From: Bryobacterales bacterium
GTDB taxonomy: Bacteria; Acidobacteriota; Terriglobia; Bryobacterales; UBA6623
Direction: 5' to 3'
Assembly: GCA_965238125.1 (NCBI GenBank)
Contig: OZ250179.1
Coordinates: 506,981-570,980, forward strand
DNA: 64,000 nt
The number at the start of each line of letters is the position of its first letter. The stretch's first letter is position 1. The position numbers were made by a program, and so were the translations under genes. The notes beneath the pieces are model-generated. The model saw only the letters and a list, made by a program, of their open reading frames with translations. It was not told where the DNA came from and did no database searches. This document shows positions 1 to 64,000 of the stretch, piece after piece.

Positions 1-342
1 GAACAACATGCGGTCGCGCGTGATCGTGGCGGCATTGACCCAGCCGTCGAGTCGGCCGAATTCGGCGAGGGCCGTCTCGACGAGCACGGCAGCGGCGGCG
101 GGGTCGGCGATCGAAGCGGCGGAAGCGACGGCACGCCCACCGTCATCGCGAATCGCCGCGGCGGCGGCTTCGGCGACGTTCTCATCACCGGGCCGGCCGT
201 CGAGCTCGACACCGTTGTCGTTGATGACGACGGCCGCGCCGCGCGAGGCCAGCTCGCGAGCCAGCCCCTGGCCGATGCCGCGTCCGCCACCGGTGATGAC
301 GATCGCTTTCGACGAAAAATCAGTCCGCTCGGAATCGCTCAT
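1..342 (-). CDS. SDR-family oxidoreductase, N-terminal part (3' end lies outside the window)
   Basis: Own minus-strand translation from ATG at 342-340: MSDSERTDFSSKAIVITGGGRGIGQGLARELASRGAAVVIND... It carries the TGxxxGxG Rossmann motif of classical SDRs. The frame is still open at position 1, so it is absent from the ORF track. Confidence 0.75.
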   Translation of the reverse strand, partial: MSDSERTDFSSKAIVITGGGRGIGQGLARELASRGAAVVINDNGVELDGRPGDENVAEAAAAAIRDDGGRAVASAASIADPAAAAVLVETALAEFGRLDGWVNAATITRDRMLF

Positions 343-473
343 GTGCGTTTCAGAGTAGCGAAGGAGCAGCCGGGCGTGCCGTGCCGGCGTCGGATGGAAG
401 CGCCGGGCCATTCGAAAACAGGCTGTTTTCGGCTTGCCCGGGTCGATGAGAAGCTCGGGAAGGACTTTCTAAC

Positions 474-1067
474 GTGCTCTCCGCGACATACGGCGCGCCT
501 TTGGCGGCGTTTCCCGAACTGCTCCGGGCGAGCGATCGACATTCGGCGGGCTCAGAACCTTCGTCGACCGAAACACCCCTCAAGATCTCGCTGCGCGCCG
601 CGGCAAGCCAAGAGGCGTCAGCGGGCGGCCTGACGTCCGAAGAACGCCAGGTTGTTCTCGAACTCCAGCAAACCGACCGCCAAGTGCGGGGGCATGAGCA
701 GGCTCACCTGGCTGCGGCCGGCGGCTTGGCGCGAGGCGTCTCGTTCACGTTCGTCACCGGTCCCGACGGCCGGCAGTACGCGGTGGGGGGCGAAGTCTCG
801 ATCGACACATCTCCCGTCTCCGGAGACCCGGCAAGGACGATTCAGAAAGCCCAACAGATCCGCGCCGCCGCCAATGCGCCGGCCAACCCGTCGGGGCAAG
901 ACCGCGCCGTGGCCGGCCAAGCGTCTCAGATGGAACAGGCCGCCCGACAGGAGTTGGCGGCCAAGAAACGGGAAGAACTTGACGACCACAACCAACGCCG
1001 GGCGGCCGACGCTTTCCGGCAGAGTGAGACCCCGCCGTTGGGGCAGGTCCTTTCGGTCGTGGCTTGA
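474..1067 (+). CDS. SprA-related / putative zinc metalloprotease family protein
   Basis: 197-aa ORF with core ...QVRGHEQAHLAAAGG...GPDGRQYAVGGEVSIDTSPV...AAANAPANPSGQDRAVA. HEQAH is an HExxH motif. The true start is uncertain (GTG at 474; the first ~50 aa are low complexity). Confidence 0.55.
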   Translation: MLSATYGAPLAAFPELLRASDRHSAGSEPSSTETPLKISLRAAASQEASAGGLTSEERQVVLELQQTDRQVRGHEQAHLAAAGGLARGVSFTFVTGPDGRQYAVGGEVSIDTSPVSGDPARTIQKAQQIRAAANAPANPSGQDRAVAGQASQMEQAARQELAAKKREELDDHNQRRAADAFRQSETPPLGQVLSVVA

Positions 1068-1087
1068 GCTTGGGTCGCCGGCCCGGG

Positions 1088-2275
1088 CTAGGGCCCGCTC
1101 ACTGGCTGCAAGCTCGTCTCGATTGCAGCGATTCTGCGTTCCAACGGCGACGGGAGCGGGTCGAACTCGGCGGCTTGCTTGAGGTATTGCAACAGACGAG
1201 TGGCGGTGTCGCTTTCAGGCAGTGGGATTTTCCGGTTCCGGTGCAGAGCGAAAGCTTTTCCATCTTCGATCAAGAGGCAAGCCATGCGCCTTCCGTAGTA
1301 AGAGCCCAGCCCGACATCGATGAAAACCGCGCGGCCGTCAAATCGCGTCATCACCGCTCCGTCGGTTACGGTGTGGCCCATGACGATGCGTTTTGCTTCG
1401 TGGGTGGCCAGCACGTGTTCTAAATGACGCGATTCGGGCCCGGCATCGTTGAGCGCCAAACCGCGATACCAGAGCGGCCCTTCGGCATCGACGGCCAATC
1501 CGCCTTGGATATCGGCCTGACCCTTCAGTTCCGCTCGGATCCGGGCGTTCAATTGCGCGAGGGTCGCCGAGGCATATCTCGGCCCGATTCCCCCATGCAG
1601 GAAGAGCGTGCCGTTGATCTTAACGACGGCATTGTGGCGGCTGATCCAACGGCCGTATTTCCCTTTCCTGCTGAATGCGGATTGATGTTCCAACAGCCCG
1701 AGCGCGTGATGTTCTTCCCATCGGCGTTTGTAGTCCGGACCGAACTCCGGCGTCTGCCCGAGGGGAGAGTTCCTTTGCAGTTCCTTGACATGCTGCCCGT
1801 AGACTTGGTCGCGCAGCATCTCCGAGTTCTTGTTCCGGAAAGCCGCGAATTCGCCGACGTGGACATACCGAAGGTCCCCGTACATGTTCATGGCTTCGTG
1901 ATTGCCGATCAGGGCGTGGACGTAGCCGCCGGCCTTCTTGGCCTGCTTTTCGAGTTTCATCAACAGGTCCATCACGTCGCGGCTGCGGGCGCCGCGGTCG
2001 GGAACATCGCCGGTTTGGACCAGGTGCGCTTTTCCACCGGCCCACTTATTTTCTTTATCGAGCAAGCCGGCGCCGCGCAGCAGCTTGACAAACTGCTCGT
2101 AGTCGCCGTGAACATCTCCCACGGCGACAATCCGCTCCACGCCGCTCCAGGCGTCTTGCGCCGCGGGAGCAACGGGAATGGTGAGAAAAACGACGAGGGA
2201 AAGAAGAAACAACCGGGGCGGCAAGCCTCGACCGAGACGTGGTTGCAGCGGCGGTTTTGTCAACGCCGGAATCAC
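1088..2275 (-). CDS. Secreted metallophosphoesterase (calcineurin-like phosphatase fold)
   Basis: 395-aa ORF with a hydrophobic N-terminal signal (LFLLSLVVFLTIPVAPAAQ) and the motifs GDVHGD, GDVPDRG and GNHE. Confidence 0.8.
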   Translation of the reverse strand: MIPALTKPPLQPRLGRGLPPRLFLLSLVVFLTIPVAPAAQDAWSGVERIVAVGDVHGDYEQFVKLLRGAGLLDKENKWAGGKAHLVQTGDVPDRGARSRDVMDLLMKLEKQAKKAGGYVHALIGNHEAMNMYGDLRYVHVGEFAAFRNKNSEMLRDQVYGQHVKELQRNSPLGQTPEFGPDYKRRWEEHHALGLLEHQSAFSRKGKYGRWISRHNAVVKINGTLFLHGGIGPRYASATLAQLNARIRAELKGQADIQGGLAVDAEGPLWYRGLALNDAGPESRHLEHVLATHEAKRIVMGHTVTDGAVMTRFDGRAVFIDVGLGSYYGRRMACLLIEDGKAFALHRNRKIPLPESDTATRLLQYLKQAAEFDPLPSPLERRIAAIETSLQPVSGP

Positions 2276-2316
2276 ACCTCACCTTACCAAGGTCGCGCCC
2301 CCGAATATCCGTGTGG

Positions 2317-3288
2317 TTATCGGTTGTAGATCGGCGTGGGTCCCCGCAGGCGCCCCCAGACTTCATCGCATTGATCGACGGTCGAGGCGTCCAAGGGAGG
2401 ACCGTCGAGGGCTCGCAGATTGTTTTCGAGCTGCTCGGCGCGCGAGGCTCCTAAAATAACCGCGTCGACACCGTCCCGCGCGAAGACCCAGTGCAACGCC
2501 AACTCGACCAAGCCGCGCCCGGCCCGCTCGGCAATAGCTTTCAGTTCTTCCACAGCGTGGAAGTAGCCTTCATGCCAGTAGCGGTTCTGATACATCTTGT
2601 TGCCGTCGAAACGCGTCCCTTCGATCGGTCCTTTGTCCGGGCTGTGCTTACCCGTTAGAAGGCCCCCGGCCAGGGGATTGTAGGCGACGACGCCGACTTC
2701 GAAGCGTTCCGTAAACGTTAAATACTCCTGTTCAATGCCCCGAGCGAGGATGTTGTACATGGGCTGTGAAACCCATGGTGGCTGATAACCATTTTTTTCG
2801 CACAACCAAAAGATTTCACAAAGTTGCCAGGCGCTGTAATTCGATGTCGCCGAATAACGGATCTTTCCTTCGTGGCGTAATTCCTCCAGGGTTTCCAGCG
2901 TCTCTTCGATGGGAGTATCGTAATCCGGTTGATGTAAGTAATAGATATCCAAATAATCCGTCCGCAAACGAGCAAGGCTCTCTTCGATGCCTCGTCGAAT
3001 GGCGGCGCGGGATAGTCCGCCGTAGGAGGGCTCCCGTTTCATCAGCCCGCGCACTTTACTGGCGAGGACGACCCGCGGACGTTTGGGACCAAGCGCGGCG
3101 CCTAGAATTTCCTCCGAGCGTCCCTGATTGTAGACGTTCGCGGTGTCGAAGAAGTTGATTCCGGCGTCCAGGCAAATATTCACCATCCGCCGAGATTCTG
3201 CTTCGTCGGCTTGAGAGCCAAACGTCATGGTCCCCATACAAGCCCTGGAGACTTCGAGGTCGGCGCGCGGCAGTTTTGTTGTTTCCAT
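2317..3288 (-). CDS. Aldo/keto reductase
   Basis: 323-aa ORF: ...CMGTMTFG..., INFFDTANVYNQGRSEEILG, DYLDIYYLHQPD, VVAYNPLAGGLLTGK. Typical AKR layout and length. Confidence 0.9.
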   Translation of the reverse strand: METTKLPRADLEVSRACMGTMTFGSQADEAESRRMVNICLDAGINFFDTANVYNQGRSEEILGAALGPKRPRVVLASKVRGLMKREPSYGGLSRAAIRRGIEESLARLRTDYLDIYYLHQPDYDTPIEETLETLEELRHEGKIRYSATSNYSAWQLCEIFWLCEKNGYQPPWVSQPMYNILARGIEQEYLTFTERFEVGVVAYNPLAGGLLTGKHSPDKGPIEGTRFDGNKMYQNRYWHEGYFHAVEELKAIAERAGRGLVELALHWVFARDGVDAVILGASRAEQLENNLRALDGPPLDASTVDQCDEVWGRLRGPTPIYNR

Positions 3289-3438
3289 CTTGATTCCTTT
3301 GCTGTTGATAAGCGTAGGGAGAGGCGTTGTTGCGAATGCCGTTTGCGGGCAGTCAATAGCCCATCACCATGGGCAGAGCGTGGATCGGGTTACTTACTCT
3401 TCCTTGTGAGATGCAAGTTATGTTAGCATTGAAACGTT

Positions 3439-3681
3439 ATGAGCGATGTACTTGCCTTACTCATCGAAGAAAGAGACCGCTTGAATCAAGCGATTGCCGT
3501 GTTGCAAGGCCCTAAACGCCGCGGCCGGCCACCGGGGAGCGGCTCGTCCGCCCAAGCAGTCGCCGCCAAGCCGGCCGTCAAGAAAAGAAAACGGCGCACC
3601 ATGAGCGACGAGCAGAAAGCCATCGTTTCGGCCCGTATGAAAAAATACTGGGCGGCGCGACGCAAAGCCAAGAAAAAGTGA
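3439..3681 (+). CDS. Small basic hypothetical protein (80 aa)
   Basis: ORF with ATG start in a lower-GC intergenic context and a Lys/Arg-rich C-terminus. No family recognised. Confidence 0.35.
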   Translation: MSDVLALLIEERDRLNQAIAVLQGPKRRGRPPGSGSSAQAVAAKPAVKKRKRRTMSDEQKAIVSARMKKYWAARRKAKKK

Positions 3682-3835
3682 CGTAAGCGTCCCCGGAAGC
3701 GTCCAGGTTCCAGGTTGTTGGAATCGCGCTGAAAAGCGGCCCCCGGATTGTCGGGTCGGTTTGGGTAAAGTCGGGGTGTGTCCGCGAACCGGATGACGCT
3801 GCATGCCGGCCCGAAGCAAGTCGGCCCAAGGCGGC

Positions 3836-4744
3836 TTACTTGCCGAGAGCACGGCGCAAAGCGCCCTCTAGTTCCGGGTATTGAAAGGCGTAGCCGAGTT
3901 GTTCGGCCTGCGCGGGCAACACGCGCTTGCTCGACAAAAGTTCCGCGGCAAAGCCTCCCAAGACCATCTTGAGAGCGAATGCCGGGGCCGGCATGAAGGC
4001 TGGCCGTGACAGAACGCGACCCAACACGCGGGCAAACTCCTTTTGACGTAGCGGGGACGGGGCAACGCCGTTGACCACGCCCTGACGGCCCGTGTCCAAT
4101 AGCCGGACTACCAACCCGATCAAGTCATCGCGGTGAATCCAGGACCACCATTGGCGGCCGGAGCCCAACGGTCCGCCGGCGCCAAGTCGAAACGGAAGTA
4201 ACATCGCACCGAGCGCTCCGCCGCCGCGCGCCAACACAATACCGACGCGAAGGCGCGACACGCGAATGCCGTGCTCCTCGGCCTTGCGCGCCTCGGCTTC
4301 CCATTCGCGGCTCACGCCGGCGAGAAAATCAGTCCCAGGGGAGGACGACTCCGTCAATTCCTCGTCGTTTCGGTCGCCGTAATACCCGATCGCGCTCGCG
4401 GAAACGAAAACCCGGGGCTTCGGATCCGCGTGGCGCAGCGCATCGACGAGGTGGCGCGTGCCTACCACTCGGCTGTCGCGGATGGCTTGTTTCTTCGCGC
4501 TTGTCCAGCGCCCTACTACGGGTTCCCCAAGCAAGTGAACGACTCCTTCGACACCGTCGAACGCATGACGCGGGGCGGGGCCGCCGGCGGGTTCCCAAGC
4601 GTGGGCCTCGACTAGGTCGGGGACTGTCACCTTGGCTCTCTCCGGATCGCGGGATAGCGCCGTCACGCGATGTCCCTGCTGAGTGAGTGTCCGACAAAGC
4701 TCAGTACCGACAAAGCCGGTTGCTCCGGTGACGAGGATGTTCAT
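3836..4744 (-). CDS. TIGR01777/YfcH-like NAD-dependent epimerase family protein (C-terminal DUF1731-type)
   Basis: MNILVTGATGFVGTELCRTL Rossmann start, ...WIHRDDLIGL... and a YfcH-like C-terminal region. The track ORF (3836..4924) extends 60 codons upstream through a Pro/Gly-rich stretch; I prefer the ATG at 4744. Confidence 0.8.
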   Translation of the reverse strand: MNILVTGATGFVGTELCRTLTQQGHRVTALSRDPERAKVTVPDLVEAHAWEPAGGPAPRHAFDGVEGVVHLLGEPVVGRWTSAKKQAIRDSRVVGTRHLVDALRHADPKPRVFVSASAIGYYGDRNDEELTESSSPGTDFLAGVSREWEAEARKAEEHGIRVSRLRVGIVLARGGGALGAMLLPFRLGAGGPLGSGRQWWSWIHRDDLIGLVVRLLDTGRQGVVNGVAPSPLRQKEFARVLGRVLSRPAFMPAPAFALKMVLGGFAAELLSSKRVLPAQAEQLGYAFQYPELEGALRRALGK

Positions 4745-5025
4745 CGAGTGCCCCCCTCCCCCGGTCTCGTTGTCGACGCGGCGAGCCGGTGCGTATCGAG
4801 TTGCGATTTCAATGGTACCGCGCGAGGCCTCGGCGGGGATCGTGCCGTGAAGTCCGGGAAATGGGCAGACGGAGGGGTGTTTGGTTGCCGGTGGTGGCCG
4901 GGGGGGGGCGGGTTCGGGGCCCAATCGCCGACATACGGACGCCGACCGGGGCGGCTTGCTGGCCTATACTGGGACTTTCGCGAAGTCCTCGGCGTTTTTT
5001 TTGTCGCCCTCGCGAGAGGAATTTC

Positions 5026-5928
5026 TTGGAAAACGAATCCCGTCAGAACCCGCCTCGCTGGAAGCATCTCGTCGGTTGGAGCGCGGCGGTCGTGATGGCC
5101 TTGCTTTGGCTCGTTGCGGGCGTTTGGAAACTGACCGACCTGTCCGGCTTCCAAGTGAAGATGACGCAATTGCTTGTGCCGGTCTCAGTGAGCCTGCCGG
5201 CGACGTTCACGCTGGCGGTTTCGGAAACCTTCACCGGCTTATTGTTGTTGCGTCCGGCGTGGCGGCGTTGGGGTGGGTATCTTTCCGTCGCCCTGTTGCT
5301 GGTCTTCATGGCTTACGTGGGGATCAACTACGAGGCGCTGCGGGGAGCCGATTGCAGTTGCTTCCCGTGGATTGAAAGAGCCGTCGGCCCCGGGTTCTTC
5401 ATCGGTGACGGCATTATGTTGGCGATCGGGGCTCTGGCGGCCGTTTTCTCACCGCCGCCGGCGCGTCCGCGCGGCGCGGCGACTCTGCTCGCCGGCGTCG
5501 TCGTGTTGGGCGGGGTTTCGGCCGGGTGGGATCAGTTGGGCCCCGGCCCCGAGTCCGATGTTCCCGCAACGATTCAGGTTGAGTCCGGGGAACTGAATTT
5601 GCACGACGGCGCGGTCTTTATCTACTTTTTCAATCCGACTTGTTTGCACTGTCTCGACGCCGGCATCGCGATGGCGGAGTTGAACTGGAAGGCGACGTTC
5701 GTGGGCGCGCCGACGCAGGACTTTGAATTCGCGCCGGGCTTCGTTGATGACACGGGGCTCCAGGACGTACAGCTTTCTCCGGACCTCGACCTGCTGCGCG
5801 GCAAGTTCCCGTTCGAGGATGTCCCTTACGGCGTGGCGGTCGACGAAGGCCGGGTGGTGGGGCGTTTGCTTTTCTTCGAGGAACCGGAGCTGAGCAAGCA
5901 GCTTCGCGCATTCGGTTTCGTGGAATAA
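5026..5928 (+). CDS. MauE/DoxX-type membrane protein fused to a thioredoxin-like domain
   Basis: Several hydrophobic helices (ALLWLVAGVWKL, FTLAVSETFTGLLLL, YLSVALLLVFMAY, IMLAIGALAAVF), a CSCFPW motif and a C-terminal FFNPTCLHC CxxC motif. Start uncertain: TTG at 5026 preceded by GAGAGGA, or ATG at 5095. The track ORF begins at 4789. Confidence 0.6.
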   Translation: MENESRQNPPRWKHLVGWSAAVVMALLWLVAGVWKLTDLSGFQVKMTQLLVPVSVSLPATFTLAVSETFTGLLLLRPAWRRWGGYLSVALLLVFMAYVGINYEALRGADCSCFPWIERAVGPGFFIGDGIMLAIGALAAVFSPPPARPRGAATLLAGVVVLGGVSAGWDQLGPGPESDVPATIQVESGELNLHDGAVFIYFFNPTCLHCLDAGIAMAELNWKATFVGAPTQDFEFAPGFVDDTGLQDVQLSPDLDLLRGKFPFEDVPYGVAVDEGRVVGRLLFFEEPELSKQLRAFGFVE

Positions 5929-6016
5929 GCCGTGCGGGGGCTTAGCGAGGCGCGCCGCCGGCGGCGCCGCCGGCAGAGCACTCGTGGTTGGTGAGCTTCG
6001 TTAGCGGATTCATCCG

Positions 6017-7753
6017 TTGAAAATCATGCTCCGTTCGCGCAAACCGCTAATTCTTCGGGGTGCTCTGGCGGCCGCGGCCGTTGTGCTCTTGTGCCAGCAA
6101 GACTTTCCCGCCTCAGCCGGTACTTCGGAAACCTCGCCGGTCGCTCCCGGCATGCGTCGCGTGACCGTCGATCCAGGACGCGGTGAGCGGAGCGGAGCGC
6201 GAGGCCCGGGTGTCTTTTCGGCGGGCCGACAACGGGGATTACTATCCGCCTTTCGGCCATGCGCGCAAGATCGCGGGGCGCCGCTTCGGCGGGGATCTGA
6301 GCTTGTTCGATGGGACGAAATGGGCCTACGTCCCGGCGCGATTCGAGATCGATTTGCCGGCCGGGGAGATTGAAGTCGAGGCGGTTCGCGGTTTCGAGTA
6401 TGAGGTGTATCGAGCGCGTTTCGATTCTTCCCAACTCGACGCCGGGCACTTAACGATTCCGCTGAAACGCTGGGTCGACATGGAAGCGCGCGGTTGGCGC
6501 CCCGGTGACACGCACCATCACTTCCCCGGGCCCGCCGCCACGATGCTCGAGATGAAAGGCGAGGGGCTCAGCGTCGCCAACCTGCTGGCGCTCAAGAGCG
6601 GCGCCGGTCCCGGCGAGCGTCCCGGCGAGGGAGAATTTTGGAACACCGAACATTTTGAGGGCCGACTCAGCCGCCTTTCCGAGCGGCGGCACTTGCTGTA
6701 CGTCAACGAGGAATTCCGCAATCATTTTCTGGGGCATTTGATTTTCCTCAATCTGCGCAGGCTTGTCGCGCCGATCAGCACGGGCGAGTTGCCCGAAAAC
6801 GGCTGGGGCGGCTTCGATTTGCCGACGCACGCCGATGCCGCTGAATCCGCGCGCCGACAAGGCGGTCTGGTGTTGTGGGCTCACTTCCCCTATCCCAACG
6901 GCGAATGTCCGGTTGATACGGCCTTGGGGAAGATCGACGGTTTTGATCTGCTGACCACCGGCAGTCCCTTTGAGCTGCATCCGACTTTACGTCGCATCTA
7001 CAAGATGTACGGACCGAAAATTTACGACATGGCGCCGATCGACATTTACTACGCCTATCTCAATTGCGGTTTCCGCGTGACCGCGACGGCGGGGTCGGAC
7101 AAGATGGGACCGAGGGTGCCGCTCGGCAGCGGGCGCGTGTACGCCCACACCGGATCAACGTTCGACTACCCAAGCTGGATTGAGGCGATTCGGCGCGGAC
7201 GGACGTTTGTTTCGACGGGGCCGCTGGTGGAAATCAGCGTGGAGGGGCGAGGCCCGGGCGACGAGATTGCTTTTAGCGCTTCCGAGGCGGCCGAGGGTTC
7301 GGTCGAACTCGATGTCGAAGCGGTGTGCCGATCGCGGACGGCCTATGAAAAGCTCGAATTGATCCGTAACGGCAAAGTGATCGCCGCAGTGGAACCGGAC
7401 GGGGAGCACTTCGAGGCGAAGATTAGGACGAAGGTCGAAATGGACCGGACCGGTTGGCTGGCGGCGCGCTGTCACGGCCCGAGATGCTGCCCTACGGAGG
7501 CCCTCCGGGCCACTGGTTTCGCATGCCGGCTTTCGCGCACACCAGCCCGGTTTGGGTGACGATGGAAGGGCGGCCGATCGATCCGGGCAACGCCCCGGAA
7601 CTCTTCCTCGACCAGATCGATGATCTCGACCACTATATCGCGCATCGTGGGAACTATCCCGACGAGGTGTCCAAGCAACGTAGCTTCGACCAGATCGAAG
7701 AGGCCCGCCGCATCTATCGGGCGCTCGCAGCGAGTGGGGTTAAGGCACAATAG
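6017..7753 (+). pseudogene. CehA/McbA-family (PHP-like) metallohydrolase, apparently interrupted by two 1-nt frameshifts
   Basis: Three track ORFs in different frames. 6017..6373 gives a signal peptide (MKIMLRSRKPLILRGALAAAAVVLLC...MRRVTV). 6183..7559 gives IQDAVSGAEREARVSFRRADNGDYYPP, GDTHHHF, LWAHFPYP, ATAGSDKMG, AIRRGRTFVSTGPL. 7454..7753 gives EMLPYGGPPGHWFRMPAFAHTSPVWV. Continuity ...WLAARCHG|PEMLPYGG needs a 1-nt correction in the C-run at 7478-7480. Joining the signal peptide needs another near 6165-6172. Confidence 0.55.
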
Positions 7754-7942
7754 GATCTGCGTGCGGTTCCCAAACGCGGATCGGGTGCAATCAGCCAGGG
7801 TTTTCCAGAGTAGACGGAATGGAGACGCAACCCGCGATGAAGATCGCGGACTCCCGTCCGCGCTTCGGTCCGGCTGTCTGAAATTTGCGCCATAATCGGC
7901 AACGATTTGACCCTACAGGCACCAAGGAGACAAACGAATAAC

Positions 7943-8713
7943 ATGTCCGCTGATCTTTTCAATCTTTCCGGCCGGTCCGCACTGATCACAGGGGGCGGCC
8001 GCGGGCTGGGCAAAGCCATGGCTCGCGGTTTCGCCCAGGCCGGAGCCGATATTCTTCTTGCTTCCCGCACCGAAAGTGAACTCGAAGCCGCCGCCGCCGA
8101 AGTCGCCGACGGGCTCGACGTCAAGGTCGAGTGGATGGGCGTCGATATGACCGACCGCGATCAGGTCGACGGGCTGGCGCGCGAGGCGGTCGCGCGGCTC
8201 GGCAAGATCGACATTCTTGTCAACAACGCCGGCACGAATATTCCCGCCGCCATCGATGACATTACCGACGACGCGTGGGATCAAGTTGTCGAGCTGAATC
8301 TCTCCGGGTGCATGCGGCTGATGCGCGCGTTGATTCCCGCAATGAAAGAACGCGGATGGGGCCGTGTCATCAATATTTCCTCGATACTGGGCCTGGCAGC
8401 CAAGGAGACCCGCAACGTCTACTGTGCGACGAAGTTCGGACTGATCGGTTTGACGAAAGCCGCCGCGCTCGATGTCGGTTCATCGAATGTAACCGTCAAT
8501 GCCATCGCACCGGGGCCGTTCCTCACTGAGCTGCCCGGGAGTCTGCTGACCGATGCGGAGCAGAAGCTCTTCGCCGAGCGGACCGCTCTGGGTCGGTGGG
8601 GACGTCCCGAGGAACTTGTCGGCCCGGCCTTGATGATGGCGAGTGACGCGGGAAGCTATGTTACGGGGACCTGTCTGACCGTCGACGGAGGGGTGCTGGC
8701 CCGGGGGATTTGA
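7943..8713 (+). CDS. SDR-family oxidoreductase (gluconate 5-dehydrogenase-like)
   Basis: MSADLFNLSGRSALITGGGRGLGKAM..., NNAG, S...YCATKFGLIGLTK catalytic motif. AGGAG lies upstream of the ATG at 7943; the track ORF starts 12 codons earlier at 7907. Confidence 0.9.
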   Translation: MSADLFNLSGRSALITGGGRGLGKAMARGFAQAGADILLASRTESELEAAAAEVADGLDVKVEWMGVDMTDRDQVDGLAREAVARLGKIDILVNNAGTNIPAAIDDITDDAWDQVVELNLSGCMRLMRALIPAMKERGWGRVINISSILGLAAKETRNVYCATKFGLIGLTKAAALDVGSSNVTVNAIAPGPFLTELPGSLLTDAEQKLFAERTALGRWGRPEELVGPALMMASDAGSYVTGTCLTVDGGVLARGI

Positions 8714-8857
8714 TCGGTTGAGACAGGGAAGCCCGTACTCCTTCGAGGGCGGTCGGGGAGACGGTATTCGTTAGCGCACGGAACGCGTCCGCTACGGTTC
8801 TTCTATTTAGCCGGCCGCATCGGATACCGCTTGCTTACGCGCGCGGCTCAGTTTGGT

Positions 8858-11800
8858 TTACGGGCCGATCGGCAGCAGCGTGTCTTGGCTTGCCACGCCG
8901 CCGGATACCACGGACAATTTGCGGTTGCCAAGTTGCGCGTCGGTGGGCACGCGAAAATTGATTTGGTACGCCGAGATCAATTCCGGTGCGTAGAACGATC
9001 CTAAGACTTCCACGCCCTCGTCGTCGATCCCGACCACGGGCGAAACGACACTGCGCGCCGCGGGGACCGGCCCGGGGACGTTTGTCGCGACCTCGGGATC
9101 GGTAAGCCCCAGTCCCGTCAGAAACAACAAGACCACCTTTCCGCGCCGGGCCGGATTGGAAGGCTCGACCAAGGAGAAGTCCGGGTGCAGCGCGGCGGCA
9201 ATCCGCACTCCGTCCCGCCGATTCTCGAAAATACCCGGTTGTACCGGGAAGAGGGGAACCCCTCTAACCGTCGACTGGGCTCCGTTGTTTTCGATGCGAA
9301 CCGTCGCCGTGCTGGGGGCCGTCAAGCCGAAAGGCACTTGGACGTTGATCTGCTCTTGCCCGTTGACATTCGCCAGTCCCAAGATCGGCGCTGCAACGCC
9401 GTTGATCCGCACGCGTACGCCTCGCAGGATCGTCGAGAAGGGAAACTCCCGCGGAAGTACCGCGCCGTTCACGCCTTCCATCAACTCGACGCCGAAAATG
9501 CTGCCGGCGCTTCCCGGGACCCAGCCCTGCCGGAAGCTCGCTCCGTTGACGAACCCGAGAGTGGTCACTTGCGGAAGACGCCCGATCGTGTTGAGCGTAA
9601 AAGAAACGTTTCTGCCGACGGCCGAGGCCGCTATGCGGATTGTTCCCAATACCGCTCCGGCCCGCACCGAGGCCTGCGCGCGCCCCAACGAATTCGTCGT
9701 GACCGTGGTTTCGGTGGTGATCGTCGCCGACCCCTGCACGACGGCGAATGTAATCTCCACGCCGGGTACGCCTTGGTTGTTGTCGTCACGAGCTTCGACG
9801 ACAAGCGGGAAAGCCGCAATCTCGCCCAGCGCCAGAGTTTGGTTGTTCCCCGAAACGATCGCCAGTTGGGTGGCATCGACTTCGACCGTTAGGTTGAAAA
9901 CAGCCGTCATGGAGCCCGATGTTGCCGTGATGGTGAACGGCCCCGGGCGATTGCCGAGCCTGACGAGGGTCGACGCCCGACCTTGGCCGTCGGTGGTCCC
10001 GATCGTGTTGACGAGCATCGCGGCCTCGGGAGGCTCGACGGACCACGTCACACTGGCTCCCTGAACGGCGTTCTCGCAGATATCGGTGACTCGCGCGACG
10101 AGGGCGACTTGATTCAGTAGTTGCCCGGGTGAACCGCTCTGGTTGTCGCCCTGAGCCTTGGTGATGAGACCCGCCGGTCCGCGAGAGGCCCGAAACTCCA
10201 CGCTCAACACGGGATCTCCATCGGGCTCCAAGGCGATGTCGATCGAGCCCAGGCCGGAAGAACATCCGAAGGTAACCGACGTCTCGGCACGGCCGTTGAA
10301 GCCGGTGAGCCCCACGACGGGATCGAATGTCGCGCCGCGATCGGAGGAAAAGAAAATCGCCGCGCCGGCGACGGGGTCTTCGTCGACGTCAAGAGCAAGG
10401 ACTTCGATCGCGTCCTCCACCGTCTCGCCGACCAGTACCTCCAAGAAATCATCGGTTAGAAGAATCAGGGAATCGACGTCCTCCGAGCTGGTCGGAACAA
10501 CGGTAACTCTGAACGGGGAGGGCAGCGACCTGCCGAAATCGTCCGAGACGAGAACTTGGACGTCGGTCGGCACGACGACGCTGCCGGTATTGCAAGTGAT
10601 CGAAGCGAGTCCGTTCGGCCCGGTCATGACGCTGACGGGACACAGCAGCAAGAACTGATCCGTCGTGCTGACCGACAATTCAAGGTCGGCTTGTGGCTCG
10701 CCATCGAGGACGGCGCTTACGACGAGCGGCACGGGCAACGTTGCGTTGCGGGGCGCGACTTGGTTGTCGCCCGACACCTTGAGAAGTCCTTCTTCCGTTG
10801 GAGCTTCGCTGAGAATGGTCGCCGAGAAAGGAACATCGAGCTCTTGAAGAAAGTCGTCGCTCACGAAAATCTGCACGGCGGTTGTCGATCCCACGACACC
10901 GGCGGTGCAGCTGATGGTTCCGACGCCGCTCGAGTCGGTCAGCACGCCGCTGTTGCAAGACACCACGCCGCCCGGAATCGCGCTCACCGTAAGTACGGCG
11001 TCCTCTTGCGGCTCGCCGGCCACGCGGTCCGCCACGCGGAGCGGCTCGGGGAATGCGCTGTTTTGCAGAACGGTCTGGTTGTCGCCCGACAGCTTGGTCA
11101 AGCCGCTGATCGGCACGTCTTCGTTGACGATGGTGGCCGCGAACGGATCGCCGATGGTGCGCCCGCCGTCGTCGCTGACCGAGATTAGCACGACGGTATT
11201 TTCCGCGACGCCGAGAGCGCTGCAAGTGAAGGAGGCTTCCCCGCTCGAATCCACCAATCCGCCGTTGGAGGTGACGCACGAGACGGTGCCGCTTGGTTCG
11301 CTGGATACAGAGATTACGGCGCCTTCCTGCGCCACGGTGGAAACGAAATCGGTCACTTTGAAGGTGGTCGAGAAGGATTCGCCTTCGGTGACGACTTGGG
11401 CGTCGCCGGTCAGCTTCTGGAGCCCCTCCCGTCCGGGCACCAACGGCACGATCGACACGGTGAAGGGCGCTGTGGGCGCCCTGCCGAAGCTGTCGACAAT
11501 CAGAATTGACTCACTCGACAAGTCGCCAACGACCGAGGCGTCGCAGGAAAACACGACCAGCCCTTCCGAGTCCGTAGCGACGAGAGGGTTGTCGCAGGAC
11601 GCGGCGGCGCCGGGAAACGTTCCGACCAAGTTGACAACGACCTCGGGCTGCGGATTACCGCCGTCGCTGAGCGCCTGCGCGACAACGGCGAAAGAGGAGC
11701 CCGAGCGTACGATCTGCTCGTCGCCGGAGAACTTATTCAACGATCCTTCTTGCGCGATGGGCGGCGAGGTCAACGACACGGCGTCGGGCGAGGATGCCAA

Positions 11801-12829
11801 GGCCGTCTCCGCCGTCGGGGCGTCCGCGGCGGTATCCCATCGGACGAGTCTTCCGGTTTCGGTCAGCAGGTAGAGCAAACGGCCGTCGGGCGACGCCGTC
11901 AGATCCGCCACGCCGTCGGGAATTTCGTCCGGCGCGAGCACGCGCCCGCCCGCGGTCGGCGCCGAACCCAGAACGCCCCGCATCCACTTCTCGCCGCTTC
12001 GCAGAAAGAAGAGGCCGCGGGCCGCCACGAGCAGCCGATCGATGAGAGGCTGAGCGCCCGCCGCCTCGAAGCTGCCCGGGAGATTGCGCGATTTCTCGTT
12101 GCCCGCCGCCGCTATCGGCAGCGGTGTGAAAAACGTCTCCGCGCGCTCATCGAGGGCGTAAATCGCGCCCCGAGTCGAGACGTAAACCCGGGAGCCGTCC
12201 GCGGCGGTTGTGATCGCGCCGGGCGGTTCGGGCAACAACAGCGCGGTCTCTCGTAGCTCGCCGGCCTCGATGTCGACGACGCGCACATGGCCCGCCCGCG
12301 CCGGGATCAGATAAACCCTGCGCGAATCGCCCCTGACCGCGAGGCCGACGGCTTCGAATCCCAGCTCGATTTCGGCGCGGATCGTTTCCGTCGAGGTGTC
12401 GATGAGAAACAGCGTTTGGCCCGCGGCGACGGCCAGCAGACTCCGGTCGTGAGACAGCGCGGCAGCCGCCGGCAAACTTCGGGTCGGGAGAAAAAGCGTA
12501 CCGCGCGGCGAAAAATCGGCGTTCAAAATCGAGATGCCGTTTTCGGAAACGACCAAGAACTTTTCCGACTCGCCGCCGCCGGAGCCGGGAATCGAAAACG
12601 CCCCGATGGCTCCCCGTCCGACCGTCAACGAGGCGGCCGGGGCAAGCGACGAAGCGTCGTAGACCGTCACCTCCATCGCGGCTCGTTCAAAGACGAACAA
12701 ATGGTTCGGCGCCGCGCCCGACCACGATCCAACCACCGTGCACAACAGGATCGGAAGCCGTCTCAACCAAGCCGTTCCCGTCACATTTCCTCCGTCATGG
12801 AAGCGGCCGCGAAAGAAGGCGGGCCGCAA
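8858..12829 (-). CDS. Large secreted/surface protein: N-terminal propeller-like region, at least six tandem Ig-like (Big_1/invasin-like) repeats, C-terminal TIGR03437-type domain
   Basis: 1323-aa ORF. The repeat opener L.K.SGD.Q recurs every ~100 aa (LNKFSGDEQIV, LQKLTGDAQVV, LTKLSGDNQTV, LLKVSGDNQVA, ITKAQGDNQSG, LAIVSGNNQTL). The C-terminal ~230 aa (GFVNGASFRQG...ISAYQINFRVP...) resemble the Solibacter uncharacterised C-terminal domain. Confidence 0.8.
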   Translation of the reverse strand: MRPAFFRGRFHDGGNVTGTAWLRRLPILLCTVVGSWSGAAPNHLFVFERAAMEVTVYDASSLAPAASLTVGRGAIGAFSIPGSGGGESEKFLVVSENGISILNADFSPRGTLFLPTRSLPAAAALSHDRSLLAVAAGQTLFLIDTSTETIRAEIELGFEAVGLAVRGDSRRVYLIPARAGHVRVVDIEAGELRETALLLPEPPGAITTAADGSRVYVSTRGAIYALDERAETFFTPLPIAAAGNEKSRNLPGSFEAAGAQPLIDRLLVAARGLFFLRSGEKWMRGVLGSAPTAGGRVLAPDEIPDGVADLTASPDGRLLYLLTETGRLVRWDTAADAPTAETALASSPDAVSLTSPPIAQEGSLNKFSGDEQIVRSGSSFAVVAQALSDGGNPQPEVVVNLVGTFPGAAASCDNPLVATDSEGLVVFSCDASVVGDLSSESILIVDSFGRAPTAPFTVSIVPLVPGREGLQKLTGDAQVVTEGESFSTTFKVTDFVSTVAQEGAVISVSSEPSGTVSCVTSNGGLVDSSGEASFTCSALGVAENTVVLISVSDDGGRTIGDPFAATIVNEDVPISGLTKLSGDNQTVLQNSAFPEPLRVADRVAGEPQEDAVLTVSAIPGGVVSCNSGVLTDSSGVGTISCTAGVVGSTTAVQIFVSDDFLQELDVPFSATILSEAPTEEGLLKVSGDNQVAPRNATLPVPLVVSAVLDGEPQADLELSVSTTDQFLLLCPVSVMTGPNGLASITCNTGSVVVPTDVQVLVSDDFGRSLPSPFRVTVVPTSSEDVDSLILLTDDFLEVLVGETVEDAIEVLALDVDEDPVAGAAIFFSSDRGATFDPVVGLTGFNGRAETSVTFGCSSGLGSIDIALEPDGDPVLSVEFRASRGPAGLITKAQGDNQSGSPGQLLNQVALVARVTDICENAVQGASVTWSVEPPEAAMLVNTIGTTDGQGRASTLVRLGNRPGPFTITATSGSMTAVFNLTVEVDATQLAIVSGNNQTLALGEIAAFPLVVEARDDNNQGVPGVEITFAVVQGSATITTETTVTTNSLGRAQASVRAGAVLGTIRIAASAVGRNVSFTLNTIGRLPQVTTLGFVNGASFRQGWVPGSAGSIFGVELMEGVNGAVLPREFPFSTILRGVRVRINGVAAPILGLANVNGQEQINVQVPFGLTAPSTATVRIENNGAQSTVRGVPLFPVQPGIFENRRDGVRIAAALHPDFSLVEPSNPARRGKVVLLFLTGLGLTDPEVATNVPGPVPAARSVVSPVVGIDDEGVEVLGSFYAPELISAYQINFRVPTDAQLGNRKLSVVSGGVASQDTLLPIGP

Positions 12830-13275
12830 GCCCTGAAAGCGGCGAACACTGGCGCCGTCAGCATCATTCGAAAGATCCGTCGACTCGCTGAAGGACTACA
12901 ACAAACGGGGGTCAGGCCGTTTCTATGAACCCGCTGTTTCATATTCGTACCGCAACAAGAAATGCGGGTCGGCGACGAGGCAGGAGTGTGCGACATCAGT
13001 AGCAGAGGGTCGACGGCCCGGGATCGGGCGCTTCCGTGCCTGCAATCTTCTCTTGGATCGACCATGGCTAAAGCCGTATGGGAAAAGGCCGTTGCAACGG
13101 CCTCGCACCGGACAACGCGCCCTTTCAACCGGCCCTACAAGGGCCGGCCTATTTGCAACCCAAGCCCAGTGAACCGGGCTAACCGCCGGACTCGGTTGTC
13201 GATTCAACCCAACTGCTCGATACGCTCCCCATTTTTCACAGCTCATAAGCGAGCGCTGCATGGAATCAGTTTCAG

Positions 13276-14937
13276 CCCGCATTTTCAATTTGATGTTTGA
13301 CATCCCGACCTTCCAGCGGCCTTGAGCGTCTTTATTCATAGGGGCTAGAGCCCGATGAGGACGCCATGGAGGCCAACACCCAATGGGTGAAAAACAAACC
13401 AAGCCATTCCAGCTAAGTTTCAACGGCTTGTTGAAAGTCGATTTCCAGGGATCGCATGTCACTTCCGACGGTGGCCTGATTTTGGTTCGCGAACTGGACG
13501 AGCGGCTCGGTCTCGGGAAGCTGATCGATGAGTATCTCAGCGACTCGCGACAAGGCTTGAACAAGAAGTTCCCGCTGGCCGATCTGCTGCGCCAGTCGAT
13601 CTACAGCCGCTTGGCAGGCTACGAGGACGTCAACGACGCCGTCCGAGTGTCGGCTGACCCGACGTTTCACTTGATCGGCTCGCAGAGGAACTGGGATCGC
13701 CGAGCGGCCTTGACCTCGACGCTGCATGGCTTCGAGACGGAGATGCTGGCGAGCGAAGAGAACCTGCTGGGGCTGATGGCGCTGAACCGAGAGCTGGTCG
13801 GGCAAGCGGAGGCGTTCGACGACTCCGAGCGGGTCGTTCTGGACATGGACTCCACCGAGAGTCCGGTCCATGGCCAACAGGAAGGCAGTGCCTACAACGG
13901 ACACTTCGAGTCGGTCTGCTACCACCCGTTGCTTTTGTTCAACGGTCATGGTGATTGCCTCGCTGCCAAGCTGCGTCCCGGCAACGTGCACAGCGCCGAG
14001 GACTGGGATGAGCTATTGTTGCCGGAGATCGAGCGCCAACAGGCTGCGGGCAAGCAGGTCGCCTTCCGGGGCGATGCCGCCTTTGCCAAGCCGGAGATCT
14101 ACGAGGCGCTGGAGGAGCGCGGCGCGGACTACGCGATCCGCATTCCGGCCAATAAGAACCTGGAGCTGGAGATCGAAGACATCCTGTTTCGTCCGCCGGG
14201 GAGGCCCGGCCGCAAGCCGCTAGTGCGCTACAAGAGCTTTCGCTATCAGGCGGAGAGCTGGAAGGGGCCGAGACGAGTTGTCGCCAAGGTCGAGCACCAC
14301 CAGGGCGAGCTATTCGCGCGCGTCGGTTTTATCGTGACGAACATGAGCTTGCCAAGCCGGTCGGTGGTGCGTTTCTACAACAAGCGCGGCACGGCGGAGC
14401 AGTGGATCAAAGAAGGTAAGCAAGCGACGCACTGGACGCGGCTGTCGTGCCATCGCTTCCGGGCGAACGAGGTGCGCTTGCAGTTAAGCGTGCCGGCCTA
14501 CAACCTGGGCAACCTGTGGCGGCGACTCGGGTTGCCGCACAGGATCAAGACGTGGTCACTGACGAGCTTGCAGCAGCGGTTGATGAAGACGGGCGGCAGA
14601 TTGGTCAAGCACGCGCGGTACTACTGGTTGCTCTTGGCCGAGGGACATCTGAACCGGCGGCTGTTTGGCGACATGCTGCGGAGGATCTGGGCGCTGCCTG
14701 TGCCGGGTGGTTAGCACCGCACTTGGCGAATGCGAAATCTGTGTACTGAGGACGGAAGCTCGGAGGGGTGTCTGCGAAATTGACTTCGCAGCGGCGGATC
14801 AGCCCCCATGAGGGGCAAGAAGGGGGCTCGATCGGTCCCGCCTCAGCCGCCGCCTCTTTCGGGTGGAGAAATGGTTGCGCTTCGCCGGGTGAGGGTGTAG
14901 ACTCGTGCCGTCAGAGGAGCCAAATCGGAAATCCTGG
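13276..14937 (+). mobile_element. IS1380-family insertion sequence, copy 1 (subtype A)
   Basis: Ends are defined by comparing six copies: left end CCCGCATTTTCAATTTGAT, right end ...AAATCGGAAATCCTGG (imperfect ~17-bp terminal inverted repeat, 13/17). No target duplication: the left flank is TTCAG and the right side abuts an inverted IS remnant. Confidence 0.85.
13383..14714 (+). CDS. IS1380-family DDE transposase (443 aa)
   Basis: MGEKQTKPFQLSFNG...VTSDGGLILVRELDERLGLG...VLDMDSTESPVHGQQEGSAYNGHFES.CYHPLLLFN...LRPGNVHSA...RGDAAFA...RFYNKRGTAEQWIKEGK...AYNLGNLWRRL. This is the layout of the DDE group-1 (IS1380) transposases. Confidence 0.9.
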   Translation: MGEKQTKPFQLSFNGLLKVDFQGSHVTSDGGLILVRELDERLGLGKLIDEYLSDSRQGLNKKFPLADLLRQSIYSRLAGYEDVNDAVRVSADPTFHLIGSQRNWDRRAALTSTLHGFETEMLASEENLLGLMALNRELVGQAEAFDDSERVVLDMDSTESPVHGQQEGSAYNGHFESVCYHPLLLFNGHGDCLAAKLRPGNVHSAEDWDELLLPEIERQQAAGKQVAFRGDAAFAKPEIYEALEERGADYAIRIPANKNLELEIEDILFRPPGRPGRKPLVRYKSFRYQAESWKGPRRVVAKVEHHQGELFARVGFIVTNMSLPSRSVVRFYNKRGTAEQWIKEGKQATHWTRLSCHRFRANEVRLQLSVPAYNLGNLWRRLGLPHRIKTWSLTSLQQRLMKTGGRLVKHARYYWLLLAEGHLNRRLFGDMLRRIWALPVPGG

Positions 14938-15065
14938 TTTGTTTTCTTTTTCACCCATTGGGTGTTGATCTCCTCAGCGCCTTGAGTGCTTTCAAGCCCG
15001 CATAAATAAAGGCGTCCGAGTCCACCCGATGGTTAGCAGAACCGAAACTAAAGTGGAAATCCGGG
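14938..15065 (-). mobile_element. Remnant of a diverged IS1380-family left end (128 bp, inverted relative to copy 1)
   Basis: The reverse complement reads CCCGGATTTCCACTTTAG...GACGCCTTTATTTATGCGGGC...GATCAACACCCAATGGGTGAAAAAGAAAACAAA. That is a left terminus, leader and the first ~7 transposase codons (MGEKENK), cut off by the right end of copy 1. Confidence 0.6.
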
Positions 15066-15739
15066 ATAAGGAAGCGCTACGTCTGCAGCCTGACTTCCCC
15101 CGGGCGTACAAGAACCTAGCTGCGGCGCTAAGACGCCTGGGTCGGAAAAAAGAGGCTGATTCTTATGTGCAAAAAGCCGAGGAAGGAAACCTAACGCGTG
15201 TCAAAGATGCCGGTAGGCGATACGAGCTGCCTGGTTTTTCCGTGCTGCCTCCGAAGGGTAAGAAATGGAACGCACAGAGAGAGGGAAACCGCATTGTGTT
15301 TGAAAAAGACACAGGCACCAACGGACGACGTACTGTTATTGCCTTTGCTTTCTCCAAATTTCTGGGGTCCGAACTGGCGGCACTTAGCACAGAGCGGCGG
15401 CTAGCCGCGATTGAAATGGCAGCGGGGCGGCAATCCGAAAATGACGGACGCTACAAGCCGTTGGACAGTAGTGTTTCCAGGGTCTCCTCGGACAATGCGA
15501 AAGGTGGAACTTGCGTCAAAAGGGAGTTTACATCCGAGGACCACGGCGTGCCCTATGCTCCGGGTAAAGTTTTTATCCTCACGGGGGCAGACTCCTACTG
15601 TCTTCACCCGGAGATTCGCGAACCATTGATGGTTCAGGTCTCATACAGTCAACGATATCCCAAGGGGAAGAAACCGCTGCCGATCGAGTCGGAGCTTGAA
15701 CCGTTTGTGGGGGGTCTTAGTTTCACTCCCGTTCGGTAG
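15066..15739 (+). pseudogene. 5'-truncated gene: TPR tail plus an uncharacterised C-terminal domain
   Basis: Track ORF 15029..15739. Its first 12 codons are IS-remnant sequence. Native sequence starts ...DKEALRLQPDFPRAYKNLAAALRRLGRKKEADSYVQKAEE (the end of a TPR array). GC is noticeably lower than in the flanks. Confidence 0.4.
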
Positions 15740-15893
15740 CTCCACGGTTTAGACTGGCCCGAGACGCCGCGTTCGTGGACAAGCAAAGGAGAAACCGCGA
15801 GCCGGCCTGAGCGGCTGCCGCGGCCGGTGGCCGCCAACGACGCGCCGACCCAAATCGACGGATGGATCGTTTCGGGTCGTGTCCGCGGACCCC

Positions 15894-16115
15894 TTACAGG
15901 CGCACGATCTTCTCGTCAACGATTCCGGGGTAACGGTTGCGCGTGTCCACTAACCTCGGGCAGGTTTCGAGCAGACCGTCATAGTCGAGCTCGGAGTGGT
16001 CGGCGACAATGACGGCGCAATCGGACGCCGCGGCGGCTTCGAGCAAGTCCGCGGACTCGCGCACCTGCCCGTCGATCTCGAGGCTCGGGACAAACGGGTC
16101 GGTATAGCTGATAAT
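15894..16115 (-). pseudogene. C-terminal fragment of a nucleotide-sugar (UDP-glucose/GDP-mannose type) dehydrogenase
   Basis: Own translation: ...SYTDPFVPSLEIDGQVRESADLLEAAAASDCAVIVADHSELDYDGLLETCPRLVDTRNRYPGIVDEKIVRL*. This matches the C-terminal domain pattern of the family (..yDP.v......ad.vvi.t.H.e.....l......vvDtRn). No upstream part is present. Confidence 0.5.
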
Positions 16116-16583
16116 CCCGCTTCAAAACGGTCTCGAACGACGCTTTCTCATGGAGCAACTGGAAGCCAAGATTCAGGAAGTGCAGTCGGTCCAGCGGAGC
16201 CTGCAAGACATTCAAGCGCAGATCATCAAGGCTTTCATGTAAGGGATTGCCCGGAGCTATCCATCCCTATTCGCCGACTCGGAGTCCTTGTTACGCTGTC
16301 AGTTCAGGTCGCGGGGCGATTAGCCGCTTTTCTCATCGCGTGGCGGGGCAAAGTGCATGAGAGGCCCGTCAGTACGAGGCGCGCGCCGCTTGACGAGCGG
16401 AGGCGTACTTGAACAGTACGGTGAGCACGGCGAGCAAGCGCAACGAAGTAATGGCGGGCCTATCGTGTGCTTTGCCCGTCAGGCGGTGAGAAATGCGGGT
16501 TAGATCCTTACAATGCGCAGAGGCCCGCCTAGGTGAAATGCCGGCCGGCTTTCGGTTCGACCACGGCGAAGACATCGCATTTT

Positions 16584-16959
16584 CTACTCGGCGCGGCGAT
16601 TCATATACCGCAACGTCAGGTCACGGTCGGCAACGAAGATATTCGCGCCGACGTTTTCGAGAGATCCCTTGAGGCCGTCGCGCCAATGCGCCACCTGCAA
16701 GCCTTCGTGGTCGGAAGCTAAGATTCGATAGCCGCCACCCGGGTTGACGATTACCGCCGCCCCATTACCGACGCCGGCGGGCGCCGGATGGATAGTCAAC
16801 GCGGGGCGATCGATCACGTCGTCACCCTTGGCTCCGGGGGCTCCATCGGGCCAGAAGAATTTGCTCATGGGCGACCGGCTTTGGCTCACCGCCGGCCGCC
16901 GCCGACCCGCGTGCCGGGATGACGCCGACCAGCGTCGAGGCGGCCAATGACGTTTTCAT
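16584..16959 (-). pseudogene. Alpha/beta-hydrolase (esterase/lipase-type) N-terminal fragment, frameshifted
   Basis: A signal-like start MKTSLAASTLVGVIPARGSAAAGG (ATG at 16959) lies in one frame. Another frame gives ...FFWPDGAPGAKGDDVIDRPALTIHPAPAGVGNGAAVIVNPGGGYRILASDHEGLQVAHW. The family pattern is lost after ~60 aa. Confidence 0.45.
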
Positions 16960-16969
16960 TGGATTCCCC

Positions 16970-18031
16970 TCAGGGTGCGTCGCGCTCCCACAGGCCGGAC
17001 TGCGGATCCCGGCCGTCAGGCGAGCCGCCGGCGACGACGAGCCGGTCGCCGATGATGGCCGCGGCGGGTGACGACAAGGGCTTCGGTAATTCACCGAGTT
17101 CCTTCCACTCGCCGTCGGATGAGAGCGCCCGGATTGAGGCTTCGATCTTTCGATTGTCCGGACCGCCCGTCATGCCGCCGATCATGAACACTCGGTCGCC
17201 GCTCAGGAACGTGCTTCCTTCCGCGTGGGAGTGCGGCGCCGGCAGTGCGGGGCCGCTGCTCCAAGAGTCGGTCGCGGGATCGTAGACGTCGGTGCGCGAT
17301 TGATCGGTTTGGCCGCTGTCGTGATTGAACTGGCCGCCCATTACATAGATCTTGCCGCCGAGCGTAACCGTGCCGAACTGATTGCGGGCCGCCGGCATGG
17401 GGGCGGCGAGCTTCCATTCGCCGGAACCTTCGGTAGCGGTGTCGAGGTCGAGCACCCAGTGGTCCGCCGAGTCAGTGTCGCGGTCGGACATTAGCCCTCC
17501 AATGTAGTGCAGCTGGCGACCAACGAGCGCGAGGCCGCCTCCGGCGCGCGGCTCGGGCAGCGAGGGCCCGGCGACATAGGTGTCGCTGTCGATGTCGTAC
17601 TTCCACACCTCATCGATCGCCTTGCCCGGGTAGCCGTCCTTAAAGCCGCCGGCGATCCACACCGAGCGGCCGTCGAGGACGGTGTTGATGTGAGTGATCG
17701 CGCTCGGCAGGTCGGCGAGTTGTCTCCAGGTTTTCTCCGTGGGATCGTAGACGTCGGCGCGCTTGCTCGACTTGGTCCCCATGGTGTATCCGCCGAAGAG
17801 GTAGAGGCTGTCGTCGATCACGACGGTCCCCGACTCCCACCGCGCCACGGGCATGTCGGAGAGTTGTTGCCAAGAGCCCTTTTCTAGGGAGGCCCCTTTT
17901 TGCCCCCGCGGCGGCGAATCTGTCTTGGGCGAGGGGGGCGCGCAAGACCAGATCGCCGCGAGCGCGGCCAGGACGAAGCCCGCGCGGAAGCCACGTCGAG
18001 TGAGTCGGTCGTTTGTCAGTATCGTCATCAT
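16970..18031 (-). CDS. Secreted Kelch-repeat beta-propeller protein
   Basis: Repeated motifs such as ...LYLFGGY...VYDP..W..L..LP, with probable start MMTILTNDRLTRRGFRAGFVLAALAAIWSCA (signal peptide). The track ORF extends to 18127. Confidence 0.8.
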   Translation of the reverse strand: MMTILTNDRLTRRGFRAGFVLAALAAIWSCAPPSPKTDSPPRGQKGASLEKGSWQQLSDMPVARWESGTVVIDDSLYLFGGYTMGTKSSKRADVYDPTEKTWRQLADLPSAITHINTVLDGRSVWIAGGFKDGYPGKAIDEVWKYDIDSDTYVAGPSLPEPRAGGGLALVGRQLHYIGGLMSDRDTDSADHWVLDLDTATEGSGEWKLAAPMPAARNQFGTVTLGGKIYVMGGQFNHDSGQTDQSRTDVYDPATDSWSSGPALPAPHSHAEGSTFLSGDRVFMIGGMTGGPDNRKIEASIRALSSDGEWKELGELPKPLSSPAAAIIGDRLVVAGGSPDGRDPQSGLWERDAP

Positions 18032-18123
18032 CCTCTCCCCTTTTCGCGCGATACGAGACGCGACCCAGCGCCAACAGCCGGCGCGGAGGGTCTCACCCCT
18101 TGCGCGTCTTTGATTGCCGCCGT

Positions 18124-19182
18124 TCACTCTATCTTCTTGTATCTCAGCACGCCTCGGGAGCCGCCGACTTGGGCTCCGAAGACAAGCCCCCCGTACACCG
18201 CTACTCCTTCGGCGCCGCTTGTCACGATACTGAGCTTCGGCTTTGGGTCGGGGATAAAGGCCGTCACCTTCCCCGTCCGGGCATCGCCGATGTAGATGCC
18301 TCGCCCGAAGCCGGGGTTACGGGGTTTGCCGCTAGCGTCGGGATCGTAGCCGGAATCCGAGTCGGCGACGTAGATCGTGTCGTTCTCGTCGATGTAGATC
18401 CCGCTCGGCGACCCGAACTGAGTCCACGTCGCCAGGTGGTTGCCCGATTGGTCCAAGATTTGAATTCTCTGATTGGCTCGATCGCCGACAAAGATTCGAC
18501 CCTGTGAGTCCAGGGCCAGAGCATGAATCCCCTGAAACTCGCCGGGGCCGGCGCCTTTCTTGCCCCAAGCCTCGACAAATCGACCGTCTTTCGTGAACTT
18601 GACGAGGCGGTTGTTTCCGCCATGGCCGTGGTTATGGCCGTCGCCGACGACTATATGGCCGTCCGGCAAGACTAAGACATCGGAGGGACAGCTGAAACTA
18701 TTCTCTCCTTCGCCGGGCGTGCCCGCCGTGCCGAGTTTCATCAACGGCTTTCCGTCGGGGCTGAACTTGTGAACTTGATGGCCCTTGCCGTTTTCCCGGC
18801 CCGTCTCGCACGAGGTGTGAACCGCGTCGGTCACCCAGACGTTCCCTTGACGATCCACATGGATCCCATGGGGCCAAATGAACAATCCCGCCCCGAAGCT
18901 CCGGATCAATCCGCCCTTGCGGTCGAAGAGCATGATCGGGTCCAAATCGCTGTCCGTGCAACGGCCCTTGCCGCAGCGCTCAAAAACCCAGATTTTTTCG
19001 GTGAAATTCCCGTTGCTGTCGCGGTGGGGGTAGACGGCGCTTGTGGATCCCCACTCTCGCCCCTCGGGAAGTTCCCCCCATCGTTCGCCGCCGCCGTACG
19101 GATTCGGCGCATCGTTCTGGGCGGCGACAGGCGACCCGACGGCGATTAGCAGGAGCATCATCCCGACTGCGTCTTTTCTCAT
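18124..19182 (-). CDS. NHL-repeat six-bladed propeller, peptidyl-alpha-hydroxyglycine alpha-amidating lyase (PAL)-like
   Basis: Signal peptide MRKDAVGMMLLLIAVGSPVAAQ. The core IWPHGIHVDRQGNVWVTDAV..HQVHKFSPDGKPLMKLGTAGTPGEGENSFSCPSDVLVLPDGHIVVGDGH...RLVKFTKDGRFVEAWGKKGAGPGEFQGIHALALDSQGRIFVGDRANQRIQILD parallels the PAL catalytic core as I recall it (LPHGLSIDTDGNYWVTDVALHQVFKL...FCQPTDVAV...VSDGYCNSRIVQF...PGQFSVPHSLAL...VADRENGRIQCF). The ATG at 19182 overlaps the upstream stop (ATGA). Confidence 0.75.
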   Translation of the reverse strand: MRKDAVGMMLLLIAVGSPVAAQNDAPNPYGGGERWGELPEGREWGSTSAVYPHRDSNGNFTEKIWVFERCGKGRCTDSDLDPIMLFDRKGGLIRSFGAGLFIWPHGIHVDRQGNVWVTDAVHTSCETGRENGKGHQVHKFSPDGKPLMKLGTAGTPGEGENSFSCPSDVLVLPDGHIVVGDGHNHGHGGNNRLVKFTKDGRFVEAWGKKGAGPGEFQGIHALALDSQGRIFVGDRANQRIQILDQSGNHLATWTQFGSPSGIYIDENDTIYVADSDSGYDPDASGKPRNPGFGRGIYIGDARTGKVTAFIPDPKPKLSIVTSGAEGVAVYGGLVFGAQVGGSRGVLRYKKIE

Positions 19183-20822
19183 CACTCCCTCCCGCTCGAG
19201 GCGTTGGCCGCTCGTCGGTTCGCGTTCGCGAATCGTCGGAAGAAACTGTCCTCGCGCCATTGCGGCCGCTCGTCGCCGTTCGCGATTTCGGCGGCTAACC
19301 GCGCCATTAGGCGATTGAAAACGGCGGCGGCTTCGCGGTCCACGGGTTGGTCGAGGTCGTCGGAAGGCGCGTGGTAGCGGGTTCGCAGCCATTGCCGGCG
19401 CTGCTCGGCTTGTGGCATGTCCGCTTCAAACCCGAAGCCGAGAAACAGCGCCGGGATGCCCTTTTTAATGAAGTCATATTGGTCGCTGCGAATGAAAATA
19501 TTGTGTTCCGGCGTAGGGTCTTCTTGGACGCCGATGCCGATGTTCTCCGCCGCCGCCCGTAGACGATCACCCAGGTCCGACTCGCCGAGTCCATAGCCGC
19601 GCACCACCTCGAGCGGGAAAAGCGGCAGGAACATATCCAAGTTGATATTCGCGACGACATTGTTGATGTCCACCGTCGGCCGCGAGGCGTAGTAGCGCGA
19701 ACCGAGCAGACCCTTCTCCTCGCCGGTACAGGCCGGAAAGATCACCGACCGGCGCAAGCTCTGCGCTGATTCCTCAAGCAAACGGGCGGCTTCGAGCAGG
19801 GTGGCGATGCCGGAAGCGTTATCCATTGCGCCGTTGTAGATCGAGTCACCGTCGATCGGCTCACCGACGCCCATATGATCAAGATGGGCGGAGAGCAAAA
19901 CGTACTCGTTTTTCAGCTCCGGGTCGTCGCCGGGCCGGATGCCGATGACGTTGTCGGAGCTGAGCTTGGATTGCTCGATCACAACCTTGCCGCGAATCTT
20001 GCCGACGAGCGGAAACTTCGGCAAAGGCTTCTTTTCGCGGTCGAGCGCCGTCAGCTCTTCGAAAGTGTGGCCGTAGCCCGCGAGCAGCAAGTCCGCGTGT
20101 TCGGCATTAAAACGAACGCCGAGTTGAGAGGCGACGTTACGCGACAGCTGCGGGTCGCTGAGGTCCATTCCCGTGAAGCGGAACAGTTTTCTCATGCGCT
20201 CCCAAGGGATTTCGCTCAGCCGGGGATTTGGCAGGCCGACGGAGCCGATTGCGCCGACACGCCTGAAATTCTCACGCGCCTCATCGCCTGACTGGTAATA
20301 GGAGGCCAGGGGACCGGGAATGCCCGCGGGTGCTCCTTGCAGGCCGACGAGAATTTTTCCCTTGACGTCGAGCCCGCGAAAATCGTCGTAATCGTGCTCG
20401 GGAACCGTCAACCCATAACCGACGAAAACCATCTCGGCTTCAACCGTCTTGCCCGTTTCGCCGGAACGCCCGAGGACGGTGTGGCGGCCAATTTCGAGGG
20501 GGATGGTCCTGCCGTTGCGCAGCAGTTCGAGGCCGGAGTCTTCTTCGATAACGCGACGGGTTTCGAACTCGACCCGCTGTAGGTAGCCCTCGGTGCCGCC
20601 GGGTACGAGGCCGAACTTCTTATACTGCTCGGCGACGTACTGGGCGGCTTTGCGATGCCCCTCGCTGCCGGTGGCGCGGCCTTCCAATTCGTCGGAAGCC
20701 AGATAGGCGATGTGCTCCCACCAGCGATCCCCGGTCGGGGCCGGGCCGACGCCGGAAGCGCAGGAGCCCAGCGTGCCGGCAAGCGTGATGGAGAGTACCG
20801 AGGCTGTTGGTGACCGTCGCAT
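19182..20822 (-). CDS. M28-family aminopeptidase with PA domain (lipoprotein-like signal)
   Basis: 546-aa ORF: ...LGSCASG..., ASDELEGRATGSEGHRKAAQYV, NVIGIRPG...YVLLSAHLDHMG, NGAMDNASGIATLLE, FPACTGEEKGLLGS. Confidence 0.85.
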   Translation of the reverse strand: MRRSPTASVLSITLAGTLGSCASGVGPAPTGDRWWEHIAYLASDELEGRATGSEGHRKAAQYVAEQYKKFGLVPGGTEGYLQRVEFETRRVIEEDSGLELLRNGRTIPLEIGRHTVLGRSGETGKTVEAEMVFVGYGLTVPEHDYDDFRGLDVKGKILVGLQGAPAGIPGPLASYYQSGDEARENFRRVGAIGSVGLPNPRLSEIPWERMRKLFRFTGMDLSDPQLSRNVASQLGVRFNAEHADLLLAGYGHTFEELTALDREKKPLPKFPLVGKIRGKVVIEQSKLSSDNVIGIRPGDDPELKNEYVLLSAHLDHMGVGEPIDGDSIYNGAMDNASGIATLLEAARLLEESAQSLRRSVIFPACTGEEKGLLGSRYYASRPTVDINNVVANINLDMFLPLFPLEVVRGYGLGESDLGDRLRAAAENIGIGVQEDPTPEHNIFIRSDQYDFIKKGIPALFLGFGFEADMPQAEQRRQWLRTRYHAPSDDLDQPVDREAAAVFNRLMARLAAEIANGDERPQWREDSFFRRFANANRRAANASSGRE

Positions 20823-20970
20823 GGTGCTCTCTTCCAGCCACCCAGTCTACACCCGGGGTAACGGCCCCATCCCGGCCGGCCCTGAAGATGTTGCTATGTG
20901 GCCCACCGGTCGGGGTGTTTCAGGCGTTTTGACGCACTGGGGCTCCGCCTCGAGCGCGAGTCGCGTCGGG

Positions 20971-21002
20971 AACAAAACAGGCCCGGCGAAAATCGCCGGG
21001 CC
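20971..21002 (-). terminator. Rho-independent terminator candidate downstream of the PHM-like gene
   Basis: Perfect 9-bp stem GGCCCGGCG/CGCCGGGCC (20980-20988 and 20994-21002) with a 5-nt loop. On the minus strand it is followed by TGTTTTGTT (20971-20979). It lies 27 nt after the stop at 21029. Confidence 0.5.
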
Positions 21003-21028
21003 AAGTTGGAGTGGTTTCACGGGAAGTC

Positions 21029-22444
21029 TTACGTGCTTGAATCGGACCGGCTTTCCGCGTTACCCCCCGCCCTTGTCGGGGAACCCGCTTCGCTCGTCTC
21101 GCCGGCATCGGAATCCGGCTCTTCGCGAATCGGGTCCAGAATCCCTCTAGGGTCTTGATCGACGTCGACAACTATATTCACAAACCCGATCATCATTTCT
21201 TCCCAGCTTTGGTCGCCCCAACGCACTTCCCCGGAAGGATCGGGGTTGGCCGCGTTGTTCGGAGAGTTGTCGAACCAGGCGGTACATTCGATGCGCGTTC
21301 CCTTCGGCAGCGGGATCGGTTCCTTGAGCCGGTAAACGAGCTGCCAATTAAAGTCGTATCGCGGAACTCTCAGCAGGGTTTGGCGACGGCCGTCGGGGAA
21401 AACGGCGCGGTACTCGAAGGCCTTGCCGCGGTAGTGCATGTGCGGGCTCAACCCTTCGAGGATCACATCGCGAGACACGGTGGAAGCCGCCTCGACTTGG
21501 TAATTGGGGGCGTTTGGGGGGGATCACGAACTTGACGTTCGCCACCGCCCCGCTCAGGGCGCGCACCGCCGGCGGCTCGTCGGCGAAGACCAACCCGAGT
21601 GAAGGTTGGTCGGCGCCCGCGGTTCCCGTGGTCGTGTAATGCAGCTCAAAGACCAGGTCCGAGCCCGCCGGGATCAGTACCGCCCGGTCTCGAATTTCCC
21701 CTGTGTACTGCTCCGCCACGTTATAGCCGGGAACATAAGCGGCCATGAATTGCCGGAAGTCAAAACCCACGGATCCGCCCTGCTCCTCGGAGCCGATGTT
21801 GCGGGTCTCGCGGTCGGCGGTGAAGAACTCGCCCGCCGGGTAATCCTTGAGGAAATTCGACCCGGGCGGCCGCAGGGAGACGACCAAGTGATGGACGAGC
21901 GAGCGATTGGACGGCCGCAATTCCATCATGCGTACCCAGCGATCTTCAGGGAAGGGGTTCTTAACGATGTAGTAGGTGTATTCGACGACGCCGTCGGCGG
22001 GGACTTCATAGGTGGGAACGGTCATCACCTGGTCGGGTTCGATGTTCCAGCCGTCGACGAACGCCTGCGGCGGGGGCGCCTTCGTCGGGTCCCCCGCGGC
22101 GGACCCGGTCTCGGCCCAGGTCGACAGGACTTCTTGTTCTCGCGGGCTCATCGTGCGGTCGTTGTGGAACGCGGGCCCGACGCCTTGCTCGGCAAACCAC
22201 GGCGGCATCCGTTTGGTCAGAACCGCTTCGCGAATCGCCGCGGCCCAGGGGCGGGTTTCCTCGTACGTAAGGAACGACATCGGGCCGATCTCTCCCGGAC
22301 GGTGCAGCCTTGGCAGCGCTGCTGCAACACCGGCCTAGGGTGGAGCCGAAGGCGGAACCCTGGGTAGAATCTCCGCCCGGCCGAGCCCTGAAAGGGCCCC
22401 TGGGCACCCATTTTCATGGCGGTCCTATGAACCCGCGGATTCAT
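21029..22444 (-). pseudogene. Cytochrome c domain fused to a PHM/DBH-like copper type II monooxygenase, interrupted by at least two 1-nt frameshifts
   Basis: Track ORFs 22217..22444, 21348..22280 and 21029..21478 are consecutive parts in three frames. (1) ...PVLQQRCQGC|HRPGEIGPMSFLTYEETRPWA: the CxxCH is broken by a missing base near 22303. (2) ...SLVHHLVVSL is an HH copper site. (3) ...KFVIPP|NAPNYQVEAASTVSRDVILEGLSPHMHYRGKAF...YDFNWQ...WEEMMIGF is an HxH...M copper site. The second shift lies in the G7 homopolymer at 21516-21522. Confidence 0.65.
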
Positions 22445-22495
22445 GGAAACGGATTGTACGCTTTTTTCGTGTAGTCGGACCTACACCGCGGGCAA

Positions 22496-24040
22496 CTAGA
22501 ATTTCGCGGCCATCAGCGCCCGCAGCCGGCGCGCGCGGTCCGGGCCCCGCAGAGCCCGTAGGGCCTTGGCTTCGATCTGGCGAATACGTTCGCGCGTGAC
22601 CGTGAACTCCTGCCCGATTTCCTCGAGCGTGTGCTCCCGATCGCAACCAATGCCGAAACGCATGCGAATGACTTTCTCTTCCTTGGGAGACAAGGTCTTG
22701 AGAACATCGGCGGTTTCTTCGTGGACGCTCGAATCGACAACCGACTCGACCGGTGAGCGCACCCAGCGGTCCTCGAGTAGATCGCCCAGCGCCGACTCGC
22801 CGTCACGGCCGACCGGAGTTTCGAGCGACACCGGATCGCGCGAGATGGTCTTGAGCTTCTGAACCTTCTCGGCGGAGATTTCCATGCGGTCGCCGATTTC
22901 CTCATTGCTCGGCGTGCGCCCATTCTCCTTTTCAAGTTCACGCGACGCCCGCAAGAACTTGTTCATACTCTCGTTCATATGAACGGGAATACGAATCGTG
23001 CGTGATTGATCGGCGATGGCCCTGGTGATCGCCTGCCGGATCCACCAAGTGGCGTAGGTCGAAAACTTGTAGCCGCGCTGATATTCGAATTTCTCCGCGG
23101 CCCGCATCAGGCCGATATTGCCCTCTTGGATCAGATCCAACAGGTGCAGGCCGCGATTGACGTATTTCTTTGCCACCGAGACGACCAGCCGAAGATTGGC
23201 TTCCACCAGGGCTTTCTTGGCCCGCTCGGCCTCGTCTTCCCCGCGGTCCACCCGGCGCACCGTATTCTCTAGGTGAGCGTAGTCGACGCCGTACTTCTCT
23301 TCAGCCCGCCGCATTTCACGCCGCACTTCACGAATGGCGGCCGTGGTCTCCGAAGAGCGCGACTGACGGGACCTTTTCTGTAAGACTCTCAGCTCCCGCG
23401 CTAAGGGCTCGATTTCTATCTTGACGCGGCGGAGCCGCCGATCGTAGGTCTGCCAACTCGCCGGCCGGAAGGGGATTTCCTGGACAGCCAAGGAAAGCTT
23501 GATCCGTTGGCGGCTCAACTTCCAGTCAAGGCGCCGCCGAACATGCACGTTGCGTTTGGGCGTTTTCTCGAGTTTGATCGACGTATTGTAGGCCTGCTTG
23601 GCACAACGGGAAACCTTGGCGAATTTCTGCCGCAGTTGGTTTCGTTTCCGCGTGCGTTGCGGTGAACCCTCTTCGTAATCACCGATGACGCAAAGCGAGT
23701 CCACCAGACGGTCGCCCTTCTTGATTTCCTCGTAGTGGTCGAGAATGGCCTCGATAATGACGCGCGACCGCGTCAGTGAGCGATAGACCTGATGCTTGCC
23801 GCGTTCCATGCGGCGGGCCAAATCGACTTCGCCCTGGCGGGTTAATAACGGGACCGATCCCATCTCCCGCAAGTAAACGCGAACCGGGTCGTCCGTATAG
23901 ATGGCCGTGTCTTCCGTCGGCGTCGCGGTTTCCGCGCTGTCGGCGGAAGCGCCGTTTCTCGGTCTGACAAACGGAGACCCTTCTCGGAAAGGGGCAGCTA
24001 CATCCGCTGCTTCGATAAACTGCTCGTCAAATTGATCCAC
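22496..24040 (-). CDS. rpoD: RNA polymerase primary sigma factor (sigma-70)
   Basis: 514 aa: [29 protein letters not shown]; region 2 [63 protein letters not shown]; region 4 [27 protein letters not shown]. Confidence 0.95.
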
Positions 24041-24321
24041 ACGACCTCCCGGATCTAGGGTTGGCTGCGGCGGAGCGATCCATTGCTGTTTCTGGTTTAG
24101 ACAATCGACCTATTCGGTTCCACGATACGTCGGCAGCCGAGTAGATCAAACAGGGCTTTCCTAATACACATGTTGCCGGGTCGCGCGGAATCGGCTGTTC
24201 CTGAGCAGGATGGATTCCCTGGACACCTCTTGGTCCGTTTGGGATTGGGTTGCCGACTCGCCGCCTCATGGACCCGGGTGAGAAAATACTTCCTCCGACT
24301 CACCCGTAGAGCTTTTCGTAT

Positions 24322-24352
24322 ATAGTATCTTTCAAAATCCCATTAATTGCAA
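24322..24352 (-). promoter_or_regulatory. Candidate sigma-70-type promoter in the AT-rich 430-bp region upstream of rpoD
   Basis: The minus strand reads TTGCAA (24352-24347), a 17-nt spacer, then GATACT, overlapping TACTAT. It is the only strongly AT-rich stretch between nrdR and rpoD. Sequence pattern only. Confidence 0.25.
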
Positions 24353-24473
24353 TAGGAAAATTCACACTAAAACGCGTGACGGTCATAGTACTAGAACTGT
24401 CGGCGTGAAAAGGAATGAGTTGGCTGGAAGAACGCTTTGCTTGGGCGTGCCAAGCCAACGCTATATCATTGAT

Positions 24474-24938
24474 TCAGTGAGACTTCCTTCCCTTGATGAG
24501 ATGAGTCAGCTCGGACAGGAATTCCTCTTCGTCTTGAAAGTCGCGGTAAACGGAGGCGAAACGGACATAGGCCACCTTGTCGATCTGCCTTAGCCGGTTC
24601 ATCAGCATCTCGCCCACCCGGGAAGTCGCGCATTCTCTCTCGGGCGAGTCCAAAACCAGCGATTCGGCGGCATTGACGAGGGTTTCCAATTGCCCCATCC
24701 CGACCGGGCGTTTCTCACAAGCTCGCAGCAGCCCGTTGAGAACCTTCTGGCGATCGAACTTTTCCCTACGGCCGTCCTTCTTGACGACCATGTAGGGGAT
24801 CTCGTCGATGCGCTCGTAGGTCGTAAAACGCTGTTGGCACTCGAGGCATTCACGACGCCTGCGGATCGAGTCGGCTTGCTTGCTCTCGCGGGAATCGACG
24901 ACTTTGTCGGACGAATGACCACAAAACGGACACAACAT
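24474..24938 (-). CDS. nrdR: Transcriptional repressor NrdR
   Basis: MLCPFCGHSSDKVVDSRESKQADSIRRRRECLECQQRFTTYERIDE...: zinc ribbon plus ATP-cone, 154 aa. The track ORF extends 50 codons upstream to 25088. Confidence 0.95.
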   Translation of the reverse strand: MLCPFCGHSSDKVVDSRESKQADSIRRRRECLECQQRFTTYERIDEIPYMVVKKDGRREKFDRQKVLNGLLRACEKRPVGMGQLETLVNAAESLVLDSPERECATSRVGEMLMNRLRQIDKVAYVRFASVYRDFQDEEEFLSELTHLIKGRKSH

Positions 24939-25307
24939 ATCTACCCTGCCGGCCAGTCTGAATACCGCATATTGTAGGGAGTAGGATAGCAGGACCCGCC
25001 CGAAAATCCCAAGCCGCTTGCCCGCGGCTGCGAAAGAAATGAAGTAGCAACCGGCGCTCGTGCCGGTCCTAGTCCACAGTGGAGACAAGCTCTCAACTTC
25101 TCCCGCCTCAACTCGCCCAATTGAAGTCTAAGGTCGAAGTCCGGCGCGCTGGTCGGCCGGCAGCCCGCGGCAAAAGTGTGTTCGGGCGAAAAAGGGGGAC
25201 TGCCATTCGATTTTCAGTCGTCGAACCGCTTTGTTTCCAACACCGATGGACGGCGAAAAACGGTGGCTGTACCCTTTTTTCGCGTCGGGGGATTTACACC
25301 ACGGGCG

Positions 25308-26423
25308 CTACCCCTCCTGGTATTCTTCCAGGGCGGCAAGCATCTGCGAGGCGTAGGCTTCGTTCTTGGGCGTGCCCTTCTTGGCCCCGTTATAGGCCTC
25401 GGCGAAATGGCTGAAATCCAATTCCTGTTGGGACCGCCGGGCGGCGTTCTTCCAGGCGCGATTGACCGCGATGGTTCGGCCCAGAGTGGCGATTTGGCGC
25501 GCCGGATCGTAGCTGCCCAAATCATCCAACGTGATGCCGGCGTTCCGCATCCGCGCCGAGACCGTGTGCCATCCCATCGTCTGGCCCCATCCCCAACTTG
25601 TTGCCAGCACGCGGCAATCCCTGGCGTTCCAGCTCCCGATCGTCAAAAGCGCCCGCCGGACCGCCTCCCTTGTATTCCTTCCCGCCATCGAAGAGGGAAG
25701 CCGCCGTGACAACAGCGTTTTCGAGCCATTGTCACCGGCGCGAATCGGAATGTTTTCGACTCCGCGGCGAAGCTCGGCGATCATCCCGGCGGCGGCTTCG
25801 GCAATCTCTGTCCCCGCCAACTCCGCGGCCATGTCGACAAGCGCCACGCCGTGATGCGATTCGAATTTCGGCAGATTGCGTGCCCCCCCGTTGCTCTCCA
25901 CCCAAGTGATGGCGGCTATCACCGCTTCGTCGACCTCGGCCGCCGCGGCGGCCTCGATGACGCTTTCACGAAAGTCTTGCTTGAATTCCGAGATCCCCAA
26001 GCGGGCGGCGCCGTCCAATACCTCGCAAAGTCGGCGTTGTTCTTCCTCGGGGAGCGACTCAACCCGCGCGGAACTCTGCGCATCGAGGCGTCGCGCGTCA
26101 CCCGCGTCGAGGCGGCCGCTGGGGTCGAGGCCGTTTTCCTGCTGAAACTGCCGCAGACCCCTTTCCGTCCCGCCGCCGAAATCGCCGTCAATGAGCGCCG
26201 AGCCGTCGCCAAAACCGGAGGATTTCGAAGTCGTGAATCCCTGGCAGATGAGCAGGCGCTGCAGCAGTTTGACGGCTTCTCGGTTCCCCTCGCCGCGAGC
26301 CAGCGGCCGCCCGTCCAGTAATTCCCGCCAGCGCGGCGCCGCGCTCTCCACTTTTACGACGCGGCGGTTGCTCCCTGCCAACGCCGGGTCCCCGGTGAAG
26401 ACCGGTTGGTCGAAGACGGACAT
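25308..26423 (-). CDS. Peptidoglycan-binding domain plus N-acetylmuramidase (DUF3380-type) protein, endolysin-like
   Basis: 371 aa. N-terminal PG_binding_1-like region: AVKLLQRLLICQGF...IDGDFGGGTERGLRQFQQENGLDPSGRLD. C-terminal region: ...VESNGGARNLPKFESHHGV...SWGWGQTMGWH...FAEAYNGAKKGTPKNEAYASQM. Confidence 0.7.
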   Translation of the reverse strand: MSVFDQPVFTGDPALAGSNRRVVKVESAAPRWRELLDGRPLARGEGNREAVKLLQRLLICQGFTTSKSSGFGDGSALIDGDFGGGTERGLRQFQQENGLDPSGRLDAGDARRLDAQSSARVESLPEEEQRRLCEVLDGAARLGISEFKQDFRESVIEAAAAAEVDEAVIAAITWVESNGGARNLPKFESHHGVALVDMAAELAGTEIAEAAAGMIAELRRGVENIPIRAGDNGSKTLLSRRLPSSMAGRNTREAVRRALLTIGSWNARDCRVLATSWGWGQTMGWHTVSARMRNAGITLDDLGSYDPARQIATLGRTIAVNRAWKNAARRSQQELDFSHFAEAYNGAKKGTPKNEAYASQMLAALEEYQEG

Positions 26424-26433
26424 AATGACTCCA

Positions 26434-28099
26434 CCCGCATTTTCAATTTGATGTATGAGCTTCAGACCATCCAGCGACCTTCAGCGTCTTTATTGATAGG
26501 GGCTAGAGCCCGATAAGGACGCCATGGAGGTCAACACCCGATGGGTGAAAAAGAAAACAAGCCGTTTCAGCTCACGTTCAATGGATTTCTCAAAGTCGAT
26601 TTCCAAGGATCGCGAGTCACCTCGGATGGCGGTCTGATTCTCGTTCGCGAACTGGATGAACGACTCGGACTCGGGAAGCTGATCGACGAGCATCTCAGCG
26701 ACTCGCGACAAGGCTTGAACAAGAAGTTCGCGCTGGCCGATCTGCTGCGGCAGTCGGTCTACAGCCGACTCGCTGGCTACGAGGACCTCAATGACGCCGT
26801 TCGAGTATCCGCCGATCCGACCTTTCGCTTGATCGGCTCGAAGAGGAACTGGGATCGCGGAGCAGCCTTGACCTCGACGCTGCATGGCTTCGAGACGGAG
26901 ATGCTGGCGAGCGAAGAGAACTTGCTGGGGCTGATGGCAGTGAACCGGGAGCTGGTCGCGCAAGCCGAAGCTCCCGACGGTTCAGACCGCGTGGTGCTCG
27001 ACATGGACTCCACGGAGAGCCCCGTCCACGGCCAACAGGAAGGCAGTGCCTACAACGGCCATTTTGAGTCCCTCTGCTATCACCCGCTGTTGCTGTTCAA
27101 CCAGCACGGCGACTGCCTAGGCGCGAAGCTGCGTCCCGGCAACGTGCACAGCGCCGAGGACTGGGACGAGCTGCTACTGCCGGAGATCGAACGACAACAG
27201 GCGGAGGGCAAACAGGTGACGTTCCGCGCCGACGCCGCCTTCGCCAAGCCCGAGATCTACGAGGCGATGGAGGAGCGCGGCGTGGACTACGTGATTCGCA
27301 TCCCGGCGAACAAGAGCCTGGAGCTGGAGATCGAGGACATCCTGTTTCGGCCACCGGGCAGGCCGAACGCCAAGCCCCTAGTGCGCTACAAGAGTTTTCG
27401 CTATCAGGCCGAGAGCTGGTCGAAGGCAAGGCGAGTTGTCGCCAAGGTCGAGCATCACCAGGGCGAACTATTCCCGCGCGTCGGATTTGTCGTGACGAGC
27501 ATGAGCTTGCCGAGCCGCTCGGTCGTGCGGTTCTACAACAAGCGCGGCACGGCGGAGCAGTGGATCAAAGAAGGCAAACAGGCCACGCACTGGACCCGCT
27601 TGTCGTGTCACCGCTTCCGAGCCAACGAGGTACGGCTGCAACTCAGCGTGCCGGCCTACAACCTGGGCAACCTGTGGCGGCGGCTAGGGCTGCCGCAGCG
27701 AATCAAAAGCTGGTCGCTAACGAGTTTGCAACACAGATTGATGAAGACCGGCGGTCGGCTGGTCAAGCATGCTCGCTACTACTGGCTGCTGCTGGCGGAG
27801 GGGCATCTGAACCGGCGGCTGTTCGGTGACATGCTGCATAGGATCTGGGCGCTGCCTGTGCCGGGTGGGTAGCGTTGCCCGGGCGAGGATCAACAGTTTT
27901 TGGCTCCAAAAAGGTTTCGCAGGGAGCAGTGTCGGCCGGAGCGCCGTTCAGTCCGCTCAATCAACGTCTGTGAGCGGACGGACGAGCCCTGGCGCCTACC
28001 GGCGGAGGTGATGTGCAGGGTTCAGCGCGAAAAGACGTGGTATTCGGCGCAGCGGGGGTGTATCCTGTGACCGTGCCAGGGCCAAAATGGAAATCCTGG
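26434..28099 (+). mobile_element. IS1380-family insertion sequence, copy 2 (subtype B)
   Basis: Left end CCCGCATTTTCAATTTGATG at 26434, right end ...AAAATGGAAATCCTGG at 28099. The flanks CTCCA and CCTAA differ, so there is no target duplication. Confidence 0.85.
26541..27872 (+). CDS. IS1380-family DDE transposase (443 aa, subtype B)
   Basis: MGEKENKPFQLTFNGFLKVDFQGSRVTSDGGLILVRELDERLGLG... Roughly 85-90% identical by eye to the subtype A protein. Confidence 0.9.
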   Translation: MGEKENKPFQLTFNGFLKVDFQGSRVTSDGGLILVRELDERLGLGKLIDEHLSDSRQGLNKKFALADLLRQSVYSRLAGYEDLNDAVRVSADPTFRLIGSKRNWDRGAALTSTLHGFETEMLASEENLLGLMAVNRELVAQAEAPDGSDRVVLDMDSTESPVHGQQEGSAYNGHFESLCYHPLLLFNQHGDCLGAKLRPGNVHSAEDWDELLLPEIERQQAEGKQVTFRADAAFAKPEIYEAMEERGVDYVIRIPANKSLELEIEDILFRPPGRPNAKPLVRYKSFRYQAESWSKARRVVAKVEHHQGELFPRVGFVVTSMSLPSRSVVRFYNKRGTAEQWIKEGKQATHWTRLSCHRFRANEVRLQLSVPAYNLGNLWRRLGLPQRIKSWSLTSLQHRLMKTGGRLVKHARYYWLLLAEGHLNRRLFGDMLHRIWALPVPGG

Positions 28100-28196
28100 C
28101 CTAATCCGCATGCCGGTTTGTCTCAGACTTGGTCGGAAAGAACGCCGCCCTCTCTAAACATTTTTTTAGGTTCTGTTTTAGGAAGAGCGTGCGTTC

Positions 28197-28476
28197 TTAG
28201 GTGCAACTTCCATTGTCGTGACATTGGAAGCATTTCTCGCGATAGTAGGCGACTTTGGCCGCCGGGGCCGGTTGGTTGTGAATCTCGTGACAACTGAAGC
28301 AGCTCAACTCGCCCTCGGTTTGGCGGAAGCAGGTGCTGAGTTCCATGGAAAACTGGTGTTCCAGAAGATCGGACTCCCGAGGATTATCTCGCTCCATGGG
28401 AAATTTGAAAATCGCCAGCGTATCGTTGAGATGCGTCCCAGGGCGGAAGTCTGCGTAGTTCCTGCCCGGCTGTAAG
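28197..28476 (-). pseudogene. Multihaem cytochrome c, C-terminal fragment (continuation of 38105..38975)
   Basis: QPGRNYADFRPGTHLNDTLAIFKF...LSCFSCHEIHNQPAPAAKVAYYREKCFQCHDNGSCT* (two CxxCH). It joins in frame to ...CMNCHQGGNARVL at 38105 once 28477..38109 is removed. Confidence 0.7.
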
Positions 28477-28871
28477 CCGTAAAACGCGATTTCGGATTCG
28501 AGACCTGCACATAACCGAGCCAACCTGTCGCCTCGTCCGTCATCTGAAGGGCTTTGCTCACATCAGGTCGCGGAAATCCCGGCACGGCAGCGCCTACAAC
28601 ACGACGGTTCTCGTCCACTACGACCACACATTCGATGGCTTCGCTTTTCGAGTACGCCCATCCCGCTGCCTCCGCCAGGTCCGGTTTGACTATTCGAAGA
28701 CCATCGAAGCTTCCTCCAATAGGACTACGGCGAGGTTGTCGTAATGCCGGGGCTCACGGTCGCGGGAACCGATACCCGTCACTACGGCAAGGCGAGCCTG
28801 CGGACCCCGTAGAACAGCTCTGAGACGGGTCAGACGGGCAATCTAGACGCCGCGCTGGCTGCTGCGTCACA

Positions 28872-29279
28872 ATGAATTCAATGGCGGCAAGTGTCCCAAT
28901 TGTCCCACTTAAAAAAGGCGGCAGACGTGGCGAGTTCACAAAGGCTCAGGTCGAGAACGCGCTCACCGAAGCAAATGGATTCGTCACGTCGGCAGCAAAG
29001 CGTTTAGGCTGCAACCCCAAGACCGTCTATCGGTACATGGAGCGCTACCCCTCCCTCAAGGAAGTCCTCGCCGATGCGCGGGAGGATGCGCTGGATCTCG
29101 CCGAATCGAAGCTCATGAAGGCCATCAACGAGGGCAACCTCACCGCGATCATCTTCTTTCTCAAGACTCGCGGCAAGTCGCGGGGCTACAGCGAACGCCG
29201 CCAGTTCGGTCACCCCACCGGCGACGAGCCAGTCGAGTTCACACTGAAGCTGGGGGACAGGGTTGTCAAGGAAGACTAG
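28872..29279 (+). CDS. HTH-domain protein, phage-like (terminase small-subunit/regulator-like)
   Basis: 135 aa: ...NALTEANGFVTSAAKRLGCNPKTVYRYMERYPSLKEVLADAREDALDLAESKLMKAINEGNLTAIIFFLKTRGKSRGYSE. This pattern is seen in prophage HTH proteins. Assignment is from memory only. Confidence 0.45.
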   Translation: MNSMAASVPIVPLKKGGRRGEFTKAQVENALTEANGFVTSAAKRLGCNPKTVYRYMERYPSLKEVLADAREDALDLAESKLMKAINEGNLTAIIFFLKTRGKSRGYSERRQFGHPTGDEPVEFTLKLGDRVVKED

Positions 29280-29530
29280 CGAAAACTCCCGACCACCACA
29301 ATGTGCCGGCGGCCCGGTTCGCGAGACGGCGACCTACATCATCACCCCCTATTCCGATCCAGTCCGAGAACTTGCCAACGCGACGGCAGCTGATCAACGT
29401 ACGGCCATCGACGAAGAACGCCGGATGCGAGCCGAGAAGCGGGCCCACTTCGTCACCCCGGATCACCGCGAACCAGTGCGCTATGCTGTCTTCACCGGCA
29501 GAGCTTTCGAAAATTGAGGTGGTAAGGAAA

Positions 29531-29835
29531 ATGCATTGCATACATTGCGGCAAAGAGGTGCCAGCCGAAGCCGAGTTTTGCGCTTCGTGCGGTAAGCCGT
29601 TAGGGGCAACCCCGAAGACTGACGACGCGCAAGCGGAAAAGAACGGGGCCACGGTCAAGAAACGTACGCTCGGCTGCCTCGTCATCCTTTTGATGATGGG
29701 AGCGTGCATCTTTGCGGTCAGCCGGAAAGGAGGCGATCCCGCTGCGACGAAGGAGCGGGAAGCTCGAACACGGAGGATTGAAGCCTACCGCATGTCGCAG
29801 GGGTTTGTTAAGAAACAACTAAAAACTCCCATGGG
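29531..29835 (+). pseudogene. Zinc-ribbon plus single-TM protein, 3'-truncated
   Basis: MHCIHCGKEVPAEAEFCASCGKPL (CxxC...CxxC zinc ribbon), then a TM helix (LGCLVILLMMGACIFAV). The ORF runs into the antisense cas3 fragment at about 29836. Confidence 0.4.
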
Positions 29836-29945
29836 CTACTGCTTCCGGATGAAGCGCGAAATGTCGATGTCGTTGCCAGCTAGATCAGGTGTTGTATCGA
29901 ACAGGTCCACGAGGTCGCGCCGCCGGATCACGTGAGTCGTTTCAA

Positions 29946-31606
29946 CCCGCATTTCCAATTTGATTCAGACCTCTCGACCTTCCGGCGGCCTTGAGCGTCT
30001 TTATTCATAGGGGCTAGAGCCCGCTGAGGACGCCATGGAGGCCAACACCCAATGGGTGAAAAACAAACCAAGCCATTCCAGCTAAGTTTCAACGGCTCGT
30101 TGAAAGTCGATTTCCAGGGATCGCACGTCACTTCCGACGGTGGCCTGATTTTGGTTCGCGAACTGGACGAACGGCTCGGTCTCGGAGAACTGATTGACGA
30201 GCATCTCAGCGACTCCCGGCAAGGCACCAACAAGCAGTTCACGCTCGCTGATCTGTTGCGGCAGTCGATCTACAGCCGCTTGGCAGGCTACGAGGACGTC
30301 AACGACGCCGTCCGAGTGTCGGCTGACCCGACGTTTCGCTTGATCGGCTCGCAGAAGATCTGGGATCGCGGTGCGGCCTTGACCTCGACGCTGCACGGCT
30401 TCGAGACGGAGATGCTGGCGAGCGAAGAGAACCTGCTGGGGCTGATGGCGCTGAACCGAGAGCTGGTCGGGCAAGCGGAGGCGTTCGACGACTCCGAGCG
30501 GGTCGTTCTGGACATGGACTCCACCGAGAGTCCGGTCCATGGCCAACAGGAAGGCAGTGCCTACAACGGACACTTCGAGTCGGTCTGCTACCACCCGTTG
30601 CTTTTGTTCAACGGTCATGGTGATTGCCTCGCTGCCAAGCTGCGTCCCGGCAACGTGCACAGCGCCGAGGACTGGGATGAGCTATTGTTGCCGGAGATCG
30701 AGCGCCAACAGGCTGCGGGCAAGCAGGTCGCCTTCCGGGGCGATGCCGCCTTTGCCAAGCCGGAGATCTACGAGGCGCTGGAGGAGCGCGGCGCGGACTA
30801 CGCGATCCGCATTCCGGCCAATAAGAACCTGGAGCTGGAGATCGAAGACATCCTGTTTCGTCCGCCGGGGAGGCCCGGCCGCAAGCCGCTAGTGCGCTAC
30901 AAGAGCTTTCGCTATCAGGCGGAGAGCTGGAAGGGGCCGAGACGAGTTGTCGCCAAGGTCGAGCACCACCAGGGCGAGCTATTCGCGCGCGTCGGTTTTA
31001 TCGTGACGAACATGAGCTTGCCAAGCCGGTCGGTGGTGCGTTTCTACAACAAGCGCGGCACGGCGGAGCAGTGGATCAAAGAAGGTAAGCAAGCGACGCA
31101 CTGGACGCGGCTGTCGTGCCATCGCTTCCGGGCGAACGAGGTGCGCTTGCAGTTAAGCGTGCCGGCCTACAACCTGGGCAACCTGTGGCGGCGACTCGGG
31201 TTGCCGCACAGGATCAAGACGTGGTCACTGACGAGCTTGCAGCAGCGGTTGATGAAGACGGGCGGCAGATTGGTCAAGCACGCGCGGTACTACTGGTTGC
31301 TCTTGGCCGAGGGACATCTGAACCGGCGGCTGTTTGGCGACATGCTGCGGAGGATCTGGGCGCTGCCTGTGCCGGGTGGTTAGCACCGCACTTGGCGAAT
31401 GCGAAATCTGTGTACTGAGGACGGAAGCTCGGAGGGGTGTCTGCGAAATTGACTTCGCAGCGGCGGATCAGCCCCCATGAGGGGCAAGAAGGGGGCTCGA
31501 TCGGTCCCGCCTCAGCCGCCGCCTCTTTCGGGTGGAGAAATGGTTGCGCTTCGCCGGGTGAGGGTGTAGACTCGTGCCGTCAGAGGAGCCAAATCGGAAA
31601 TCCTGG
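29946..31606 (+). mobile_element. IS1380-family insertion sequence, copy 3 (subtype A) with 5-bp target duplication
   Basis: Ends as in copy 1. The direct repeat TTCAA lies at 29941-29945 and 31607-31611. Inserted in the cas3-like gene. Confidence 0.9.
30052..31383 (+). CDS. IS1380-family DDE transposase (443 aa, subtype A)
   Basis: Identical to the copy 1 protein from about residue 110 onward, with ten substitutions in the first ~105 residues. Confidence 0.9.
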   Translation: MGEKQTKPFQLSFNGSLKVDFQGSHVTSDGGLILVRELDERLGLGELIDEHLSDSRQGTNKQFTLADLLRQSIYSRLAGYEDVNDAVRVSADPTFRLIGSQKIWDRGAALTSTLHGFETEMLASEENLLGLMALNRELVGQAEAFDDSERVVLDMDSTESPVHGQQEGSAYNGHFESVCYHPLLLFNGHGDCLAAKLRPGNVHSAEDWDELLLPEIERQQAAGKQVAFRGDAAFAKPEIYEALEERGADYAIRIPANKNLELEIEDILFRPPGRPGRKPLVRYKSFRYQAESWKGPRRVVAKVEHHQGELFARVGFIVTNMSLPSRSVVRFYNKRGTAEQWIKEGKQATHWTRLSCHRFRANEVRLQLSVPAYNLGNLWRRLGLPHRIKTWSLTSLQQRLMKTGGRLVKHARYYWLLLAEGHLNRRLFGDMLRRIWALPVPGG

Positions 31607-32377
31607 TTCAAGGCGCATCTGAGCGTCCATTTGTTCGAGTGAGGCGGGCCCAACGTCAGAAACAGTCTGTAGCAACTCCCTTGCTTCTAGGATGTCCCCC
31701 AGTTCGTAGGGCTTTTCTACGTTTGCGCGACTCTTCTCGTCATCCGGAACGTCAAACCAGCAAACGCGGGCATCTTTGGCCTCATTGAATTCGCCTTTCC
31801 GGTTGCATCGTCCGAATCGCTGTACGAGCGACGGCCAAGGTGCGAGTTCGGTGAAGAGCACCTTGGCCGAAATATCTACGCCTGCCTCGACCACTTGCGT
31901 GGTGACGGCTATCGTTCCCTGCACGGGTGGATCGGCCAGCAACCTCTTGAGTCCCGCTGCCCGGTCCTGTGGGCGAAAACGCGAGTGGATAAGTACCGGT
32001 TCCACCGACGCCTGCTTCTTAAGCTCCTTGTACACCTTGATCGCTCGATCCACTGTGTTGAAGACCGCAATCGTCCGTGCCCCAGGTTCGTGGGCTTCAG
32101 CAACAGCTCTCGCGCAGGCTTCCCCATCACCCATCGCCGCCGCTGACTTCTCAAGCGTCTTAGCAGCCTCATATCGATCTTTGACCGCAGGTAACTCCTT
32201 ATCGTCGTCTGCTATTTGAAGCGACGCTCCCACCCATTCCTTCTTGAAGTCCACAGTGTGCAGCCAAGTTTCGTCCAATGTCGCCGACATCCAGATCGAC
32301 TGGGCGGCTCCAAAGACCCCTATTGAGTCTCGCAAAACAAAGTGACACCTTTTTGGGGTACGTACGTCTTTGTATGT

Positions 32378-33393
32378 ATGGGAAATACAAAAGGCGTACG
32401 GCGGGATTTCGAGGCCCTGGAGAAGCGCCGTTTCAAAGCGATCCGGTTGGTCGAGCAAGGCTGTAGTCAGTCCGAGACAGCGAGGCGATTGAAGGTCGCG
32501 CGGCAAAGCGTCAGCGAGTGGCTGCGACGATACCGGCGTGACGGCGAAGCCGGGTTGCGCCAGGCCGGCCGCGCCGGCCGTAAGCCGCTGTTGGACGCCG
32601 CGCAGCTCGAACGCCTCGAGGCGTTGCTGCTGGAAGGCCCCGAGGCGCACGGCTTCCCGACGCCGCTGTGGAGCTGTCCGCGGGTCGCTCGTCTGATCGG
32701 AGACGAGTTCGGCGTGCGCTATCACGAGGGCCATGTCTGGAAGATCCTGCGGGCGCTCGGTTGGAGCCCGCAACGGCCCGTCGGCAAAGCGCGGGAGCGC
32801 AACGAAGAGGCCATCCGCGGCTGGCAGCGCAAGACTTGGCCGGCCATTAAAAAAAAGCCCGCAAAGAAGAACGTACGATCGTCTTCATCGACGAAAGCGG
32901 ATTGAGTCAGAAGCCGCATCGTTGCCGCACCTGGGCGCCGCGCGGCGAGACACCGGTGTTGGAGTTCAACTTCAACTGGGACAAGCTGTCGGTGTCGGCC
33001 GGGCTGACGTTGCGCAACTTTTACTTCCGGCTCTATCCCGGCGCGATCGGCGAGCTGGAGGTCATCGACTTCCTGAAGGCTTTGGTGCGCCACATCGACG
33101 GCCCACTGCTGATCGTCTGGGACCGGCTGCCGGCGCACCGCAGCCGCCTGGTGCGGGAGTTCATCCAGCTCTCCGAGGATCACATCGCAACGGAGTACTT
33201 GCCGCCCTATGCGCCGGAGTTGAACCCGGTGGAATACATTTGGGCGTACTGGAAGCAGCACGAGTTGCCCAACGTCTGCCCGAAGGACTACTGGGAACTC
33301 GACGAGCGCGCCCGCAAAGCGCTGCGGCGAATGCGCCGCAAACCGCGCTTGATTACCGCTTTCTGGAAACAGTCTTCTCTTTGTCTCGATTGA
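32378..33393 (+). CDS. IS630-family DDE transposase, two frames joined by a probable -1 frameshift
   Basis: OrfA is the HTH part: MGNTKGVRRDFEALEKRRFKAIRLVEQGCSQSETARRLKVARQSVSEWLRRYR... The -1 frame continues ARKEERTIVFIDESGLSQKPH...LLIVWDRLPAHRS...PPYAPELNPVEYIW (a DDE triad). The fusion would be ~338 aa, normal for IS630 transposases. Confidence 0.8.
32851..32857 (+). promoter_or_regulatory. Candidate -1 programmed ribosomal frameshift heptamer A_AAA_AAG
   Basis: The A8G run (32849-32857) is in the X_XXY_YYZ register of the upstream frame. The -1 frame opens at 32851, immediately after a TAA at 32848-32850. Confidence 0.5.
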
Positions 33394-33403
33394 CAGTATA
33401 TTA

Positions 33404-33994
<591 letters not shown>

Positions 33995-34454
33995 TTAAGC
34001 GGCCCGTCGCCACACATGATAACTCTTCCCAGGGTCATCGAGAGCTGCTTTTACGCACACACAAAGATATCACCCAAGACAACTGAATGGAAGTCAATCT
34101 TGGCGGTGATCCCCAGATCCAAGCCCCCGTGGCCGCGTTGAGCACGTCGTGGCCCGCGACGCGTGTCACCTGGTGCACCGCCACCATAATCGGGCCTTCT
34201 GGCGAACGTTGGGCAACGTCATGCCCGACTGGCGGGAACGTAAGCAGTTACTTGAGGCGTGGGAGCGCGAGGTCTTCCACGGCCGGATGAAGGTGGGTTG
34301 ATCCCCCCCGAGTCCCAACCGTGAAAACACAAAAAAATTGGGGCGTGAGGCCTGACGCTGCGTTCGGGCGTGGTGGGCCCTTCTCTGAGACAAAGATGGA
34401 GCAGGCCGTGTCTCGTAGGCCTCGGACGGGCGGAACGCGGGAAAGACCTATAAA

Positions 34455-36120
34455 CCAGGATTTCCATTTTGGCCCTGGCACGGTCACAGGATACACCCCC
34501 GCTGCGCCGAATACCACGTCTTTTCGCGCTGAACCCTGCACATCACCTCCGCCGGTAGGCGCCAGGGCTCGTCCGTCCGCTCACAGACGTTGATTGAGCG
34601 GACTGAACGGCGCTCCGGCCGACACTGCTCCCTGCGAAACCTTTTTGGAGCCAAAAACTGTTGATCCTCGCCCGGGCAACGCTACCCACCCGGCACAGGC
34701 AGCGCCCAGATCCTATGCAGCATGTCACCGAACAGCCGCCGGTTCAGATGCCCCTCCGCCAGCAGCAACCAGTAGTAGCGAGCATGCTTGACCAGCCGAC
34801 CGCCGGTCTTCATCAACCTGTGTTGCAAACTCGTTAGCGACCAGCTTTTGATTCGCTGCGGCAGCCCTAGCCGCCGCCACAGGTTGCCCAGGTTGTAGGC
34901 CAGCACGCTGAGTTGCAGCCGTACCTCGTTGGCTCGGAAGCGGTGACACGACAAGCGGGTCCAGTGCGTGGCCTGTTTGCCTTCTTTGATCCACTGCTCC
35001 GCCGTGCCGCGCTTGTTGTAGAACCGCACGACCGAGCGGCTCGGCAAGCTCATGCTCGTCACGACAAATCCGACGCGCGGGAATAGTTCGCCCTGGTGAT
35101 GCTCGACCTTGGCGACAACTCGCCTTGCCTTCGACCAGCTCTCGGCCTGATAGCGAAAACTCTTGTAGCGCACTAGGGGCTTGGCGTTCGGCCTGCCCGG
35201 TGGCCGAAACAGGATGTCCTCGATCTCCAGCTCCAGGCTCTTGTTCGCCGGGATGCGAATCACGTAGTCCACGCCGCGCTCCTCCATCGCCTCGTAGATC
35301 TCGGGCTTGGCGAAGGCGGCGTCGGCGCGGAACGTCACCTGTTTGCCCTCCGCCTGTTGTCGTTCGATCTCCGGCAGTAGCAGCTCGTCCCAGTCCTCGG
35401 CGCTGTGCACGTTGCCGGGACGCAGCTTCGCGCCTAGGCAGTCGCCGTGCTGGTTGAACAGCAACAGCGGGTGATAGCAGAGGGACTCAAAATGGCCGTT
35501 GTAGGCACTGCCTTCCTGTTGGCCGTGGACGGGGCTCTCCGTGGAGTCCATGTCGAGCACCACGCGGTCTGAACCGTCGGGAGCTTCGGCTTGCGCGACC
35601 AGCTCCCGGTTCACTGCCATCAGCCCCAGCAAGTTCTCTTCGCTCGCCAGCATCTCCGTCTCGAAGCCATGCAGCGTCGAGGTCAAGGCTGCTCCGCGAT
35701 CCCAGTTCCTCTTCGAGCCGATCAAGCGAAAGGTCGGATCGGCGGATACTCGAACGGCGTCATTGAGGTCCTCGTAGCCAGCGAGTCGGCTGTAGACCGA
35801 CTGCCGCAGCAGATCGGCCAGCGGGAACTTCTTGTTCAAGCCTTGTCGCGAGTCGCTGAGATGCTCGTCGATCAGCTTCCCGAGTCCGAGTCGTTCATCC
35901 AGTTCGCGAACGAGAATCAGACCGCCATCCGAGGTGACTCGCGATCCTTGGAAATCGACTTTGAGAAATCCATTGAACGTGAGCTGAAACGGCTTGTTTT
36001 CTTTTTCACCCATCGGGTGTTGACCTCCATGGCGTCCTTATCGGGCTCTAGCCCCTATCAATAAAGACGCTGAAGGTCGCTGGATGGTCTGAAGCTCATA
36101 CATCAAATTGAAAATGCGGG
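34455..36120 (-). mobile_element. IS1380-family insertion sequence, copy 4 (subtype B) with 5-bp target duplication
   Basis: Right end CCAGG at 34455-34459 and left end GCGGG at 36116-36120 (plus-strand view). The direct repeat ATAAA lies at 34450-34454 and 36121-36125. Confidence 0.9.
34682..36013 (-). CDS. IS1380-family DDE transposase (443 aa, subtype B)
   Basis: Differs from the copy 2 protein at two positions (KKFPLADLL, LSVLAYNLG). Confidence 0.9.
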   Translation of the reverse strand: MGEKENKPFQLTFNGFLKVDFQGSRVTSDGGLILVRELDERLGLGKLIDEHLSDSRQGLNKKFPLADLLRQSVYSRLAGYEDLNDAVRVSADPTFRLIGSKRNWDRGAALTSTLHGFETEMLASEENLLGLMAVNRELVAQAEAPDGSDRVVLDMDSTESPVHGQQEGSAYNGHFESLCYHPLLLFNQHGDCLGAKLRPGNVHSAEDWDELLLPEIERQQAEGKQVTFRADAAFAKPEIYEAMEERGVDYVIRIPANKSLELEIEDILFRPPGRPNAKPLVRYKSFRYQAESWSKARRVVAKVEHHQGELFPRVGFVVTSMSLPSRSVVRFYNKRGTAEQWIKEGKQATHWTRLSCHRFRANEVRLQLSVLAYNLGNLWRRLGLPQRIKSWSLTSLQHRLMKTGGRLVKHARYYWLLLAEGHLNRRLFGDMLHRIWALPVPGG

Positions 36121-36439
36121 ATAAACAAGGCCTCGGATAGCCACCGAGAAATGATTTCTCATTCAACAATGGGCCGTCCGGGCCTCCGAGAACTCGCCCG
36201 CGAGACGACCGAAATCGAGGCGCATCAGGGGGCTAGCCGGGCCCTCGACGGATTGTTGGACGGATCGATTGTTATCAACAGCTAATCGAAATGTCCCGTC
36301 ACAAAAGATAAAGTTAACGTTGACAGCAGAGAAGCCCGATGGTAATCTGTCCGTCTGACTCTCCTCCCACTGCCCCCCCCACTCTAGAAAAACAAGGTGC
36401 TCCACACTATGACCCACTGCATACCTCAATTGCGTCTAA

Positions 36440-38104
36440 CCAGGATTTCCATTTTGGCCCTGGGACGGTGAAAGTATACACCCGCGCTGCCCCGAAGACC
36501 ACGTCTTTTCGCGCTGAACCCTGCACATGACCTCCGCCGGTAGGCGCCAGGGCTCGTCCATCCGCTCACAGACGTTGCTTGAGCGGGCTGAACGGCGCTC
36601 CGGCCGACACTGCTCCTTGCGAAACCTTTTGGAGCCGAAAACTGTTGATCCTCGCCCGGTCAACGCTACCCGCTTGGCAGCGGCAGCGCCCAGATCCTGT
36701 GCAGCATGTCGCCGAACAGCCTGCGGTTCAGATGCCCCTCGGCCGGCAGCAGCCAATAGTACCGCGCGTGCTTGACCAGCCTACCACCCGTCTTCATCAA
36801 CCTGTGTTGCAAACTCGTTAGCGACCAGCTTTTGATTCGTTGCGGTAGCCCTAGCCGTCGCCACAGGTTGCCCAGGTTGTAGGCCGGCACGCTGAGTTGC
36901 AGCCGTACCTCGTTGGCTCGGAAGCGGTGACACGACAAGCGGGTCCAGTGCGTGGCCTGTTTGCCTTCTTTGATCCACTGCTCCGCCGTGCCGCGCTTGT
37001 TGTAGAACCGTACGACCGAGCGGCTCGGCAAGGTCATGCTCGTCACGACAAATCCGACGCGCGGGAATAGTTCGCCCTGGTGATGCTCGACCTTGGCGAC
37101 AACTCGCCTTGCCTTCGACCAGCTCTCGGCCTGATAGCGAAAACTCTTGTAGCGCACTAGGGGCTTGGCGTTCGGCCTGCCCGGTGGCCGAAACAGGATG
37201 TCCTCGATCTCCAGCTCCAGGCTCTTGTTCGCCGGGATGCGAATCACGTAGTCCACGCCGCGCTCCTCCATCGCCTCGTAGATCTCGGGCTTGGCGAAGG
37301 CGGCGTCGGCGCGGAACGTCACCTGTTTGCCCTCCGCCTGTTGTCGTTCGATCTCCGGCAGTAGCAGCTCGTCCCAGTCCTCGGCGCTGTGCACGTTGCC
37401 GGGACGCAGCTTCGCGCCTAGGCAGTCGCCGTGCTGGTTGAACAGCAACAGCGGGTGATAGCAGAGGGACTCAAAATGGCCGTTGTAGGCACTGCCTTCC
37501 TGTTGGCCGTGGACGGGGCTCTCCGTGGAGTCCATGTCGAGCACCACGCGGTCTGAACCGTCGGGAGCTTCGGCTTGCGCGACCAGCTCCCGGTTCACTG
37601 CCATCAGCCCCAGCAAGTTCTCTTCGCTCGCCAGCATCTCCGTCTCGAAGCCATGCAGCGTCGAGGTCAAGGCTGCTCCGCGATCCCAGTTCCTCTTCGA
37701 GCCGATCAAGCGAAAGGTCGGATCGGCGGATACTCGAACGGCGTCATTGAGGTCCTCGTAGCCAGCGAGTCGGCTGTAGACCGACTGCCGCAGCAGATCG
37801 GCCAGCGCGAACTTCTTGTTCAAGCCTTGTCGCGAGTCGCTGAGATGCTCGTCGATCAGCTTCCCGAGTCCGAGTCGTTCATCCAGTTCGCGAACGAGAA
37901 TCAGACCGCCATCCGAGGTGACTCGCGATCCTTGGAAATCGACTTTGAGAAATCCATTGAACGTGAGCTGAAACGGCTTGTTTTCTTTTTCACCCATCGG
38001 GTGTTGACCTCCATGGCGTCCTTATCGGGCTCTAGCCCCTATCAATAAAGACGCTGAAGGTCGCTGGATGGTCTGAAGCTCATACATCAAATTGAAAATG
38101 CGGG
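36440..38104 (-). mobile_element. IS1380-family insertion sequence, copy 5 (subtype B); its left end forms one boundary of the 9.6-kb unit
   Basis: Right end at 36440 and left end at 38104. Its own flanks (TCTAA and GTAAG) differ. It lies 319 bp from copy 4 in direct orientation. Confidence 0.85.
36666..37997 (-). CDS. IS1380-family DDE transposase (443 aa, subtype B variant)
   Basis: Same protein with a few substitutions (TSMTLPS, YWLLPAEGHL, ALPLPSG). Confidence 0.9.
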   Translation of the reverse strand: MGEKENKPFQLTFNGFLKVDFQGSRVTSDGGLILVRELDERLGLGKLIDEHLSDSRQGLNKKFALADLLRQSVYSRLAGYEDLNDAVRVSADPTFRLIGSKRNWDRGAALTSTLHGFETEMLASEENLLGLMAVNRELVAQAEAPDGSDRVVLDMDSTESPVHGQQEGSAYNGHFESLCYHPLLLFNQHGDCLGAKLRPGNVHSAEDWDELLLPEIERQQAEGKQVTFRADAAFAKPEIYEAMEERGVDYVIRIPANKSLELEIEDILFRPPGRPNAKPLVRYKSFRYQAESWSKARRVVAKVEHHQGELFPRVGFVVTSMTLPSRSVVRFYNKRGTAEQWIKEGKQATHWTRLSCHRFRANEVRLQLSVPAYNLGNLWRRLGLPQRIKSWSLTSLQHRLMKTGGRLVKHARYYWLLPAEGHLNRRLFGDMLHRIWALPLPSG

Positions 38105-38975
38105 GTAAGACCCGAGCGTTGCCGCCCTGATGGCAATTCATGCAGATGCCTTCGGCGATGCGCGCGGGCATTTTCAATGGGTGAACGATGGTCAAGTCAA
38201 CAGCTTCGTCGGACTCGAGTTGTGCGAGGCGTTTGTTGACGTGCAGCTTTCCGGGTCCGTGGCAATTTTCGCAGCCGATCGCCAGCTCCTCAAACGGCGG
38301 GTCGCGATAGAGCCCGTCACGGTCTTTGACCGACATCGGGCGACCCGCGTGGCAAGCCAGGCAGGCGGCATGGATGGGACGGTTGAAACCGATATCGACA
38401 AACTCGTAGCCGGGCGAGAGAGCCCACTTCTTGGCACGCGAGTAGTACGACAGCGGCGCCTCGAATAGGTGATCGCCGCGCCGAACGATATAGGTCACGC
38501 CGTTGACGCCTGAGCCGACGGCGTATGCGACCTTGTGGACATTCTCAAAGGTCTTCGCGCCCGACTCGCCAAGGGCGTACTCGGATTGGTACAGCTCGCC
38601 GTCCTGGCGGAAGATGTCGAAATAGCGATCGAGCTTCTCGCTGTGAACGGTAATGCGCTCGGGCGCCGGTGCGTGATGGGCCTCGGCCGCCAGCGCCATC
38701 GAACGGCCCATCGCCATCCGACGGTAGTTGTTGTAGACGTCTTCGTGGCACCCGCGGCAGGCTTCCGAACCGACATAGGGAACGTCAAGGGCGGTGTTGA
38801 GGAACTCGGGCGGCGGCGGGGGCTTCTCAGCTCCATGACCAGAGGCGGCGAGGAGGAACAGTGCGGTGGCCAAGTGAGCGGTAAGCGCGCTCGTGGGGGT
38901 ACAGCTCCACCGACTCGGGGCCTGGGAGCGATCACGGACGGTGTAACTATCCGTCGATCTCACCGTACTCATCAT
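38105..38975 (-). pseudogene. Multihaem cytochrome c, N-terminal fragment (four CxxCH)
   Basis: Probable start MMSTVRS... with a signal-like LATALFLLAASGHGA. Haem motifs: CRGCHEDV, CLACHAG, CENCHGPG, CMNCHQGG. The reading frame runs straight into the IS1380 left end at 38104. The track ORF is 38022..39110. Confidence 0.7.
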
Positions 38976-39169
38976 CCGGTGTCGTCGGGCTTTGGTGCAA
39001 CCTGCCGAGGGCGCGACGTCACCGCACACGCCGGCACCTCTTGCGGGCCGATCGCCGTGGCGACATCCGAGATGTTGTAGCCCAATGATAATGTCCCCAT
39101 GAGCGCCCAATAGAAATGTCCCCTAATCTAGGGCTTCGAAAGGAGGAGCCGAGATTGGGAAGGACAAGG

Positions 39170-40228
39170 ATGAATCCGAAGGAGATAAGGCGCGGCGAAG
39201 TGCTGAGCCGAGTGAAACGAGGCGAACTGAAGCTGGCGGAGGCGGCCGTGCTGCTGGAGGTCAGCTACCGCCAAGCGAAGCGTCTCAAGAAGCGTTACCG
39301 CGAAGGCGGGGCCAAAGCCCTGGTGCATGGCAACGTCGGTCGCTCGTCGAACCGAGCGGATGCCAAGCGGCGCGAGCAGGTTCTCGAGTTGGTGCGCAAC
39401 CACTATTCAGGCGAGCCGCACGAGCGCTTTGGCCCGGCGTTGGCGTCGGAACACCTGGAGGCCGACCACGGCATCAAAGTGCCGCGCGAAACCCTTACGG
39501 CGCTGGATGTTGGGGGCGGGTCTGTGGAGCCGGAGACGCAAGCGTAAACCACACCACACCAGACGCCAACGCCGCGCTCACTTCGGTGAGCTGATTCAAC
39601 TGGACGGCTCGCACCACGATTGGCTGGAGCAACGCGGCCCGAAAGGCTGTCTGATGAACTTTGTCGACGATGCGAGCGGCTTGCCGCTTTTCAGCACAGG
39701 AAACGACCTGGGCGGCGGCTGATTTATTGGAAGCGTGGGTGCGTCAATACGGCGTTCCCCAGGCGTTGTACTGTGATTGGAAGAACGTCTACAAGCGTAA
39801 GCCGACATCGTGCGAACAGATGGAAGGCATTGAGCCCGAGACACAGTTCGGACGCATGTGCCGGAAGCTGGACATTCGCATCATCGCCGCTTCGTCGCCG
39901 CAAGCAAAAGGTCGAGTGGAGCGCCATCACGGCACGCATCAAGACCGCCTGATCAAGAAGATGCGGCTCGAAGGCATTGCCGATTACGAGGCGGCGAACC
40001 GCTACCTCGACGAGCGATACCTGGAGGAACACAACGCCAAGTTCGGCTGTGATCCGGCGTCGGGCGCGGACTTTCATCGGCGTCTATCGAAGCGAGTGGA
40101 CTTGAAGTGGGTGTTTTGTTTGGAGGCCGAGCGGGTGGTTGCCAACGATCTGGTGGTGCGTTTTGAGAGCCGTTTTTTGCAGTTGAAGCCGAAGCGCAAT
40201 CAGGGCTTGGGGGCGGCGGCGCGGGTGA
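39170..40228 (+). pseudogene. ISNCY-like (HTH plus rve integrase-core) transposase, two frameshifts and 3'-truncated
   Basis: Three track ORFs in three frames. MNPKEIRRGEVLSRVKRGELKLAEAAVLLEVSYRQAKRLKKRYREGGAKALVHGNVGRSSNR...; LRRWMLGAGLWSRRRKRKPHHTRRQRRAHFGELIQLDGSHHDWLEQRGPKGCLMNFVDDASG; ...RFSAQETTWAAADLLEAWVRQYGVPQALYCDWKNVY...GRVERHHGTHQDRL... The shifts are near 39490 and 39680. The sequence ends abruptly against IS1380 copy 6 at 40228/40229. Confidence 0.6.
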
Positions 40229-40927
40229 CGGTTCAGATGCCCCTCGGCCGGCAGCAGCCAATAGTACCGCGCGTGCTTGACCAGCCTACCACCCGTCTTC
40301 ATCAACCTGTGTTGCAAACTCGTTAGCGACCAGCTTTTGATTCGTTGCGGCAGCCCTAGCCGTCGCCACAGGTTGCCCAGGTTGTAGGCCGGCACGCTGA
40401 GTTGCAGCCGTACCTCGTTGGCTCGGAAGCGGTGACACGACAAGCGGGTCCAGTGCGTGGCCTGTTTGCCTTCTTTGATCCACTGCTCCGCCGTGCCGCG
40501 CTTGTTGTAGAACCGCACGACCGAGCGGCTCGGCAAGCTCATGCTCGTCACGACAAATCCGACGCGCGGGAATAGTTCGCCCTGGTGATGCTCGACCTTG
40601 GCGACAACTCGCCTTGCCTTCGACCAGCTCTCGGCCTGATAGCGAAAACTCTTGTAGCGCACTAGGGGCTTGGCGTTCGGCCTGCCCGGTGGCCGAAACA
40701 GGATGTCCTCGATCTCCAGCTCCAGGCTCTTGTTCGCCGGGATGCGAATCACGTAGTCCACGCCGCGCTCCTCCATCGCCTCGTAGATCTCGGGCTTGGC
40801 GAAGGCGGCGTCGGCGCGGAACGTCACCTGTTTGCCCTCCGCCTGTTGTCGTTCGATCTCCGGCAGTAGCAGCTCGTCCCAGTCCTCGGCGCTGTGCACG
40901 TTGCCGGGACGCAGCTTCGCGCCTAGG

Positions 40928-42507
40928 AGTCTGTCCGAGTATTCATTATCTTCTTGGAGAAAAAACAAAAGTGGGGGATAATGGTTTATGGGCAAAACCT
41001 ACCGGGCCTACCTTCCCGAGCAGAAACTGCTGCTGCCTCCCAGTTTGCAGGATTGGCTGCCCGAAAACCACCTCGTCTATTTCGTCAACGACCTCGTTGA
41101 TCAACTGGATTTGTCGGCCATCGAGAAGGTCTATGAAAGGGAGCAGCGCGGGCAGCCGCCTTATCATCCGCGGCTGATGGTCAAACTGCTGCTCTACGGC
41201 TATTGCCTGGGCGTGCGCTCCTCGCGCCGGATCGCCCGGCGGCTGGTCGAGGACGTAGCCTTTCGCGTGTTGGCGGCCGGCAACCAGCCCGACTTCCGCA
41301 CGATCTCGGATTTTCGCAAGATCCACCTGGAAGCCCTCGAGGGGCTGTTCCAACAAGTGTTGCGGGTGGCGCTCGAGAGCGGGGCGATGAAGCTGGGTCG
41401 GGTGGCGCTCGACGGCACGAAGATGAAGGCCAACGCCTCCAAGCACAAGGCCATGAGTTACGGGCGGATCCAGCACAGCGAGCCACAGTTGGCGGCCGAG
41501 GTGAAGCAAATGTTGGCCGAAGCCGAAGCAGTCGACGCGGCGGAGGACGCGCGCTACGGGGCCGAGAAGCCGGGCGACGAATTGCCCGAGGAGTTGCAAC
41601 GCCGGCAGACGCGGCTGGAGAAGATTCGCCAAGCCAAGCAGGCGCTGGAGCAACGAGCGAAGCAACGGGCGCAACAGCAAGCCGCCGCCGCGGGTCGCTG
41701 TGACGAGCTGGCGCGGCAAGCCGAACCGCGCGACAAAGATCAATACAATTTCACCGATCCGGAGTCGCGCATTATGAAAAGCGGCGACGGGTTCGTGCAG
41801 GGCTACAACGCACAGGCGGCGGTCGAGAGCGTGGCGCAATTGATTGTCGGGCAGACGCTGACCGAGGCGGCGAACGACAAAGAGCAACTGGCGCCGTTGG
41901 TGGAAGCGGTCGAGCGGCAGTCGGGGCAACGGCCCGACGAAGTGTTGGCCGACAGCGGCTATTGTTCGGAGAAGAACTTGGAATCGTTGGAAGCGCCCGA
42001 GAAGCCTGAGCAAAAGATCGAAGCGTATATTGCCGCCCAGAGACACCGGCGCGGACAACGGGCGTCGCCGCCGCGGGGGCGGATCCCGAGCCACCTCACG
42101 CGAGTCGAGCGGATGGAGCGCAAGTTACGGACGAAAGCGGGAGCGAAGATGTACGCGCAACGCAAAGGGATCGTGGAGCCGATATTCGGACAGATTAAAC
42201 AAGCCCGCGGGATTCGTCAATTTTTGTTGCGGGGGTTGAAGAAAGTGCGGGGCGAGTGGGCCTTGGTGTGCTTGACGCACAATATTTTGAAGATGCACGG
42301 GCTGTGTGGCGGAGCGTGATGGAGAAAAACCGGGAAGGGGGCGCCGGCGAGGCGCATGGAGGGCTCTGGAAGCCGTTTTGGGCGGCCCGCGCGGTTTGTT
42401 TGTGGCGCCCGGCGGTCGACGAGCCTTCCGCGCCCGTGCGTCGCTGACCTCGGCGCCCGAATCTCCCGCCCTGCCGGAACTGTGCCAAGTTGTTACTCGG
42501 ACAGACT
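40928..42507 (+). mobile_element. IS1182-family insertion sequence (about 1.58 kb) nested in IS1380 copy 6
   Basis: Perfect terminal inverted repeat AGTCTGTCCGAGTA...TACTCGGACAGACT (extendable to GGAGTCTG.../...CAGACTCC). The target CCTAGG is present on both sides (40922-40927 and 42508-42513), so the true duplication is 2-6 bp centred on CTAG. Confidence 0.85.
40988..42319 (+). CDS. IS1182-family transposase (443 aa)
   Basis: MGKTYRAYLPEQKLLLPPSLQDWLPENHLVYFVNDLVDQLDLSAI...PPYHPRLMVKLLLYGYCLGVRSSRRIARRLVEDVAFRVLAAGNQPDFRTISDFRKIHLEALEGLF...LDGTKMKANASKHKAMSYGR...C-terminal GIVEPIFGQIKQARGIRQFLLRGLKKVRGEWALVCLTHNILKM. Confidence 0.9.
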   Translation: MGKTYRAYLPEQKLLLPPSLQDWLPENHLVYFVNDLVDQLDLSAIEKVYEREQRGQPPYHPRLMVKLLLYGYCLGVRSSRRIARRLVEDVAFRVLAAGNQPDFRTISDFRKIHLEALEGLFQQVLRVALESGAMKLGRVALDGTKMKANASKHKAMSYGRIQHSEPQLAAEVKQMLAEAEAVDAAEDARYGAEKPGDELPEELQRRQTRLEKIRQAKQALEQRAKQRAQQQAAAAGRCDELARQAEPRDKDQYNFTDPESRIMKSGDGFVQGYNAQAAVESVAQLIVGQTLTEAANDKEQLAPLVEAVERQSGQRPDEVLADSGYCSEKNLESLEAPEKPEQKIEAYIAAQRHRRGQRASPPRGRIPSHLTRVERMERKLRTKAGAKMYAQRKGIVEPIFGQIKQARGIRQFLLRGLKKVRGEWALVCLTHNILKMHGLCGGA

Positions 42508-43312
42508 CCTAGGCAGTCGCCGTGCTGGTTGAACAGCAACAGCGAGTGGTAGCAGACCGACTCGAAGTGTCCGTTGTAGGCACTGCCTTCCTGTTGGCCG
42601 TGGACGGGGCTCTCCGTGGAGTCCATGTCGAGCACCACGCGGTCTGAACCGTCGGGAGCTTCGGCTTGCGCGACCAGCTCCCGGTTCACTGCCATCAGCC
42701 CCAGCAAGTTCTCTTCGCTCGCCAGCATCTCCGTCTCGAAGCCATGCAGCGTCGAGGTCAAGACTGCTCCGCGATCCCAGTTCCTCTTCGAGCCGATCAA
42801 GCGAAAGGTCGGATCGGCGGATACTCGAACGGCGTCATTGAGGTCCTCGTAGCCAGCGAGTCGGCTGTAGACCGACTGCCGCAGCAGATCGGCCAGCGCG
42901 AACTTCTTGTTCAAGCCTTGTCGCGAGTCGCTGAGATGCTCGTCGATCAGCTTCCCGAGTCCGAGTCGTTCATCCAGTTCGCGAACGAGAATCAGACCGC
43001 CATCCGAGGTGACTCGCGATCCTTGGAAATCGACTTTGAGAAATCCATTGAACGTGAGCTGAAACGGCTTGTTTTCTTTTTCACCCATCGGGTGTTGACC
43101 TCCATGGCGTCCTTATCGGGCTCTAGCCCCTATCAATAAAGACGCTGAAGGTCGCTGGATGGTCTGAAGCTCATACATCAAATTGAAAATGCGGGCTTAG
43201 AGAAGTCGCCCCCGTGACGGACTAAGGTTTTTCCCTCATGGCGCTGGCGCGGCCCGTTGTCTAACGCACGGCGCGCGAGGGGACGCTTTGTTATGATGAC
43301 CGCGTTCGTACC

Positions 43313-44704
43313 TTGGAGAGCCACCTCGTGTCCACTCGTCACTTTGTTCGCAAGTTCCTTGTAATCAGTTCGATGTTCGTCCTCGGGACGGCCTTCGTCG
43401 GGGCCGGGGAAGCCTCGGAAAACTGGCCGCAATGGCGCGGGCCCAACCTCAACGGCGCCGCTTCCTCCTCCAGCTCGCCGCCGGTACGGTGGAGTGAAAC
43501 CGAGAACGTCGTTTGGCGCGCCGAGCTGCCGAGTTGGAGCGCGGCGACTCCGATCGTTTGGGGAGACACCGTTTTCGTCACTTCGGCGGCAGAGGGATTC
43601 ACCGATCCGAAAGGCTGCGGCTTTCTCGGCGCCGCGCTCAACCGCATCGCCTCGGCGATGAATTTCGAAGACGAGTTGCTGCTCGTTGCGCTCAACCGCA
43701 AAGACGGATCGATTCGTTGGAAGCGCGTAACCGGAGCCGGCAACAAGATCCTGTTCAAACAGAACATGGCTTCGCCTTCGCCTGTCACCGACGGCAAATA
43801 TGTGTGGATCATGACCGGCGTCGGCGTGCTGACCTGCTTCGACTTCGCGGGCAAGCAAATCTGGCAGCGCGACATCCCAAAAGACTACGGCGAGTTCGGA
43901 TTGAACTGGGGCTACGCGTCATCTCCCCTGCTTCACGAGGGGCGTTTGTACATCCAGGTGCTGCACGGCATGCAGACTGACGAGCCGTCCTATGTCTTCG
44001 CCGTCGACGGATCAACTGGGAAAACGATTTGGAAAGTCGACCGGCCGACTGACGCGCGGCGCGAATCCCCCGATGCCTACTCGACGCCGATGCTTGCCGC
44101 CGCCGCCGACAAATTGCAGTTAATCATCACCGGCGGAGATTACCTGACCGGCCATGATCTTGAAACCGGCCGGGAGCTTTGGCGCGGCGGCGGGTTGAAC
44201 CCGGCGAAAGCCGGTAACTATCGAACGATCGCTTCGGCCCTGGTCGTCGGAGACGTCATTTTCGCCCCCGGCCGGCGCAAGCCCCTGATCGCCTTCCGCT
44301 CCGGCGGCAGCGGCAACGTGACCTCCTCGCATCGGCTGTGGTCGACCGACTACGGACCGGACGTACCGACCCCCACCAGCGACGGCGAGCGCGTCTACAT
44401 TGTCGACGACAAGGGCATTGCGCTATGCCTGCGCGTTGAAAACGGCGCTGTCGTATGGAACCGCAGCCGCCTCGAACCCGGCACCTACAGCGCCTCGCCC
44501 GTGTTGGCGGACGGCAAGGTCTACGCCACCAACGAGGACGGAACCACCACCGTTTTCGCCGCCGGGGACGAGTTCAAGATCCTCAGCGTCAACAAACTTG
44601 ATCAATACACGCTCTCCTCGCCGGCCGTCGCGGGGAACCAAATTTTCATTCGCGCCGGGAATTATCTCTACTGTCTGGCGAAGAAGACGGGCCGGAGTGA
44701 TTAG
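43313..44704 (+). CDS. PQQ-like/BamB-like beta-propeller repeat protein, secreted
   Basis: 463 aa: signal-like FLVISSMFVLGTAFVGAGEA, ENWPQWRGPNLNGA, and repeated ...W....G.....P.v.g..v.v motifs. Start is TTG at 43313 or GTG at 43328. Confidence 0.8.
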   Translation: MESHLVSTRHFVRKFLVISSMFVLGTAFVGAGEASENWPQWRGPNLNGAASSSSSPPVRWSETENVVWRAELPSWSAATPIVWGDTVFVTSAAEGFTDPKGCGFLGAALNRIASAMNFEDELLLVALNRKDGSIRWKRVTGAGNKILFKQNMASPSPVTDGKYVWIMTGVGVLTCFDFAGKQIWQRDIPKDYGEFGLNWGYASSPLLHEGRLYIQVLHGMQTDEPSYVFAVDGSTGKTIWKVDRPTDARRESPDAYSTPMLAAAADKLQLIITGGDYLTGHDLETGRELWRGGGLNPAKAGNYRTIASALVVGDVIFAPGRRKPLIAFRSGGSGNVTSSHRLWSTDYGPDVPTPTSDGERVYIVDDKGIALCLRVENGAVVWNRSRLEPGTYSASPVLADGKVYATNEDGTTTVFAAGDEFKILSVNKLDQYTLSSPAVAGNQIFIRAGNYLYCLAKKTGRSD

Positions 44705-44839
44705 TCTGTAGTCCTCCAATATCGGCTCCCTCCCGCGGCCGTCGTGCTTACGCCGGCAGCGACGACTGCCCCGCCGTTTTGTGAGATAAATAGGAACCGC
44801 ATTTGCGGCGGTGCGGCCCCGCCAAACGGGCGGCGACCA

Positions 44840-46300
44840 ATGCTGTTCAACTCGTTTTCGTTCTTGGCGTTCTTCGCGGTTCTCGCGATTGTCTACTACG
44901 GGGTCCCGGAGCGCTTTCGTTGGGGGCTGCTGTTGGCCGCGAGCTTGTACTTCTATGCGGCGTTTCGGGTGGATTACATTTTCTTGCTGCTTGGGGTAAC
45001 GGCGGCGGCTTTCTACGGGGGCAAGGCGATTGTCGCGTCGCACGATGCGAAGCGGGGCCGCTTGGTTTTCGCCGCGGGCGTGAGTGCCGTGCTGGGCGCC
45101 CTGGTCGTCTTCAAGTACTTCGATTTCGCGGCCGGGGTTGTGGAAGACCTTCTCGCCGTTTTCGGCCGGTCGGACGCCGCGTCGCTCCCCAGGCTCGGAG
45201 TACCGGCGGCCACCGGCTTGTCGTTCTTCACCTTCTCGGCGGTGAGTTACCTAGCCGATGTCTACAACGGGCGGCTGGGAGTCGAGCGGCATCCGGGACG
45301 CTTTGCCCTCTATGTTTCGTTCTTCCCGAAACTGTTGGCGGGGCCGATCGAGCGCGCGGGCCCCTTCCTAAAGCAGGTCGCGCGACCGGCGGCCTTCAGC
45401 ACCGCGGGCGTGACCAGCGGCTTGCAACTCATCCTATGGGGACTCTTCAAGAAAGTCGTCATCGCCGACCGGCTTGCGGTCTTTGTCGACGCGGCGTACG
45501 CACAACCGGCCTTTGCGTCTCCGGCCGATTTGGTGATCGCGACGTATTTTTTCGCCTTTCAGTTGTACTGCGATTTTTCCGGCTATTCCGACATCGCCAT
45601 CGGCGCCGCGAAAGTCCTCGGCATCGACTTGATGGAGAACTTTCGGCGGCCCTACCTCTCGACTTCGGTGGGCAAATTCTGGGCTAGCCGCTGGCACCTC
45701 TCCTTGGCCGGCTGGTTTCGCGACTACGTCTATATCCCGCTCGGCGGCAGCCGCTGCTCGACCCCGCGGCGTTACGCCAACGTCATGGGCGTCTTCCTTG
45801 TCAGCGGGCTGTGGCACGGCGCCGACTGGACGTTCGTCATCTGGGGCGGGCTCAATGGCCTGTATCAGGTGATTTCGCTGATGACCGATTCACTTCGACG
45901 GAGACTGCGGCCTCACGCCTCGTCCACGCCGCCGGGCTTGTCGGGGATTGCCGCGCTCTGGCGGGCCGCCCTCACTTTCCACCTGATCCTAGTCACGTGG
46001 ATCTTCTTCCGGGCCGAATCGCTGCCGGACGCCGTGACGATTCTCTCGAGGGTCACCGCGTCGGCGATGGAGCTGCCGCGGCTTCTCTATGTACGGCTCA
46101 GCGGCGGCGAAGTGTTGTTTTCGGTTGCGCTGGTGGCTGTTCTGTTAGCGGTCGAGGCGCTGGACGACCGACGTTCCATATGGAAACGGCTCGAAAGCCG
46201 TCCGCGCTACCAACGTTGGGCGGTGTACTACGCGTGGCTGATCGCGTTGGTTGTATTGGGTGTCTGGAATCAGCAACAGTTTGTTTATATGCAGTTTTAG
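44840..46300 (+). CDS. MBOAT-family O-acyltransferase (AlgI/DltB-like)
   Basis: MLFNSFSFLAFFAVLAIVYY..., ...FWASRWHLSLAGWFRDYVYIPLGGSR..., ...SGLWHGA. The track ORF starts 32 codons earlier at 44744. Confidence 0.9.
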   Translation: MLFNSFSFLAFFAVLAIVYYGVPERFRWGLLLAASLYFYAAFRVDYIFLLLGVTAAAFYGGKAIVASHDAKRGRLVFAAGVSAVLGALVVFKYFDFAAGVVEDLLAVFGRSDAASLPRLGVPAATGLSFFTFSAVSYLADVYNGRLGVERHPGRFALYVSFFPKLLAGPIERAGPFLKQVARPAAFSTAGVTSGLQLILWGLFKKVVIADRLAVFVDAAYAQPAFASPADLVIATYFFAFQLYCDFSGYSDIAIGAAKVLGIDLMENFRRPYLSTSVGKFWASRWHLSLAGWFRDYVYIPLGGSRCSTPRRYANVMGVFLVSGLWHGADWTFVIWGGLNGLYQVISLMTDSLRRRLRPHASSTPPGLSGIAALWRAALTFHLILVTWIFFRAESLPDAVTILSRVTASAMELPRLLYVRLSGGEVLFSVALVAVLLAVEALDDRRSIWKRLESRPRYQRWAVYYAWLIALVVLGVWNQQQFVYMQF

Positions 46301-46310
46301 CGCTTGCGGA

Positions 46311-47339
46311 ATGTCCATGACGGAAAATTCTCACACCCAGCCCGAAAGCGACGGGCGTCCGCCGGAGGCCCCGGGGGAGAGGGTTTCCGAGCCGGTCCGG
46401 TTCTTGCGCTCGGCCGTCGGGTTCGCGGCCGTCGGGTTGCTTCTCTACGGCGCGCTCTATGTGGCTTCCGAGCGCTTGATCGACCGCTACGCCCAACGCA
46501 ACCGCTTTTTCCTGGTCAACACGGCTCCGCGGACCGACTACGACCACGTCATTCTCGGGGCGTCGCACGCCGTCGTGATGGACGCCCGCGACATGAACGC
46601 CCGGCTGGAGGAAATGACCGGGCGGACGATCCTAAACCTGGCAACCGTCGGCGCGGGCGTCACAGTTAACGAGCTGCTGCTCGACTACTTTCTCGCCGAC
46701 CACGAAACACGCGCCATCGTCTATGTGCTCGATTCCTTTGGCTTCTATTCCCGCCAGTGGAATGAAGAACGCCTGCGGGACACGCGATTGTTTCTCCGTG
46801 CGCCTTGGGACCCAACGCTCGCCCGCTTGCTGCTCGCCACGCCGCCGGCACGGCCGGCCGCAATCGACTACATCACCGGGTTTTCAAAAATCAACAACGC
46901 GGATCGCTTCGAGCCGGACCTGCATGAGCAGGAGGGCCCGCGTTTCGAGCGAGCCTACCGCCCCGTCGAGCAGATCGACCGCCACCGGATCGCGTACTTA
47001 TATGCCGGTGCAATTGACACACAGAGCCTCGCGACGAGCCCCTACTTCGCCCGGTTCGAGGATTGGATCGGCGAGTTGCAGTCGCGCGGCATCCGGTTCC
47101 TGATCGTGCGGCCGCCGATTCCCGCGCGCATCAGAGCCATGATCCCCAACGAAGCCGCATTCGACCGCGCATTGAAAGCCCTGGCGGCGCGCCGGCAAAT
47201 CACTCTGGATGACTTTTCGACGGTCAATAATCAGGAAGAATTCTTCTTCGACAGCGACCATCTCAATCATGACGGCGTGCTGAGCTTCTTTGAGAACCAT
47301 CTGGCGGCGGTGCTGAGGGCGGCGGGAGAAGACCATTGA
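46311..47339 (+). CDS. Membrane-anchored accessory protein partnered with the MBOAT (DltD/AlgJ-like position)
   Basis: 342-aa ORF starting at the ATG at 46311, 11 nt after the MBOAT stop. One N-terminal TM helix (AVGFAAVGLLLYGALYV). The C-terminal ...DSDHLNHDGV... is reminiscent of SGNH/DltD-type partners. The family call is tentative. Confidence 0.6.
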   Translation: MSMTENSHTQPESDGRPPEAPGERVSEPVRFLRSAVGFAAVGLLLYGALYVASERLIDRYAQRNRFFLVNTAPRTDYDHVILGASHAVVMDARDMNARLEEMTGRTILNLATVGAGVTVNELLLDYFLADHETRAIVYVLDSFGFYSRQWNEERLRDTRLFLRAPWDPTLARLLLATPPARPAAIDYITGFSKINNADRFEPDLHEQEGPRFERAYRPVEQIDRHRIAYLYAGAIDTQSLATSPYFARFEDWIGELQSRGIRFLIVRPPIPARIRAMIPNEAAFDRALKALAARRQITLDDFSTVNNQEEFFFDSDHLNHDGVLSFFENHLAAVLRAAGEDH

Positions 47340-47443
47340 AGCGGCCGAAACAGCCTCCCGGCATCCCCCGTTCCCTTCGCATTCGCTTCGGGCCGTGTCC
47401 GCCAAATCCTGTGTTAGTCTCAAAATGACAGCCCGAAAAACTC

Positions 47444-48820
47444 ATGCGCATTCTGATCGCGGGCGGCGGGCAAGTGGCCGCCCTTATTGCGAAACGCCTG
47501 ATCCGAGAGGGTAACGAAGTCGTCATCGTCGAGCGCGACGCCGCGCGTTGTGAAGAGCTGCAAGAGCATCTCGACGCCAAGGTCGTCCGAGGCAGCGCCA
47601 CCAGCATTCTGACCTTGCGCAAGGCCGGTTTGGCCGAAGCCGAGATGCTGATCGCCGTCACCAACTCCGACGAAATCAACGTTCTCGCCTGCCTGGTCGC
47701 GCAGGTGGAATCCAACGTTCGCGTCAAGGTGGCGCGGATTCGCACCCATGAGTTCGAGCACTGGCAGCGCGTCATCAGCGAAGCCGGCGTCAAGATCGAC
47801 CTCGTCATCCACCCGGAAACCGACATCATGGAGCGCATCCTGCGTGTCGCTCACATGCCCGGGATTTCGGACGTTCTCGACTTCGCCGGCGGCGAGGTCA
47901 AGCTCTTCGGCATGAATGTCGAGGCGGATAGCTGGGTGGCCGGTAAGACCTTGGAGGAACTCGACGGCGCCGGCCCGCCTCGGAATTCTCTGATCGCGAT
48001 GATCTTCCGCGGCCAGCAGGTCATCATCCCCCACGGCGCGCAAAGTCTCGAGCCGGGTGACCACATCTACATCGTGGCCACCAAGAAGAACCTCCACGCG
48101 GTTATGCGCTTCATGGGTTTGGAGGTGCGGGAGCAGCTGCGGCGGGTGATCATTATCGGCGGCAAACAGGTCGGCATCTGGGTCGCCGAAGCCCTCGAAA
48201 AACAGGGCGTCAACGTCAAACTCATCGAACGCGAAACGCGACGTTGCGAGCTGATTTCCGGCATCCTCGAAGACACCATCGTCGTTCACGGCGACGGTAC
48301 GGACCAAGAAACGCTCGAGGAGGAAAACGTCGGCGGCGTCGATGCTTTTCTGGCCCTCACCAACGACGATGAAGACAACATCATCGCTTCGCTGCTCGCG
48401 CGCCGCCTCGGAGCGAAAAAGGTCGTTGCGCTCATCAACCGCCTCAACTATCTGCCGATGGTCGAGAGACTGGGCATCAACACATCGGTCAGCCCCCGCC
48501 TCGTCGCGGTCGACCGCATCTTGCAGTTTGTGCGTAAAGGCCGCGTGCTGTCGGTGACGACCTTCCGCGAGGAAGAGGCCGAGGCGATCGAATTGATCGC
48601 CGCCGAAGGTTCGAAGTACGTCGGCAAGAAGCTGCGTGATATTCGCTTCCCGCGCGGCGCGATCGTCGGGGCGATTGCCCGCCCCGACGGCAAGGTCCTG
48701 GTTCCGCGGGGCGGGGCGTCGATTGAACCCGGCGACCGCGTCATCTTCTTCACCTTGGAAAGCATCGTTCCCGAACTCGAATCGGCTTTCTTGGTGGAAC
48801 CGCGGAAGGAATACGCGTGA
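47444..48820 (+). CDS. trkA: Trk potassium uptake system NAD-binding protein TrkA
   Basis: 458 aa with two RCK/KTN modules (MRILIAGGGQVAALIAKRL...; VIIIGGKQVGIWVAEAL...). Confidence 0.9.
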   Translation: MRILIAGGGQVAALIAKRLIREGNEVVIVERDAARCEELQEHLDAKVVRGSATSILTLRKAGLAEAEMLIAVTNSDEINVLACLVAQVESNVRVKVARIRTHEFEHWQRVISEAGVKIDLVIHPETDIMERILRVAHMPGISDVLDFAGGEVKLFGMNVEADSWVAGKTLEELDGAGPPRNSLIAMIFRGQQVIIPHGAQSLEPGDHIYIVATKKNLHAVMRFMGLEVREQLRRVIIIGGKQVGIWVAEALEKQGVNVKLIERETRRCELISGILEDTIVVHGDGTDQETLEEENVGGVDAFLALTNDDEDNIIASLLARRLGAKKVVALINRLNYLPMVERLGINTSVSPRLVAVDRILQFVRKGRVLSVTTFREEEAEAIELIAAEGSKYVGKKLRDIRFPRGAIVGAIARPDGKVLVPRGGASIEPGDRVIFFTLESIVPELESAFLVEPRKEYA

Positions 48821-50268
48821 TTCGCTATCGAGCGATCGCATTCGTTCTAGGCCAATTCCTTCTTGCACTCGCCGGGACAATGCTGGTCCCGCTGGCCTAC
48901 GGCTATTTCACCGGCGCGGGCGGGCTTTGGGGCATCGGCGCGTCCGTCCTCATCACGGCCGCTGTCGGCGGCGGGCTGTGGCTGCTTTCGCCGCGTCCCG
49001 AGCACGATCTGAGCCAACGCGAAGGCTTATTGCTCGTCGTTGCGACTTGGCTCGGGGTTGCCTTGTTCGGCTGCTTGCCCTTCTACTTCTCGCCCTACTT
49101 TTCCTCCTTCACGAACTCCTTTTTTGAAGCCACCTCGGGCTTCACAACAACCGGGGCGACCATCCTCGAACGGGTTGATGTTCTGCCGGAGCCGCTGCAA
49201 CTCTGGCGCTGCTTTTCCCACTGGTTGGGCGGGATGGGTATCGTCTTGCTCGGAATCGCCATTTTGCCTCTGGTCGGCCATGGCGGCATGCAACTCTACC
49301 GGGCCGAGTTTTCCGGTGCGAAATCGGAAAAGCTCAAGCCGCGCATCGCGGAGACCGCGGCGGCGTTGGGGAAAATCTATTTGGCTTTTACCGCAGTCGA
49401 GTTCGTGCTGCTGCGGCTGCTGGGGATGAGCGGTTTCGAAGCGGCCTGCCACACGTTTTCCACGATGGGCACCGGCGGGTTCTCCACGCGTAACGAGAGT
49501 ATCGCCGGTTTTGAGAGCCCGGCTATCGAATACGTCTTGATCGTCTTCATGCTGCTGGCCGGCGTCAGTTTCGTGCAGCACTATCGACTCTGGGTGGAAC
49601 GGCGGCCGCGCGGCGTTTTCGGCGACATCGAGATTCGCTGTTTTGTCGCGCTGGTCGGGATCGTGACGCTTGTGTTCACAGCCATTCTGGCGGGTAAGGG
49701 CGGATATGGGATCGAACCCGCCTTCCGAAGCGCCCTGTTTCAGGTCTCCTCAATCGTCACGACAACGGGCTTCGTAACCGACAACTTCGAACTCTGGCAC
49801 CCGTTTCCACAGTTGGTTCTGCTGGCGTTGATGTTCGTCGGCGGCTGTACGGGTTCGACCGCGGGCGGAATGAAGATATCGAGGATCCTACTGTTGGCCC
49901 GCGTCGTCGACCGCGAATTCAAACGCATGGTCGAGCGCCGCGGCGTCTTCGCCGTGCGGCTGGGTCACGAGGTGATTCCCGAGACGGTGATTCAAAGTCT
50001 GCTCAACTTGGTTTATCTCGCGTTTGTCGTCAACTTCGTTTCCTGCATGCTGTTGGCCGCAATGGGAGTCGACGTCTTTACGTCAATCGCCGCGGTAGCA
50101 GCCTCCATGTTCAACATCGGCCCGGGGCTCGGCACGGTCGGGCCGGTCGAGAACTACGCCCACCTCCCGGCATTGGCAAAGTGGGTGCTCTCGTTTTGCA
50201 TGATCGCCGGCCGCCTGGAATTCTACACCGTGCTGGTGATCTTCACCCCGGCGTTCTGGCGCAAGTGA
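48817..50268 (+). CDS. trkH: Trk potassium uptake system membrane protein TrkH
   Basis: 483 aa, polytopic: ...TSGFTTTGATIL..., ...MGTGGFSTRNESIAGF..., ...TTTGFVTDNFELW. The GTG start overlaps the trkA stop (GTGA). Confidence 0.9.
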   Translation: MIRYRAIAFVLGQFLLALAGTMLVPLAYGYFTGAGGLWGIGASVLITAAVGGGLWLLSPRPEHDLSQREGLLLVVATWLGVALFGCLPFYFSPYFSSFTNSFFEATSGFTTTGATILERVDVLPEPLQLWRCFSHWLGGMGIVLLGIAILPLVGHGGMQLYRAEFSGAKSEKLKPRIAETAAALGKIYLAFTAVEFVLLRLLGMSGFEAACHTFSTMGTGGFSTRNESIAGFESPAIEYVLIVFMLLAGVSFVQHYRLWVERRPRGVFGDIEIRCFVALVGIVTLVFTAILAGKGGYGIEPAFRSALFQVSSIVTTTGFVTDNFELWHPFPQLVLLALMFVGGCTGSTAGGMKISRILLLARVVDREFKRMVERRGVFAVRLGHEVIPETVIQSLLNLVYLAFVVNFVSCMLLAAMGVDVFTSIAAVAASMFNIGPGLGTVGPVENYAHLPALAKWVLSFCMIAGRLEFYTVLVIFTPAFWRK

Positions 50269-50302
50269 GTGGGAGTAAGCGAAAATAAGTCGAGGGAAAG
50301 CG

Positions 50303-50458
50303 ATGAGAAAACCTGCAGGCAAAGAAAAGCAAGACCGCGAGAAGGGGAAAGAACGGAGCCCCGAATATTCCCTTGAGGAGCTACTCAAGGGCGTAACCGA
50401 GGACAATCTCCACGGGGAAGTCTTTAGCGCCCCGCCGGTCGGGAAAGAGATCTTGTAG
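50303..50458 (+). pseudogene. Possible MazE/AbrB-type antitoxin C-terminal remnant (51 codons)
   Basis: Own translation: MRKPAGKEKQDREKGKERSPEYSLEELLKGVTEDNLHGEVFSAPPVGKEIL*. The tail resembles the MazE-family ending (sLeeLL..it.eN.H.E.d.g.pvGkE). The SpoVT/AbrB fold is absent and there is no toxin gene nearby. Confidence 0.3.
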
Positions 50459-50503
50459 CGCGCCCGTCCCCGCCACTCCCGATGGCGAACCCCGCTCGCT
50501 CCC

Positions 50504-52360
50504 CTACCCAACCAAACTCTTCACCGCCTCCACAATATGCCGGGCCGAGATGCCGAATCGGTCGAGCAGCTCGGCGGAGGGGCCGCTGCGCGCAATGCCG
50601 CGCACGGCCAACTTGGTGACTTTCGTGTCTTCGCCGGCCAATGCCGACAAGACCGCGTCGCCAATGCCGCCGTGAGCATAATGGTCCTCGACGGTCACCA
50701 CTCGGCCGCCCGTCGCGCGCGCGGCGGCGATCAGCGTTTCGCTGTCGATCGGCTGCACGCTGAATAGATCAATGACCCTAATATTGATTCCCTCCGCGGC
50801 AAGCTGCTCGTGGGCGGCGAGTGCTTCGAACAGCGTCACGCCGGCCCCGACGACGGTCACTTGGTCATTGTCGCTTTGGCGCACGACTTTCGCCTTCCCC
50901 AACGCGAAATCCTCGGAAGCCTCATAAATCACCGGCGTTGCAGGCCGACTCGTCCGCACGTAGACCGGCCCCTCGGTCGCCGCCGCCAACTCGATCGCGC
51001 GCCAGGCACTCGTCCCGTCGCTCGGGTAGAGCACGGTGTAGTTGGGCTCGGCGCACGTCATGGCGATGTCCTCGAGTCCCATCTGCGAGGGGCCGTCCTC
51101 GCCGATCGAGATGCCGGCGTGGGTGCCGACCAGCTTCACGTTCGTATTGCTGATCGCCGCCATGCGCATGAAGTCATAGGCGCGGCTGAGGAAGCACGCG
51201 AAGCTCGCGGCAAAGGCAATCTTGCCGCGCGCCGCCAACCCCATCGCCGCGCCGACCATGTTTTGCTCGGCGATGAAACCTTGGAAAAACCGCTCCGGGC
51301 AGGCCGCTTCGATGTCTTGCGTGAAGGTCGAGTTCTTGACGTCCCCGTCGAGCGCCACGATGCGCGGGTCGGCTTTGCCCAACGCGGCCAGCGCCGTGCC
51401 GAAGGCCTGACGCGTGGCGACCTTGTCGCCCAACGCGTAACTCGGCCCCGGCGTCGCGGCGGGCGCGGCGGGCGCGGCGCCGTTGGACGCCGGCAGCTTC
51501 GGCGTCCAGGAAAAATCGCCGCCGTTGAGCCGGGCCTCGAGTGCCTGAATCGCGCCGTCGGCCTTTTCGCCTTTCGGAAGCGGTTTGCCGTGCCAATTGT
51601 CCTGGTCTTCGGCGAAGTCGATGCCCTTACCCTTGAAAGTCCGCGCCAGAATGACGCTCGGCCGATCGGTCGTGGCGGCGGCTTGCTCGTAGGCGTTGAC
51701 CAACTCTTGCAGGTTGTGCCCGTCGACGGCCAGCGCCTGCCACCCAAAAGCCTCCCAGCGATTCTTGTACGTGTCGATATCGTGCTCGAGCATCGTCGGC
51801 GCGCTCTGCCCCAGCCGATTGATGTCAATCGTGGCGCAGAGATTGTTGACGTTGATGTGCGAAGCCATCGCCGCGGCTTCCCAAACCGAACCTTCCGCCG
51901 ATTCGCCGTCGCCCATCAATACATAGACCCGCTGGTCGCGCCCGTCGATGCGCGCCGCCAACGCGATCCCCAGCCCCACCGAAAGCCCTTGCCCAAGCGA
52001 ACCGGTCGCCAAATCGACGAACGGCAGCCGCGTCGGCGGATGCCCCTCGAGGTCGGAAGTGATCTTGCGCAGGTTCAGCAGTTCGCTCTCGGGGATGTAG
52101 CCCGCCTCGGCCCAGGCCGCGTACAGCACCGGCGCCGCATGACCTTTCGAGAGCACAAAAATGTCGTTGTCGGGATTCGCCGGATCTTTCGGGTTATAGC
52201 GCATGACCGAAAAGAACAAGGCCGACATGATCTCCGCCGCCGAGGCGCAACTGGTCGGATGGCCGCTGCCCGCCTCCGTCGTCGAACGAATCGAATGGAT
52301 CCGCATCTTCGTGGCTTTGTCTTCCAAGCCGGCAAGAACGCTGCTCTCGATTTCAGACAT
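50504..52360 (-). CDS. tkt: Transketolase
   Basis: 618 aa: ...TEAGSGHPTSCASAAEIMSALFF..., VLSKGHAAPVLYA, GSLGQGLSVGLGIALA, VLMGDGESAEGSVWEA. Confidence 0.95.
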   Translation of the reverse strand: MSEIESSVLAGLEDKATKMRIHSIRSTTEAGSGHPTSCASAAEIMSALFFSVMRYNPKDPANPDNDIFVLSKGHAAPVLYAAWAEAGYIPESELLNLRKITSDLEGHPPTRLPFVDLATGSLGQGLSVGLGIALAARIDGRDQRVYVLMGDGESAEGSVWEAAAMASHINVNNLCATIDINRLGQSAPTMLEHDIDTYKNRWEAFGWQALAVDGHNLQELVNAYEQAAATTDRPSVILARTFKGKGIDFAEDQDNWHGKPLPKGEKADGAIQALEARLNGGDFSWTPKLPASNGAAPAAPAATPGPSYALGDKVATRQAFGTALAALGKADPRIVALDGDVKNSTFTQDIEAACPERFFQGFIAEQNMVGAAMGLAARGKIAFAASFACFLSRAYDFMRMAAISNTNVKLVGTHAGISIGEDGPSQMGLEDIAMTCAEPNYTVLYPSDGTSAWRAIELAAATEGPVYVRTSRPATPVIYEASEDFALGKAKVVRQSDNDQVTVVGAGVTLFEALAAHEQLAAEGINIRVIDLFSVQPIDSETLIAAARATGGRVVTVEDHYAHGGIGDAVLSALAGEDTKVTKLAVRGIARSGPSAELLDRFGISARHIVEAVKSLVG

Positions 52361-52439
52361 ATTTCAATTTCTCCATTCGGGCTGGATAAGGCCCCACCGT
52401 GCAAACCGACAGCGGGGTCTCAGACCACGGGCGTAATGA

Positions 52440-52826
52440 TTAAGAGGCCTCGCCGACGAGCGCGTCGGCAGTTTCCTCGGGGGAGTGGCGCACCAAGAAT
52501 CGCCGGGTTCTCAAGCTGAAAGGCAGGCTCGCGGGGTCAAAATTTTCCGGGACAATCGCCACTAACCGTTTCCCCATGCCCAAAGCCGCGCCGAGTTCGA
52601 AAAGCGTATTGGGGCTCCGCGGATCGTCGGCGCTGATGATCGAAACAACCGTGTCGCTTTCGCGCATACCCTTCTCGATCGCGTCCCGAATGTCGTCGCC
52701 GGCCCGCACCTTCAATTCATCCATCCACACGGGTATGCCCTTCTTCGCCAGCGACTTCGAGAAACGCCGGACCCACTCGGGATCATCCGCGTGAGAATAC
52801 GAAATGAAAAATTGCGGCTTTGCCAT
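52440..52826 (-). CDS. Stand-alone TIR-domain protein (128 aa)
   Basis: MAKPQFFISYSHADDPEWVRRFSKSLAKKGIPVWMDELKVRAGDDIRDAIEKGMRESDTVVSIIS...TLFELGAALG. This has the FISYSHxD start and the conserved Glu-containing helix of TIR_2-type domains. Confidence 0.8.
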   Translation of the reverse strand: MAKPQFFISYSHADDPEWVRRFSKSLAKKGIPVWMDELKVRAGDDIRDAIEKGMRESDTVVSIISADDPRSPNTLFELGAALGMGKRLVAIVPENFDPASLPFSLRTRRFLVRHSPEETADALVGEAS

Positions 52827-52843
52827 GGCGGCCCCTTGTGCGG

Positions 52844-53269
52844 CTAGGACCTTTCTCTTACTCGCAATTGGAGTTGATCAAAGTACCGATCGACGTCGTT
52901 CAACTCCACGAAATTTCTCTTCTTCAACAAGACCGGAACGCCGCGGCGCGATTGAAGTTCTCCCGGAGTTACGCCGTGCAGCAGTGCAACAATCGGGATC
53001 CGATGTCCCCAAGCCGCCCCCAGTTCCGCCCAAACATAAGGCCTCTCCAAGGCCCATGGTGTCAGCAGGACCACCAACTCATCGGCTTTTTCGAGGAACT
53101 CAAGAATGTCTTCCTCGAAATCCGCGCCGACATCGATTTCCGCTTCGTCCAAAAAGGCTCTGGCGCCGCATTCACCGACTCGCCGAGCCAGTTGCCGAGC
53201 TACCCAGGTATCCGTACTGCTGTGACTGATGAAGACTAGGTGTCGGTCTTCCGATTCCTTCTCGTTCAA
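52844..53269 (-). CDS. Stand-alone TIR-domain protein (141 aa)
   Basis: ...HLVFISHSSTDTWVARQLARRVGECGARAFLDEAEIDVGADFEEDILEFLEKADELVVLLTPWALERPYVWAELGAAWG... Same fold signature as the neighbour but a clearly different sequence. Confidence 0.8.
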   Translation of the reverse strand: MNEKESEDRHLVFISHSSTDTWVARQLARRVGECGARAFLDEAEIDVGADFEEDILEFLEKADELVVLLTPWALERPYVWAELGAAWGHRIPIVALLHGVTPGELQSRRGVPVLLKKRNFVELNDVDRYFDQLQLRVRERS

Positions 53270-53317
53270 CAGAACGGCTCCTTATTGCCGATTATAGCGT
53301 CCGTCCCCGACCCGAGG

Positions 53318-54289
53318 CTAAACTTCCCCCGCCGCCTGCAGCGCCGTAATCGCCGAGGTGTAATAAATATCCTCGACCGACGACCCTCGCGAAAGATCAT
53401 TCGCCGGCTTGTTGAGCCCTTGCAGAAACGGTCCGAGCGAAACGCAGCCGCCCAGCCGCTCGGCCAGTTTGTACCCGATATTGGCCGCGTCGAGCGCCGG
53501 AAAGACCAGCACGTTGGCGCGGCCGGCGACCGGCGAACCGGGAGCCTTCGAGCGGCCCACCGCGTCGACCAAAGCGGCATCGGCCTGCAATTCCCCATCG
53601 ACCGACAGTCCGGGAGCCCGCACTTGGACAATCCGATGCGCCTCGATAACCTTCTCGGCCATGGGGTGCTTGGCGCTTCCCTTGGTCGAAAACGACAGCA
53701 GCGCCACGCGCGGCTGGTCGCGCAAAATCCGTCCGGCGTTCGCGGCCGCCGCGATGGCGATCTCGGCCAGCTGATCGGCCGAGGGATCCGGCACGACCGC
53801 CGGGTCGGTGAAAATCATCACCCCGTTGTCGCCCCATTGCGGGTCATCGTGGACGAGCACCATGAAACTCGACACTAAGCGAAAATCGGCGTGCACGCCG
53901 ACGCAATGAATCAGCGCCCGAACCGTTTCCGCCGTGGTGTTGAGTGTGCCGCCGACCAGCCCGTCCACATCCCCGGCGGCCAGCATCAGCGACGCGAAAT
54001 AGAGCGGCCGCGAGGCGACCTGCCGCGCTTCGTGCTCCGTGACGCCTTTCGCGCGCCGCCGTTCGTGGTAAATCGCCGCGTAGGAGCCGCGGCTGTTCGA
54101 CGTTTTCGGATCCACGAACTCGACGCCCGGAATCCCGCCTTCGGAACTAATCAAAACCGGTTGAACGATCTTGTCCTCGGCCAGTTTCTTGGCCGTCGCC
54201 CGAACCCGCGCGTCATCTCCCTCCGGAAAAACCACACGCTTGGACAAAGCCCGAGCCCGTTCGGCGACGTTGGCGAGAAAAGCAGGCAT
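53318..54289 (-). CDS. pta: Phosphate acetyltransferase (short form)
   Basis: 323 aa: ...KRVVFPEGDDARVRATAKKLAEDKIVQPVLI..., ...GLVGGTLNTTAETVRA..., ...GPFLQGLNKPANDLSRG. Confidence 0.9.
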   Translation of the reverse strand: MPAFLANVAERARALSKRVVFPEGDDARVRATAKKLAEDKIVQPVLISSEGGIPGVEFVDPKTSNSRGSYAAIYHERRRAKGVTEHEARQVASRPLYFASLMLAAGDVDGLVGGTLNTTAETVRALIHCVGVHADFRLVSSFMVLVHDDPQWGDNGVMIFTDPAVVPDPSADQLAEIAIAAAANAGRILRDQPRVALLSFSTKGSAKHPMAEKVIEAHRIVQVRAPGLSVDGELQADAALVDAVGRSKAPGSPVAGRANVLVFPALDAANIGYKLAERLGGCVSLGPFLQGLNKPANDLSRGSSVEDIYYTSAITALQAAGEV

Positions 54290-54711
54290 TCTCCCGATCT
54301 TACTGGAAACGGCGCGAAACGGCTTGGAAACGGGTGAACCAGGCTCTCACTCTCCACCTTGATGTCGCGTGCCGGCAGCGCGGCTTGGTGCGGCTTGTCT
54401 CGAAGCCGGCTGCGCCCGCTAGCGGAAGTTCTCGATCATCGTCAGATCGCTGCCCTGGTTTTCGATGCGCGAGAGCAAGGCCGTACCGCCGGGGGCCGCG
54501 GATATTCCCACCTCGGTCTCGGTTCCTTCCGGAAGCGTCGTCGCCGCGACGCTGTCGAGCTTCCGGGACTCGGCGTTATCTTCAACCCGGTTATCAGCGG
54601 ACACTGCCCGCCGCGCCCGCACTTGCCTATTGAATGACGGCCGATCCGGGGTTAGTATCGTCATGGCAAATGGGGAAACCGCGGGGCCCGTTTGCATCAA
54701 GGAGTAGAGCC

Positions 54712-56820
54712 ATGACAGATGAAAACCATCCAACCGCCGATCCCTCAAAGCAAAGCCCTCAAGGCGGCCCCGCGCTGGAGTCGTGGAAGGAAATCGCCGC
54801 TTATCTCAACCGGGACGAGCGAACCGCCCGCCGCTGGGAGAAAGAAGAAGGCATGCCCATCCACCGGCATCACCATCGCTCGCGTGCCGGCGTTTACGCC
54901 TACCCAGGCGAACTCGACGCTTGGGGGGCATCGAGGGGCTCCGTGCCCCGGAATTCCTCCGCGCCCCTTTGGCAGCGTCCCGGATCTTCGCCGGCTTTCG
55001 CCCTCGTCTTGCTGCTTTCTCTGATTTCCGTCGGTAACGGGCCCCGCTTCGGCCCTTCCGAAGCGAAAGCGGGGGACGGCTCGGCCATGGTCGTGCGGCA
55101 AGCGGTTCCCACCTCGTTCGACGACTATTACGGCGGCCCTTCCGCCGACGGGCGGTACGTGACGTTTGTGGACCATGAAACGGGAAATGTTGGGCTCCGC
55201 GACTTGACAAGCGGCGAGCAGCGCCTCCTCACCGATGCCGGACCGGAGTCAACGGAGTATGCCTCCCATATGGCTGAAATTTCGCCGGACGGCACTCGAG
55301 TGGCGTTTGCGTGGCAGAACGAAGATCGCTTTGCTGATCTACGTCTGGTCAATGTCGACGGAACCGGATTGCGGGTCGTCTATCGCAATCCGGAGTTCCA
55401 ATACGTCGCTGCCCGTGCCTGGCTGCCCGACGGCAAGCGCATTCTTTGTGGCTTTGGAGCGAGCGATGGCACATTCAAAATCGGGTGGGTTGCCGTTGCG
55501 GATGGGTCTGCCCAGGTGATCAAATCCCTCGACTGGGGGTATGCCTTTGGGATGAGCATTTCGCCCGACGGCGCGTTCGTCGCCTACGACTTTCCGGCCG
55601 CGCGAGATGCCGCGCAGAGAGATGTCTTTCTGTTGGCCATCGACGGAACCCGTGAGGTTCGTCTGATTGAACACCCCGCCAATGATAGCGTGCTGGGCTG
55701 GACCCCGGACGGCAACAGCGTGTTATTTGCGAGCAACCGTACCGGCTCTACCGGTGTTTGGAAAATCGGCGTTGCCGAGGGCCGTCCGACCGGGGTCCCG
55801 GAACTCGTGCGGCCCGACGCAGGGCGGATGTTTCCCGTTGGCTTCAGCTCCGACGGAGGGTTTTTCTATGAATTGCACCGCGGCATGAAGGACGTCTATG
55901 TCGCCGAGCTGGATCCCGAAACCGGGAAACTCACGCAGCCTCCGAAGCCGGCCACCAAGCAGTCGGTGGGCGCCAACTACGGCGGGAGCTGGTCGCCCGA
56001 TGGGCGTTATCTAGCTTTCGTTCGCCGAGGGCCGGACGATTCGGCATTTCTCGGTTCCAAAGTCGTCCTACAAGACGCGGAGACGGGCTCGGAGCGGGAA
56101 CTCAACACCGAGATGCGTAACATCTACGCGATACGCTGGGCGCCGGACGGTTCTCTCATGACTTTCGGGGGCGACAAGAAAAACCAAGAGGGCATTTATC
56201 GCGTCAACCTCAAGACCGGCGGTGTGGACTTTCTTGTCAAACCGCGCCGGGGCACGTGGGTGGTGATGCCCGAGTGGTCTCCTGACGGCGAGACCCTCTA
56301 CTTCATGAGGCACGACGATTCGGCCGCCGCCGCGGAGAAAGAGAGCCTTGTTGCGCGCCGCATGGCCGACGGCAAAGAAAGGACGCTTTACAGCGCCGCG
56401 CATATTCATTCCTGGGCGGCATCGCCGGACGGGCGTCGCGCGCTGATCGTGAGCGACAACAAGCCGGGTGAGTGGGCAACCAATGTCCTGCGAATGTTAT
56501 CGATCGAGAGCGGCGAGATTCGCGAGCTATACCGGGTGAAAAAGCCCGAATACTTTGACTCGGTGGACTGGGCTCCTTCGGGAGAGCACGCCCTTTTCTT
56601 AAAGAAACGAACCGCCTTCGGGCTCGGGTCGGAGCCGCGGAGTCTTTGGCGGCTTCCAATCAAAGGCGGCCCCGCCGAAGAGATGGACCTCTCAACCAAA
56701 GGCCTCGACCACGTCAGCTTCCATCCCGACGGCCGCCAAATCGCTTTCACTTCCGGGTCGGTGGAAGTTGACGTCTGGGTGATGGAAAACTTCCTGCCTG
56801 ATCAGCAGGCTTCGAAGTAG
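54712..56820 (+). CDS. N-terminal HTH-like domain, one TM segment and TolB-like (PD40/WD40-like) beta-propeller repeats
   Basis: MTDENHP...LESWKEIAAYLNRDERTARRWEKEEGMPIHRH, TM segment PAFALVLLLSLISVG, then repeated ...SPDG..vaF. motifs. The ATG at 54712 is preferred over the track start at 54634. Confidence 0.75.
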   Translation: MTDENHPTADPSKQSPQGGPALESWKEIAAYLNRDERTARRWEKEEGMPIHRHHHRSRAGVYAYPGELDAWGASRGSVPRNSSAPLWQRPGSSPAFALVLLLSLISVGNGPRFGPSEAKAGDGSAMVVRQAVPTSFDDYYGGPSADGRYVTFVDHETGNVGLRDLTSGEQRLLTDAGPESTEYASHMAEISPDGTRVAFAWQNEDRFADLRLVNVDGTGLRVVYRNPEFQYVAARAWLPDGKRILCGFGASDGTFKIGWVAVADGSAQVIKSLDWGYAFGMSISPDGAFVAYDFPAARDAAQRDVFLLAIDGTREVRLIEHPANDSVLGWTPDGNSVLFASNRTGSTGVWKIGVAEGRPTGVPELVRPDAGRMFPVGFSSDGGFFYELHRGMKDVYVAELDPETGKLTQPPKPATKQSVGANYGGSWSPDGRYLAFVRRGPDDSAFLGSKVVLQDAETGSERELNTEMRNIYAIRWAPDGSLMTFGGDKKNQEGIYRVNLKTGGVDFLVKPRRGTWVVMPEWSPDGETLYFMRHDDSAAAAEKESLVARRMADGKERTLYSAAHIHSWAASPDGRRALIVSDNKPGEWATNVLRMLSIESGEIRELYRVKKPEYFDSVDWAPSGEHALFLKKRTAFGLGSEPRSLWRLPIKGGPAEEMDLSTKGLDHVSFHPDGRQIAFTSGSVEVDVWVMENFLPDQQASK

Positions 56821-56918
56821 ACTCGGATGCGGTGTCGCCGAGGCATGCGGCCCGGCGCGGAGAGCGAAGCGGCAGCGCGGCTTGGGGCGAGAGGCGTATC
56901 GAGTTTAATCCGGCACGC

Positions 56919-57190
56919 TCAGCGGGCGAGCAGGGCGGCCGGTTTCAACAGCCCGAAGGCGACGGAAATAACGTTCGCCGACTCGACATCGCGGAGGATC
57001 TGCTCGCGTAAATCTTCCGCCGACGCAAACCGCTCTTCATCGCGCAGGCGGTGGAGGAACGCCGGCTCGATCCGCGACGGGGCACGGCCTTCGAGCGGCT
57101 CGAGTAAATACGTCTCGACGGTTTGTTCCGTCCCGTTGAAGGTCGGGCGCGAGCCTACATTGGTCACCGACGGCCATTGCTTCCCGCTCT
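56919..57190 (-). pseudogene. Diverged duplicate of the ribF 3' end (riboflavin kinase domain fragment)
   Basis: GKQWPSVTNVGSRPTFNGTEQTVETYLLEPLEGRAPSRIEPAFLHRLRDEERFASAEDLREQILRDVESA aligns with the C-terminus of the intact RibF at 59907..60881 (GKQWPSVTNVGSRPTFNGREQTVETYLLDESLEGRAPSRIEPAFLHRLRDERRFDSAEDLRRQILRDVESA). DNA identity is about 80% by eye. Confidence 0.65.
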
Positions 57191-57457
57191 GTGCTTGCCT
57201 GCGCCACTCTCGTCGGTGTCGCGGCCTGGTTAGGGGCCAACGTAGTAGATATTCGCAATGATGTGGAAAGGTTCGTAAGGCCGATTCCATTCAGCGGCTT
57301 GGCCGGTGAGCTGTCGAGCCGGCACCGCGGTGAAGGCAACGACGACCAGGCAGAATAGACGGATGAACACGATGGGATTATGGCGCGCGGCATGTTTTCG
57401 ATCTTTCAGCGGCTCGCTGTTGCGCTGATCGCCTAATGAACTAAGCTGAAACAGTAG

Positions 57458-58405
57458 ATGAAGACGAGGGTGCAGAGGTTCAACGAGCGGGTTCCATGGC
57501 CGCTGCGGCTGCTGTTGTTGTTGGTCGTCGGCTTTCTCTTGAAGGAAGTCCTGTTCTTTGCCTTATACGGAGGCTGGGCGGCTACGGCGAGACTCAGAGG
57601 CCGCGCAACCCTTTGTCCCTGGTCGCGAGTTGGCACGTACTACCTCGATCAATTGGCTTTCGATAAGCACTTTGAAGTCCATCGTGAATCGATTCAGATC
57701 GTCGAGTCGGACGAAAAGCTGGACATTCAACTGGTTTCGTCATCGGCGGGGTTTTTTTGGATGCGCCAAGGAGTTGGACTTTTGTACCTGCTGGCGGAGC
57801 AAGACTGGCTTGTGGAGGACAGTCCGAACCTGAGTGTTCGTCCCGGCGACATCGTTTTCGATTGCGAGGCGCATGTGGGCGTGTTTACCGCCAAAGCGCT
57901 GGCACTGGGCGCCGCGAAGGTCGTGGCGATCGAACCAAACCCCACGAACCTCGAGTGCCTGCGACGCAATTTCCCACGGGAGATCAAGTCGGGCCGAGTC
58001 GTTTTGGTTCCCGAAGCGGTCTGGAGCAGCGAAGGAACGGTTTCGCTGCACATGGGAGTATCGACAGCGCAGGACAGCCTGGTGCGCTCAGTCGGCGGGG
58101 AAACCATGGACATTCCCGCGACGACTATCGACCGCCTGGTGGAGCGGTTGGGTTTGGACAAAGTCGATTACATCAAAATGGATATCGAGGGCGCCGAAAG
58201 AGAGGCCCTGAAGGGTGCGTTGGAAACTCTCCGTCACCACCGCCCGCGATTGATGCTCGACAGCTACCATCGCAAGGATGATTCCACCGTGCTGCCGAAA
58301 ATCATTCGCGAGGCAAATGCGGACTACCAATTCACATGCGGCCCGTGCGAAGCCTTCTTGGACGATGGCAGCTACTTGGTCCCGCACGCGACTTTCTACG
58401 AATAA
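57458..58405 (+). CDS. FkbM-family methyltransferase
   Basis: 315 aa: ...DIVFDCEAHVGVFTAKALALGAAKVVAIEPNPTNLECLRRNF..., ...VDYIKMDIEGAEREALKGALETL. N-terminal TM helix. Confidence 0.8.
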   Translation: MKTRVQRFNERVPWPLRLLLLLVVGFLLKEVLFFALYGGWAATARLRGRATLCPWSRVGTYYLDQLAFDKHFEVHRESIQIVESDEKLDIQLVSSSAGFFWMRQGVGLLYLLAEQDWLVEDSPNLSVRPGDIVFDCEAHVGVFTAKALALGAAKVVAIEPNPTNLECLRRNFPREIKSGRVVLVPEAVWSSEGTVSLHMGVSTAQDSLVRSVGGETMDIPATTIDRLVERLGLDKVDYIKMDIEGAEREALKGALETLRHHRPRLMLDSYHRKDDSTVLPKIIREANADYQFTCGPCEAFLDDGSYLVPHATFYE

Positions 58406-58542
58406 GTGGAATCTCGGCTTACCCTGCCGCCCGAGCCTTCGGGGAGCGATACGAGTTTCTCGACAATTTCGTGTGAAATGGTCTGGCCGATCATGGACGC
58501 AAGATGCTCTACCGTGCGGGCGAGTAATGTCTAGATCTAGTT

Positions 58543-59779
58543 CTAGTATAGCGTTTCATTAAATTATACCCAACTCAGGCGCTTCCTCGAGCGCCTCGAA
58601 CTTGCTCCAGCGGTGGACCACCGGAGCGGCGTTGATTTCCGCGATCCCCAGCAGGATTCGTTCCCGAAGCTCCTCCCAGGACTCCACCCGGATGCGCTTC
58701 AAAAACGTCCGGGCCATCTTCCCAAACAGCGTCTCCACAATGTTCAGCCAGGACCCGTGGGTCGGCGTGTGCACATATTTGAAGCGGTTCGGCCGCGTCG
58801 CTAAATAGTCCTTCGTCTCCTTGGATATGTGAGCGGAATGATTGTCCAAGATCAATCGAATCGTGCATTCGGCCGGATAGAATTGGTCCAGATCCTTCAG
58901 CAGTGAGATGAATTCGCGGCTGCGGTGCCGCCGCTCGACCCGCGCCGTTACGCGGCCGTCGTGCAAGTCCAGCGCCGCCAGAATCGAGCAGGTTCCCAGA
59001 CGTTGGTATTCGTGATCCCGAGCCGTACAAGGATGCCGCCCAGGGACCGGCGGCAGGTCCGGGGCGGTGTTGGCGATCGCTTGCACACCGGGCTTTTCGT
59101 CCACCGAAACCGTGATCACGCCCGGCGAGGGGCCGCCCTCGCCCGAGCTTTCATTTTGCAAGGCCACCTCGCGGTAGACCAGCAGCACCTGCCGCATCTT
59201 GGACTCAAACTCCGGGTCGCGACGCTCCAGGTAGTATTTCACCTTCTCTGGATGCAGCGGCTGCCCCGCCAGAATCCGGTGGACGGTCGCCTTGGCCGCT
59301 TGCCCCAGGGCCGGATAGCCCGCCTCCACGGCATGCCGGCGCACGTGGAGAGCGAGCGCGCCGCGGGTCCACAACTCGGCGGCGTATCCCAGTTCCTTGG
59401 GTTTGCAACAGGCCAAATGCACCACCCAGGCCTTGGCCTCCTCGGAGATGCGGGGCTCGTAGGGACGATGATAGGCATCCTTGAGCGCTGCTTGCACTCC
59501 GATGGCGAGGGCTCGCTCGATCCATTTGGCAACGCTCTTGCGGGTCATCTTCACGGCCCGCATAATCTCGGCGATTGTCTCGCCGCCATGATAGCGCCAC
59601 AGAATCTCGGCGCGCCGCACCTCCCGAGCCGGAGCCTTGCGGGAACGCCGCAGCCGTTTCAGATGTTGCACCTCTTCGGTCGTGAGCAGCAGTGGGGGAC
59701 GCTTCGATTTTCCTGCCATGCGACCAGTCTAGCAGGAAACATTGTCCTATGGTTATGTTTTAATGAAACGTTATACTAG
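58543..59779 (-). mobile_element. IS630-family insertion sequence (about 1.24 kb), intact
   Basis: 21-bp terminal inverted repeats CTAGTATAGCGTTTCATTAAA (58543-58563) and TTTAATGAAACGTTATACTAG (59759-59779), one mismatch. TA is present at both junctions within CTAG/TA. Confidence 0.85.
58559..59719 (-). CDS. IS630-family DDE transposase (386 aa, single ORF)
   Basis: ...TVSVDEKPGVQA..., ...IRLILDNHSAHISKETK..., ...HTPTHGSWLNIVETLF (DDE triad), with N-terminal HTH regions. Confidence 0.9.
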   Translation of the reverse strand: MAGKSKRPPLLLTTEEVQHLKRLRRSRKAPAREVRRAEILWRYHGGETIAEIMRAVKMTRKSVAKWIERALAIGVQAALKDAYHRPYEPRISEEAKAWVVHLACCKPKELGYAAELWTRGALALHVRRHAVEAGYPALGQAAKATVHRILAGQPLHPEKVKYYLERRDPEFESKMRQVLLVYREVALQNESSGEGGPSPGVITVSVDEKPGVQAIANTAPDLPPVPGRHPCTARDHEYQRLGTCSILAALDLHDGRVTARVERRHRSREFISLLKDLDQFYPAECTIRLILDNHSAHISKETKDYLATRPNRFKYVHTPTHGSWLNIVETLFGKMARTFLKRIRVESWEELRERILLGIAEINAAPVVHRWSKFEALEEAPELGII

Positions 59780-59906
59780 TCTGCACTTTCGGGGGGCTCT
59801 TGGGCAACGCCGGAACGCCCCGCCGAGCTACGACAAGTCCGCTCGACATGGTGCCGGCCGGGACTCACGGCCCGGCCGGCATTGTTTTTTTGGCGGGGCC
59901 TGCCAC

Positions 59907-60881
59907 CTACCGGGCGGGGACGGTGCGGCGAGTCTCAACCGCTCGGAGGCGACGGAAATAACGTTGCGCCGACTCGACGTCGCGCAGAATTTGACGCCGC
60001 AGATCTTCCGCGGAATCAAAGCGCCTTTCATCGCGCAAGCGGTGCAAGAATGCCGGCTCAATACGCGACGGCGCACGGCCTTCGAGCGACTCGTCGAGCA
60101 GATACGTCTCGACGGTTTGCTCACGGCCGTTGAAGGTCGGCCGCGAGCCCACATTCGTTACCGACGGCCATTGTTTCCCGGTCTCGCGATCGCACGTCAG
60201 GGTGACGTAGACGCCCCGGGCCGGGCGCACGCCCGGTTCCGGGGCGAGGTTCAAAGTCGGAACCGTTTGGCGCGAGCCGATCCCGTGTCCGGGAACCACG
60301 TCGCCGACCAGGCTGAACGGGCGGCCCAGCAAGCGGCGTGCCTGCTCGACCTTGCCCGACCGTACCAGCTCGCGAACCCACGTGCTGCTCACCGCCCGGC
60401 CGCCGACCACGAGCGGTCGGACGCCGACCGTTTCGAAGCCGAGATCTTTTCCCAACTCCGTGAGCACGGCCAACGTGCCGGCCTGTTTGTGTCCGAATCG
60501 AAAATCCTCCCCGACAACGATCGAGCGGGCCCCAAGCTTTTCGACGAGTACTTGCCCAACAAATTCGGCCGGGGTTAGACAGGCAATCTCGGGGGTGAAA
60601 GGCAGCACGACGGCCGCATCCAGGCCGAGCTTCTCAAACTGCCGTACGCGCTCGGCCGGCGTCATGAGCAATTGGGGCGCGCGCTCGGGCGCGACGACCC
60701 TCGTCGGGTGCGGGTCAAACGTCAGCGCCACGGCCTCGCCGCCCACGCGGCGCGCCTCGTGCTTGGTGCGCTCGAGGATTTCCACGTGGCCGCGGTGGAG
60801 CCCGTCGAAGTTGCCGATCGTCGGCACCGTCGGCGCTTGACCGACGGGCACATCCTCCAAGTTCCAATAGACCTTGAACAT
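59907..60881 (-). CDS. ribF: Bifunctional riboflavin kinase / FMN adenylyltransferase
   Basis: 324 aa: TIGNFDGLHRGHVEIL..., ...FRFGHKQAG..., ...GDVVPGHGIGSRQTVPTLNL..., kinase-domain end as above. Confidence 0.9.
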   Translation of the reverse strand: MFKVYWNLEDVPVGQAPTVPTIGNFDGLHRGHVEILERTKHEARRVGGEAVALTFDPHPTRVVAPERAPQLLMTPAERVRQFEKLGLDAAVVLPFTPEIACLTPAEFVGQVLVEKLGARSIVVGEDFRFGHKQAGTLAVLTELGKDLGFETVGVRPLVVGGRAVSSTWVRELVRSGKVEQARRLLGRPFSLVGDVVPGHGIGSRQTVPTLNLAPEPGVRPARGVYVTLTCDRETGKQWPSVTNVGSRPTFNGREQTVETYLLDESLEGRAPSRIEPAFLHRLRDERRFDSAEDLRRQILRDVESAQRYFRRLRAVETRRTVPAR

Positions 60882-61687
60882 TACTCCCTTCCGGAAACCT
60901 CGATTTGGAGGCCGTCATGCGCCAGACGCACATGCGAAGGCAAACCGGCGTTGGTTTCCTCGTGCCCCAAATCGTGACAGATGTGCGTAAAAAAGGCTTT
61001 CTTGGGTCTTAGTTCCTCGACCCACGCCAACGCGCCGTCGACGGTCGTGTGCATCGGATGGGGTTCACGCCGCAGCGCATCGAGGAAGAGGACATCGAGA
61101 TCCCGCAATAGGGGAAGCGACGAGTCGGGGATGTCGCTGTGGTCGGTGAGATAGGCGGCGTCGCCGAATCGATAACCGACGATTTCGCGCGGGCCGTGTT
61201 GGATCGGAATCGGTTGGAAGGGCACACCGAATAGTTCGATCGCGGCGTTGTCGATCTCGTGCGCCGTCACGCGCGGTACTCCGCCTGGGTGGGTCGCCTC
61301 GCCCGCGAAGGCATAGGGAAAGACTCTTTTCAGCGCTTGCATTGTGTCGGCCCGCGCATAGACCGGGATGGGTTCCTTGCGGCCGTAGTTGAAAGGCCGG
61401 ATATCGTCGAGCCCCATGATGTGATCGGCATGAGCGTGGGTGTAGAGAATGGCATCCAAACCATTGAGCCCCGCGCTGAGGGCCTGTTGGCGGAGATCGG
61501 GCGTCGTGTCAATCAGAACCCGCCGACGAGTTTCTCCGGCCGAAAACGTCACCAAGATCGAGGGCCGCAGACGCTTGTCGCGAGGATCGTCGGAAAGGCA
61601 GACGCCGCAGGAACATCCCACTGTGGGAACGCCGACGCTGGTGCCCGATCCGAGCACGGTGATTTCGATCGACGGTTCGGCGGGCAT
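60881..61687 (-). CDS. MBL-fold metallo-hydrolase (PhnP-like)
   Basis: 268 aa: ITVLGSGTSVGVP..., ...LYTHAHADHIMGLDDIRPF. The stop overlaps the ribF start by 1 nt. Confidence 0.85.
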   Translation of the reverse strand: MPAEPSIEITVLGSGTSVGVPTVGCSCGVCLSDDPRDKRLRPSILVTFSAGETRRRVLIDTTPDLRQQALSAGLNGLDAILYTHAHADHIMGLDDIRPFNYGRKEPIPVYARADTMQALKRVFPYAFAGEATHPGGVPRVTAHEIDNAAIELFGVPFQPIPIQHGPREIVGYRFGDAAYLTDHSDIPDSSLPLLRDLDVLFLDALRREPHPMHTTVDGALAWVEELRPKKAFFTHICHDLGHEETNAGLPSHVRLAHDGLQIEVSGRE

Positions 61688-61741
61688 GAGTCGGATCGTT
61701 TTTCAAAGGCCGGGCCGAGGGGAGGCGACTGCGGCATTTCT

Positions 61742-62281
61742 CTATGACGAAGGGTTGCCGGCCGCCTTATTGATATCACCCACGGCCTGCACGTAGCGAA
61801 AACGCAATTCCGTCAGGGTGTTCTCCAGCAGACGCTGCTCCTCGAGCGACAGATTGCCCTTGGTCTTTTCCTGGAGCACGGCCAACAAATCAATCGTGTG
61901 CCGTGCGATGTCGAGGTTGGGAGGGCGCTCGGGGTTGGGCGCGCCCATGCCGAGTTCCATCTGCGCCTGCATGCCAAGCGAGAGGATCAGCATCTCGAAG
62001 CTTGCCGGAGGCAGCGGTCCCGGCCCCGGGGTCTCCGCTTCCGGGGCTTCGGAGGCGGAATCCGTCTCGGCGGAACTCGTCGGCTCGACCGGGTCATCCT
62101 CGGCGGGGGCAGCGGCGTGCGCCCCTTCCTCGTTGCCCGCCGGGTCTTCGGTCGGCGTGTCAGGCTCCGCAGAGGGTCCGATCGGGTCCCCCTCGGCGGT
62201 GAACCGCCGACGGTCTTTTACTTTAATCTCTGGAGCTTCGCCGTTTTCGGAGGATTCGGAATCGTTGGCCACGTCGTTCAT
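61742..62281 (-). CDS. DUF1844-domain protein
   Basis: 179 aa with an acidic N-terminal half, then ...PPASFEMLILSLGMQAQMELG...NLDIARHTIDLLAVLQEKTKGNLSLEEQRLLENTLTELRFRYV. Confidence 0.75.
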   Translation of the reverse strand: MNDVANDSESSENGEAPEIKVKDRRRFTAEGDPIGPSAEPDTPTEDPAGNEEGAHAAAPAEDDPVEPTSSAETDSASEAPEAETPGPGPLPPASFEMLILSLGMQAQMELGMGAPNPERPPNLDIARHTIDLLAVLQEKTKGNLSLEEQRLLENTLTELRFRYVQAVGDINKAAGNPSS

Positions 62282-62405
62282 TCTAACGCACTTCCTTGGG
62301 CGGAAGTCGCTGGCCGGCGGCGGCCTGCGCGACCGCCGCCGGGCCGCGCAAAGTGCCCGTCTCGGTCAAGGCGCCGTCGGAACGGTACGCAGTAAAGCCC
62401 GGGTG

Positions 62406-63968
62406 TCAGTCCTTGATCTGAACCATGCGATTAGCGACCAACTCGGCGTAGAAATCCTTGCCTTGATGGTCGATGATCGTGAAGGCCGGGAAGTCTTCCA
62501 CCTCGATCCACCAAATGGCTTCCATCCCCAGCTCGGCGTACTCGACCACCTCGACGTTCTTGATGCTGTGCTTGGCCAACCGCGCCGCGGGCCCGCCAAT
62601 TGAGCCGAGATAGAAGCCGCCGTGGCGGCCGCACGCCTCGGCGACCTCGGCGGAACGGTTGCCCTTGGCGAGCATCACCATACTGCCGCCGTGACTCTGA
62701 AACAGATCGACATAGGGGTCCATGCGCCCGGCCGTCGTCGGCCCGAATGAACCGGAAGCGTAGCCCTCGGGCCTTTTCGCCGGTCCGGCGTAGTAGACCG
62801 AGTGGTCCTTGAAATATTGCGGCAGGTCTTCGCCCGCGTCGAGACGTTCTTTCAATTTGGCGTGCGCAATGTCGCGCGCCACAATCAGCGGGCCACTCAG
62901 CGAGAGGCGGGTGGCGACAGGATGTTCTCTCAACTGCGCCAGGATTTCCGGCATCGGGCGGTTCAGGTCGATAGGCACGACTTCGCCGCCCAGCTCCTCA
63001 TGCGTCACGTCGGGCAAGAAGCGCGCCGGGTTGGTCTCCAACTGTTCAAGAAACAGCCCGTCGCGGGTAATCTTGCCGAGGATCTGCCGGTCCGCCGAGC
63101 AAGACACGCCCAACCCCACCGGACACGACGCCCCATGGCGCGGCAGGCGGATCACCCGCACATCGTGGGCGAAATACTTCCCCCCAAACTGCGCTCCAAT
63201 ACCGGTCGCGGCGGCAATCTCAAAGACCTTCTTTTCCATCTCGATATCGCGGAAGGCCCGGCCCAACTCGTTCCCCGTGGTCGGCAGGTCGTCGAGAGAG
63301 CGCGTGCTGGCGCGCTTCACGGTCTTGAGCGTCATCTCGGCTGAGGTCCCGCCGATGACCAGCGCCAGGTGATAGGGCGGGCAGGCGGAGGTGCCGATCG
63401 AGCGCAGCTGCTCGTCAAGAAAAGCGACAAGAGACTCGGGATTGAGAAGCGCCTTGGTCTGCTGATAGAGAAACGTCTTATTCGCCGAGCCGCCGCCTTT
63501 CGCAATGAAGAGAAAACGATATTCGTCGCCCGGCTTGGCGTAGATCTCGATCTGTGCCGGCAGATTAGTCCCCGTGTTCTTTTCGGTGTAGAGATCGAGC
63601 GGCGCGAGTTGAGAATATCGCAGGTTCCGCTCGGCGTAGGCCTGGTAGATGCCTTTGGAGAGAGCCTCGGCGTCGTCGCCTTCGGTGAATACCGCCTGGC
63701 CCTTATAGCCAATCGCGATCGCCGTCCCCGTATCCTGACAACCCGGAAGTACTCGCGCCGAGGCAATCGAAGCGTTTTTTAGAAGTTCGAGCGCCACGAA
63801 GCGGTCGTTCTCCGACGCCTCGGGATCGTCGAGAATCTTGCTGAGCTGAGAGAGGTGCCCGGCCCTCAGCAGGTGCGCCATGTCGTCCATGGCATCTTTG
63901 GCGAGGCGCGCTAAGCCTTCCGGCGCGACCTCGAGGATCTCACGGCCGTTCAGCTGCGTCGTCGTCAC
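62406..63968 (-). CDS. Class I (Fe-S type) fumarate hydratase, fused alpha/beta
   Basis: 520 aa: ...[17 protein letters not shown]..., ...[12 protein letters not shown]..., ...[16 protein letters not shown]..., ...[13 protein letters not shown]..., ...GKGNRS. Confidence 0.9.
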
Positions 63969-64000
63969 ATGTTCAGAAGTGAGATGGCGATATTCGGTCT

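Follow-up and report, generated by a model that had tools for sequence, protein, structure and literature searches.

Evidence for two nested IS1380-family transposition units around a duplicated cytochrome fragment in a Bryobacterales chromosome

Genes and insertion sequences at the locus

The window analysed here is a 64,000-nt stretch of contig OZ250179.1 (assembly GCA_965238125.1, Bryobacterales bacterium, positions 506,981 to 570,980). It holds two separated pieces of a multihaem cytochrome c gene, several IS1380-family copies, an IS630-family element, and remnants of other genes (Table 1).

Table 1. Features of the locus, in window positions (U1, outer unit; U2, inner unit; IRL and IRR, left and right inverted repeats)
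Feature	Position	Strand	Details
IS1380-family copy 2, type A	26434..28099	+	1666 bp; no own duplication (CTCCA / CCTAA)
U1 target site, left side	28100..28195		96 bp, between copy 2 IRR and CTTAG
CTTAG, U1 target duplication, left copy	28196..28200		5 bp
Putative U1	28201..43195	-	14,995 bp now, about 3.78 kb when moved; copy of L018 7359-11142
Candidate surrogate right end of U1	28201..28220	+	GTGCAACTTCCATTGTCGTG; in cytochrome coding sequence
Cytochrome fragment, codons ~290-381	28201..28476	-	window copy ends at codon 381
GTAAG, U2 target duplication, left copy	28472..28476		5 bp
Putative U2	28477..38104	-	9628 bp; copy 5 IRL to surrogate end
Candidate surrogate right end of U2	28477..28496	+	CCGTAAAACGCGATTTCGGA
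HTH protein gene	28872..29279	+	U2 cargo; 135 aa, like phage terminase small subunit
ORF with zinc-ribbon domain	29303..29935	+	U2 cargo; 3' end overlaps cas3 remnant end on opposite strand
Type I-G cas3 remnant	29839..33985	-	462 codons after removing copy 3 and IS630; profile positions 1-466 of 854
IS1380-family copy 3, type B	29946..31606	+	simple insertion; TTCAA at 29941-29945 and 31607-31611
IS630-family element	32323..33415	+	TA duplication
IS1380-family copy 4, type A	34455..36120	-	simple insertion; ATAAA at 34450-34454 and 36121-36125
IS1380-family copy 5, U2 driver	36440..38104	-	IRL at 38104, intact IRR at 36440; transposase gene 37997-36666, 443 aa
GTAAG, U2 target duplication, right copy	38105..38109		5 bp
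Cytochrome fragment, codons 1-289	38110..38975	-	1/871 compared bases differs from intact L001 gene
~1 kb with degraded HTH_28-type gene	39050..40064		U1 cargo
IS1380-family copy 6, U1 driver	40229..43195	-	IRL at 43195; last ~284 bp including IRR missing
CTTAG, U1 target duplication, right copy	43196..43200		5 bp

Copies 2-6 were assigned to the IS1380 family through matches to NCBIfam NF033539 (367 bits, cutoff 180 bits) and Pfam PF13701 (E = 8e-117). Terminal inverted repeats of IS1380 elements begin with CC (ISfinder), and a length of about 1.5-2 kb, one ORF and inverted repeats starting with CC served as family criteria; the copies are 1665-1666 bp long and carry a single 443-aa ORF between the IRL CCCGCATTTTCAATTTG and the IRR CCAGGATTTCCATTTTG. 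Target duplications in this family measure 4-5 bp (PMC12116815), and a perfect 5-bp duplication flanks 11 of the 21 full-length IS copies, the remaining 10 being without one. Since half of the IS copies in the assembly lack duplications, IS-mediated rearrangement is frequent and could blur individual histories. Copy 2 lies at a synteny break, beside muramidase-nrdR-rpoD genes, and an IS at another locus (L012) carries 203 bp belonging to a different locus and has no duplication.

Between the two cytochrome fragments, the initial annotation had listed a cas3-like remnant, a phage-like HTH gene, a zinc-ribbon gene and a CBS-like fragment. The first three were recovered, the cas3 remnant as type I-G, while the last has no Pfam or PHROG match. 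Homologues of the cas3 gene are about 790 aa long, so the remnant has lost its C-terminal portion, including the HD domain; a search for a near-identical cas3 elsewhere returned none, the best match having 69% identity. The nested elements each have the duplication claimed for them, and removal of IS630 restores the cas3 frame.

A truncated cytochrome duplicate as target

Removing 28477-38109 reconstitutes the cytochrome frame, as had been proposed: on the minus strand, the join of 38110 to 28476 reads ...CMNCHQGGNARVL followed directly by QPGRNYADFRPGTHLND..., in frame, with six CxxCH motifs over 381 codons. Among 59 homologues compared across 29 residues around the junction, none shows a gap, which agrees with the expectation that no residues are missing. 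The six motifs are therefore correctly counted for the rejoined codons, but these do not make up a whole gene, as the intact cytochrome is 617 aa long and contains a TPR domain in addition to seven CxxCH motifs. The stop codon of the window copy (28197-28199) falls outside the homology to the intact gene.

Two intact loci were available for comparison, L001 (ENA ERZ28763718) and L018 (ENA ERZ26167216). L001 differs from the two window fragments at 1/871 and 2/280 positions, and identity to L018 is 99.3% for the second fragment and 99.4% for a longer block containing the first. A single contig of 6,921,829 bp has records of two versions of the protein, one intact (617 aa) and one broken (317 aa). 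The interrupted cytochrome is a truncated duplicate, retaining 381 of the 617 codons of a gene whose intact copy stands at its native locus, L018, in the same assembly. Being a dead duplicate, it was interrupted without loss of function, and for annotation purposes the "split cytochrome" is best treated as a pseudogene duplicate of a functional seven-haem TPR cytochrome that is intact elsewhere in the genome.

The inner unit

The 5-mer GTAAG borders the interval on both sides, as the initial annotation had noted, and the intact loci L001 and L018 read ...GGGTCTTACAGCCGGG..., with the 5-mer (there CTTAC) present once and precisely at the junction; these represent the empty site. One boundary is the true IRL of copy 5. 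Its IRR is intact yet lies inside the interval, 8 kb short of 28477, and the 7963 bp from the IRR to the surrogate end hold the cargo (36439-28477), which is situated 3' of the transposase gene. Although the IRL and IRR of copy 5 are both intact, no separate duplication flanks this copy (CTTAC vs TTAGA). This arrangement of IRL, surrogate end past the true IRR, 5-bp duplication and empty site in two loci supports the original reading of a single, ISEcp1-like insertion.

The same arrangement could in principle have arisen in two events, if copy 5 inserted alone with the GTAAG duplication and an 8-kb segment entered later between its IRR and the duplicated 5-mer, through an IS-end-targeting element or recombination. 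Secondary rearrangement at IS ends is common in this genome, as the copies without duplications and the IS at L012 illustrate. However, homologous recombination between IS copies would have placed an IRR beside the second GTAAG, where none is found, the only mobility genes in the cargo are those of the nested IS elements with their own duplications, and a base-exact insertion leaving no duplication of its own is itself unlikely. We consider such a two-step origin highly improbable.

No donor locus for the inner unit was found, and a 32-mer taken at its cargo boundary had no exact match in two DNA collections. The copy 5 transposase is also carried by a second contig, longer than 1 Mb; in the first, the one that was read, it occurs at this locus only.

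The outer unit and its donor locus

The truncated cytochrome in turn belongs to the cargo of an older unit of the same kind, bounded by the 5-mer CTTAG. This outer unit comprises an IRL, IS1380 copy 6 minus its right end, 164 bp, a ~1-kb HTH_28 element and cytochrome codons 1-381. With the later inserts removed it aligns collinearly to L018 7359-11142, from which it shows about 24 differences over 3.78 kb. Homology between the two begins exactly with the first base of the IRL, at CCCGC, and stops at ...GTTGCAC, whereas L018 runs on into the remainder of the cytochrome gene, as would be expected of the donor. An empty site for the outer unit was searched for and none was found. The HTH_28 element is 99.3% identical between two Bryobacterales species.

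An IS1182-type element (about 40927-42508, target CTAG) splits copy 6, whose truncation point is identical in the window and in L018. Because the copy has no right end at either locus, use of a surrogate end was obligatory for the outer unit.

Nature of the right ends

The surrogate right end of the inner unit begins with CC, like true ends, and matches the type B IRR in register at 10 of 20 positions; that of the outer unit matches the type A IRR, likewise in register, at 10 of 20, including TTCCATT. A score of 10/20 is reached by 3.6% of window positions, so the likeness of either end to an IRR is weak (about p = 0.04 each). The likeness is at most suggestive, but it falls inside the range of published surrogate ends, which match the IRR at 3-12 of 14 positions (PMC12116815). 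An outermost 3' G of the surrogate IRR has been proposed as important, for ISEcp1B only (PMC12116815); the inner unit ends in ...TTTACGG, with the G present, and the outer in ...GTTGCAC, without it.

The boundary at 28477 had been described as something other than the normal end of the element, and the sequence there is indeed not IS DNA. The suggested comparison with the IRR consensus yielded the CC start and the type B score, but otherwise no similarity to IS ends: local alignment of 28477-28776 to the last 300 bp of the IS types stayed within the shuffled range, and self-BLAST returned nothing.

These data bear on the possibility of a composite transposon, in which copy 5 was paired with a second IS1380 copy on the 28477 side that was later lost or decayed to a solo IRR. 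The CC start and the partial match to the type B IRR are what a solo IRR might leave, and IS1380 copies are abundant in the genome, some of them fragmentary. Against this, a composite transposon has an IS or IS ends at both of its boundaries, and no IS sequence was found at either 28477 or 28201; loss of a copy would have required a base-exact excision that left the target duplication flush; and the same IS lineage moved with a non-IS end in the outer unit, since the driver there has no IRR. A composite origin is therefore very unlikely, and we favour a one-ended insertion for both units.

Reliability of the junctions

The contigs all derive from a single sample, sequenced as a long-read metagenome and assembled at low coverage (5-8x), and one or both junctions could be chimeric in a region so rich in repeats. 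The ENA contigs stop within the IS630 copy, at window positions 32254 and 33364, so only the window itself documents the join across IS630, although the restored cas3 frame and the TA duplication back it, as perfect 5-bp duplications back the joins at copies 3 and 4. Both junctions of the inner unit are reproduced in separate ENA contigs: L020 covers window positions 17308-32254 with one mismatch and hence spans 28476/28477, while L002 covers 33364-46000 at 99.97% and hence spans 38104/38105. Moreover, the junctions at 28476/28477 and 28200/28201 join unique sequence to unique sequence with no repeats, and no chimeric join would create a 5-bp repeat identical to the sequence flanking an IRL at a distance of 9.6 kb (or 15 kb). 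We give almost no credence to an assembly artefact.

Proposed history

Taken together, the comparisons make it very probable that the locus holds two nested transposition units, or transposable modules, of one IS1380-family lineage in a Bryobacterales (Acidobacteriota) chromosome. In each, the transposase would have paired the IRL with a weakly IRR-like downstream sequence instead of a true right end, moving all of the intervening DNA and duplicating 5 bp of the target. The core of the initial annotation thus holds, but it missed that the target was a truncated duplicate, that an older outer unit surrounds it, and that precedent extends beyond ISEcp1.

The sequence of events began at the native locus, with an IS1380 copy already lacking its last ~284 bp and IRR upstream of the 617-aa seven-haem TPR cytochrome. 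In a first step, documented by the comparison of donor and copy, the 3.78-kb unit was copied from there to the window locus, stopping at a cryptic end inside the cytochrome gene and duplicating CTTAG. In a second step, documented by the empty sites, complete copy 5 and 8 kb of downstream DNA inserted into the cytochrome fragment and duplicated GTAAG. This cargo included the cas3 remnant, the terminase-small-subunit-like HTH gene and the zinc-ribbon ORF; copy 3, copy 4 and IS630 may or may not have been part of it. We infer that the transposase acted on precisely these ends, and that it was supplied by copy 5 itself for the inner unit and in trans for copy 6.

The outer unit shows that loss of the right inverted repeat need not leave an IS copy dead, which bears on how truncated IS are annotated and scored for mobility. 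A broader, tentative and rather doubtful extension is that the IRL alone suffices for mobility in this Bryobacterales lineage, that right-end-less IS1380 copies move via cryptic ends, and that many of the roughly 50% of copies without duplications are such units. If this were true, the IS lineage would serve as a general engine that duplicates segments, disperses pseudogenes and shuffles pieces of defence genes in soil Acidobacteria.

Comparison with known systems

Units of ISEcp1 and ISPme1 consist of an IRL and an imperfect downstream IRR, are flanked by 5-bp A+T-rich repeats and reach up to 36 kb (PMC6061673, PMC9330008, PMC12116815). The units described here resemble those of ISEcp1 (ISEc9, Enterobacterales) in pairing an IRL with a weakly related IRR past the true one, in carrying cargo 3' of the transposase gene, in the 5-bp, rather A+T-rich repeats that flank the whole unit, and in a size of a few kb to tens of kb (PMC6061673, PMC12116815). 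They differ in their host, an environmental Bryobacterales chromosome as opposed to a clinical plasmid, and in their cargo, which is gene debris (cas3 remnant, phage-like HTH gene, cytochrome fragment) and not a selected resistance gene. Furthermore, two units are nested here, the driver of the outer one has no IRR, which makes by-pass of the IRR obligatory where it is occasional in ISEcp1, and the terminal G proposed for ISEcp1B (PMC12116815) is absent from the surrogate end of the outer unit.

Another parallel is offered by ISPme1 and IS1247a of Paracoccus, whose transposable modules (TMos) arise when one IS1380-family copy mobilises adjacent 3' DNA of variable length via a misread downstream IR-like sequence (PMC9330008). 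The same source, citing Bartosik et al. 2008 and Szuplewska & Bartosik 2009, places TMos in environmental bacteria with non-resistance cargo. These TMos were captured experimentally on trap plasmids, whereas the events here, in another phylum, are deduced from genome comparison. One-ended transposition of the Tn3/Tn21 family likewise involves one true end, variable endpoints and a 5-bp duplication, as PMC4133298 (citing Avila et al. 1988) indicates; the transposase family and the ends differ, since here an IS1380 IRL serves as the true end and the units contain no transposases other than those of IS1380, IS630 and IS1182 types.

The mechanism has thus already been described for ISEcp1, ISPme1 and IS1247a, and no new mechanism is implied here. 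The documentation is unusually complete, with donor and copy for the outer unit and filled and empty sites for the inner, and it extends IS1380-type gene capture, best known from blaCTX-M and blaCMY in Enterobacterales, to the chromosome of an environmental soil Acidobacteriota. The locus is a well-documented new instance in Bryobacterales, unusual only in its nesting and in a driver without a right end.

Filled and empty sites in the cytochrome gene

The N-terminal fragment of a cytochrome c gene (minus strand) runs from 38975 down to the IS end at 38104/38105, where the inner one-ended transposition unit, U2, begins, and the same pentanucleotide lies at both limits of that unit (see table). 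When 38110 is joined to 28476 on the minus strand, the two fragments read in frame (...CMNCHQGGNARVLQPGRNYADFRPGTHLND...) as 381 codons with six CxxCH motifs, and a 617-aa protein found by protein search (P0001) aligns across the join. On the contig encoding this protein (L001, ENA ERZ28763718) the site reads ...GGGTCTTACAGCCGGG..., with CTTAC present only once, and the window fragments differ from it by 1 mismatch in 871 and 2 in 280 positions. No gap falls within the 29 residues around the join in any of 59 homologues. Judged by sequence, the window and L001 are a true filled-site and empty-site pair, far more than a chance match of five bases. The initial annotation, which took this interval for a unit splitting a six-haem cytochrome c gene, is thus borne out in its GTAAG duplication, in the frame restored on deletion, in the lack of missing residues against intact homologues and in the existence of an empty site; a native copy of the gene in the same assembly (L018, ENA ERZ26167216) is likewise free of U2.

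The join of six CxxCH motifs holds, but it is not a whole gene. The intact cytochrome is 617 aa long, with one more CxxCH, the seventh, as well as a TPR domain; the window copy ends at codon 381, and the remainder is absent from the whole window. A 236-aa TPR ORF (15029-15739) was tested as the missing C-terminus and is not. The protein cluster contains a 617-aa member and a broken 317-aa member, each recorded on a 6,921,829-bp contig, and the intact copy sits at its native locus in L018, which is syntenic with L001. The interruption is real; the target of U2 is a truncated cytochrome duplicate within an older unit, U1. Among the nearest species representatives, which are Bryobacterales MAGs, amino-acid identity of the cytochrome is 82% and 79%.

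A ~1016-bp segment with an HTH_28-type gene, probably a small mobile element, is found just upstream of the cytochrome gene. Between L001 and L013, a locus of a different Bryobacterales species, this segment shares 99.3% identity, although the cytochrome genes of the two share only 82%; in the window and L018 the segment has diverged, with 66-96% identity to the L001 form.

An outer unit with a known donor

With U2 and an IS1182-type insert taken out, L018 7359-11142 and the window (43195 to 28201) are collinear over 3.78 kb and show ~24 differences. Because this homology runs from the first base of the left inverted repeat (IRL) to ...GTTGCAC within the cytochrome gene, and CTTAG flanks it on both sides, we recognize the interval as a second, outer unit of the same kind, whose donor is L018. 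Copy 6, the driver of this unit, has lost its final ~284 bp and with them the right inverted repeat (IRR), and the truncation point is identical in donor and copy; the truncation is therefore older than the move, which left U1 no choice but a surrogate end. That end, GTGCAACTTCCATTGTCGTG, shares 10 of 20 positions in register with the type A IRR, TTCCATT among them. Since the native gene in L018 is free of U2, the simplest order is that U1 arrived first and U2 then inserted into the duplicate. A 28-mer over the predicted empty site of U1 had no match in metagenome_contigs, and a look-up through the neighbouring PQQ protein led back to the same contig alone. Copy 6 is interrupted at CTAG by the IS1182-family element (~15-bp inverted repeats, GAGTCTGTCCGAGTA), which the donor locus does not have. 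In its overall structure, the initial annotation was essentially right about U2 and overlooked the two nested units and the IRR-less driver.

Coordinates of features in the window
Feature	Position	Remarks
U1	28201-43195 (-)	driver copy 6; CTTAG at 28196-28200 and 43196-43200
Aligned with L018 7359-8046	43195-42508	
Aligned with L018 8036-10871	40931-38105	
Aligned with L018 10867-11146	28476-28197	
U2	28477-38104 (-)	driver copy 5; GTAAG at 28472-28476 and 38105-38109
IS1380 copy 1	13276-14937	type B
IS1380 copy 2	26434-28099	type A
IS1380 copy 3	29946-31606	type B; perfect duplication TTCAA
IS1380 copy 4	34455-36120	type A; perfect duplication ATAAA (plus strand)
IS1380 copy 5	36440-38104	type A
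IS1380 copy 6	40229-43195	type A; truncated and interrupted
IS1182-family element	40927-42508	within copy 6
IS630-family element	32323-33415	simple insertion in U2 cargo; duplication TA
Type I-G cas3 remnant		U2 cargo; 462 codons vs ~790 in homologues; C-terminal part with HD domain absent
HTH protein		U2 cargo; 135 aa; resembles phage terminase small subunit
Zinc-ribbon ORF		U2 cargo
HTH_28 segment	39050-40064	L001 8900-9915; L013 4658-5673
Direct repeat	56923-57190 and 59911-60184	~270 bp, 82% identity

Ends and cargo of the inner unit

One boundary of U2 is the IRL of copy 5, whose transposase gene is directed to an intact IRR at 36440; the cargo continues past this IRR down to 28477. IS DNA is absent at the 28477 end (CCGTAAAACGCGATTTCGGA), which starts with CC, as do true IS1380 ends. 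We judged its likeness to an IRR by the in-register score against an empirical background from the window: it shares 10 of 20 positions with the type B IRR, as do 3.6% of positions in the window; the resemblance is weak. A strong match to the IRR core was rejected, as a scan gave 10 of 11-12, which is not significant. The initial view that this is not the element's normal right end stands, with an IRR likeness of only 10/20, and the ISEcp1-like reading of the 9.6-kb interval proves essentially right, having an IRL at one end and a non-IS end beyond an intact IRR.

Three other readings are weak: a composite element whose second IS was lost, a chimeric assembly, and two independent events. Each is contradicted by the flush duplication, by the lack of IS sequence at the far ends and by U1, which has no IRR. 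As to the assembly, two separate ENA contigs of ERZ26167216 show this same structure. L020 matches window 17308-32254 with one mismatch, and so spans copy 2, the cytochrome C-fragment and 28477 up to copy 3; L002 corresponds to window 33364-46000 at 99.97%, and so spans copies 4 and 5, the cytochrome N-fragment and copy 6. Both end at the IS630 copy, where the TA duplication and recovery of the cas3 reading frame support the join.

The cargo of the one-ended unit U2 amounts to 3531 bp after removal of copy 3, copy 4 and the IS630-family element, all of which are simple insertions with the duplications of their own that had been described. A supposed CBS-like fragment (28478-28753) found no Pfam or PHROG match. 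The closest cas3 relative is 69% identical to the remnant. Serial capture within U2 was considered and rejected, since nothing resembling an IRR was found at the point where similarity to cas3 ends (~29845). As for a donor, an exact search with the HTH protein gave no match, a 32-mer just inside the boundary had no exact match in genome_contigs or metagenome_contigs, and in the contig read the copy 5 transposase occurs at this locus only. Three IS630-family copies (window 33416-33425; L009 ~13405; L011 ~12665) have the identical sequence AACAC(C/T)TA beside the TA target on the far side of the element, suggesting that the preferred target may extend beyond TA.

IS1380 copies and their duplications

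Self-comparison identified six IS1380-type copies in the window, with type B ~85% identical to type A. Their 443-aa ORFs matched IS1380 transposase models well over threshold, and their ends are CCCGCATTTTCAATTTG (IRL) and CCAGGATTTCCATTTTG (IRR). No duplication flanks copy 5 itself (CTTAC vs TTAGA). Across the window and ten other loci of the same assembly (L002-L012), 11 of 21 full-length copies have a perfect 5-bp duplication and 10 have none. Where present, duplications are rich in A+T and often read CTNAN or YTWAN; the genome is ~61% G+C.

Copy 1 has no target duplication; directly next to its IRR lies, in inverted orientation, a ~130-bp piece (14938-15069) from the 5' part of the transposase gene of a third IS1380 type, a type that recurs at several further loci in this assembly. 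Copy 2 lies 10 bp upstream of the start codon of a muramidase gene, with the core genes nrdR and rpoD also to its left. A possible third unit, copy 2 together with the 96 bp that separate it from U1 (28100-28195), was considered: copy 2 is without its own duplication, and synteny with a related genome (L022) breaks at its left flank. Those 96 bp matched none of the fetched sequences.

On different contigs, IS1380 copies in L009 and L012 have exactly 203 bp in common past the IRR (both 11560-11762), diverging beyond. The block includes L009's own duplication, GTTGA, and its native site is L009, in an interrupted M24 peptidase gene. L012 looked like a further unit, but its copy lacks a duplication, and a TTCAT lying 21 bp beyond probably arose by chance.

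Mechanism and comparison with known units

The IRL would pair with an imperfect IRR downstream, carrying along cargo 3' of the transposase gene and leaving 5-bp, rather A+T-rich duplications. Transposase for U1 may be a product of the truncated copy 6 gene, which forms a 472-aa fusion ORF in L018, or may have been supplied in trans by the many intact copies. On every feature testable here, both units appear to belong to the IS1380 family and its class of transposition units. The mechanism is already known for this family; what we describe is a new, well-documented member of the IS1380 transposition units, in a new host. ISEcp1 is documented to use its IRL with a downstream imperfect IRR, to move 3' cargo and to generate 5-bp duplications (PMC6061673; PMC12116815), in units of up to 36 kb (PMC12116815), and the same behaviour is described for the ISPme1 and IS1247a "transposable modules" in Paracoccus (PMC9330008). 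U1 and U2 resemble both systems in their IRL boundary, 3' cargo and 5-bp duplications, and the score of the U2 end lies inside the range of 3-12 of 14 matches published for ISEcp1 surrogate ends (PMC12116815).
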